Shown: one piece after another, positions 1 through 64,000 of the stretch
Layout of the letters: each line of letters begins with the position of its first letter
How positions within the stretch are numbered: the first letter of the stretch is position 1
Source of the DNA: Eledone cirrhosa
Lineage: Eukaryota
Reading direction: 5' to 3'
Length of the DNA: 64,000 bases
Assembly (NCBI GenBank): GCA_964016885.1
Contig: OZ024742.1
Span: 55,800,001-55,864,000 of the forward strand
The notes under the pieces: generated by a model
Told to the model about the DNA's origin: nothing
Database searches by the model: none
What the model saw: only the letters and a program-made list of their open reading frames with translations
Made by a program: the position numbers and the translations under genes

Positions 1-190
1 ATGTAAAACTGAATATATAGTTGGTTTTATTTTGGTTTTTTCCTTGAGACATTTTATTTCATTGAGAAACAATTCTTACTTTATTAACGTTATCTCCCCT
101 ACTCATGTACATTAACACTTAAAAATATATATTCCGTATTGTGTTTCGTTGGCTTGGCTACAGCCGAAGCTTCGATTTTACTAAACTTCC

Positions 191-266
<76 letters not shown>

Positions 267-394
267 TGTGTTTGTTTGAAGTGCATGAGACAATTTCCAA
301 AATTAGATCATATACGAACTTTGTACATAACTTTCAACTCCCATTCGTTTCTATGTACAAACAAAACAAACATGTGAACTAGAGAGGATAGAAC

Positions 395-1200
395 CAATAC
401 TATTGATATTATTATGGGATCTTGTGACTCAGATCGGATCACTTATCAGGTTAGAATATATATTCTGACATACCTAAAAAGGAGATCTTCTGTTTGGGCG
501 GAGGACTGTACCGTCGTGACGCCCATTTTACATCAGCTAACTTTACTAATACTATGATAAAAAGGAAACAGAAATTCTTACAGACTTAGTCATACACTCG
601 GCATTCAAACTAGAAATAGAACAAAACAGGGAAATATTTAACTTCTTAGACATACCACCGGTTTTTACATCTGGATTATAGTACAATTAACACAAACCTA
701 AAGAACATGTTATTTAAATACCAATTACAACCAGCGTAGACCAGTATTGTTAAGATTGCTTCCACTAGAATCCCAAAACGACTTGCTATTTACAAAATAC
801 TCAATAGTAACTTTGATTATTATGAAACACTATCTAGGACAGGATGGAAAGAAAAACTGGAATACGCCCCGGATTATTTGACACACCAAAGGAAATTATA
901 GTTAATTAACCCATGCGAACAATTCCAGTTACCACCTCAATTCATGAATGCACCTATTTATCTATATACCCAAGAGAATATTCTACCTTGTTAATACAAA
1001 TACCATCATATGTAACACATTCTACTACCAATAAAATATTTCTAATAGGGTAAACCAACAAAGGGTATACAATCTTAAGGGCTGTAATAAACGATAAACA
1101 TGGTATACAAACAAGCGAGGTATCAATCAGAGTCAGACATGGTTTGCCAGAAATATGCAGTACCAAGTGGAGTAATATATAGATAATTACATCCTATTTT
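395..1200 (+). mobile_element. Highly decayed Penelope-like RT fragment
   Basis: Manual translation gives DIIMGSCDS, GGLYRRDA and NFLDI, matching the ITMGSxDS / GxYRDD / NFLD motifs of the other PLE copies in this window; many stops and frameshifts; ends approximate. Confidence 0.6.
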
Positions 1201-1659
1201 CGTATATATATATATATATACCCTGCTGAAACAGTCTCTTCTACGATGGCTCGGTCACGTACATCTTATGCCGGACAGGAAGACGCCAAAATACCTATAG
1301 CATGAGGAAATGGCCACCGGCACAAGAACACGAGGATCACTTAATCTTCGTTTCACAGAGATGTGAAGTTAATAAACCTGGACACCCATAGCAAGGTGGA
1401 GGTCACCAATTGTCGTCAACGATCGACACGAGTACTACGCAAGGGGGTGCAGCTAGCACCGGATAGATCATCTATAAATTCAGTCGCTGTATACAGGACT
1501 GCCACTTCCCCGTGGGCCTATACAGCCACAACAGTTACTGCAGCACGATCAAGCAGCTGACACAAATTTCTTCATGCGCAGATCCATGACTTTAGAGACC
1601 AACGGATGTTAATAATAATAATAATAATTATTATTATTATTATTATTATATATATATAT

Positions 1660-1762
1660 ATAACAATTGTTTCACTGCTAGAGTTGTCTAAAAATTGCTA
1701 AACACTAAAAGCAGTGGCAATCAATTTTAAATACGATGTTAACTCTATTAGATCTTCAGAAA
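1660..1762 (-). ncRNA. Type I hammerhead ribozyme with long stem II insert
   Basis: Reverse complement: TTT-CTGAAGA-TCTAATAGAGTT...AACTCTAGCAGT-GAAAC-AATT-GTT; palindromic stem III ACAATTGT; the 3' side of stem I runs into the TA tract. Confidence 0.65.
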
Positions 1763-4700
1763 ATGTTAAAAGAATATATATATGTAACCGGCAAATTTAA
1801 AAAATTCAAATTACATCATCAATAATAATTGTTTCTATTTTAGGCACCAATAATAATATTAATAAGAAAGATATAGAGAGAAAAGGGGGAAGAAAGGGAG
1901 ATAGATACAGTAAAGAAAGAAAGGAAAGAAAGGAGAAAGAAGAAGAAGGAAAAAGAAAAAGAAAAAGAGAAAGAAGAAGAAAATGGAGAAATTATTATAG
2001 ATAGAAATATAAAAAGAAGATATATTAAAGATTATGGTAGATAGAGGAGAAACAAACATAAGTAGAAATAACGTATGATAGAAAGAAGAATAGAGGGAGA
2101 AATAAATGAATAAACGTTAATACATGAATAAATGTAAATAAAAATAAAAGAAGATGTACAAAAAATATATGAAAAAATATATAAAAGAATATATAAAAAT
2201 TGATAAATAAATAAATAAATAATTAAATAAGTTATATCTACTGTCATATAAAAAGGTATAACATGTGAAAAATGAAGGATAAAAATAAATACGTAAAAGA
2301 AGTAAAAAGAGTAAAAATGTGCGAAGAATATTTAAACATTAAAATTATTAAGAATGGTTTTTGAGAATTGCTGAAATGTATGGAGAGAAAATAAGGTGAA
2401 AATATGATAATGTTAAATATATTTATGTATGTAGTGGTTATTTTAATAAATAAATAAATTAATTAGTTTTATGTTATATTATATGATAAAATATAATGAC
2501 AGAGATGAAATAAATTTAGGGAGAGAAATATAAAGATAAAGAGTGAAAAATAGAGATATATAAAATAAGAATGTAAATATAAGAGATTTTGATGTTGTTC
2601 TTTGATAGATGATGACAATTATAATTATAATTATAATTATAATGATGATAATGTTGATAATGTGATATCATAATAGATCTAAGTGGTACAATCTGGGTTA
2701 TGGAATAGATAAGATGGAATTAGTTGCCGATTTATGTAGACAAAAAATATTTTTTTCAATTTTACTGTTAAGAAGAATGTTGTTGTAATATAAAATTTGG
2801 AAAAGTTCCATATTACAGAGACCACAGTGGGACATACCAATTTGATATGCCTTTGCATTTGATAGCTTTGTCCAGCTGATTTTATATTCCATGTTTGCAT
2901 GTTTGAGTTGCCAGATTTTATTGGCGAGAGTCGTTGTCTTTGAGAGATTCCTGTTAGTCATAGAGTATCTATGTACGTACCACCTTTACTTAAACTCCCC
3001 AGCTGTGGAACCAATGTAATGCCATGCTAAGCTACTTGAATTTATAGTACATAGGTATACTATATTTGTCTCTAGGCATCTATTTTGTAAAGGGCATTTG
3101 TCAGGTAGATGGCAGTTACATTTAGATGCTTTTCTATGCGTCGGTTCTGCTATATGGTTTTGTAGGTTGCTATGTATGGGCTGAGAATTGGGTTTGTTAA
3201 TGTATTGTGGTGATGTACTCTGACGTGTGTTTGATTGTGATGATGTTATATGCTTATGTTTTGTATTAGGTGTTATGGTACTTTTTTGCGGGCCACTTGT
3301 ATTATAAATTCTTTTGTAGTTAATTTTATGTATGCGCGATTCTATGCTGTTGGTAGTGGAGTAGGATAGTTTGATAGTTTTTCTATTAAACATTTTATGA
3401 TATTTATGAATTTTAGGGTAATGTTTGTCAATTAATTTGAAGAAAATGTAAGGTAGCTTAGTTTTTATAGAGGAGTTAAACAGTGGATTGAACCATAAGT
3501 AGTTTCTATTTCTGCATCTTCTATAGTTATTAGTCGTCTTTGTATTAGTATTCTGTTCCTTTAATTTACGTGCTTGTTGCCAATTGTTACGTTTAGTCCT
3601 AGGTTTGTTGTTTCTATAGGTGTGGATGGTGCTATTAATATTAAGTGTGTTGTTATTATTTGTATCTGGTATGTATTTGAGTCTTTCTTTATGGCCTGCC
3701 TTACGTAAAGCTATGTTGTAGTAGTTAGCGTGTTCATTAAACATTTCTAAGGAACTATGTGCTATGGAGTTAATTATGGATCGAGGGCGATTAGAGTTAT
3801 AATCAATGTAAGCTAAAATTTCATTATTTTTATGGAAAGGTTCTATTAGTCCTGAGTTAAGGTTGAGCAATAGATCTAAGAAGTTAGCTTATTTAGAGTT
3901 GGGTTCAAAAGTGATGTTGAGGCCTAAATTATTAAATAATTTTCTAATCTTTTTCCTTAATCTTTCTAAGTTTTGATTATTTAAGTTTTTAACTAAAAGT
4001 AGTGTATCGTCTCTATAGAGACTTGTAGGTTATCAAATTCCCTATGTAAGAAATGTGGTATATAAATTCCAACAATGTCTGTAAGTTGGGCTGAATCATT
4101 TGATCCCATAGTTATATCGAAGTTATTCTGTCTATTTTTTCTCTCCCAGTAACTATTGTTGAATGTAATGATTGTTCTTCTAGCAGCTAGTATTATTTTA
4201 CTTTAATCTGGTGAAAGGTCAGAGTTTTTTGTGCAAAAGATAGTGCCTTATTTAGGGTAACTGGGGAAATAGAAAAGTAGTAGTCATTTATGTCAAATTG
4301 TATAAAGTCGGAAGATTTTCTATTGTCTAATTTATTAAACCAATCTATTGCTTTATTTGTGTTACCCCAGATATTGATTATTAGTTGTTCTTTAATTTGT
4401 GGTATTATTCTATCTATTATAAACTTGCTGGTTCTGCCTATATATCATTTTGATGGACATATTAATCTAATAGTAGAGTTAGTTTCGAAGTTACATTTAT
4501 GATCCTTCAGATTAAAAGTGGGTTTACAAGAGGTTAGAGATGCTGTTCTATCGGATATTTTAAGTTTCTTTTACTATGTTAAGACCTTCCTTGTTAATGC
4601 TATTGAGTGTAGACTCTGTAGTTTTCTTGTATTTTTTATGTAATTCCCGGCGTATAAAATTGTTGTATGTATACATTTGATGTTTTGTCTGCCTTTACTA

Positions 4701-4900
4701 TAATACTGTTGGTGCTACGTAATTATTTTAGTAGTGCATTGGCGTTATTTTGCAGTTTGTTATGATGTGTTCGTTTTTTTAATTTAATTTATTTTATCAT
4801 GTTCATAAGGTCAAGTTCAAAGGCATCAAGTTGTGGGTTGCTTGGTGGATTTTGCAGGATCTAAACCGTAATTTTTCACTGGTAGACCCATTATTTCTAT
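1660..4900 (-). mobile_element. Penelope-like retroelement (Naiad-like), 5'-truncated, frameshifted RT + GIY-YIG, 3' tail ending in a hammerhead at (TA)n
   Basis: Minus strand reads KADKT, KDHK, IRLICPSK, IQFDINDY, ITMGSNDS, YRDD, NFLD; ORF 2986-3870 has WFNP and CNCHLPDKCPL...IVY...YIGST; ORF 2698-2961 has TTLANKIW and CGLCNMEL...CLH. Confidence 0.9.
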
Positions 4901-4956
4901 CATTATTCTAATTTCCTTTATCGTAATGAGTCAAGCAACGCCGTACTCTAAAACTA

Positions 4957-5022
<66 letters not shown>

Positions 5023-5028
5023 TATATG

Positions 5029-5615
5029 AATAAAAATAGACCAATAGATAACATGTTCTCATCAGTAGTCTACTGATTATCGTTGGTAGTTCGACGCATT
5101 AAAGACTAGATACCTAAAATCAGTGCGAGCGATAACTCATTTAAGTTATCGGGACAATGGGAAAACAGAGGGAAGGAAACAAACACATGGTAGTATGCAA
5201 CGTAAAGAGAGGAAAATAGAGACAAGTCAATGAATCCTGTGGGCTTAAGTCCGACAAATCAAATTGACGAGGAGAAATAGACGCATCCGAGCCGCGAGAA
5301 GATTGAGAGAAGAAAGAAATTCAAGCAGGTCAGACGGGAGGAAGTGAGAGAGGGGGAGAAGCAGAGAGGGAGTGAGTGAAAGTGTGAGAAAGGGGCCAGC
5401 CGAGAGTGAGTGACCAGCAGCGGGAGTTGAGGAAGGCAAGAGGTGAGGGAGAGAGAACAGGTGATAGCTGTAAAGTGACAGAAAAAATACGAACCACAGC
5501 GAAGGGGAAAAATATGTGAATGAAGAATGGCGTGACGCGTTGTTGCGAACATGAACATATTAATAAAAATAGACCAAGATATAAAATGTCCTCATCAGTA
5601 GTCTGCTGATTATCG
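5029..5615. repeat. Partial tandem non-coding unit (~530 bp) with terminal direct repeat, between (TA)n tracts
   Basis: AATAAAAATAGACCAA...CTCATCAGTAGTCT(A/G)CTGATTATCG at 5029-5082 and 5562-5615. Confidence 0.7.
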
Positions 5616-5723
<108 letters not shown>

Positions 5724-6276
5724 TGTGTTTGCCAATTCAATACAGAGAAGAAAAGAGCAGGTTAACCACCATGTACAATTTTACACAATATTATTGTCCA
5801 GGATATTAAGACTTCCAGATAAAAGAAAACTTCCGACCGTTCACTTACTCTTCAGTAATGCAGTCTTAATTTCACTCTACACTGGAATGTTTACTTATTT
5901 TTACAGCATACACAGTGGGACATCTTTTATAATGTTGTTAGGTTAAGTAAAATGCAAAACTTTTCACAATCTACGTAACAAAGAGTAGTGTTTCAACCAG
6001 CATATTTTATCCCTTATATATACAAACGAGTATTTCATTATATGTAGATCTTTTAACTCGCCTGCGACATAATCATTTATTTTCTATACATAACAATCAT
6101 TTGCACTTGCATTTGGAATTGTGTATAGGTTACTAAAAATCCTCTACAAAATAGTATTCTTAGGCTGTGTGTACTTACTCCGTAAGTACACACACCTACA
6201 TTGACACACAAAAACACGCAAGCGTACATACACACATTCATGTATATATATAACACACACACATATCTATATATAC

Positions 6277-6826
<550 letters not shown>

Positions 6827-6914
6827 CTACAACGGCTAAGAATTCCTAAGCCTTGTTGGATTACTGCTGCATCAAGGAAACTGATTAACATTGAGATTCT
6901 ATCATCTTTACCAG

Positions 6915-7135
6915 GTTACCCGGACATGCTCACCGGCATACAGAGTTGACACTACACTCAGTGTTCCTGTGGGAGCCCCTGCATGGACAAATTGGAAGAG
7001 GAAGACCGGGGTTGACATAAGTTAATGCCATAAGGACAGACAGTGGTCTCTTGGAGGCTCAGGACATGGCAGCGATGATGAGGGACACAGACCGCTGGAG
7101 AGAACTCGGCCATGGATCTCGGGGAATTTTACCCG

Positions 7136-7139
<4 letters not shown>
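6915..7139 (+). mobile_element. RTE-clade LINE 3' end fragment
   Basis: GHAHRH...WEPLHG..GRGRP and RDTDRWREL; same 3' terminus (ATTTTACCCGCC) as 37327-37620; followed by (TA)n. Confidence 0.8.
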
Positions 7140-7191
<52 letters not shown>

Positions 7192-7198
7192 ATTTTGA

Positions 7199-7830
7199 CT
7201 ATATGTTGGTTGTTTACCGACATCTCAGTATGCAGATTGGAGCTTCGACGAAATACGCAGGTTGGTTTGTTTACTCCGGAGTAATGTAAAATAATTAACT
7301 AAAATATGTAAAATTTGGCTTCGTTTATTACAAATTATAGATATACTGCTATATATATTTAGGTGACAGCCATCATTCGCTGTGACCTCTTCAGGCAGTC
7401 CGAATTGGTGTGGGAAAGACAGGTACACATGTTGTTGAAGTGTGTTTTACTCCGTCAATCCATCGATATGTCCAGCTCCTGGTAGTGTTGTTATTCCCCT
7501 GAGGAACTGAAATCATATGGGTTACAGCAAACGAATTTCGGCGTCATAGGACACTCTCGCATCCCATTGGTCAGTTGTGAGGACATTCCTCAGTCAAAAG
7601 TGTATAGACATTTTTCTGAGGCAAGACAATCTGTTGTAGTAGTTGTTGTTTAAGCACAGCTGACCTCCTCCATTGTGTTGGTAGTGGTAGTGGTGTTAAG
7701 GGGTCAGCTGGCAGGTCAGCTTTAGTGTGCTGCTGCTATGTTCCGAAAAATGTGTGTATGTAGGTTAGCATCTATTCTGCCACCATTTAACGTGGTGAGG
7801 GAGGGGGGGGGGGGGCAAACGAAAAAATAT
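7199..7830 (-). repeat. Hammerhead-bearing pLTR-like family C copy (ribozyme GAAA mutated to TAAA)
   Basis: Clear similarity to 8975-9200, 18465-19250 and 20450-20947. Confidence 0.8.
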
Positions 7831-8195
7831 TAATAATAAATGCGTGTGTGTTACCACCAATATCAAAATTTAAAAGATTTGAAAAATATTATAAAAATAT
7901 TAACTCAAGTAGAAAACCTCTGTGTCAGAATATCGAGAAGTGTAAAGAATTACAATTCTTACACTATCATCGAGTGGTGCGTTTTAAGAGCTAATGAGAT
8001 AAAAGTGGAGTGTAAACACCAAAAACTTTAGTGTCAAAATCCTGAAATGAAAAGGACTACAGTTCCTATTCGGCATAAAATACACCTGCGTGTCAACGCA
8101 CATCGTTGCAAGCACACGCGCACAAACACAGGGTCAGGTGCATTCCATATATATATATATATATACACACACACATATTAAATACACACACACAC

Positions 8196-8260
<65 letters not shown>

Positions 8261-8269
<9 letters not shown>

Positions 8270-8492
8270 GACGTAAAATAAGATAATTTTAAAAATTAAA
8301 AATTAACTTATATACTAAAATTTTCACTCCAACTAATTAGTTTCTGTAATGGGATAAAGATAGTTACGCAATATGGTTACATTGCGTAACTATCTTTATC
8401 CCATTACAGAAACTAATTAGTTGGAGTGAAAATTTTAGTAAGTAAGTTAATTTTTAATTTTTAAAAGTTTCTTATTTTACGTCTTTCATATA
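8261..8492. repeat. Near-perfect ~110 bp-arm palindrome containing a hammerhead 3' half
   Basis: Arms 8261-8372 and 8381-8492; GAAAC-TAATTA-GTT at 8409-8422. Confidence 0.85.
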
Positions 8493-8596
8493 ATTGTTCT
8501 GCATCCTCTTGCATTGAGCCACCTAGGTACTATGACATAACTTATGTATTTGCTAGCATTAGTGTACATCTGTACGCATATGTTGGTAAATATACT

Positions 8597-8705
<109 letters not shown>

Positions 8706-8844
8706 TTATATACATACACATACATGTACGTATCTATGTATGTATAATTTTAAAAAAATAGTATCTATGTATGGTCATATGTATAAGTATGTGTTGTTAT
8801 AGGAGTCGATCGAGGCAGGAGTGGTCAGTGTGCAGAGGGTGGTT

Positions 8845-9200
8845 TACCTTTGTCTTATGACGCCGAAATTCGTTTCCTCTAACCCATATGATGGCTGTCA
8901 CCGAAATATATATAGCAGTATATCTCTAATTTGTAATTAACGAAGCCAAATTTTAGATATTTGACTTAATTATTTTATATATAAAATAAAAGTCAAATGT
9001 TTAAAATTTAGCTTCGTTTATTACTGCTATATATATTTCGGTGACAGCCATCTTTGCTGTGACCTGTTCAGGCAGTCCGAATTAGTGTGGTATAGACAAG
9101 TACATATGTTGTTGAGGTGTATAATTTTGTCAATGCTCTGATATGCCCAGTTCCTGGTTGGGTTGTTATTTCACTGAGGAACTGGAATCATATTGTGTTA
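8845..9200. repeat. Family C fragments in opposite orientations
   Basis: GGCTGTCACCGAAATATATATAGCAGT on + near 8893; minus copy at 9023-9076 with core CTGAACA. Confidence 0.75.
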
Positions 9201-9217
9201 TACAACCAACATATACT

Positions 9218-9317
<100 letters not shown>

Positions 9318-9504
9318 TAAAATAACAGATTTAATAAATATTTGCTCTAGGGTTCTTATATATTTGATATATATTTATCCTTATCGAGCCCTCTTTGGAT
9401 TTTAGTTTTCAAATTTATTATTATTACTATATATATATATGCTCCAGAATGGCCTCAGCCGGATGGCTGAAACAGGTAAAAGGGTAAAAGAGTATATATA
9501 TATA

Positions 9505-10772
9505 TATATGTAAATCTTTATATTTGATAATCTGAGATGCAATTTGGGCCATATTGGCCTGCGCTTTCTAGCAACCAGTCCACTCGCCGTAAGCCACCAA
9601 TCACATTCTTTCTGACTTGACCACTGCCACGTCACAGTTCTTAGCCATTTTGAATTCGTTTCTGGCGGGGATCATTTAAGAAAAATCTTTGTGCAAGTGA
9701 GTTTGTTTCCTGATGAGTTTGAAGCTCGCGAATTTGTACTTGATAGGATATTTCCGAAAGCGAACGAAACCCTAAGGGTAGAAACAAATCCTGGTATGTG
9801 TATATGCATTTTTTCTTCTAACTTTAAATGTATACCTAATTGTGTATTGTTGACGGTATATTTAATCGATTTTAACGTGTTATTGAAATGTTGGGTAAAT
9901 ATTCTATGACGGTTGATCGCGAATAGATTGGTGTCGTTTATTTATCTACTGTTTATTCATAGGTGCCTTTTAATCTTATAGTCTTGTTTAATTGTTTTGT
10001 TTTTTTTTGTGTAGTTGATTATGCTAATTGGGAGAGGAAATGGTGTATATATATTATGAAATGATTCTATGGACATGCTTTATAGTATATTGCTCTGATT
10101 ATTTAATTTATTAATTCATCATTGAACCACATCGTGAATGGTTGCCAAAACATATATATCTGTGAGTTTGTCTAGTTTGTGTATATGTAAATCTTTATAT
10201 TTGATAATCTCCCATAAGGTTGAGATGCAATTTGGGCCATATTGGGCTGCGCTTTCTAGCAACCAACCCACTTGCCGTAAGCCACCAATCACATTCTTTC
10301 TGAGTTGACCACTGCCATTTCACAGTTCTTAGCCATTTTGAATTCGTTTCTGGCGGGGATTATTTAAGAAAAATCTTTGTCCAAATGAGTTTGTTTCCTG
10401 ATGAGTTCGAAGCTCGAGAATTTATCCTTAATAGGATATTTCCGAAAGCGAACGAACCCTGAGGGTAGAAAAAAATCCTGGTATGTGTATATGCATTTTT
10501 TCTTCTAACTTTAATTTTATACCTAATTGTGTATGGTTGACGGTATATTTAATCGATTTCCACGTGTTATTGAAATGTTGGGTAAATATTCTATGGTGGT
10601 TGATTGCGAATAGATTGCTGACGTTTATTTATCTACTGTTTCTTCATAGGTGCCTTTTAATCTTATAGCCTGGTTTAATTTTTTTTTTGTGTGTGTGGTT
10701 GATTATGCTAATTGTGTGAGGAAATGGTGTATATATATTATCAAATGATACTATGGACATGCTTTATAGTAT
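9505..10772. repeat. Head-to-tail tandem repeat, ~680 bp unit (family F)
   Basis: TGTAAATCTTTATATTTGATAATCT at 9509 and 10186; a diverged relative is at 26830-28075. Confidence 0.85.
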
Positions 10773-10787
10773 ATATATATATATACA

Positions 10788-11800
10788 TTAGGTGGGAACA
10801 AAAGTTATGTTTATTGTTTAAGACTCAGTATAACAATAAAAACACAATATCAGATTTATTTAATCGATAATGTAGTCACCATTATTCTGTATGACCTCTC
10901 TCCATTTCTCATTAAGCTTTTTCATACCACGTTTATAGCTTTATTTATGTTTTGGATAAAAAGAGGAAACTAACAACTTTTCGATCTCTTCTCTTGAAGT
11001 AAGTCTTAATCCATTCAAATGTGTTTGCAAACCTATAAAGAAATATTTCAGGGAATATGGTGGGTGAAGCATAATTTCTCAGGCATATTTTTCTAGATCT
11101 TAGATACTTTGTGTAGTGTTTAGTCTAGATGAATCCTTTTTCTATTTCTTAATGCAAATCTGCTTTCAAACGGACGTGAAAGCCATAAAGAGGCCCGTGA
11201 GTCTTGCAAAGCTGTTTTCAAACGTCCTAGCATTTGACAAAAGACTTCAGCTCTTATTGAATTATCCCCCGCATATACCATCACATTCAGAACCTTCCAG
11301 GGATGCAGGCCATTTCAAGCTGCTGAGCTGGTTCTTCACCACTATTAAGCCACTGACGTGTTCGTTTAACATTTTGGTAAAATATACATATATTAAATAT
11401 ACAGTCATGCTCTGTTTCAAAAAGATATTTATACCTTACGGGAACGCAATGATTCGCAGCAATCAACACGTTGTTTGCGAATGTCAGTAGAGAGATCGTG
11501 CAGACACAACATTTAACACTTTACCAAATCCTTTCAGTTCACGATGAATCTTGGTATACCGCACATTGACGTCTATGCTTAGTTCTCGTAATATAATGGT
11601 CGGGTTTGAAACAACAGTGGCTTCTAATGCATCAGAATCCAGCCCTCCTGGAACCATTCTCATGATTCATCTTGCAGGCTGTAGTTACCATTTCTGAATC
11701 GTGATAATCTCCTACATAGTCTTTTAATCACTACGCCGCCATATCCACAAAGTTTTATTTGAATAAAGAACAGGTAAACCACAGCAGCTTTGTTAATTTC
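10788..11800 (-). mobile_element. Decayed Tc1/mariner transposon, internally interrupted or deleted
   Basis: Minus strand reads HPPYS, a mariner-like C-terminus (KL.EKW..V..NGDYI) and N-terminal RFRNGNYSLQDE; begins TTAGGTGG next to a TA tract. Confidence 0.65.
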
Positions 11801-11849
11801 GTTTATCTTAAATCGTACAACACGTATATATATATATATATATATATAT

Positions 11850-12276
11850 TAGGTTATGCAAGAAATGCTTAGGATTATCCTGAATGCAGTAATGGTTAAT
11901 TACTACACTAGATAGAGTTCACGTACAGTGAGGGTACTCAACGAGTTATGAAAGAATAGTTGAAGAAACTCAGTTTCTGATCCTTCTGTATTATTCCGGA
12001 GTGTAGATAAAGAATGAATAATAACAGGTAGACATCATAAAAAAGGTAATTTATTCCGAGTGCTTACAAATGTGTCAACAGTAGTTATACAACATAGTCA
12101 TGGTATGTGCAAATTGGTAATTATTTGTAATTATTTGCAGAAACTCAATTTTAAAATGTTGCTTCTACCGTTTCCTCGGAGCAGAATGGTTAAAATGTAA
12201 ATACCTTTGTATTTCTTAAAGGAAGTTATTGTGGAAGATAGAGTAGAAAAGGAAGAGAGAAAGAAGGGAAGAGGGA

Positions 12277-12347
<71 letters not shown>

Positions 12348-13620
12348 GTAGGGGTTGGAGAAATAAGAGAGGGTGGTTTGAAGAATACAGATAGCTTAAT
12401 CAAAATGTTGTGGTAGGGGTTTTATTATATTGTTTATTCTCAAAGTGACAACCTTAGGCTTTGTGCTGATATAGTCAAGTTTGGAATTATTTATTGCCAC
12501 AGAGAGCAGGTTCATAGATGTGGAGAGGGATGGAGGTAGACCGAGGGCGAGAGAGAGAGTGAGAGAGAGAGAAAACGTAAGAGAGATAGAGAGGAGGCAG
12601 ACGAAAGCTACGAGATGGGGGTACATCAAGTTCATAGTTGTAGTCTACAAATCGCACTCTTGTAGTGCGGGGTAGAGGATATAGTTAGGAAGTAGTAATT
12701 AGTTAACGAGAAGGCGATGTTTTAGTCTCGGGTTCGAATGTTAAGTTATTTTATAGTGAGAGAATTTAGCCTTCAGTTTGTGGTTGCAGTATAACGATCC
12801 TTCGATTCTGTCATTTAGTAATTTTGGGGGGATTTTAAGATATAAAAGAGTTCAAGCTTGCATAATCTGCAGTACTTCAATCCACTCCGATATGCGCTAG
12901 CGCTGGAGAGTTTATTCCATTTCAAGGTGAACTGCCGGTTGCATTCACGGAGTTGCCAGGTCTTATTTGCTAGCGTAGTCATAAGACGGTGTTTAGGATG
13001 TTTAATCGAAAATCGATAACGATACCAGCGATATTTAAAGGAGGTAGTGATAGACTCGATGTAATACCATTTCTGGTCGTTCTATTTGACAGTGCATTGA
13101 TAAACAATGTTGGACTCTAGGCATTTATTCTTCAATGGGTATCTTTCGGGTAGGTGGCAGTTGCAGTTTTTTGTTGTGGGTAGCAGGTATACCATGGATA
13201 GGTTCGGATAACAGTTCAGGTGGGTTGTGTAATACCCGTCTCCCATTTGGTGGTTGGGAGGCCGATATTACGTTATGCTCATCTGTTACTAAAATATTTT
13301 CTTTTGTAGTGTTGTTCCATAATTGCTTTAAGTTAAGTTTTTTTTATATATGCTTCAAGGTTTGGTGCCGTGGAGTATGATAGCTTAAAGTCTTAGAGTT
13401 TAGAATCTTACTGTATTTATGGGAACTAGGGAAATGTTTGTTAATTAACTTAAAGTATGTAAGAGATAGTTTTGTACTAATCGAAGCATTAATAATGGGA
13501 TTATACCAGATATACTTTCTACAACGTAATTTATTTGAGTTTGGTGATGATATTCTGTTACTAGTATGTCTGGTGGTACTGCGTGTGTGCGCTTGTATTT
13601 ATGTACCCCGGTTACATATT
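11850..13620 (-). mobile_element. Penelope-like element 3' part (GIY-YIG and tail), decayed
   Basis: WYNP, NCNCHLPERYPL, WYYIESIT.SFKYRWY, TTLANKTWQL, YCRLCKLELF; homologous to 45128-45748. Confidence 0.85.
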
Positions 13621-13649
13621 CTTTGATTTCGTGTGTAGCTATGTGCGTT

Positions 13650-13906
13650 CCTTTGTCAGTGTTGAACAAACGAGCAACGATAGTTGCTACACACTACGGC
13701 TTAATACGGGATGTTTGCTTACAAACACACCGAGCATTATAATAAATGTTCGGTGAATCCATACGTACTATTTATATATGTGTGCATGTATGTATATATA
13801 TGTACATACTACTGTACGTCTGTATACATATATGTATGTACGTGTACATGCTTATATTTAAGTAACAGCCGTACTAAGAGTGGGAAATGAAATTTCGTTT
13901 CATTTT
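13650..13906. repeat. Diverged fragment of retrozyme-like family B
   Basis: GTCAGTGTTGAACAAA ... GTACTAAGAGTG.GAAATGAAATTTCGTTT shared with 35640-35880. Confidence 0.7.
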
Positions 13907-13911
13907 TTCCC

Positions 13912-13961
13912 TTTATATATATATATATATGTGTGTGTATGTATATGTGTGTGTATATATG

Positions 13962-14028
<67 letters not shown>

Positions 14029-14685
14029 TTGTGTATGCGTATGTATGTGTTTATGTATTTGTATATGTATATTTATGTGTGAGAGTGTGTGTATGTATTT
14101 ATTTTTACGTATGTATGTGTACGTGCATTTGTGTGTATTGCTTACCACGTGTGTTTTTTCATTTATTTGTTGCCTGTATCGCTGTCAACTTTATAATAGT
14201 CTTTTTTTTGTCTTTTATTATTATATATATTTTTTCTTATATTTATTTGCGTGTGTGAATATGTAGAGGTGTGTGTATATTTTTTTAATTTTGTGTATGC
14301 ATATGTATGCATGTATATATGTGGGTATGTATGTGTATGTATGTACGTGTGTATATACGTATGATTGTGTGTATGTATGTATATTATGTGTGTATGGCTA
14401 TGTATGTGTATGTGTATGCATGTATATATATATATACATATATTTATATTTATATATATATATATGTGTATATATATATATGTGTGGTTGTATATATGTA
14501 TGTGTATGTATGGATATGTTTATATTTATGTGTGTATGTATGTGTATATGTATGTGTATGTATATATATACATATATATATGTTTATATGTGTGTGTATA
14601 TGTATGTGTGTATGTATATATATATATATATGTGTGTATGTATATAATTGTGTGAGCGTGTGTGTGTGTGAGTTTGCATGTGTGT
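13912..14685. repeat. Compound (TA)n/(TG)n/(TATG)n microsatellite
   Basis: Directly visible; source of the spurious CV/YI ORFs. Confidence 0.9.
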
Positions 14686-14787
14686 TTTAATTTTATTTTT
14701 CCTTTCCTTCTTCCTTCTCCAGCCTCACTTTCATATAGACTGCATTTTTGTTTTTAGAATCCAATATCAACAAATACACCAGGATTT

Positions 14788-14847
14788 TTTCATTCTGATG
14801 ATTGAAAGCAAAATATTTTGCTTTTAAGAAACCACTGGTAAATGGAA
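14788..14847 (+). ncRNA. Type I hammerhead ribozyme, intact (GUA site)
   Basis: TTTCATT-CTGATGA-TTGAAAGCAAAA TA TTTTGCTTTTAA-GAAACC-ACT-GGTA-AATGGAA; all three stems pair. Confidence 0.85.
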
Positions 14848-14969
14848 TAATTGCCTTATATATATATATCAGCAAGAACATTCGCTGGGTTGCGAGATGG
14901 TATCACCTACAAGCTGTGGTCTAACACCGGCCAAGTCATTAGATGGTTCTCAGATCTAAGATCCAAGGA

Positions 14970-17150
14970 CTCATTGACAGCTACTACGCCTCAATAAGCC
15001 CGGCACTGCTCAACAAAGCATTAACCCTAGCTAGCACCAACTCTGACATAACTAATAGGAGATTGAAATCATACTTATGGCTAGGCAGACCATCATTGAG
15101 TTCAACGACTCCTTCTGGACTAGAAAGGACAGAACAGACAACTTCGACATCACAATGGGCTCAAGCGACTCTGCGCAAATCACCGATTTAGTTGGAATCT
15201 CCCTATTACATAAATTCAGAGCAGAGATCTAACCCTTGCAAGGCGGAATATATAGGGACGACGCCCTATTTACAGTCCACAATTGCACTAATCGAGGCAT
15301 TGACTTGCTTAATAAACGATTACATAGATTTTTTTTAATAACGGTCTCTCTATCACCATAGGGCCGAACCATAAGGTAGTAAATTTCCTGGACGTTACCC
15401 TAGACCTTAATATCAATTTATATTACCCTTACCATAAACCAGGTGAAATACTTACATATATTAGCCCGCACTCTAACCACCCACCGGCAGTCATTAGAGC
15501 AGTCATTAAATCTATCTCTTATAGGATCTCCATGCTATCCGCAAATAAGGAGATATTTATGAAACACGCCGCATATTATATAAGGCCCTCTCTGAGTCTG
15601 GTCATGAACAGTCTATTTACTACATACCTAAATACCATAACACAGAATCTCACCACAACCATAATAAATTTAACACTAGATCTAGAAATACAATAGCATG
15701 TAGCCAGATACGCCGGAATTTTAGCATTAACAACACCTATACAGAGAACACTAATAGTGGCAAAGGCCTACTTCCCACTCCTAGTAGCAGACTCCTTAAC
15801 CCCCCCCCCTACTCATCTAAATTAGCCACTAATATCCCTAAACGCTTCTTCTCTATCCTATCTAAACATTTCCCTCTTAACAAACTCTTTAATAAAAACA
15901 ATATTAAAATCTCATTCTCCACGACACCGAACCTAGCTAGCCAACATCGCATTCAGTAACCATCATAAACTAAAAACATATAACTCCCACACCGCGGTAC
16001 CACCACCACCCTCAAATACACAACGCCACTACACCAATACTTACTCTAATAGCATACCCCCCCCCCTAATCCTATAAGTACACACCAGCTGCATAGTTTA
16101 AACAACCCTACCCTTAGTAATCGCAACAATAATTGCAACTGCCGTTACCCTAATGCATTCCAACTTAACGGACAGTGCCTTACACCCAATATAGTATATA
16201 GGTGCACAGTTAAAACGGCATCAGATACTAGCTCCTATATTGGCTCTACCTCTAACCCTTTTAAGGTACCTATAACGCGCACTTATTTTCCTTCCCTGAC
16301 CCTAGCAATAGATGCTCAACATCTCTAGCTAGGCTCATTAACAACCTTAAATTAACCAACATTGAACACTCACTAACATGGGATATCTTGGCTACATCCC
16401 CAGCGTTCAACGGACGAAGAATCTGTTGTGATATGTGTCTTACAGAGGCCTATTACATAACTCTGTCACGACCACAACCTATTAATGATAGAATTGAGGT
16501 AACTATTAACTGCCACCATCGAAGGGCAAATTCTTCGCCAACAGAATATTTGACCCAACATAGTCATCAAATCTCGCCATTACATATAGCTAGCATGTTA
16601 AATATTTAACTCAGACTTGGATGATTATAAGATGCCTCCCCTACATTGTCTCACATTAAAGCCTATTAGCATTTCTTAGTTATAAATTACCTATGAATTT
16701 AACTTTTCAAGGAGTTACCTCCCTCGAAACCCATCTCTAATTAGTAAGGTAAATTTCCTAAAGTGGCGATTTTATTACGCATAGGCAGACCTTGCTCAAT
16801 ACAGCCTCGAGAGAAGCGTAATGCTTGCTTATAGCAGACATTTGACACATCCAGGACCCCTTTCGTGAGATACTAATATATCTAACATCAAACTCACGTA
16901 ACCACCTTACTTTACTTTATTTTATATTCCTTATTACATCTTATCTCTATTAATATTTTCATTATCTCATTGAAGTTCTGAAGAGCTGCTCCATTACATT
17001 ACCTAAGTTACTTATCTTCATCTGAACCTGATCAATAACGATCCCTAATTAACTGATCCAGAGACATTATATGGAGTAGTGAAACAATTGTAAACAGACA
17101 TTATTATACCTCACATTAAACTATAATTACACTCTTATTCCTTACATTAA
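14970..17150 (+). mobile_element. Penelope-like element (Naiad-like), 5'-truncated, frameshifted
   Basis: IDSYYASISP, FDITMGSSDS, GGIYRDDA, VNFLDVTL, HSNHPP, NCNCRYP, YIGSTS, CCDMCLTE...NCHH. Confidence 0.9.
16975..17095 (+). ncRNA. Type I hammerhead ribozyme with ~75 nt stem II loop (GUA site)
   Basis: GTT-CTGAAGA-GCTGCTCCAT...ATGGAGTAGT-GAAAC-AATT-GTA-AAC. Confidence 0.8.
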
Positions 17151-17268
17151 ACTGCAAATATGTTGACACTCTTTAACTAACGTCTCCCTTGTAAATTTTG
17201 TAGTCTTGTTTTGCTTAACTAATGAATATTTCCAGTTCTGTGCACCTAATCTCTGCATGAACACAGCG

Positions 17269-17309
<41 letters not shown>

Positions 17310-18009
17310 GTAGTTTAGGTGATTCAGTGACTTACTGGTGGTGGTAAAAAATAAGCACTTGATGCACAGGCAGAGTGTATATATTAATAAGAATGGGGAA
17401 GTTTCGTTTACATGCATTTAGATTTTTATTGATTTTTAGTGTATCGAGGTGATACGCGCCTTTACCTGAGGATTGATTCACGGTCACCCATAGAAGATAT
17501 GGACCCGACTCCAATACTGACCTGCGCTTCAGATGGTTATGCGATAAAAATATGTTTGTTGGGATTTGTGTGATGATGGCTGTATATATAAGCATCAGCC
17601 CTATTTTTTCATGTGGGCCTGTGTGGGCGTTGGAGTGAAATAGATAGGACAACTTTATGCCTATATATACTCACGTATATTCATGTGTATGTGTGCGCGT
17701 GTAACGATTCATGCGTTTTTACGTGTGCACATTCGCACGTGTTGGTATGTGAATTGGACATCCAAAGTCAAGCTTTTCTGTAAACAGGAAGCTGAATTGG
17801 AGGGTGACCGTATTGATATGTTGGTATGGCTTGTGTCACGTTACGGTGACTCATTATAAGATATAAGGTCAACGCAACTGTAATGACAATTCACAGTAAA
17901 CGACTACGACCACCAAGTATATAAGAAATAAATTTATAAGTTGATGAATGGGTTTGTTCGTTCAGAGCGTAAGTATATTACTAATGAAACATTATATATA
18001 ATACAACAG

Positions 18010-18198
18010 GGGCGGTGGATTGGCAGTATCGGTAGAGGGCCGGACGCCATGCTTTCCAGCATAGCTACGTCCCTTTACGATCTGAGTTCAAATCCCGCCG
18101 AGGTTGACTTTACCTTTCATCCTTACGGGGTCGATAAAATAAAGTACCAGTAATTCACTGGGTGATTGCTGGCCTTGTGCCTAAAGTAGAAACAATTA
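18010..18198 (+). mobile_element. tRNA-derived SINE (Meta-domain-like centre)
   Basis: A-box TGGCAGTATCGG, B-box GAGTTCAAATCC, central CCTTTCATCCTTACGGGGTCGATAAAATAAAGTACCAG; at least 5 full copies in the window. Confidence 0.85.
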
Positions 18199-18385
18199 TA
18201 TATAATACAACATCAATAAAAATAGCAACGAAATGTATATATGTGCAAATGCACATATATACATACAAAGCTTGGTGCACATAATCCATGCATACACACA
18301 CGAGCATGCACATATAGCATATAGATACCAACGCACAAGCGTACACACGCAAGGTCAAACACATATAAATAAAGATGCATATACA

Positions 18386-18462
<77 letters not shown>

Positions 18463-18464
18463 TA

Positions 18465-20939
18465 TATGTTGGTTGTTTGCCGACACCTCAGTATGCAGAT
18501 TGGAGCACTCGACGAGGTGCGCAGGTTGGTTTGGTTACTCCGGAGTAATGTAAAATAAACTAAAATAAATAAGTCAAATATTTAAAATTTACCTTCGCTT
18601 ATTACTGCTATATATATTTCGGTGACAGCCATCTTTGGCTGTGATCTCTTTAGGCAGTCCGAATTAATGTGGTAGAGACGAGTACACATGTTTTTGAGGT
18701 GTTAACTATGTCAATACTCTGATATGCCCAGTTCCTGGTTGGGTTGTTGTTTCTATGAGGAACTGGAGTCATATGAATTTAAACAAACGAATTCCAGCGT
18801 CAAAGGACATTCTCTCGTCCCATTGGTCAATTGTGAGAACATTCCTCAGTCAAAAGTATATAGAAATTCTTTCTGAGGCGAGGCTATCTGTAGTGGTTGT
18901 TTTTGTTATTGTTAAGTACATCTGACCTCTACCCTTATGTTTGTATTTGTATTGGTGCTGCGGTCAGCTTAAGTCTTACTGCTGCTGATTTTAGGAGGAT
19001 CTGTGTGTGTGTGCTGGCATCCATCCTGCCACTATTTCTCGTGGTGGTGTTTGGGTGGGGGTGGGGGGGGGCAAGCTTATGAAGAAATAAAAGGCAATAA
19101 AATGAAAAAATAAAAAAAGAAGAGAACAATAGAATGAAATGAAAATGTAAATGACTAAAAAATAAGAATAAAATAAAGAAATAAAAAAGTCAAGTAGAGT
19201 AAAATGAAATAAAATAAGATAGAAAATAAATATAATATAAGCAAATAAGTGTGGGTGTGTGTGGGTGTGTGTGTGTGGGAGTGTGCAGAGGGGATGCAAC
19301 TGGACCTGTGCCTGTGCGTGCTTGCCTGGAACGATGCGAGTTGATAGACACGAATATGAGCTCCATGCCATAATGGGAACTGTAGTCCTCCACATTTTCC
19401 GATTTCAACACCCGGGTTATGGGCTATTACACTCCACCCTTGTCTCACCTGCTCTTAATACACAACACACCATGATAGTCTAGGGATTGATTCTGACACA
19501 GCCTTTCTAATTTGTCCAGCATCTTCCAAATCTTTCTAAATTTGAGATCGGTTATAACACACACACATTTTATTTGAATATCCTATTTTATTCTTCTATC
19601 ATCGTATTCCTTCTACCATTTTATCATTTTTTTTGTTTACTTATTTGCTTATATTATATTATTTTTTCTATCTTATTTTATTTCATTTTACTCTACTTGA
19701 CTTTTTTATTTCATTATTTTATTCTTATTTTTTAGTCTTTTACATTTTCATTTCGTTCTATTGTTCTCTTCTTTTTATTTTTTCATTATATTGCCTATTA
19801 TTTCTTCATATGCTTGGCACAACCCCCCCCCCCCCACACACACACACACACACCACCACCACGAGAAATAGTGGCAGGATGGATGCCAGCACACACACAC
19901 AGATCCTCCTAAAATCAGCAGCAGTAAGACTTAAGCTGACCGCAGCACCAACACCAATACCAACATAAGGGTAGAGGTCAGGTGTACTTAACAATAGCAA
20001 AAACAAACACTACAGACCGCATCACCTCAGAAAGAATTTCTATAGACTTTTGATTGAGGAATGCTCTCACAACTGACCAATGGGAGGAGAAGATCTTCCA
20101 AATCTTTCTAACTTTGAGATTGGTTATAACACACACATTTTATTGGATTATCTTATTTTATTCTTTTATCATCTTATTCCTTCTACCATTTTATCTTCTT
20201 TTTGTTTACTTTTTTGGTTACTTATTTGCCTATATTATCTTATATTATTTTATTTTAGTCTATCTTATTTCATTTTGTTTCATTTTACTCTACTTTTCTT
20301 TATTTTATTCGCATTTTTTAGTGTTTTACCTTTTCATTTCATTCTATTGTTTTTTTATTATTTATTATTTATTTATTATTTTTTATTTTCTTCATCTTAT
20401 TGCCTCCTATTCCTTCATATGCTTGCCCCTCCCCCCAACCACCACCACCACTACCACGAGATATGGTGGCAGGATAGATGCCAATACACACACAGATCCT
20501 CCTAAAATCAACAGCAGCAGGAATTAAGTCTGACCCCAGCACCAACACCACTACCAACATAAGGGTAGAGGTCAGATGTACTTAACAATAACAAAAACAA
20601 CCACTACAGATAGCCTCGCCTCAGAAAGAATTTCTATAGACTTTTGATTGAGGAATGTTCTTACAACTGACCAATGGCACGAGAGGATGTCCTTTGACGC
20701 TGAAATTCGTTTGTTTAAATTCATATGACTCCAGTTCCTCATAGAAACAACAACCCAACCAGGAACTGGGCATATCAGAGTATTGACAAAGTTAACACCT
20801 CAACAACATATGTACTCGTCTCTCCCACACTAATTCGGACTGCCTGAAGAGGTCACAGCCAGAGATCGCTGTCACCGAAATATATATAGCAGTAATAAAC
20901 GAAGGTAAATTTTAAATATTTGACTTATTTATTTTAGTT

Positions 20940-20947
<8 letters not shown>
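18465..20947. repeat. Family C inverted and tandem array
   Basis: Minus copy 18465-19250 is inverted against plus tandem copies starting at 19521 and 20093 (ATCTTCCAAATCTTTCTAA); flanked by (TA)n. Confidence 0.85.
20839..20893 (+). ncRNA. Type I hammerhead ribozyme, intact (AUA site, family C)
   Basis: ACTGC-CTGAAGA-GGTCACAGC...GCTGTCACC-GAAA-TATATA-TA-GCAGT. Confidence 0.85.
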
Positions 20948-20978
<31 letters not shown>

Positions 20979-21000
20979 ATATAGAAAAACTTCTACATGT

Positions 21001-21065
21001 CTAGAACTGTTTCATTCGTGAGAAATCATCAGGCTGATGATTTCTCACGAATGAAACAGTTCTAG
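21001..21065. repeat. Perfect 32 bp-arm palindrome made of two head-to-head hammerhead cores
   Basis: Arms 21001-21032 and 21034-21065; each reads CTGATGA-TTTC-TCAC-GAAT-GAAACAG outward from the centre. Confidence 0.85.
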
Positions 21066-21911
21066 TGCACATATGTAGACATATTTTTGTTGTGCCCTAC
21101 ATGAATGATGCATCTGTAGACAATTCTAGAGTCAAAGGCAATTGTTTAACCAGACACTCCGTATGGGATCTGCAGTTGCATTTCTATTCCTGTGGGTACG
21201 GTACTCTAACTGTTCACCTACGGCTTTTTATCACAACTAGATTTATTTAAACAGGTTTACGCGTATCTGTATATGTATTGCGCATGCGTATGTGCATATG
21301 CATACATTTATACGTATGAGTATATAAATATAAAGACGCAAACACAGTCACACTTACAAAAATACGTACTCACAGACATACATTCACACAAATACATACA
21401 CATCCATTTACACAAAAACACGCATACATATACACTCACTCACAGCGTAGCAAATGGAAGGGCAGCTGCTCTTTTGTATATTTTTTCACCATCTTCTTCC
21501 TGCCTTACATTGACAGAAACACACACACAGACATTGTCTGTGTGATTATATAATTCATCAAGATAGTGATGTTTTAACGGCTACTTATGACATTCAAAAT
21601 TTTTAAAAACCAATTATAATTTTGAAGCATTTTTTATTCATTCCTCTTTTAGTTTCACATTGGTGCGGGCACAGATGCAACATTTGACGTTTAATTGTCA
21701 CAAACATAATTTCGACATTGTACTAAACTTGTGTCTTATTCATTGACCAATCATCTTCAACAGTAACCTTGAACCCCGTAAGCCCTTGTGAATAAAAGAT
21801 AGTAGGTTAAATATTTGTGGCAGCAGCTTGTAGAGCACATTAATATTTTAACCTAGTAAACCTAAACATTCACCCTATTTGATACCAACATGTTGTTATC
21901 ATTTACATTTA

Positions 21912-22100
21912 GCGGTGGATTGGCAGTATCGGTAGAGGGGCGGAGGCCATGCTGTGCAGCATAGAGTTACGCCTCGATACAGTCTCAGTTCAAATCCTGC
22001 CGAGGTTAACTTTGCCTTTCATCCTTACTGGGTCGATAAAATAAAGCACCAGCAATGCACTGGGATAATTGCTGGCCTTGTGCTAAAAGTAGAAACAATT
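21912..22100 (+). mobile_element. tRNA-derived SINE with 11 bp TSD
   Basis: Same family as 18010; ATTTACATTTA at 21901-21911 and 22101-22111. Confidence 0.9.
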
Positions 22101-22180
22101 ATTTACATTTAACGGAGTTCATTCTATTCCCTTTACTTGTGACCCTTGGGTAGAGTGAGGATAAGTTTTTGTATTCCAAA

Positions 22181-22367
22181 TAATTGTTTCTACTTTTGGC
22201 ACACGGCCAGCAATAATCCAGTGCATTACTGGTACTTTATTTTATCGACCCCGTAAAGATGAAAGGCAAAGTTAACCTCGGCAGGATTTGAACTCAGAAT
22301 GGCAAGGGCCGCAACTCTATGCGTCAAAGCTTGGCGTCCGACGCTCTATCGATACTGCCAATCCACC
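22181..22367 (-). mobile_element. tRNA-derived SINE
   Basis: Reverse complement of the family; CCAAATAATT repeated at both flanks. Confidence 0.85.
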
Positions 22368-23589
22368 AAATAATTACCTCAAACATTGTGCAACAAATCC
22401 ATGTTGCTGCACTTTCTCCTCAGAATAAATTCCGTTTATTCTTTTGTTCTTTTGATAATTAGACTGCAGCAATGCTGAGCCACCGCTTTCAGTTAGTAAA
22501 CTATATCGATCCGCGTACTGATTACTTCCAATTTGATACTTATTGATCTCCTTTCGTCGAGTCACTAAATTACATGACATAGATACAGACATAGACACAC
22601 ACATAAAATGGATACAGACACACGCAGGCAGGCACAGACAGACACACACACACTCACAGACAATACATACCATTCACAAGGCATTAATCAAGCAGAGGTT
22701 ATGGTAAAAGACACATACACCGTGTGTTTGCGAAACGTACTGCTTAACTGCATTGATATTTTATTTCAACTTAGGATCCTATCCTGCAGCATCAGGCGAA
22801 AGTCATTTGTCTTCGTAAAATACTGACGAAAGTATTGTATACAATGTCTTCTTGAAAGTACAATAACGTCAGGACATTATATTTTATGGTGTATTCAGAA
22901 TTCTCTGGGCACTGTATTTAATCTTTGTAGAAATCATTAATTGTATTTTTTATAAACATCGGCAATATATTTTAATAGGCAAATTAAAGGTTAAGTTTAA
23001 AAAAAAATAAAATAAAATTATCAGATCTCTTTCACTGTGTTGTATTGTAAATATCTCAACTAATTTAAAACATTTTCCTTTGCTGAAACTGGAGACACAA
23101 GAGAAGACAAAACACTAACAATACAAATATTAGATTCAATTTTATATAACGTTTCTCTTGCGGATATAAACAAAAACTAAAGTAGATTAAGTGACACTAA
23201 AATATATATATATTTATCGATCATTAAAATACATTATTAACAAGAAAATAAAGCCTCAGAGAAAATTAGAAACGGAATTTGAATGAAATATGAACGGAAA
23301 GATAGTAAAAGAAATTCAAGTATTTCTAGTATAGATTTAATGTTTTCAAGACTGATATACCAGCAAACAAAACTATAATACCAATCTTTATAGGAAAATA
23401 CTAAATTATTTAAATTCATATCTTAAATATTTGTATAGTGAGATCCTTTTCCAGAAAGATATAAGATACATTATATAAAATATATCAAATTTTGAAGCAT
23501 TGGTAATAGTGACAATATATATATATATATAATAAATAATGGCAAACAGAGAGGTACAAACTCAATTAGTGTTATTAGATGCTTTAGAT

Positions 23590-23999
23590 CATTGTTTCAC
23601 AAAATGGGAGGTTCCCCCCATCCTGGGGGCAGTGCTTTGATATCGGGAGGAGGGGGGGGGGCGACAGTGTAGAATTTAAAAGAAGAAAAAACAAGCTATT
23701 TATTGTTTACATTTTAAACAATAAATAGCTTGTTTTTTCCTTTTTTCTTTACAAAGTCTGAATAACAAAATATATCTCATAGACTCAGCCACTAAGATAG
23801 AAGAAGTATTGGGGGTAATTGTGAAGACCAAATAAAATGATTTATTAAATTAATTATTATTTTTCAAAAACATATTTTGTGTTTAATATTGTTGTTTTCA
23901 CTTTGAAAAAAAAACAGCTGCGTATATTGGGAGAGGAGGCGCTAGGAATCTATCTGGAAGCCAAGGGGTCGCCAGCCTGAAAAGGTTTGGGAAACTCTG
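23590..23999. mobile_element. Non-autonomous hAT-type MITE
   Basis: TIRs CATTGTTTCACAAA / TTTGGGAAACTCTG; 8 bp TSD CTTTAGAT at 23582-23589 and 24000-24007. Confidence 0.8.
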
Positions 24000-24699
24000 C
24001 TTTAGATGAAAGGTAGTTCTTCATCAGGAGAGTACGGAAGTGGATAAATTAGTAGATAAATATAGAAAAGTGGGGATAGGTGAGTCTGTTTGTGTTTTTA
24101 AACTTTTGTGTATATAACCATATATGGGGTGGATTGGTCTCTACATTGTTCGTGATGGTATCTAAGTATGTCCGTCAGTATTGACATTCTATCTGTGTGT
24201 GTTTTGTCTGTGCATGATATCAAATATAACAGACATTATTAGTGGAAAGTATGTATATGTTCATTATGTATGCATTCATTAAAAACAACGAAACTCAACC
24301 ACAAGGCGGACTAGCTGATGTTGAAAACAAAAAAAGGCTGTTAAATTGTCACAACAACCACACTATACAATGATAAGTGAAAAATGCGTGAGTATATATA
24401 TGCTGATGACTGTATGCATGTCTATGTATGTGTGTCTGTGTGTGCGTATCTACGTTTGATTATTCATAAGTGTGTTAAAGTTTTTTTTGTGTTTTTTTTT
24501 TGTATGTTTAAATATATCTAGATGTGTGTGAGTATTTCCATGTGGTGCCGTAATTTTGTATCCGGAGGGTTATGCGCAGGGAGGGTACTGGATGCAGTGC
24601 ATAGATCAGATTAGAGGAAGAGGGTCGGTGCATTTAAGCCATTAATAGTAGAGGGATTTAGAAAAAAAATCCTTTTTTATCTCCGGGAGGTGCCAGAAT

Positions 24700-25330
24700 C
24701 AAAGTCGAACACATTTAGCTGACGTCGGCAAAAAGATTTGTGGGAGGTCACATTCGATGGTGCAGATCTGTGACATGGTGAGATGACTCGCATGAGCAGG
24801 CCAGTTGGCGGTAGAGAATGGGCTCACTGGAGGGGAAGGAATATCTTGTTGGGTGTATATAAGTCGACCACCACATGGGATGTGATGGGGATGAAGACAA
24901 CGGCAATTTCCTGTTTCGCTTGATTAAAGTATATGAAATAAATAGCTGGTGATCGTTGTAATTTCCAGTGCCATGCTTCTCCAAAACTGGTCATATTGCA
25001 TGATCTAATCCCACTCTAGCTTTAAAGTCACCCAAGATGAGGAGCTTCTCTTTCCTTGGAAAGTTTCGCACCGGATTCTCAAAATGCTGATAAATGTTTT
25101 CAATGCTTTCAATGGAATGTGTCATTGTCGGTGCGTAAACACTCACAATTGTCAGGAAAAAATCATTTAGCTGGGGCCGAAATGATATGCGCTTTGAAGG
25201 TCTTGGATACAGTCTAGGACTGAGTTTTTAATTGCAAAACCAACGCGCGAATCTCTCTTTTTTCCTTCAAACAGATCTTTACAAAAAATGTGTGACATAA
25301 TAGCTTTTCATTAAATCGCCATCTACAGGT
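24700..25330 (-). mobile_element. Decayed LINE APE endonuclease fragment (RTE-like)
   Basis: Minus strand reads TIVSVYAPT, LLILGDFKARVG and DHQL. Confidence 0.7.
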
Positions 25331-26439
25331 AGATGAACTTTACACCATTCCTGCAATTAACGCAACCAGGAAGAGAGCAAAAATATTATATAATTTATTA
25401 ATGTTCATACACAGAACAAAAGTGTTAGTCAAGGTTCGACGTCCGACATTGACCATATCTCCAGAATGCAAGTGGGATAAAAATTGTGACCTATCTTCTG
25501 GCGCTTATACGAGTTTATAATATACCGTTAAATTTAATGCGTGCTAAAAAATGCTACTGGTTTACGGAAAACACATTATAACAAAGGAAATATCTCTAGG
25601 ATGTGAATTTGAAAAGTGAGATCGTACATGTGTTAGGGTTTGTATGCTTTAGAAGAAGTATTGAATCTTCGGATAGAATGTAATATAGAGATAGTAACGT
25701 TTATTAAGGAATGGAGTAAAGTAGTATAGTCTTTTGATTATGACCTCATGCTCTTCATAGGTTTCTTTAAAGGCTTCAACATTTCCATTGAAGAGGAAGC
25801 CAGCATATATCTCTTGAATCTTTTCGATGTGAAAGTCAATATATCGAACAGCCTGTAGCACACGAATAGAAAGCCTATTGCCATTCTAACCATCCAGCAT
25901 AATTAAAATTCTGGTCAAAAACATCTCATAGAAGCTTTTTCGTTTATCAGATAACGAGCATATCTTCACCGATCATTCTACTTATTACATATGTATATGC
26001 TTGAATGTGTGCATATGAGCATATATTCGAGTATATGTATGTATGTGTGTGTATACATCTGTGCGCACACATGCAAACGCAGGAGCGTGTAAATAATCGT
26101 ATACGTGTGTGTATAATTACTATTTACTTTATCTTCGTTTACGAATACATCCACATCGGTCAGAGCATATGTATGCGCCTAAATCCGAAAACATTATTTT
26201 TATTATTATTAATAATTTCAGCATTTTTATGCTTAATAATGTTATTACTATTAATATCATTTTCCATATATGCTAGCTGGAAATTATTCAGCTATTCTAA
26301 AAATGATATTAGTCTCCTAATTTTTTCAAAGCAATAATATGATTTTTCCAAAGCAAGAAAGTGTTCTTCTCGCTCCATATAATGACGTAATTCTACTTGC
26401 TTACAATTCATCTCAAGAGACTGCCCTCACGAACTACCA

Positions 26440-26645
26440 TTACGGGGTCGATAAAATAAAGTACCAGTAATACACTGGAAATTACTGGCCTTGTGCCATA
26501 AGTAGAAAGAATTATGATTTCAAAAGTTTCTACTTTTAATTACCCCAGTGCATTACTGGCATTTTATTTTACAGTGTCGATAAAATAACGTACCAGTAAT
26601 GCACTGGGGTAATTGCTGGCCTTGTGCTAAAAGTAGAAACAATTA
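26440..26645. mobile_element. Rearranged SINE 3' halves (+/-/+)
   Basis: GTCGATAAAATAA.GTACCAGTAAT...GTAGAAA occurs twice with a short inverted piece between. Confidence 0.75.
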
Positions 26646-26829
26646 TGTTTTCAAAAGGCATTATTTTGTCGTAACATTTTAGAAATATTTATTTCTGCAT
26701 CTACAGATTGATTTTTCCACTGTTTGACTATGGTACTTAGGGTGAAAGCAGATGAATTTTGCTTAAACTTTTAATCTATGATAAGAAAAAAACATATATT
26801 TGCTCTACGGGATTATATATACTTATATA

Positions 26830-28069
26830 TGTGAAAATTCTTAGCCATTTGAATTCGTTTCTGGCGGGGATCATTTAAGAAAAATCTTTGTCCAATTGAG
26901 TTTCTTTTTCTGATGATTTCGAAAAAGCGAATGAAACCTCAGGGGGTAGAAACATGTTTTTTGTATGTTTATGTACATTTTTTTCTTCTAACTTTGATTT
27001 TGTACCTAATTGTGTATGGTTAACTATATGTCTAGTCGATTTCTACGGGCTATTAGAAATACTGGGTAAATCTTCTGTGGCTGTGGATCGCAGATAAAAT
27101 AGCTATCATTTATTTATCTATTGTTTCTTCATAAGTACATTTTAAACTTATATCCTCGTTTTATTGATTTTTTTGTGTGGTTGATTATGCTGAAGAAATA
27201 CTGTATATATTTTATCAAATGATTCTATCGACTTACTTTCTTATATATTGCTCTGATTGTTGATTATTTAATTAATTAATTCGTCATTGAGCCACACTGT
27301 GAATGGTTGCCAAAAACACATATATGTTTATCTATGGCTCTATCTAGTTTATATATATATACATCTCTATATTTTATATACTCCCGTAAATTTGAGTAAC
27401 ACTTTAGGCAGTAATCAGCTGCGCTTTCTAGCAACCAGCATACTCGCCATCAGGCACCAATCACAAGCTTTCTGACTTGACCACTGTCCATGTGACAATT
27501 CTTAACCATTTTGAATTCGTTTCTGGCGGGGATCATTTACGAAAAATCTTTGTCCAGTTGAGTTGGTTTCCTGATGATTTCGTAACTCGTTGCTTTATCC
27601 ATGATCGGATATTTCCAAAAAGCGAATAAAACCTCCGGGGGTAGAAACATGTTTTTGATATGTTTATGTACATTTTTTCTTCTAACTTTGATTTTGTACA
27701 TTATTGTGTATGGTTAACTATATGCTTAGCCGATTTCTACGGCTATTAGGAATACTGGGAAAATCTTCTGTGGCTGTGGATCGCGGATAAAGTAGCTATC
27801 ATTTATTTATCTATTGTTTCTTCATAAGTACATTTTAAACTTGTAGCCTCGTTTAATTGATTTTTTGTGTGTTTGATTATGCTGATTGGCAGAAGAAATA
27901 CTGTATATATTTTATCAAATGATTCTATGGACTTTCTTTCTTATATATTGCTCTGATTGTTGATTATTTAATTAATTAATTCGTCATTGAGCCACACCGT
28001 GAATGGTTGCCAAAAACATATATATATATTTATCTATGGCCCTGTCTAGTTTATGTATATGTAAATCTC

Positions 28070-28075
<6 letters not shown>
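26830..28075. repeat. Head-to-tail tandem repeat, ~660 bp unit (family F)
   Basis: AATTCTTA.CCATTT...GAATTCGTTTCTGGCGGGGATCATTTA at about 26836 and 27497. Confidence 0.85.
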
Positions 28076-28163
<88 letters not shown>

Positions 28164-28190
28164 GGTTACACAACAGTTAGTTCACCTTAT

Positions 28191-28228
28191 CGAGAACAAT
28201 TGTTTCACCTTAGCGGATCCTCAGCTCG
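28191..28228 (-). ncRNA. Minimal type I hammerhead ribozyme (GUU site) inside palindrome 28162-28288
   Basis: Reverse complement: CGAG-CTGAGGA-TCC-GCTAA-GGT-GAAAC-AATT-GTT-CTCG. Confidence 0.8.
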
Positions 28229-28375
28229 AGGATACGCTAAGGTGAAACAATTGTTCTCGGTATGGTGAACTAACTGTTGTGTAACCACTTCTACCTAACT
28301 CGTCCCATGGACTGAGTGCTCTACCACTACGGATATTACCTTCCAGTGTTCCACCACTATATATATATAAGTGTG

Positions 28376-28409
<34 letters not shown>

Positions 28410-28411
<2 letters not shown>

Positions 28412-28542
28412 GAATTAGCCGTAGAAACGGCTTGAGCTCAGCTGTCGGGGTCTTACTGGTTCCTATTACCCACTCTACTACCTCAAGTATTGAGTACTTT
28501 GGTGCGTTATGGTCCACCTGGTTCCTTACCACATTTCCTTCG

Positions 28543-28545
<3 letters not shown>
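28410..28545 (+). repeat. Short pLTR-like family G
   Basis: CCTATTACCCACTCTACTA core; reverse copies at 29605-29742 and 55290-55410. Confidence 0.7.
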
Positions 28546-28574
<29 letters not shown>

Positions 28575-28592
28575 ATACTTTGGTCAGAAACG

Positions 28593-28724
<132 letters not shown>

Positions 28725-29342
28725 TAATCTCCCAAGTCTAGCAATTAACCAGTTAATTTCTTTTGATTTTTTTTAGTTAATTCTATTGACTGATTAATCG
28801 CTTAAGTTTATATTAAAAACTACTCGCTCGAGAGCTTAATTTGTTTTGTGCTATTTTTGCAAATTTGTGCAATGACTACACATACTGAATTCTTTTGCCA
28901 AAACTAGGGGTTTTCTCCCCTTTGGAGGTCATATGTGCTTTCGAACACTGTGAGATCCTGGCGCATGCAGAACAAAATGCCTGTTGAGAAAGTGATATCC
29001 TTGTTCGATCATTATACCAAAAGCTTATTATTTTTTATAAGCAGACAGTATTATTGATTTAGGTGTCGCAGAAACACTATATCGGATTTTACCATCATTC
29101 CCCGGGGTCCGGGAAATATTTCAATCATATCTTATGTTGTTTGACCCGCTCAGCTTGCTCGCATTTTTGGCTTAGGTGGTTAATGGCTTCTTAACCATCG
29201 TCTCAGATTTGTATGGCCTTTTTAACTTATGTTTACAGCTCTGGTATCTTCATATACATTGAGCGCTTGCCAACACAATTCGGAAGTTGCGTTTCGCTAA
29301 TTTCTACGCGCCGAAATGCGATTCCCGCTAAATTTATATTTG

Positions 29343-29376
<34 letters not shown>

Positions 29377-29382
29377 GTGTGT

Positions 29383-29556
<174 letters not shown>

Positions 29557-29908
29557 TTACCCCCGATTGAACCCGGAATAACTTATATATATATATATAT
29601 ATATAACGAAAGAGTTGTGGTTAAGGACGAAATGGACCATAACACACCACAGTACTCAATACTTAGGGTAGTAGAGTGGGTAATAGGAGAAAGTATGACT
29701 CCGACGACAGAGCTCAAGCCGTTTCGACGGCTATTTCTGGACTAAAGTAAGAGTTTTTTAGTCTGGTAAATAAATAGCCGTTCTTTTCAAGGGGTACTTC
29801 CTTATATGGGAAGATTGTAGTTGTCAAGAGGTTTGATCAACATTTGTAGCAGACACAGAAAAGTCTATCATGGTAGTGGGTGCAGGGTGGGGTTGGTTGA
29901 ACTTGCTT

Positions 29909-30607
29909 GTAAACGATAGGGGAGTGGGTAGAGCCGGTCAAGCGTTGAAGGTGAAATCTACACGGCAAATTCGAAGGAATGTGTATGAAAGTAGGCCAGG
30001 GGAGGTTGCCTTTTTTCTTTTCCTCTATGTTTTCTTCTTCACTTTGTCGCCTCCTATCACTTCTTTCCACCACCGAACTTCTTTCTCGTTCGTTTCTTTG
30101 TATCTTTCCTCTTTCGCCTACCTCGAGGCAGCCCATCGGGCCTCTTTAGCCTCAGTATCCCCACCCCAGTAACTTACAGATAGCATTCGCCGATTCCGCT
30201 ATACTAAATATTCATAGCATCTGTATTAGGCCCCAGAGTTGTGGTATTAATTTTTAATACCCAATTCTAATTTCTCAATAATTCTCATCTAGCAACTCAT
30301 TCTATAGCATTGGCCGAAAAAGCAGCACCAACTAAATATAGCAGCTGTTTTATTTCACTTCTCACTTTCCAATCTTACATTCTGATATATCTCTCTCATT
30401 TTTTATTATATTTTTTTTTATTATATTTTTTCATTGTCCCCAAATCTCATTAGATTTACTATTTCTATAACGTCTCTCCTCCATTTTCTAAAGAAACTTT
30501 TTTTCGCCAACCTCCTCTGGCCTACTTTCATACACATTCCTTAGAATTTGCCGTGTAGATTTCACCTTCAACGCTTGACCGGCTCTACCCACTCCCCTAT
30601 CGTTTAC
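29909..30607. repeat. ~100 bp inverted repeat pair
   Basis: 29909-30010 is the reverse complement of about 30505-30607. Confidence 0.75.
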
Positions 30608-30609
30608 AG

Positions 30610-31955
30610 GTATCCAGCCTTCTACTAACTGCTCCCAGTGCGCCAACCACAATCGATACCACTTATACGTGTGTAATTCTCCACAGTTTCCTGCTTTCTG
30701 TCTTTAGCTCCTGGGATTTCTCAAATTTCTCAATTTCCTTTTCATTCACCCTGTGGTCCCACGGTGAATCAATATCTACAATGCATGCCTTGTTATTCTT
30801 ATTTTCTACAACAATATCATGCTTTCTAGCCACGATAAAATGGTCGCACTGGATGGTCATGTCCCACAAGAACTTACACTGTTTATTTTCAGCCCCCCTT
30901 TCCGGTTGGTGTTCATACTTCTGCTCATGTCTTGCTTATGACAGATCTTCCAATGACCCTCTCCGGCAGTATTGTGCCTTCTCACGTACTCTTTCTGAGC
31001 AAGCATCTAGCTTTCACTAATAATATCTTTTTTTGTCTCACCTTTCTCACCACAGAGCCTAGAAAATGGGGAACGCATTGACGTGTCAATAGAGAACTTA
31101 ATATAATTCGTTCTCAGTGCCTGTTCCTTAGCTGCAGAAATAAGGACCTCAGTTTCAACTTTTGAGTCTATTCCCAGTTCCTATCTTTGTCACCTGTCTC
31201 AAGCATTTCACGTACGAATTGATCATACATTTCTCTTCCGTATATGTAATGTGTCATTCTGCCTATCTTGTTTAAATTCTCTCGTTTCCTTTGCTTCGTC
31301 CCTATTTAGGATCTTTAATTTTCTTATTCCAGTCATCAATCTCTCTTTTGATTTTTTTACATAGCATGCCAGATTATTTTTCTCTGTCTTCACAAACATT
31401 TCACAGCTAATGAGACCTCATCCGCCTCTTTGTGATAATACATACAGCTTGTATACGTTACCTTTGGAGAGTAGAGCCCTTTGTGGTATTATCATTTTCC
31501 TGGTTTTTCTATAAGCTCCTTAAGTTCATCACATCACCACTCTATCACACCAGCGCTATACCTTAGCACTGCAACAGCCTGGGTGCTGATAGCCAGTATC
31601 TTATTACTACCGCTTAACTTCGTCTTTAACACAAACTTCAGTCTCCGCTTATATTCATTTGATAATAGTTCTTTCAATTACTTCTCTTTCATTTGTTTTG
31701 TTTCCGGGGTGCCTAAGTACTTATACCCGTTGGCATCAATTTCTTTCATAACTTGTCCATCTAGTAATTTAATTCCTTGTATCTTATTATTTCTACTTCG
31801 CTTCAATAGTAGCACCCCACACTTTTTATGCCAATTCCCATTCTTATGTCTGTACTGAATGTATGAGCTATCTGTACAAGGGAATTACCATGTTCATAGG
31901 ATTTCCTTAAGTTTTATGTCATCCATGAACATCAGGTGTTTTATCTTAAACCCGC
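30610..31955 (-). mobile_element. Decayed R4/Dong-like non-LTR element (RT C-terminus, CCHC, restriction-like endonuclease)
   Basis: HLMFMDDIKL, GYKYLG, RLCGEKGET, WDMTIQCDH..ARKHDIVV...IVDI.SPWD...KE.EK, IVVGALGA. Confidence 0.8.
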
Positions 31956-31974
31956 ATTCTACCCACTCGTAACC

Positions 31975-32510
31975 AGCCTTTGACCTTCTAAACACAAATG
32001 AAAGTGGAACCATACACAGTACAAACAGCAAACATTAAAGACTGTCTCCTTCAATGTTTGTCTATAAAATTGAGACGGCCAGAAGTAGCACCTCGAAAAT
32101 GGGTGCCAAAATATACTGAAAGGCATTATGCCCGATATAGAGCATATAGCCAGAGCTAAGCAATACACGACCATTTCAGTGCTCTTCCAAAATAAACAGT
32201 TGGCCGTCAAATACTATGTGGGCTCCATTCGCACAGGCCAATACGTGCAATACCCTTCGAACCAAGGAAGAAGGACCGTAAAGGTCAGAATCGGTAGTAT
32301 GCCACCAGAACTGAACGTCTGGTGTCCTAGCTTGTTTGGCGCGAGAGGGTAACGGCTCTCCCTTAGAAGTAAAACGCACCCGGATACAACACTGCTCAGA
32401 GTTAAGTTTTGAGATTCTTTTACATATCAAACCAGAAAAGATGCAAAACAACCCCGACCTCATTTACCTACCAGATGACGCGGTGCTAAATGTAGATATT
32501 GAGGGTAAAA
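31975..32510 (+). mobile_element. Possible ORF1/gag-like fragment of another retroelement
   Basis: Protein-like frames (RRTVKVRIGSMPPEL) opposite in sense to the flanking LINE; family not established. Confidence 0.3.
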
Positions 32511-32549
32511 AGTCCCGTTTGTCTTTATCACCTGGTCTTGTGATGTCAT

Positions 32550-33870
32550 AATCCAACCCTCTTTTTTCCTTCTGCAGATATCCTCTTTGTAACATTGTTC
32601 ACGTGTCTTTATTATTTCTGACATCTCTTGAGTTCTGTTCATAGGCTAAGTGGAATGATTTTGCATCAAATTCGACCTTCTGTTCACTGGCTATTTCGGC
32701 TTTTTTTTTCCTTTGACTCACACTTTCCATTTGATATCCTTTCCTTTAAGTGTTAATTTCACAACTGCTTTTGATTTTTCCAAGCTTACTGTCAACTGAA
32801 AATAACTTCTCGTTGCTGATTAGTGCTTTTCCGCCTTTTAGTAAATAAACATCAACCTGTTTGCGCAAACTTCGATATATATTCAACATCTTATTGTAGA
32901 CCGAGCTCTGCAATTCATTGCCGTTATTATATTTCTAGCATTAAGCTGCAATCCCAGCATAAGCATGAGACTTCCGAAATATTCTTATGTGACTTTTCCT
33001 ATCATTTCCTTTTTCCATACTAATTCTCTTATTGTTTTGACCAGTGAATCTATCCCGTTCATGTTTTATTTTCCACATAACATGAGGACATCCATGAATA
33101 ATAGATGATTCAAGTTGAATCTTCCTCTCCTTAATGAATACCAACCTTCCACTTTCATGAGGACTATAGATAGAGGTAACTTTGCTACCATGAACAGGAA
33201 AGGTGATAAGCAATTTTGGTCATTCATCTTAGCACATTTTTATTTGCTATAATTTTATTCAACTCTTCCTTAATCTAATCATCGACAATGCTACAGCTCT
33301 TTATCCTATACCCGGGCACTCCCTCAGGCACACTTGCTTTCCGTTTTCGTAATTATTTCATCCGTTTCATCTATCTTGCTGCCTTATTTATTATAACTAC
33401 CGTTTCACTCCTAGCAGCTACTCGATATTCCTGTTATGTTTAACAACCTTGTCCCATATAACTCCCCCAAATCTCTGCATCCGATTTTACAGCATTGCAC
33501 ACACCACCCACCCAATTTCTCATAAATCATTTTTTTCTGATTTGATTAGAACATCCTATTTTGGATGTATTACTTCGTAAATTGTTTATATTTTCTGATT
33601 TTTGCAGTTAATTCTTTCAATCGTTGTTTTAATTCTTCTATAACTGTTGGTAATCAATTACTTTTGACAATTTAATTTTCTTCCACTCTTCCACTTTTCT
33701 CATGTCATATATTTTTTTCGATGTGCCTTTTCCTCCATGATTCTTTCGCTTTTTTATTCCTAGGATATCTGATACCACATTTCCACCTGCTAAGAGCAGT
33801 ATGTTAGTTTCTCCAATACTAGCTGCATTCACCTTCGTTCGATCGAATCGTTTCAGTTCCACTGGCTTAA
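32550..33870 (-). mobile_element. Further R4/Dong-like remnant
   Basis: CLSPFLFMV, LLFMDVLM and upstream ETNILLLAG segments; heavily deleted. Confidence 0.5.
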
Positions 33871-34745
33871 ATGTTTCCTCATTTCTTAAGGTACAGAGAT
33901 ACACCACCTACCTTCATCCCGCGTGGCTATCCCGCTATCCGAGTGGTTATCCTGCGCCAGACCTGAAGTTAGTATTTCAAACCATCATAGTAGTTATTGT
34001 TATCATCATCATAATCATCATCATCATGTCATCATCACCATCATCATCATCATAATTAATGCTACTATTGTTGATAGGTGTTATCGTTATTAATGGCATG
34101 AATCTCATTGTGAAACTATTAATCATCAGGTTCAACATCAATAATGTATTTCTCTGCATCAGCAATTGAATTAAGAAACTACGTTTTCTATTCAAACATT
34201 TCTTTCTAAAATATTACAAAAGCGACAAGCAGATTTGTGATATTAGTTTAATCAATTCTGCCAGAGCTGTCTGATATCTGATGCTTCACGCGCCACAACT
34301 GATATTTCTAATTAGCCATTATCATTAACCCCCTGAGTATTCAAATTTGTAATGTGATACTAAGCGATTAAAGAATAAAACGCATTAACTTATTCGGTCG
34401 TATTATTTTGTAAATCTACGTTAAATGCCACATGATCATGGTTTGTGTAATAAAATGTTGTCACTTGAGATTCAATAACAGAGCTAATAATAAATGATTA
34501 ATTTGTTTTTTATCGATATCAATACATATATACAAAGTATGTTGATATAGTAGAAATAATTGACTATGGTTTCGCAATACGACACATTTTAAAGATAACA
34601 GAGATATGTGGAAGGACAAGTGGGCCTGGTAATTCATAGAATTATGTACCAAATATACGTTAGATGTTCATTTACTGATTTGGCATAGTTCATACAAAAC
34701 ACAATACCCTCAAAACATATGATATAAAGCTATAAAAGTAATTCA

Positions 34746-34821
<76 letters not shown>

Positions 34822-35105
34822 TTGTAATAAAACGAAAACGAAATTTCATTTCTCACTCTTAGTATGGCACTTACTTAAATGTAAGTATTATGTATACGTA
34901 CATACATATATGTATACAGACGTACAGTAGCATGCATATATATATATATATATACAGGTACACATACATATATGTACGTATCAGTTTAGCGGACGCTTAT
35001 TATAGCGCCCGCTTTGTTCGTTTGTAAACAAACTGAACAGCCTGAATTTATGCCGCACGGTGTTAAGGCAACCACGTCACCTTTTTGTTCAACACTGACA
35101 CAGGA

Positions 35106-35148
35106 ACGATGTACTAGTTTCAAGCTTGTTAGCTATCATCAGCACCGT
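35106..35148 (-). ncRNA. Minimal hammerhead ribozyme (family B)
   Basis: Reverse complement of the motif at 35815-35857. Confidence 0.85.
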
Positions 35149-35508
35149 ATACCCATCTGCCACATAGTTGAACGTTCGAAAGTATATACTTTCCTTATGA
35201 AAATTAACGGCTGAGCAGCCTAATTTGCATATCGAGTGAGTTAAATCGGTCAGGCGCACCGAAAACGATGAGTTGTAATAAAACGAACACGAAATTTCAT
35301 TTCTCACTCTTAGTACGGCACTTACTTAAATGTAAGTATGTATGTATACGTACATACATATATGTATACAGACGTACAGTAGGTGACGTGGTTGCCTTAA
35401 CACCGTGCGGCATAAATTCAGGCTGTTCAGTTTGTTTACAAACGAACAAAGCGGGCGCTATAATAAGCGTCCGCTAAACTGATACGTACATATATGTATG
35501 TGTACCTG

Positions 35509-35581
<73 letters not shown>

Positions 35582-35814
35582 TACTGTACGTCTGTATACA
35601 TATATGTATGTACGTATACATATATACTTACATTTAAGTAAGTGCCGTACTAAGAGTGAGAAATGAAATTTCGTTTTCGTTTTATTACAACTCATCGTTT
35701 TCGGTGCGCCTGACCGATTTAACTCACTCGATATGCAAATTAGGCTGCTCAGCCGTTAATTTTCATAAGGAAATTATATACTTTCGAACGTTCAACTATG
35801 TGGCAGATGGGTAT

Positions 35815-35857
35815 ACGGTGCTGATGATAGCTAACAAGCTTGAAACTAGTACATCGT
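35815..35857 (+). ncRNA. Minimal hammerhead ribozyme (family B, GUA site)
   Basis: ACGGTG-CTGATGA-T-AGCT-AACA-AGCT-T-GAAAC-TA-GTA-CATCGT. Confidence 0.88.
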
Positions 35858-36008
35858 TCCTGTGTCAGTGTTGAACAAAAAGGTGACGTGGTTGCCTTAA
35901 CACCGTGCGGCATAAATTCAGGCTGTTCAGTTTGTTTACAAACGAACAAAGCGGGCGCTATAATAAGCGTCCGCTAAACTGATACGTACATATATGTATG
36001 TGTACCTG

Positions 36009-36076
<68 letters not shown>

Positions 36077-36233
36077 TGCTACTGTACGTCTGTATACATA
36101 TATGTATGTACGTATACATACATACTTACATATATATATATATAGAGAGAAAAATACTGCAGGTAGCGCATGGTTAACATGTAATAAAATGAGTCCCTCA
36201 TCAGTGATTTGCCGACGATCATAGATATTTCAT

Positions 36234-36284
<51 letters not shown>

Positions 36285-37326
36285 AAAGGATAACAAGGAC
36301 GATTGATAACTCCTTCATTGCATTTATTGATAGGTGATGCGCGTTTAGCCACTGTTCCGCTCAAGGTTCGATCTGTATCGATCCTACCCGACTCAATAAT
36401 CGGTGGCTCGAGGGACCCTTTTAAAATGCTATAAGAAAATGTAATACATGCTATGTGGTAAAGTCAGAGTTTCAAGAGTTGACAAAATGAGTTGTTTTGA
36501 TTGGTGGGAAGGATGAAGGGGATGTACTGGCTTGTAGTGTATGTGGGGGTGGATGTGGTGGTGAGATGTTGGTGACGGTCGGTGGATGTGATGGGGTGTG
36601 GTGTGGTGGTGGCGGGTTGGCCTTGGCCTGTAGTGCATGTAGGGGTGGATGTGATGATAAGAAGGTGGTTATGGTCGCTTACTAGGATGGGCTGTCGTGT
36701 GAGGTTAGTGGGTTGTCGGTAGACGGGTTGGAGTGTGAGGGGGTGTGGTTGTGGTGTTGTTGTTTATGGTAGTGGCGCTTGTGGTGGTGTGGTGGATGTG
36801 TTGGTGGTGTTGAGTCCTTGCGGAGATACATAGCTAGACGCTCTTCGTCTGACAAATACGTTGTATATATGTATACACACACATATATGTATACATGTGC
36901 ATATATATTGATGTATATTCACACACGAACACACCCACACACCCTAGCCCACACATATCCACACACACACCTACACAACTATATGCATATATACACACAT
37001 GTATGTGCATGCGCGCATGCGAGCACATATAGGGAGAGTGGGGGAGTATCGGTGGGGGTCGCGTAGGACAAAGATGGAGGGAAGGTGAGAGGCAATGGAG
37101 AAGGTGTTATACATATATACATACCCATACATACTCGCATACACACATACGGATATGCGCACATACACGCACCCACACGTATACATAAACATACACATAC
37201 ACACACACACACACGTATACATACACATATATATACACATACACGCACACACACATACACATACATGCACATATACGCACACATATACACATACATATAG
37301 ATTCATCTACATGCACATATATCTAT

Positions 37327-37622
37327 CTAAGGCGGGTAAAATTCCCGAGATCCATGGACGAGTTCTCTCCAGTGGTCTCTGTCCCTCATTATCGCTGCCA
37401 TGTCCTGCGTCTCCAACAGACCAGTGTATGTGCTTAGGGCATCAACATACGTTAACCTTGGTCTTCCTCTTCTAGTGTGTCCATGTAGCGGCTCCCAAAG
37501 GAGCACTGAGTGCAATGTCAACTCTGGATGTCGGTGAGCATGTCCAGCTAACCTCAGTCTCCTCTGTGTCACTTTTGAGCTGACTTTTGGGATGCTCCCA
37601 TACAGCTCTGAGTTGTTCACCT
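37327..37622 (-). mobile_element. RTE-clade LINE 3' end fragment
   Basis: RRLRLAGHAHRH...WEPLHGHTRRGRPRLTYVD...RDRDHWRELV. Confidence 0.85.
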
Positions 37623-37669
37623 CAGTGTATACTTATTAATGAAATATGGAGAGTCGATCTAACATGCAC

Positions 37670-37708
<39 letters not shown>

Positions 37709-38277
37709 CACACATATACATTATGTGCATACACGCACGCATATTTATACGCCCGTATACGTAAAAAATACTTACACACAGACACACACACTTGCGTTGG
37801 TTCGGGAAGGGAAGTATGTGTTGGCGGTGTTGATGAAGTATGGAGTTGTGTCTAATAGTGTGATGGGTTACAGGTTCAAATGTGACATAGGTAACGAGGG
37901 GGAAAAGAGTTCATAGACGTATGGCGATGTGTGTTATGGTCATGCATGCTGGTGGGGTGGTGCTGGAGTGATATGATCGACAAAATGATTACATGATTAG
38001 AAGTTACGGTGTGTTACAGGGTAAGGCAGACCGGGGGGGGGGGGTATAATAAATCCATCTGGGAGTGAGGGATGATATGTGTTGATGATGTTAATGATGT
38101 TAATGATTGTTGAATATATATATATATAAATATATATATAAATAGAAGTTGTATTTAATTTGTTGGAAGTCCGACAAACATAAACGTTTATAACTGATTT
38201 AGAGCACTCAACAGTTTACTGGAGTAAATATTCAATGATATTAAATAAATGGAAACTATATTTATAAAACCATATTT

Positions 38278-38340
38278 ATTTTATTATATATATTTCAAGG
38301 GTAACCAAGACAACATTGGTACGCTTTCATCAGATAAAAT
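38278..38340 (-). ncRNA. Type I hammerhead ribozyme, intact (family E, AUA site)
   Basis: Reverse complement: ATTTTAT-CTGATGA-AAGCGTACCAA...TTGGTTACCCTT-GAAA-TATATA-TA-ATAAAAT; the mirror copy 41464-41527 has GAAT. Confidence 0.8.
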
Positions 38341-38958
38341 ACAAATTGTGTTTTATATATAGAGACGTACCCATGAAAATCATACCTTATTGGTTGGAAA
38401 TTCACTAGGTAGTAGAAATATATTAAGGATTATTCAAACTTATGTGTGAATATGCAAATGAATATGTAAATAATTGAAAAACAACCGTTTATTTAAATGA
38501 CACTGGAGAAAGATAGAGAAGAAAGAGAAAGAGAAAAAAAATATTAATATTACGAGAGAGATAGAGAGAAGAAATTAACAAGAGGATGAATAGAACTCAT
38601 GTAAGGTTAATATGGGGGAATAACTTTTCAGTATATATCTACTAATTGTACGTACATTTACGATTATTTAGTTGTTAAAATTCTTTTTAATATAATATTT
38701 ACTCTTATAAGTAGATAGAAAAATAAATAGATATATATAGAAAAATAAATATATATAAAATTAGATAGAAAAATATATGGAAAAATAAATAGATAGAAAA
38801 ATAGATAGATAGAAAAATAAATACAAAAATAAAAATAAATCAAGAAATAAATAAATAGATAAATAGATAGATAAATGGATAGATGGGTATATCGTGTTAT
38901 ATATAATTGTTTTAATGAGTTATGAGGGATATTTGTTTATATTTAATGTAAGTAATTA

Positions 38959-40075
38959 AAAACAAATAACGAAACGAAATTAAATTTCGTTTCGTTTGTA
39001 ACTCACTTTTGTATGACTGACGCTTAAACAATTAAGTTAAAAATGTACATCCACATATGTATACTGAAATACTAGTATGCATATGAATACACACACGTAT
39101 ACATATGTAGATGTACCAAGTCTTTCACTGGTCACTTTACTGTGAGTGGCCAGCTATTCTGTATGTAAACACACAGACAAACCGGTTTTTAGAGTCATAC
39201 TGGTTTTTGAGGAAACACCTTTCCTCTATTCTCCAGAAAGCCAGACAAGGAATATTGAACTAGTTTTGTTGTTGTTACAACTCATCAGCAATATTTACCT
39301 ATCTACCGGCCTTTCTGGAGAATCGTAAAAGCAGATATCGTTATATGCTTTTTCTATGAAAATTAGTTGTGGGCAGACTAATTTGCATAGAGTGTGAGTA
39401 CGTACCGGTTCAACGGAGACGATAAAAACAAATAACGAAACGAAATTAAATTTCGTTTCGTTTGTAACTCACTTTTGTATGACTGACGCTTAAACAATTA
39501 AGTTAAAAATGTACATCCACATATGTATACTGAAATACTAGTATGCATATGAATACACACACGTATACATATGGATGTACATGTGGATGTACATTTTTAA
39601 CTTAATTGTTTAAGCGTCAGTCATACAAAAGTGAGTTACAAACGAAACGAAATTTAATTTCGTTTCGTTATTTGTTTTTATCGTCTCCGTTGAACCGGTA
39701 CGTACTCACACTCTATGCAAATTAGTCTGCCCACTACTAATTTTCATAGAAAAAGCATATAACGATATGTGCTTTTACGATTCTCCAGAAAGGCCGGTAG
39801 ATAGGTAAATATTGCTGATGAGTTGTAACAACAACGAAACTAGTTCAATATTCCTTGTCTGGCTTTCTGGAGAATAGAGGAAAGGTGTTTCCTCAAAAAC
39901 CAGTATGACTCTAAAAACCGGTTTGTCTGTGTGTTTACATACAGAATAGCTGGCCACTCACAGTAAAGTGACCAGTGAAAGACTTGGTACATCTACATAT
40001 TTATACGTGTGTGTATTCATATGCATACTAGTATTTCAGTATACATATGTGGATGTACATTTTTAACTTAATTGT
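38959..40075. repeat. Retrozyme-like family A: ~465 bp unit, partial tandem and inverted
   Basis: AAAACAAATAACGAAACGAAATTAAATTTCGTTTCGT at about 38959 and 39424; flips at about 39575. Confidence 0.9.
39808..39852 (+). ncRNA. Minimal hammerhead ribozyme (family A, GUU site)
   Basis: AATATTG-CTGATGA-GTTGT-AACA-ACAAC-GAAAC-TA-GTT-CAATATT; the mirror copy 39251-39295 has AAAAC. Confidence 0.9.
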
Positions 40076-41704
40076 GTAAGTAATTAAGTTAATTGAGTTA
40101 ATAAGAATATTTATATTTATATATTTTAAATTGGGAAGATACAGAAAAATCTCAAGTTTTGTTTATTTATTCGTTAGTATGAGACTATTTTGTCAAAATA
40201 AGTTTAAATGTTAAAGATATAAATTTTAAAGATATATCTAGCCTGAGTTAGTTAGTAAATCTAATAAAAGATATTAAAAATACAAATTATAATTACACTT
40301 ATAATATTCCTAATTATTTCCATAAAAATCTTATCCACTCTGTTTTAATATATTGTTATCTCTAAATGATATCTATAATATTTGCTATAATTTCACTTCC
40401 TAAAACTTCTTAAAATATATACATATATGTTCCTAACTTTTAAATTTAAATTTTAACTTTAATTTTAATATTTTTTAAGTTTTTTTAATTCTTTATTTTT
40501 TATTTTTTATTTCTTAAATTTTTCATATATTTTAAAAATTACTTATTTTTAAAAATTACTTTTTATTATTATTTTTTTAATTTACTTATCTCTTATAAAT
40601 TATGTTTTTAAAGTTTTCCCGAATTTTTAATATTTTTTAATAAAATGTTTTAATACATTTTATTAGATTTATAACCACTAACTAATTCAGGCTAATTATA
40701 TCTTTAATATTTATATCTTTAAAATTTAAATTTATTTTGAGAAAATAGTCTCATACTAACGAATAAATAAACAAAACTTGAGTTTTTTCTGTATCTTCCC
40801 AATTTAAAATATATAAATATAAATATTCTTATTAACTCAGTTAACTTAATTACTTACATTAAATATAAACCAATACCCCTCATAACTCATTAAAACAATT
40901 ATCTATAACACGATATACCCATCTATCCATTATCTATCTATTTATCTATTTATCTATTTCTTGATTTATTTTTATTTTTATATTTATTTTTCTATCTATC
41001 TATTTTTCTATCTATTTATTTTTTCATATATTTTTCCTATCTAATTTTATATATATTTATTTTTCTATATATATCTATTTATTTTTCTATCTGCTTATAA
41101 GAGTAAATATTATATTAAAAAGAATTTTAACAACTAAATAATCGTAAATATACGTACCATTAGTAGGTATATACTTAAAAGTTATTCCCCCCTATTAACC
41201 TTACATGAGTTCTATTCACCCTCTTGCTAATTTCTTCTTTCTATCTCTCTCGTAATATTAATTTTTTTTTCTCTGTCTCTTTCTTCTCTATCTTTCTCCA
41301 GTGTCATTTAAATAAACGGTGGTTTTTCAATTATTTACATAATCATTTGCATATTCTCACATAAGTTTGAATAATAACTAATATATTTCCACTACCCAGT
41401 GAATTTCCAACCGATAAGGTATGATTTTCATGGGTACGTCTCTATATATAAAGCAAACTTTCTATTTTATCTGATGAAAGCGTACCAATGTTGTCTTGGT
41501 TGCCTTTGAATTATATATAATGAAATAAATATGGTTTTATAAATATAGTTTCCATTTATTTAATATCATTTTTGTTCGTGGAAACGTTCCCTTCACAAAA
41601 CATACAGGTAATATATACTTACTATGCAAATAAGTAATGGTAAAAACAAAACATATACTTAGCTACCACATCAAGACGTAAAATATCCACGTATAGATCA
41701 TACT

Positions 41705-41890
41705 ATGCGTTTACAGATTGACTTTGTTAGTTTCAGAAGATCCCGTTAAGGGTGAAAGCAGCGATTCTTTGGTTAAACTTTAATCTGTTATTTTAATAAA
41801 TATTTGCTCTACGGTTCTTATATATTTGATATATATTTATCATTATCGAGCCCTCTTTGGATTTTAGTCTTCACATTTATTATTATTACT
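41705..41890 (+). repeat. pLTR-like family D
   Basis: TTCAGAAGATCCCGTTAAGGGTGAAAGCAGCGATT; also at 52637-52731 and 62525-62620 (inverted), with related pieces at 9320-9425 and 26700-26810. Confidence 0.75.
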
Positions 41891-41892
41891 AT

Positions 41893-41945
<53 letters not shown>

Positions 41946-42059
41946 TATAGTATTTTCTGTAGTGTTGTAATACGAATATTACGCACAGTAGATGGACAGC
42001 TCACGTAGGGTTTGCTCGATGGTTCCAGTTGTAGTTTCAAAAGTAATCCGGAGAAAATA

Positions 42060-43387
42060 GAAGGATTTAAATGGATAGAGTTCAGTAAAAGGAATTTATT
42101 GACACGTGTTTCAATAACAGTTATATAACCTGAAAACAGTTGCTATCTTCAAAGTATTAATTATGTAGACACAATATTTCAATGATATTTTCAACTATCA
42201 TTTCATCAGAATAATCTCATTGAGAACTTGTTTGGTTTTTATAGAGAATATTAAGAGGGAGGAGTGAAGTTGTTAGGAGTATAGTTAAGGGAGTAGATAG
42301 ACATGTTTGATAGCAGTGGGTAATTAGATTCCCATCTGTTGTTTTGACATTTTTATAGAATACATTATTTGGCGTTGGTTATTTTTCTAAATCTATAGAA
42401 GGATTAGAGATAGTAAAGATATGCATGGTTGGTTTTGTGTTTGCATTTAATTAACATACAGACTTGAATTTTTCTTTCAAGTGTGTGTATCCGTTCGCCC
42501 ACACATAGATATATGTTTATATATACTTATTTTTTAAAGAAACATACACATTCACACACATACATATATGCACACCTCTCCAAATACATACACTCACGTA
42601 CACATACTTACATGCTCATACTTACATACATATATACATGTACATATATATATATACATATATACATATATATATGTACATACATACGCATTCATATATA
42701 TACACTTTCATACTCTACTTATCTTCATATACACACATATATAGACACACACATATATACATACATACATTCAAGTCTGTATGTTAATTAAATGCAAACA
42801 CAAAACCAACCATGCATATCTTTACTATCTCTAATCCTTCTATAGATTTAGAAAAATAACCAACGCCAAATAATGTATTCTATAAAAATGTCAAAACAAC
42901 AGATGGGAATCTAATTACCCACTGCTATCAAAAATTTCTGTCTACTCCCTTAACTATACTCCTAACAACTTCACTCCTCCCTCTTAATATTCTCTATAAA
43001 AACCAAACAAGTTCTCAATGAGATTATTCTGATGAAATGATAGTTGAAAATAACATTGTAATATTGAGTGTCTACATAATTAATTGTTTCTACTTTAGGC
43101 ACAAGGCAAGCAATTACCCAGTGCATTACTGGTACTTTATTTTATCGAACCCGTAAGGATGAAAGACAAAGTCAATCTCGGCGGGATTTGAACTCAGATC
43201 GTAAAGGGACGTAACTATGGTGGAAAGCATGGCGCCCGACCCTCTACCGATACTGCCAATCCACCGCCCTGAGTGTCTACATAATTAATACTTTGTAGAT
43301 AGCAACTGTTTTCAGGTTATATAACTGTTATTGAAACACCTGTCAATAAATTCCTTTTACTGAACTGTATCCATTTAAATCCTTCTT
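42060..43387. repeat. ~410 bp inverted repeat, right arm interrupted by a SINE
   Basis: Arms 42060-42468 and 42770-43387 around a CA/TA spacer. Confidence 0.85.
43081..43269 (-). mobile_element. tRNA-derived SINE with ~16 bp TSD
   Basis: TGAGTGTCTACATAAT at 43065-43080 and 43270-43285; empty site visible in the left arm (about 42155-42175). Confidence 0.9.
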
Positions 43388-44346
43388 CACGATTTCACCG
43401 AGTTTATATTCATAGAGATCTGGGACTTGTCTATTTCTTCTCACTTTCCGTTGCTTAAACCTTTTTGTTTGTTACCCTAACGTCCCCTTTATTTACGTGT
43501 CCCAACGACTTTTTTTAGCCGTTGTTCGCACCAACCTGAGGCATATGGCCCTTAAAGCGATGAAATGCCTGGGACGGTTGGAGGGTCACTGATGAAGGAC
43601 TTACTTTTTCATATGCACCACCATTTGCAACGCGCAGCCATCATTATTATCATATTTACACATAATTTTTCTTCTGCTGCCACTCGTCTGTTTCGTTCTT
43701 TGTACCTTTTACCCTTTCTAGCAGTCTCTCTCTCTGTTAGCCTTCTCCTCAACTTTCACTCTCTCATTCTCTGTCACAACCTCTCCTCCTCCTCTTTCCT
43801 CCTCCTCCTTCAAGTTTGACCTGTGTGTAATTCTTTTCTCGCGCGGTCTTGGTCAAGCTGGTATGGAATTTTTTTCTCTCTCTCTCTTTCGTCTGCGACT
43901 TCACAAAACTTATGTTTACCGAATTCGTAGACCAGACCCCTTCTTCTTCTTCTTCTTCTTCTTCTTCTTCTTCTTCTTCTTCTTCTTCTTCTTCTTCTTC
44001 TTCTTCTTCTCCCCCCCCCCCCCGTTAGACCTGTGCGAAATTCTTTCCTTGCTCACATTTCAACCAGGTTTGATGGTCTTTTGTCTCTTGTTCACGATTT
44101 CACCGAGTTTATATTCATAGAGATCTGGGACTTGTCTATTTCTTCTCACTTTCCGTTGCTTAAACCTTTTTGTTTGTTACCCTAACGTCCCCTTTATTTA
44201 CGTGTCCCAACGACTTTTTTAGCCGTTGTTCGCACCAACCTGAGGCATATGGCCCTTAAAGCGATGAAATGCCTGGGACGGTTGGAGGGTTTCTGATGAA
44301 GGACTTACTTTTTCATATGCACCACCATATGCAACGCGCAGCCATC

Positions 44347-44352
<6 letters not shown>
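43386..44352 (+). repeat. Partial tandem non-coding unit (~705 bp) with ~265 bp terminal direct repeat
   Basis: TTCACGATTTCACCGAG...GCAACGCGCAGCCATCATT at 43387-43650 and 44091-44350; internal (TTC)n. Confidence 0.85.
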
Positions 44353-44419
<67 letters not shown>

Positions 44420-44424
<5 letters not shown>

Positions 44425-47140
44425 GGAAAACACAGGTAAGCATTAAGAGAAGGTTTTTATCCAGGTATTTAGGACCGTTTCATTGGTAAGTTCAACCTTA
44501 TATTTCTATACTGCAAATATCAGCCACTCAATGATAATTGTTGTTCACGTCCACATTTTCAAAATAGTGAGTAAGTTACTGTTGAAATAGTTCTTAATAT
44601 ATAGAGAAACACATTTTTTTGGAATTGTATTTACTAGTATAGAGAGAGAGGAAGAGGAATTAGAAAGTGGGAGGACAAACGGAATAGTATAGAGAGAGAG
44701 AGGAAGGGGGAGAAGAGTTAGGAAGTAGAGTCACAAACTGAGATGGAGGGCGGGATAGAGGTGGAAGGATTCATTGATCAGTTTTGATACGTAGACTTCA
44801 TGTCGTTTTAGAGTGTAGTGAGTTAAAGAGAATTAAATTGTCCATAGTGGGAGGGATGGAGAGAGAGAGAGAGAGGGGGAGATATAAAGAGATAAATATA
44901 TATATAAAAAATAAAGATAAACATAATAATGATAAAAATAAAAGTAAAGAAGGGAGGGGGAGAAAGAAGAAAAGAAAAGATAGCCAAAAAGGGAAGGGAA
45001 GAAAGGAAGAAAACGAAAAGAAATAGAAAAGGAATGAAGGAGAAGGGAGGGATATAGGTATTGGTTTTTATGGGTAATTAAAGGGGTTAGTCTAAGTATA
45101 TGCAGTTTGTCAGTTGGTAGTAAGCGGTTAAGGGATTGATTTGCACTTGTAGTGCGAAAACTTTTCTTTGAGTCTATGGTTACAATAAATTGATCTTTCG
45201 ATTTTTTTGTTGAGTAACTTATTCTTCGAACTCAAAATGTGGAACAGCTCAAGGTTACATAATCGACAACTTCTCATACCACTCCGATATGGCGGCGCGT
45301 TCGATAATCTTTTCCACTTCAGGGTGTATTGATGCTTACCTTCCCTCAGTTGCCAGGTCTTGTTTGCAAGGGTAGTTACATAACGATGCTGGGAATGTTT
45401 CATTGCGTAACGGTGTGTATACCAACGGGCTTTAAATGTATTCTCAGTCGCTCCGATGTAATACCATTTCTGGTTGTCTGATTCTACTGTGCATTGGTAA
45501 ACCAGGTTAGACTGCATATATTCATTATGTAATGGACAGGTTTCAGGTAGGTGGCAGTTACAATTCTTGTCATGGGCAACTTTGGCATTATTGGTGGGCT
45601 GCGATGCCTGTACAACTGTGTTACATTTTGTTTGCCTATTAGTGGGTGGTTGTGTATTAGATATTCTGTTGTGTTCAATGGTGATTATATTGTTATTGTT
45701 ATACATTTGTGTTCTGGTGTTGTTATGTATCTTTTTAGCGTTATGCATCTTAATGTGTGCGTCTATATTTGGTGCCGTGGAGTAAGATAATCTAATAGAT
45801 TTAGTGTTAACGATTTTGCTGTATCTATGTGAATCTGGAAAGTGCTTATTTATTATTCTAAAAATGGTAGAGGATAGGTTAGTACTAATAGAGGTGTTAA
45901 ATATGGGGTTATACCAAATATATCTTGTACTGCGTGACTTCTCTGATTTCGATGTTGTATTTCTATTTACCGTATAATTTATAGTTCAATGCGTAAATGC
46001 GTGTGTGCGTGTGTTTCTGGAGTTTGTGTTATGCGTGTTCGTGTGCGCTTTGCGGAGGCTCTCATCTATATATTCTACTCTATCTAAGTGGCCTGCCTTT
46101 TCTAGTGCGGTGTTGTAGTATTCTGCATGTTCCTCGAAGATTTGTCGGTTAGACGAGAGGCGGGAGATCCTAAGGGATATGCTGAGTGGAATGGATTTAA
46201 TTATGGATAGTGGGTGCTTTGAGTTACAGTTGATGTATGCTAAGTTTTCATTAATCTTGTGAAAAGGTCTTATAAGACCCGTATTTAGCTTAAGCGTCGC
46301 GTCCAGAAAGTTAACTGTTTTAGTGCTATACTCATACGTTATGCTAAGGGCTTGTTTCCCGAGAGTCTTTCTAATATTCTTACACAGTCTTTCTATGCTC
46401 TGGTTATTTATGTTCTTAACTAGGAGAAGGGCGCCGCCTCTGTAGATTCCACCGGGAAGTTCGCTAAACTCACTCTGTAAACTATAGTCTATGTAAATAC
46501 CGACTAAATCTGTGACTTGAGCCGAGTCGTTAGCCCCATCGTGATGTGAAAGTTATTTAATCTATCCTTACGTTCCCAATAGGCGTTTTCAAATTTAATT
46601 ATTGTTTTCCTAGCAGCTAATATAATTTTTATCTCGTCGTCTGTTAGATCAGAATTGGCTTTGGCGAAAGCTAAGGCTTTATCCAAGTTGTTGGGGGATA
46701 TAAAGGAGTAATAGTCGTTAATGTCAAATTGTATATACTTAGATACAAATGTGTATACGATGGATACAAATGTGTATACGATGGATATTAATACATACAA
46801 TGGCTTCATACGGAAAGAATTACATAGGAAATACAAAAAGAATAATGAGGCGGCACTGATAAACATCAACAACGAGGCACACAATATAGTCAAACACCTA
46901 GCAATAGACGACAGAACGGAGCCACTTAGGCCATGTACCCCCACATTTAATTTCAACGACCACAAGGTAAATGTTGATTATAACCCCACAATTAGACTTA
47001 TATGCCCGTCCAAATCGGACATCGGGAAAATTAGTAAACATATATTAGACAGAGTGATAGCACAAATGAAGAATAAACTAGTGATTAAACTATGGGGTAA
47101 CATTACCGAAACAATTAGCACAAAAGGCCATGAAGTTTGA
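44420..47140 (-). mobile_element. Penelope-like element (Naiad-like) with inverted 5' RT segment
   Basis: Minus: YIQFDINDYY, FHITMG, NFLDATL, WYNP and GIY-YIG ORF 45128-45748; plus 46780-47140 reads NDHK...IRLICPSKSDIGKISKHIL; degenerate hammerhead at 44470-44526. Confidence 0.9.
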
Positions 47141-47266
47141 GTTCAATTATGACAAAAAGTCAGTGTTTCGGGCTTGGTAAAAGAAGCTAAAAGTAAATAT
47201 AAAATTTGTCTTTTGTCTAGTAACATGTGTGTTTGTTTTGTGTGTGTGTGTGTATGTTTGTGTGTG

Positions 47267-47339
<73 letters not shown>

Positions 47340-47392
47340 GTTTCTGAATTTGTTTAGCAAGATTCTTTATCTGAAAACGTGTGTTGAAACCG

Positions 47393-51620
<4,228 letters not shown>

Positions 51621-52197
51621 GTTGCGTGTGCATAGCTTTATTTGAGAGATATAAATCAATTTTATATTCTGCAGATAAAAGCGAGGATAAAAATATAAAT
51701 ATATATAAAAGAAATATTGAAAGAAATTTCGCATATATTCAAACTGCTCAGAGAAAACCCGGAAAAAGGATGTTTTCTTTTTAAATATTTAATATTTAAT
51801 ATTTGATGTGATAGTTATTCCAGCTGGAACCGAGTATATATAAAGAAAAAATTATATAATTATTCATTCTGTCGGAACAAAACAATATTTAAATATAATT
51901 CTATGCATTTTCACCTTCACCTCTTAACATTTTATATATATATATATAGAGAGAGATATTAGAATTAAATGTTTTCGAATAAGAAAACAGATACAGGTAG
52001 GTGAAGATGTTGTTACAGTCCAAAATATGAGATTTATTAAAGTAAACTACTCAGTAGGCGACATACAATTGTATTTGTATGAAATCGTTATTTTAGACCT
52101 TTAAGTAAACTCATAGAGTAAATATTACATTGAGAAGAAAACCAAAGACTGTTAAATATGTTATATTTGAAAATAATTAACAGTCTTTGGTCCTATC

Positions 52198-53440
<1,243 letters not shown>

Positions 53441-53448
53441 ATATATAT

Positions 53449-54015
53449 AAATGTAATCTGAGTTTTTCAAATATTGATAATAATATTCGATTCGTTTGCA
53501 ATTTTGCAAACAGCTTCTTTTTAAAGCCATGTTAGTAGAATGAGCCCCTCATTCTTGTTCTTGTATTGGCATGTAAACAGAACTGCAGACACTAATGTTT
53601 CTGGGGGATTACCCTTCATCAGTGCAGTCTACTGCTCACCTGATATCTGTCAGAGCTAGTGAAAATATATGATATTTTCTGAAATATACAGTGACTGATC
53701 GGCCTGATTTGCATATATGCAGACTGGCTGATTAGTCAGATCTTCATATTAGCAGATCTGACTGATCAGCCAGATTTGCATATCAGCAGATAGGTCAGTT
53801 AGTTTCATGTATACGAGCAGCAATTAATGGCCGGCCTTGCATTGATGAAGGGTAATCATCCAGAAACATTACCGTCCGCAGTTCTGTTTACATGCCAAAA
53901 CAACAGCAAGAATGCGGGGCTCCTTCTCCTGACATTGCTTAAAACGGAGGCTGTTTGCATAATTGCAAACAAATCGAATATTATTATTGATATTTGAAAA
54001 ACTCAGATTACATTT
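53449..54015. repeat. Inverted repeat (~175 bp arms) with ~32 bp minisatellite spacer
   Basis: 53449-53625 versus 53838-54015; spacer repeats CTGATC.GCC.GATTTGCATAT..GCAGA. Confidence 0.85.
53582..53628 (-). ncRNA. Type I hammerhead ribozyme (GUC site)
   Basis: Reverse complement: ACTGCA-CTGATGA-AGGG-TAATCC-CCCA-GAAACA-TTAG-TGTC-TGCAGT. Confidence 0.8.
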
Positions 54016-54555
54016 ATTGTATTCAGCCACATAGAGCGATAACTATTTGTTAGTACATGTGACTACGTAGACGATTGAAAAAAATGGAAATACAATTGAA
54101 GCTGTCAATGCATAGAGACTACAGAGAATATCCTGATATTAGGATATATGTGCCAGCGTAACAGAGAAAAGTGTGCATTAGCATGCATCGGAAACGACAC
54201 CACACCTTTTTATTTTTTGCGATAATCTGGCTAACCGATGACATCAACTTACCAACAACTACCTTTTAAGGTTAAATTTGGAAGCTCTCGAGTTAATCGT
54301 GGTACACGTGTAAACACATGTGAATAATAATAGTGGGGATTAAGCATTTTGAAAATAGGATTAGAAGCTTTCACCATTGATTATAGATAATTGTGTAATA
54401 TTAAGGCAAATGAACCCTCATAACGGAGAAAAATGGGCATTAACATGCGTTTCATGCTAATGCCTACTTTTTACCATTATGTGGGTTCATATGACCCAAG
54501 AGAGTATATTTTGTAGTCAATATACTGTGATAAGCCTCTCTCTCTCTTTCTCTCT

Positions 54556-54672
<117 letters not shown>

Positions 54673-55353
54673 CGTGAACGAGGGATATATACTTGCTAAC
54701 AAAGGAAATTTAGATCCTCGAGCTGCGTAATGAGGTGATTGAAGTATGGATCAAATGATTTCTTTTAGAAACTACTTCGTCATACTTTCAGCTGCTAATC
54801 TTATTCAATATCGGGTTTTTGAATAGCAGTGATTTTTCCTTATGACCCATTTTTGCATGAATACATAAATAGCTAAATAAGTATATACATAAATAAGTAA
54901 TATATTGAACATGGGCTTGACTTATGAACGATCGCCGTTATTAATACAATAGTATGAGGTCTTTATCGATCTTTATAATAGATTTGCTGTCTTTATGGAT
55001 GTTTATAAAAGATTTGCAGTCTTCTTCGATCGATCAAACATTTCATTAACGTTGCATGAAAGAAATCAACGCTGTTATACGTTAATATGTCATGGCCAAG
55101 GAGACGTGAACGATATCTTTGTAATGCAAACGTTTTCACTTCATATGGCTATGTAGCCTTTATATGGTAATGATTCTAATCTGCTAATGTTCTATGCTAT
55201 GTTATATGCATACGACGTATTCATGGATACCGTTCTTAAATCGTTCAGATTATGTGAATAGATATATATATATACAAACAAAAAACAAAGAAGGTGTGGT
55301 AAGGAGCCAGGTGGACCATAACGTACTCGATACTTAGGATAGTAGAGTGGGTA

Positions 55354-55473
55354 ATAGGAAACGGGTCAGGACCCCGCCGGCTGAGCTACGGCCGTTTCGA
55401 CAGCTAGATCCGAACGGTACAGAACTAGCTGTCGAAACGGCCGAAGCTCAACCGTCGGGGTCCTGACTCTTTT

Positions 55474-55478
<5 letters not shown>
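55354..55478. repeat. Fold-back of family G containing a hammerhead 3' half
   Basis: Arms read CTAGCTGTC-GAAAC-GGCC-GTA-GCTC outward from a 17 nt spacer. Confidence 0.75.
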
Positions 55479-56430
<952 letters not shown>

Positions 56431-57807
56431 TGTGTGTGTCTGTGTCTGTGTCTGTGTATGTGTATGTGTATGTGTGTGTCTGTGTGTGTGTGTATGCGAT
56501 GAGTAATAAATGGATAAACAACGCAAGAAAAGACACAGTACAATGAAGATATATATTAGTTTAACGCTTGATAAATGTTGATATAGTAGGAAAAATACAT
56601 GTACGAGTGTTGGAGAGCCTGAACATGCTTATCACAATGACAATATCATTTATTTATTTAAGCAATAGAGCTAGAATGTTACTTTTTTTATTGACTTCAT
56701 TCTTGAATTGAATAACGCGTATTACGCTTCAATGAATGTATCTGCTAGAAACCAGGACCAAATCTCTGTAGAATCATTTACCACTTCTCTATTGTAAACA
56801 ACAGCAGTGAACAACTTTAACAATAGCATCGTAAATGATTTGATAAAATTACACCTTTGAATTACTATCAACATGAATATCAATAATCAATAATTTCACC
56901 GGAAAACAAATATAACTTAAACAACAGCATAACATCATACACAATAACAAGGACATCATCACAGAACATTATTCTTAAGGGCACCTTCAAATATCGCCTA
57001 TGTCAAATAAAAAGAAAAATGACATGTACAGCAGAATTTATAAAAACAATATCTAAGAAAGGAAAGAAACGTCATCCTCAATGAGAAAATTAGTGAATTT
57101 CGCTGTGAAAGTCAGCGATACTTGTTTAAAATGGAATAAAATTATATTTGTAATGGATATATATTGCTTTGTGCATTCTAAGGATTTTGATATTCAAACA
57201 ACTAACCTAACAAAGAGGGTCTTTGAGTTAAGCCTACAGAGAAAATAACCTATTTTCAACAGATTTTGTGTCCACTATTGTAAGAATATGTTTAGCCAAG
57301 TATGTTTGTTTAAAGCGTTTAGATTCAAACAATGTTTCTGGAAAGAAATGTGTTCGGGATATTATATTTATTTTTGATTAGTTTGGTCATCGTCATTAGG
57401 AAAGCTATTGTAAATGATTTCAATGAACTTGCCTAGTGAATGGTGTAAAATAATATTGCATAGCCCCATAGTATTCAAACTTTTAAAATAATTATTTTGT
57501 GGTTCTAGCTTGAAAGGTGTCAAGACAGTGAATTCATATAATGAAACAAGGTCATACTATCCCTGAAATTTAGTAAAATTAATGAAAGTTGTGATGGGTA
57601 CGCTCCTCTCAATATTCTGCAACATCAAACATTCCGAAGGAAACAATTTAGATTTTCATTTATTCCTGTAATACAGATTATTAGTTTCGTCTTCATGGAC
57701 CAAAATTCTCAAAGCAAATTACGCAACCACTTTCACTAAACAAAAATCATCACAACCATTAAGATGTCAATGGAAAATTCCTGTACATTTCAAAAGGAAT
57801 AAGTGAT

Positions 57808-57992
57808 GGTGGATTGGCAGTATCGGTAGAGGGTCAGACGCCATGCTTTGCAGCACAGTTACGTCCCTTTACGAACGGAGTTCAAATCCCGCCGAGGTTA
57901 ACTTTGCCTTTCATCCTTACGGGGTCGATAAAATAAAGTACCAGTAATATACTGGATAATTGATGGCCCTGTGCCAAAAGTAGAAACAATTA
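57808..57992 (+). mobile_element. tRNA-derived SINE
   Basis: Same family as 18010. Confidence 0.88.
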
Positions 57993-58341
57993 TTAGTACA
58001 CAGGATAGGCAGTTGATTGTCAGTATTGGGAAAGCGTCAAACAACATGATTTCCAGCATATAGTACGTGAGTACCACTTGTAGTCAGAGATCGAAAATTA
58101 GTTTTAGAATTTGTAATGATAAAATTATAAATAAACAAAAAAGAAATGTTGAAAGAAAATTCACATATATTTAAACTGCTCACAGAATACATGGAAAAAT
58201 ATTTTATTTAATATATAATATTTGGTGAGATTTTTATACCAACAGAAACCGATTATAAATAATACAACAATTATGAATTTATTCATTCTCTCGGAAGAAG
58301 ACAATCTTTCAAAATACTTCTGTGCTTTTCACCTTCACTTC

Positions 58342-58371
<30 letters not shown>

Positions 58372-58378
<7 letters not shown>

Positions 58379-59360
58379 AGTATGTATGTATACGTGCATA
58401 CATATATGTATACACACGTACAGTAGTAAGTATATATATACATACATGAACACACATATATATATATGCACGTATCGGTTTACCGAACATTTATTATAAT
58501 GCTCGGTTTGTTTGTTTGTAAACAAACAAACAGCCCGATTTACGCCGTACACTGTTTAGGCAACCACGTCACCTTTTTGTTCAACACTGACACAGGAACG
58601 ATAAACTAGATTCAAGCTTATTAGCTATCGTCAGCATCGTATACCTTCCTGCCAGATGGTTGAACGTCTGAAAGTATATACTTTCCCCATGCATATTAAC
58701 GGCTGAGCAGCCTAATTTGCATATCGAGTGAGTTCAGTCGGCCGGGCAAACCGAAAACGATAAATGGAATAGAATGAAACGAAATTTCATTTCTCACTCT
58801 TAGTACGGCACTTACTTAAATGTAAGTATGTATGTATGTATACGTACATATATAAATGTGTATACAGACGTACAGTAGTATGTATATATATACATACATG
58901 CACATATATATATATATGCACGTATCGGTTTACCGAACATTTATTATAATGCTCGGTTTGTTTGTTTGTAAACAAACAAAAAGCCCGAATTACGCCGTAC
59001 AATGTTCAGGCAACCACGTCACCTTTTTGTTCAACACTGACACAGGAATGATGGACTAGTTTCAAGCTTATTAGCTATCGTCAGCATCGTATACCTTCCT
59101 AGCAGATGGTTGAACATCTGAAAGTATATACTTTCCTTATGCATATTAACGGCTGAGCAGCCTAATTTGCATATCGAGTGAGTTCAGTCGGCCGGGCAGT
59201 GAGAAATGAAATTTCGTTTCATTCTATTCCATTTATCGTTTTCGGTGTGCCCGACCGACTGAACTCACTCGATATGCAAATTAGGCTGCTCAGCCGTTAA
59301 TATGCATAAGGAAAGTATATACTTTCAAACGTTCAACCATCTGGCAGGAAGGTATACGAT
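58372..59360. repeat. Retrozyme-like family B subfamily: two ~446 bp tandem units plus an inverted piece
   Basis: TGTAAGTATGTATGTA at 58375 and 58821; 59199-59360 is inverted. Confidence 0.9.
59048..59090 (-). ncRNA. Minimal hammerhead ribozyme (family B variant, GUC site)
   Basis: Reverse complement: ACGATG-CTGACGA-T-AGCT-AATA-AGCT-T-GAAAC-TA-GTC-CATCAT; the copy at about 58598-58640 has GAATC. Confidence 0.85.
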
Positions 59361-62221
59361 GGCAGCATCTATGCGACTCTTGACCTCAGCTGCGCCCTGT
59401 CCCGTTGGATACCACTGTTGAGCCCAGGTAGATGAAGGACTCCACATCCTGCAGGTCCACGCCCTCGAGAGATATCGGCTGCCAGGCATCAGGCGAGACC
59501 AGTGACGTCATGACCTTCGACTTGGCGGCATTGATTCGTAGACCAACAGCGGCGTCTGCGGTGTACACACTTTCGAGAGCAACTTGTACATCTGGCCCGT
59601 TAGCGCCCATCAGCACGATGTCATCTGCGTAGGCCAGGTCCGTCACCACGACCCCTATCTCGACCTCTATGTCCGGGTAATCCCGGAGCGCTGTGTTGAG
59701 AGTGTAGTCAATGGCGTAGTTAAAGAGAGTTGGCGATAGCGCAGACCCCTGCCAAACAGCAGTCCCAACATCGAACGACTGGGTCTCCCCACCATAGACC
59801 CTCACTCGGGCCCGATTCGACCGGTAGTAGCCTTGTATGAGACGAAGCAGCTTCACTGGGATGCCGTCCGCCTGCATTATACGCCATAGGGCTTCCCGAT
59901 CTACCGAGTCGAAGCCAGCCGCAAAGTCAATGAAGCAGAGGACGGTAGGCTGTTGATGTGCCCACCGTTGTTCCAGGACACGCCGGAGAATGAAGATTTG
60001 ATCAACGCACACCCTCCTCGGACGGAAGCCGCCCTGAGAAGGACGGGTCCGGACATCACTGATGGCCTGGAACCTCAGCAGAAGAATTCAGCAGAATAAT
60101 TGCGAAGGTTTTGGCAGCAACGTCAATTAAACTGATACCCCTGTAGTTGGAACACGGTTTCCTGTCGCCTTTTTTGAAGAAGAGTAGGAGAGTTGCCTCG
60201 CTCCAGTCATCAGGGAACCGCTCCGTCGCCCACACCGAGGAGAAGACTCGATGGAGCCAAGCTGCGAAGACATCAGGCTCGGCCTTGTAGACCTCAGCTC
60301 GAACGCCCTCTTCGCCCGGCGCCTTGTTATTCCGGAGATGTGTCAGGACACTACGTACCTCCTCGACGTTTGGAGGGGCAATGCTGCACCCGTATTCTTC
60401 TCCGGAAGGCTGCACGTAGGTTGGTGTGGGTGGTGGCGGGTGGTTGAGCAGCTCGGAGAAATGGTCCCGCCATCGGACTAGCCGGTCATTAAGATTGGTA
60501 ACGACCGCCCCGTTCCGATCACGGATCATCTCGCTGATACCCGCGACTGCTTCGGTTAGCCCGCTTCACCAGTTCGTAGAGATTGCGCGAGCCACCACAG
60601 GCTGCTTCCCTCTCCGTGTGCTCCGCAAATTCGCGCCAGTGGCAATTCCGATCGGCCCGAATAGCCCGAGATGTGCGACGTCGGAGATCTCGAAGATTGG
60701 GTGCACCCTCGAGTCGGGCCTCTCTCGCCATCTCCGCGAGTTCAAGAGAGCCGCCAGAGATCCAGTTGCGATGGCCTCTTCGGGTCACCCGAGATGCTCC
60801 CTGGCCACCTCAACCGTCACCGCCCTGAGCGCGTTCCACTCCTGCTCCGGTTGCTGTTCCACTTCGTTACTCAGCATTTGGAATGGGCTTCGCAGCTCTA
60901 GCCGGAAAGCATTTCCAGCATCGAGCTTGAATCGCGAGATGTCGATCCTTTTCTGGCGGTTGGGAGGAGGTTTCGCCTGCAGCTGCAGACGAAGAGTTGC
61001 TCGAACAAGAGTATGGTCTGACCCATGCTCACTGTCCGTATCACCCCCCCCCCCCCCCCCCCCCCCCCCGATACGCACGCGAGTCCATCATTGAGCTTGC
61101 CCACCGAGATATGACCAGGATGTAGTCAATCTGATTGGCCGTTCTTCCGTCATTGGATCGCCACGTGACGAGGTGACGCCGAGGATGTTGGAACCGGATG
61201 TTGGTGACGATAAGACGATTGGCATCCGCGAAGGACACGAGCCGTTCACCATTGTCACAACGTACGCCTAGGGCGAAGCCTCCTAGAATATGCCGTGTTG
61301 TATCATCAGCCGGCCTCGTCCGCGCATTACGATCCCCAGCGACAATGAGAACATCACTGGAGGGGACGCCATCCATGGTTGTTTGGAGATCGGTATAGAA
61401 CTGCGTTTGTCCGCCTCATCCGCATTGAATGTGGGAGAGTAGATGGAAATTAAGCTGACGTTGGAGATTTGACCCTTCAATCGAACCAGCGCGAGTCGGT
61501 GTGAGATCGGCTGCCACGCCAGCAGAGCCGTTTGCGCGTCGGGGCTGAGCGATACAGCGACCCCGTGAAGGCCACTGTTGTCAGTCACGCCACTATGGTA
61601 CAAGTGGTAGGAGATGTCCTCGCCATGAACTTTGATCGGAAGATGACCAACATCGGGAAGTCGAACTTCTGAAAGGTTAGCGACACTAACGCAGTACCTA
61701 TGCAGAGCCTTCATTGTAAGTGCCTGGACACCGTTGTGACGAAGTGTTCGGACGTTCCAGCACGCCACCCTCAATTCCTTCCTTCGTCTGAAGAGCAGGA
61801 CTACTGCGAGAGTAGTCTGTAGAGCCATAGCGGTAGGAGCGCTGTTGCTTTGCATTGCGTTCGTAGCGGGAAGGCAATTCGTATTCATAGTTCGTATTTG
61901 TAGGATTCATGGAAGAAGTGAATTCACAAGCGGTCCCCCCAAAACCCGCATGTATATCCCGAACGGGTGGAAAAACGTCCTGTTTGCCGCAGATTCTCCA
62001 CAGACGCAGGGACAGAAACGACCCGAAGCCGCCGGTTACCGGAACAAAGACCTCTTGGATTTTCACCAAAGCCCCTTTTGCCGGGTTGCGGCCCTAATAC
62101 TGCTGGGTGCCAGACCAATCCGCCTTAGGTGGTCGTACCAGGAGCCGAAGTTCCCGACGGCATAGCTCTGACACTACCCGTTGCCACCACCCTGCCACGT
62201 TGAAGAGAAGTTGGACTTTAG

Positions 62222-62222
<1 letters not shown>
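59361..62222 (-). mobile_element. RTE-clade LINE (APE endonuclease + RT), frameshifted, 3' end missing
   Basis: ACWNVRTL, SEVRL, YSPT, AGDRNA, NQIDYIL, SDHTLV, KAPGE, NYRGISL, FIDF..GFDSV, QGSALSP.LFN, LAYADDI, FIYLGS. Confidence 0.93.
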
Positions 62223-62299
<77 letters not shown>

Positions 62300-62304
62300 A
62301 TATA

Positions 62305-62394
<90 letters not shown>

Positions 62395-62443
62395 ATATAT
62401 ATATACATAGTACGTATATACGTATGTATTACATACGTATATA

Positions 62444-62524
<81 letters not shown>
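62223..62524. repeat. Long (TA)n microsatellite
   Basis: Directly visible. Confidence 0.95.
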
Positions 62525-62528
<4 letters not shown>

Positions 62529-64000
62529 TAAAATAACAGATTAAAGTTTAAGCAAAGAATCGCTGCTTTCACCCTTAACGGGATATTCTGAAACTAACAA
62601 AGTCAATCTGTAAACGCAGAAGTGGATATTTCAAAAAATGTTGCAATCGGAGGAAGACAGGAAGACGATAGGATCTCGAGGCTCTCCGCCAATGAGGTTA
62701 TCTTCAACCAAGCGGCAGACTACTACAATAGGGCCTTGATAAGCGCCGGCTTTAATCGAGAAATTTCCTAAATCCCGAACGTTAGCTCTAGAAACGACCC
62801 GCTCATAAGACAAGCGTTATAGTAAGCCATACCTATAACCGATCACGCAACGACTGCGAAGGAGTCGGATGTAATAGTATAGATAATCCCACTAAGGAAC
62901 ACGGCCACAACGTTAATTACACTGGCGATAGCATAGGTAACTTACCACACAATAAAGATCACGGCCCCGGTGATATTGACCACTGTAGCCTACTCGAATT
63001 ATTCCCCTACTATAAAATCAACAAAGCGACGGCCTACTACCAACGCCTTCCAACCAACATCTTCCTGTACATAAACATAGCAGAAGCAAGAAGAGTACAC
63101 CCGAGCATAAAGTGAAAGGAGCACGTAACGGGCTACAGCGCATTAACATGATTAAGAATGGTCACCCTGATGGCACTACCCGCAGCAAACATACAAGGAC
63201 ACATAATCGCCAACGTAACGTCCTATGGTTCCATCCCCCCTACTCCCGGAGTGAGGCCTCCAATATACCCCGGATATTCTTTGAAGCCTTTGAGAAGAAC
63301 TTTCCACCCAACCATAGGTATAGAAAAATCCTTAATAGGAACACTATAAACATATCCTCTACTACCCCTAACCTAGCAGACATCATAGGAAAAACTAATC
63401 ACAGTAAGATCACCAAGACACAGCACCTTGGCACAGACGCACCTACACCTGACAATAACTATATAAGCCTTAGCGACTCCATAGCAGTATCCAATAGTGC
63501 TGGCAACAGCCTCTACAGACGCAACCAGCATAACCGCGAAATGACTGGAGAATATGCAGGACATAACGTGCGGAATAATAATGGTACCACTCCGCGCACA
63601 GTGGGTTATAATGGTGCTAACGTCAGGTGTGGGAGCGTAGGTAACAACGTAGATAGCAATAATGATAGCCTTACCGTTGGAATTAGAAGGGACCGCGACC
63701 GAAATTGCAACTGTCGCGACAGGAGACGCTGCCCCCTTAGAGGATACTGCTTGACTGATAGGGTTATATATAGGTGCACTGTAACTAGCCACAATAGCGT
63801 TAAAGATGATATAGGGGTTACCTCTGGCCCGTTCAAAATTAAATTTCGAACACATCTCCACTCTTTCACAAAAAAGAAATTAAGATACTCCACTTCGCTC
63901 GCGGAATACATCACATCATTAAAAGACTTAAACATCAGCTTCTCCACTCACTGGGAAATTGTCGGCAGGGCTGCACCGTACAACTTCAAGAGGAAGTGCG
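62525..64000 (+). mobile_element. 5'-truncated Penelope-like element (Naiad-like) with putative inverted pLTR piece, running off the window
   Basis: RISRLSANE.IF...YYNRAL..AG, RNVLWFHPPY, NCNCRDRRRCPLRGYC...VIYRCTV, FRTHLHSF, STSLAEYI; family D inverted at 62525-62620. Confidence 0.85.

Follow-up and report, generated by a model that had tools for sequence, protein, structure and literature searches.

The window analysed here is a stretch of 64,000 nucleotides from Eledone cirrhosa (assembly GCA_964016885.1, contig OZ024742.1, positions 55,800,001 to 55,864,000), and positions are those of the window unless another locus is named. Between 34817 and 36134 it contains a single two-armed insertion in (TA)n, in which a minus arm and a plus arm of a repeat designated family B stand head-to-head. 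All family B positions are numbered on a natural copy, 35582-36010 (+), read in the sense of the hammerhead (ref). The features of the locus are the following:

34749-34819, no strand: (TA)n target tract, left
34817-35381, minus strand: minus arm, a full monomer 35381-34931 (451 nt) and ref 1-114, ending at the distal, 'long' RT start
34817-34875, minus strand: tail, ref 56-114, between the two putative RT start sites, present at this locus at the end of the minus arm only
35107-35147, minus strand: type I hammerhead, cut predicted between 35112 and 35111
35182-35231, minus strand: U6-like box (35231-35220) and TATA-like element (35189-35182)
35381, no strand: 5'-5' head-to-head junction, ref 1 against ref 300, overlap of 1 nt
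35381-36134, plus strand: plus arm, ref 300-429, TA tract, monomer 35582-36081 (500 nt) and ref 1-55, ending at the proximal, 'short' RT start
35509-35579, plus strand: internal TA tract of the monomer, which sets the period; second copy at 36009-36073
35732-35781, plus strand: U6-like box (35732-35743) and TATA-like element (35774-35781), the first base of the latter being changed in this copy
35816-35856, plus strand: type I hammerhead, cut predicted after 35851, with a one-pair helix III, a palindromic loop and U.U at the base of helix II
36131-36144, no strand: (TA)n target tract, right

The minus arm comprises 1.25 units and the plus arm 1.6 units, with one intact hammerhead in each; the two hammerheads, whose cores lie at 35821-35845 (+) and 35142-35118 (-), are identical over 41 nt, and the arms differ at 2 of the 341 positions compared. 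The difference in length between the two monomers (451 vs 500 nt) is due to the internal TA tract alone. The preliminary description of this DNA had spoken of units devoid of a credible ORF, each with one hammerhead, arranged head-to-tail, then inverted and inserted at (TA)n. The lack of an ORF (the longest stop-to-stop frames round the monomer measure 78 codons in the sense and 82 in the antisense direction), the single hammerhead per unit, the inversion and the (TA)n target were confirmed. The head-to-tail order holds in the sense that both arms are partial tandems, but each has one hammerhead only. Since neither arm possesses two cores, the locus cannot release a cut-to-cut monomer, and the proposal that its own transcripts would do so was not upheld.

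The hammerhead of family B is predicted to adopt a type I fold. In this fold helix I (CGGUG/CAUCG) contains an internal loop and is extended over a long distance; it is followed by CUGAUGA, a helix II that has U.U as its basal pair, GAAA, helix III and GUA. In nine distinct hammerhead sequences of families A and B 91% of the paired cells were in agreement with this fold, compared with 33-47% in slid controls, and two-sided changes in 6 of the 14 pairs, across both families and their subfamilies, showed covariation; because the structure was drawn from the same sequences, which are related, the shuffle control does not represent a probability. Loop II and the internal loop of helix I are common to families A and B. 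Helix III could form one pair at most in the monomer, as two pairs would leave a loop of 2 nt, and its palindrome would allow two copies to pair with each other over 6 bp. In axolotl, weak monomer cleavage has been tied both to a helix III of one pair and to U.U in helix II, and HHR_Amex1 cleaves better as a dimer (PMC7229834); for 8 of 9 predicted Xenopus retrozymes no cleavage was reported (bioRxiv 10.64898/2026.07.22.740005). The search of Rfam gave no match to the family B hammerhead among the 150 of 155 matches listed (E<=1), and the assignment rests on the motif scan and the covariation; family A alone matched HH9, below the gathering threshold (38.6 of 52 bits). The miRNA matches of Rfam in the window were rejected as TA artefacts. 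The family B unit is described as the carrier of a type I hammerhead for which cleavage is predicted, and its circle, as folded in silico, would be highly paired with the hammerhead left free (z -8.5).

Family B is a young, abundant, non-coding repeat of about 450-500 bases. The exact 30-nt core was found 10,692 times in the 3.0 Gb genome and the exact long-end/TA junction 1,656 times, with 0 occurrences of the control in both searches; the copies are dispersed across many contigs, and identity is 99-100% among the best 40 of 1,707 candidates. The first 100 of the 10,692 cores belong to 56 loci, in 17 of which two exact cores lie one period apart, so that these tandem loci, unlike either arm of 34817-36134, should in principle be able to yield a monomer. 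The periods, 458-586 nt (n=48), are set by the TA tract and are array-specific, with a standard deviation of 3.9 nt within arrays and 22 between them (11 arrays), the locus 34817-36134 (451 vs 500) being the exception. Arms reach about 10 units, and at L099 both arms have at least four. A unit of this size had been thought long for metazoan retrozymes; at 451-586 nt it falls inside the 51-972 bp of published retrozyme consensus lengths (bioRxiv 10.64898/2026.07.22.740005) and at the upper end of the 150-450 bp given for HHR repeats (PMC7229834). Contigs from four sequencing runs of unrecorded kind contain the repeat and its subfamily alleles; contigs cannot tell a circle from a tandem. The two relatives indicated earlier within the window, at 58372-59360 and 13650-13906, are both real, and their limits and nature were refined as follows:

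58371-59361, minus strand: insertion of an older subfamily; its minus arm, 58371-59197, has the short end and contains two cores, of which one is mutated, and its plus arm, 59198-59361, is truncated by an RTE-like LINE
13646-13916, plus strand: older fragment that lacks the hammerhead core and stops at the distal start, in (TA)n

The former shows 84-86% identity, and its second core has GAAT in place of GAAA. The adjoining segment, 59362-61906, is a broken RTE-like LINE with endonuclease and RT pieces on the minus strand.

The window is rich in other elements of similar appearance. Family A (38957-40080) is a sister retrozyme of 466 nt that shares with B the box, the loops and a tail with two starts; it forms an array of 30 near-identical units at G000:C1:5738332-5751969, and at L020 one of its units has inserted into the TA tract of a B copy. 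Family C (53447-54017 and L187) is a hammerhead element in which the core is preceded by three or four octamer-like boxes in tandem. The segment 47272-51569 is a decayed Neptune-like Penelope element (PLE) with inverted pLTRs in (TA)n, the long end to the left and the short end to the right, and near-intact relatives occur at L121 and L122. Further foldback or tandem elements, most of them with hammerhead-like cores, lie at 18548-20949, 38234-41570, 42156-43084, 28137-29739 and 9505-10776, and of these at least D, E and F seem to represent the pLTRs of Hydra-like PLEs. Decayed pieces of Hydra-like PLE ORFs with a C-terminal GIY-YIG domain were found at 45128-47140, 2986-3888 and 15328-16609.

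The ends of family B insertions were mapped on 78 records from 77 loci, selected by the core, which biases the sampling yet should not mask a pile-up of 5' ends. The 130 arm 3' ends were distributed between ref 49-59 (53 ends) and ref 102-114 (54), 17 running out in the TA tract without being resolved and 6 lying elsewhere; thus 107 of the 130 end at either of two fixed sites about 57 nt apart, an interval that corresponds to the Penelope 'tail'. Forty-six head-to-head junctions were mapped, 20 of which were left out because their ends were not both resolved, and all the 26 resolved inverted insertions combine a short with a long end (p=3e-8). The junctions mostly show an overlap of 1-5 nt, and the 91 inner 5' ends are uniform round the monomer (KS p=0.76), with one at the hammerhead cut site, against 1.9 expected, and four at the predicted transcript start. 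Two RT start sites flanking a tail are the signature of PLEs (PMC11167929), and for PLEs in general a tail at a single end of inverted insertions has been described (PMC8557442). The coding PLEs of the genome behave in the same manner, short and long ends being paired in 11 of 11 resolved pairs of Hydra-like elements (one ambiguous pair excluded, one duplicate counted once) and in 13 of 16 pairs of Neptune-like elements. The insertion ends are direct DNA evidence that family B is mobilised by the PLE reaction, and the earlier suggestion of PLE-type copying is substantiated by the two fixed 3' ends together with the one-sided tail in 26/26 resolved inverted insertions.

Comparison with host genes revealed that ref 151-162 matches a box which three types of host U6 gene and the one promoter-bearing U6atac gene have at -77 to -79, the TATA-like element lying downstream of the box in B. 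The host snRNA loci read were 6 of 20 for U6, 8 of 8 for U6atac, 4 of 20 for U2 and 7 of 20 for U1; two U6 and seven U6atac matches with no box at the expected place, which resembled retrocopies, were excluded from the promoter set. With a matrix built on the four host promoters, B scored 15.5 bits, A 16.8, C 12.4 and the Neptune pLTR less than 4; leave-one-out values were 9.9-17.6 bits and the shuffles gave 0/300, for a motif that was defined after the match had been seen. The U1/U2 promoter matrix gave no match in families A, B or C, and a likeness of B to the U1/U2 element noticed by eye was therefore dropped. The stretch ref 151-200 is the most conserved outside the ribozyme, with none of its 50 positions variable and a variation of 0.7% vs 5-6% alongside (45 loci), and it is part of the sole region of A and B aligned by blastn. 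Box and core together occur 26,341 times in the genome, and the 100 occurrences listed fall in families A, B and C. The spacing from box to TATA is 42 nt in B vs 46-48 in host U6, that is 4-6 nt shorter, and runs of T7-T12, which should stop Pol III, are present in 22 of 77 read-through tails. The transcript is predicted to start at ref 224-229. The box motif contains an octamer, and use by Pol II would therefore also be possible. Each B unit thus appears to carry a conserved candidate internal promoter box, predicted from these comparisons and a new observation.

In the host snRNA promoters (L129-L131, L169, L149-L151, L207-L217; 120 nt upstream) the 12-nt box of U6/U6atac stands at -77 to -79, U1/U2 have TCAGT at -56 to -58, and all of them have a TATA-like element near -30. 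Retrocopies of U6atac/U6 (L173:1270-1630, L171, L142) were observed in TA tracts or head-to-head with PLE-type elements, which suggests snRNA capture at PLE insertion sites.

That family B might serve as pseudo-LTR to a coding Penelope element with an overlooked ORF is an explanation invited by its pLTR-like hammerhead, tail and inversion, by the direct joining of a B unit to a PLE ORF at three loci (L061, L064 and L125) and by the extent of the survey, which covered about 110 loci. The ORFs at these three loci, however, belong to families with their own, different pLTRs, and in the 40 long-flank loci, taken in chromosome order with 8-9.5 kb each (one 4.5 kb), there was no RT ORF between two B units (0/40, upper 95% bound 7%). 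The arrangement pLTR-ORF-pLTR was absent from 38 young and 33 older-subfamily 3-kb records, and the sequence upstream of the B promoter block was always the tail of the preceding unit. A sister hammerhead family that could be the parent of B was not found by a pattern search, the 100 listed of its 197 matches being mostly B/A variants. In the loci sampled B is not the pLTR of a coding element, and its derivation from one with a missed ORF is very improbable. Still more improbable is a DNA-level satellite or foldback, its inversions and TA flanks having been produced by recombination or assembly error: the assembly is rich in microsatellites and the window in foldbacks, but the two fixed 3' ends, the strict pairing of short with long ends and the variable 5' junctions contradict it, as do the observance of the same end rule by the coding PLEs and the dispersal of B over many contigs.

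The template of copying can be judged from the arms. Median divergence amounted to 0.84% inside one arm, 1.06% when opposite arms were compared and 5.77% for different loci; in all 27 arm pairs the partner arm was nearer than the median other locus, in 18 of them within the closest tenth, and private variants common to both arms were found at 34817-36134, L037/L040 (in all 8 units), L047, L058, L067, L068, L072 and L079. For 52 of 147 units, chiefly among very young copies, a non-sibling unit was closer than any sibling, and because the L023 array has an ABAB pattern and that of L068 is a mosaic, DNA-level duplication or conversion also shapes arrays. The arm identity, the even junction phases and the long arms point indirectly to a monomer circle, which accounts for them most simply. 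Matching arms would also be expected if B were a non-autonomous PLE whose template is uncut read-through RNA, long and linear, from homogeneous tandem sources, with no need of a circle, the hammerhead being kept for another reason or cutting late and long arrays growing later by unequal exchange. The weak helix III, the ABAB and mosaic arrays of L023 and L068 and the acceptance of unprocessed RNA by PAc in vitro would agree with this, hammerhead cleavage being dispensable and uncut RNA the main template in that one PLE (PMC11167929). Against it stand the 5' ends, which are not piled at the predicted start (4/91), the locus L099 with a single period in both arms of at least four units, the fact that copying from linear RNA can do no more than shorten arrays, and the conserved, covarying core and helices of the hammerhead, and we regard copying from linear RNA as an unlikely alternative. 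The preferred reading, with a probability of roughly 0.7, is that family B is a non-LTR retrozyme with PLE tail ends, whose self-cleaved, circularised monomer RNA is likely copied by a Penelope RT into (TA)n on both target strands.

According to this retrozyme reading, the U6-like box and the TATA of each unit would initiate transcription about 45 nt ahead of the position cut by the hammerhead, tandem loci with two hammerheads would excise the monomer, probably via a dimeric fold, and a host ligase would close the circle. The insertions themselves show that copying begins at TA, at one of the two fixed sites (ref about 55 or 109-114), and that in inverted insertions the short site is used on one strand and the long site on the other; the two arms have a sequence variant in common, extend round the unit to any length and are joined head-to-head, with overlaps of 1-5 nt. 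The enzyme would be provided in trans, by a young Hydra-clade PLE, a Neptune-like PLE or another.

The candidate Hydra-clade PLE has an intact 821-aa frame, a TA target and 150 scored matches at 98-100%; at L299:1276-7634 intact copies stand in tandem with a period of 3,896 nt, and near-identical copies are many. The ORF of L299, read by eye, contains a C-terminal GIY-YIG, DKT, a CxCX5C linker, CxxC and CxH, has no CCHH and shows RWT for RWK, and by these motifs, compared with section 11 of PMC8557442, its RT is putatively placed in the Hydra clade. Elements of the L299 type are probably active. The other candidate is TA-targeting, has intact frames up to 1,167 aa and is presumably Neptune-like, judging by its motifs. 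Pfam gave no match on either intact protein, no sequence similarity of B to the Hydra-like or Neptune-like pLTR was found, and folding of the tails gave no structure common to B and either candidate. The Hydra-clade element has in its favour strict end pairing like that of B (B vs Neptune, p=0.049), a youth that matches that of B and, in the young-B loci, six joins of B to Hydra-type ends (L052, L076, L096, L016, L061, L064) vs none to Neptune; for the Neptune-like element speak a tail of comparable length, the sequence TATCGT, which follows its long start just as it does in the majority of B and A copies, and a single join of B to its ORF (L125). Other joins involve unassigned families (L055, L075) and RTE-like tails (L042, L070, L073). 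Hybrid junctions were rejected as decisive proof of the partner, as nested insertion with target deletion fits most of them equally well. At L061:3738-5250, L064:1220-4815, L052, L076 and L125 the two arms come from different families and are still short plus long where assignable; these mixed-family insertions reflect either a hybrid event or nested insertion with deletion. We lean slightly towards the young Hydra-clade PLE as the source of the RT in trans; the Neptune-like PLE seems a somewhat less likely one. Since B is very young and the genome contains near-identical 821-aa PLE frames, partner and template are both testable in vitro with natural sequences.

One may tentatively go further and imagine family B as a self-contained RNA-circle parasite, equipped in each unit with a promoter box of host U6 type, a hammerhead gated by dimer formation and a tail for the docking of a PLE; a dimeric Hydra RT would prime both target strands at two fixed sites of one and the same circle and roll round it. 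Should this be true, the genome would record rolling-circle reverse transcription of an animal retrozyme, and the three box-bearing families A, B and C (26,341 units) would behave alike.

Retrozymes are an established class (PMC7229834, PMC7761336, bioRxiv 10.64898/2026.07.22.740005). The literature scanned on cephalopod hammerheads and retrozymes, retrozyme U6 promoters and non-autonomous Hydra hammerheads, with subscription papers mostly outside its scope, holds no description of B; the supplements of PMC8557442 and bioRxiv 10.64898/2026.07.22.740005 may list related elements. Family B resembles the metazoan non-LTR retrozymes of coral, mussel and axolotl (PMC7229834) in that its non-coding tandem units measure a few hundred bp and have one type I hammerhead apiece, its GC content is low, its copies number thousands and its predicted circle is highly paired, and it shares the one-pair helix III with palindromic loop with axolotl HHR_Amex1 and the U.U at the helix II base with HHR_Amex2. 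The two-armed inverted insertions with PLE tail ends, the internal TA tract and the U6-like box are peculiar to B in comparison with the passages on those retrozymes. According to these passages retrozymes seem to have neither promoters nor motifs that reveal a partner; a promoter box in every unit would explain constitutive expression, contrary to this view. An internal promoter of snRNA type is reported for newt satellite 2 as well and is cited in PMC2220036 as Pol II, whereas the box of B matches host U6/U6atac and not host U1/U2, and the B unit is larger than satellite 2 of newt and axolotl.

With the pLTRs of PLEs (PAc Poseidon, Hydra and Neptune; PMC11167929, PMC8557442) family B has in common a tail that is bounded by two RT starts and confined to one end, the inverted 5'-truncated arm and the (TA)n target. 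It differs from them in having no ORF, a monomer that closes on itself, a long helix I in the hammerhead and a tail of 54-59 nt, compared with the 30-40 bp cited for pLTRs. The PLE-derived retrozymes of Xenopus (bioRxiv 10.64898/2026.07.22.740005) and non-autonomous Chlamys elements such as MRC1 are, like B, non-autonomous, multi-copy, head-to-tail and PLE-linked, and they resemble an autonomous family in sequence, whereas for B no such resemblance to Hydra-like or Neptune-like pLTRs was found. The mobility of animal retrozymes is an open question, the partnership with PLEs having been proposed, in the bioRxiv study, from homology and co-occurrence and not from insertion ends, and the circular template being a model. 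The insertion ends of family B tie a retrozyme to the PLE reaction, and a circular template agrees with the likeness of its arms and with the phases of its junctions.
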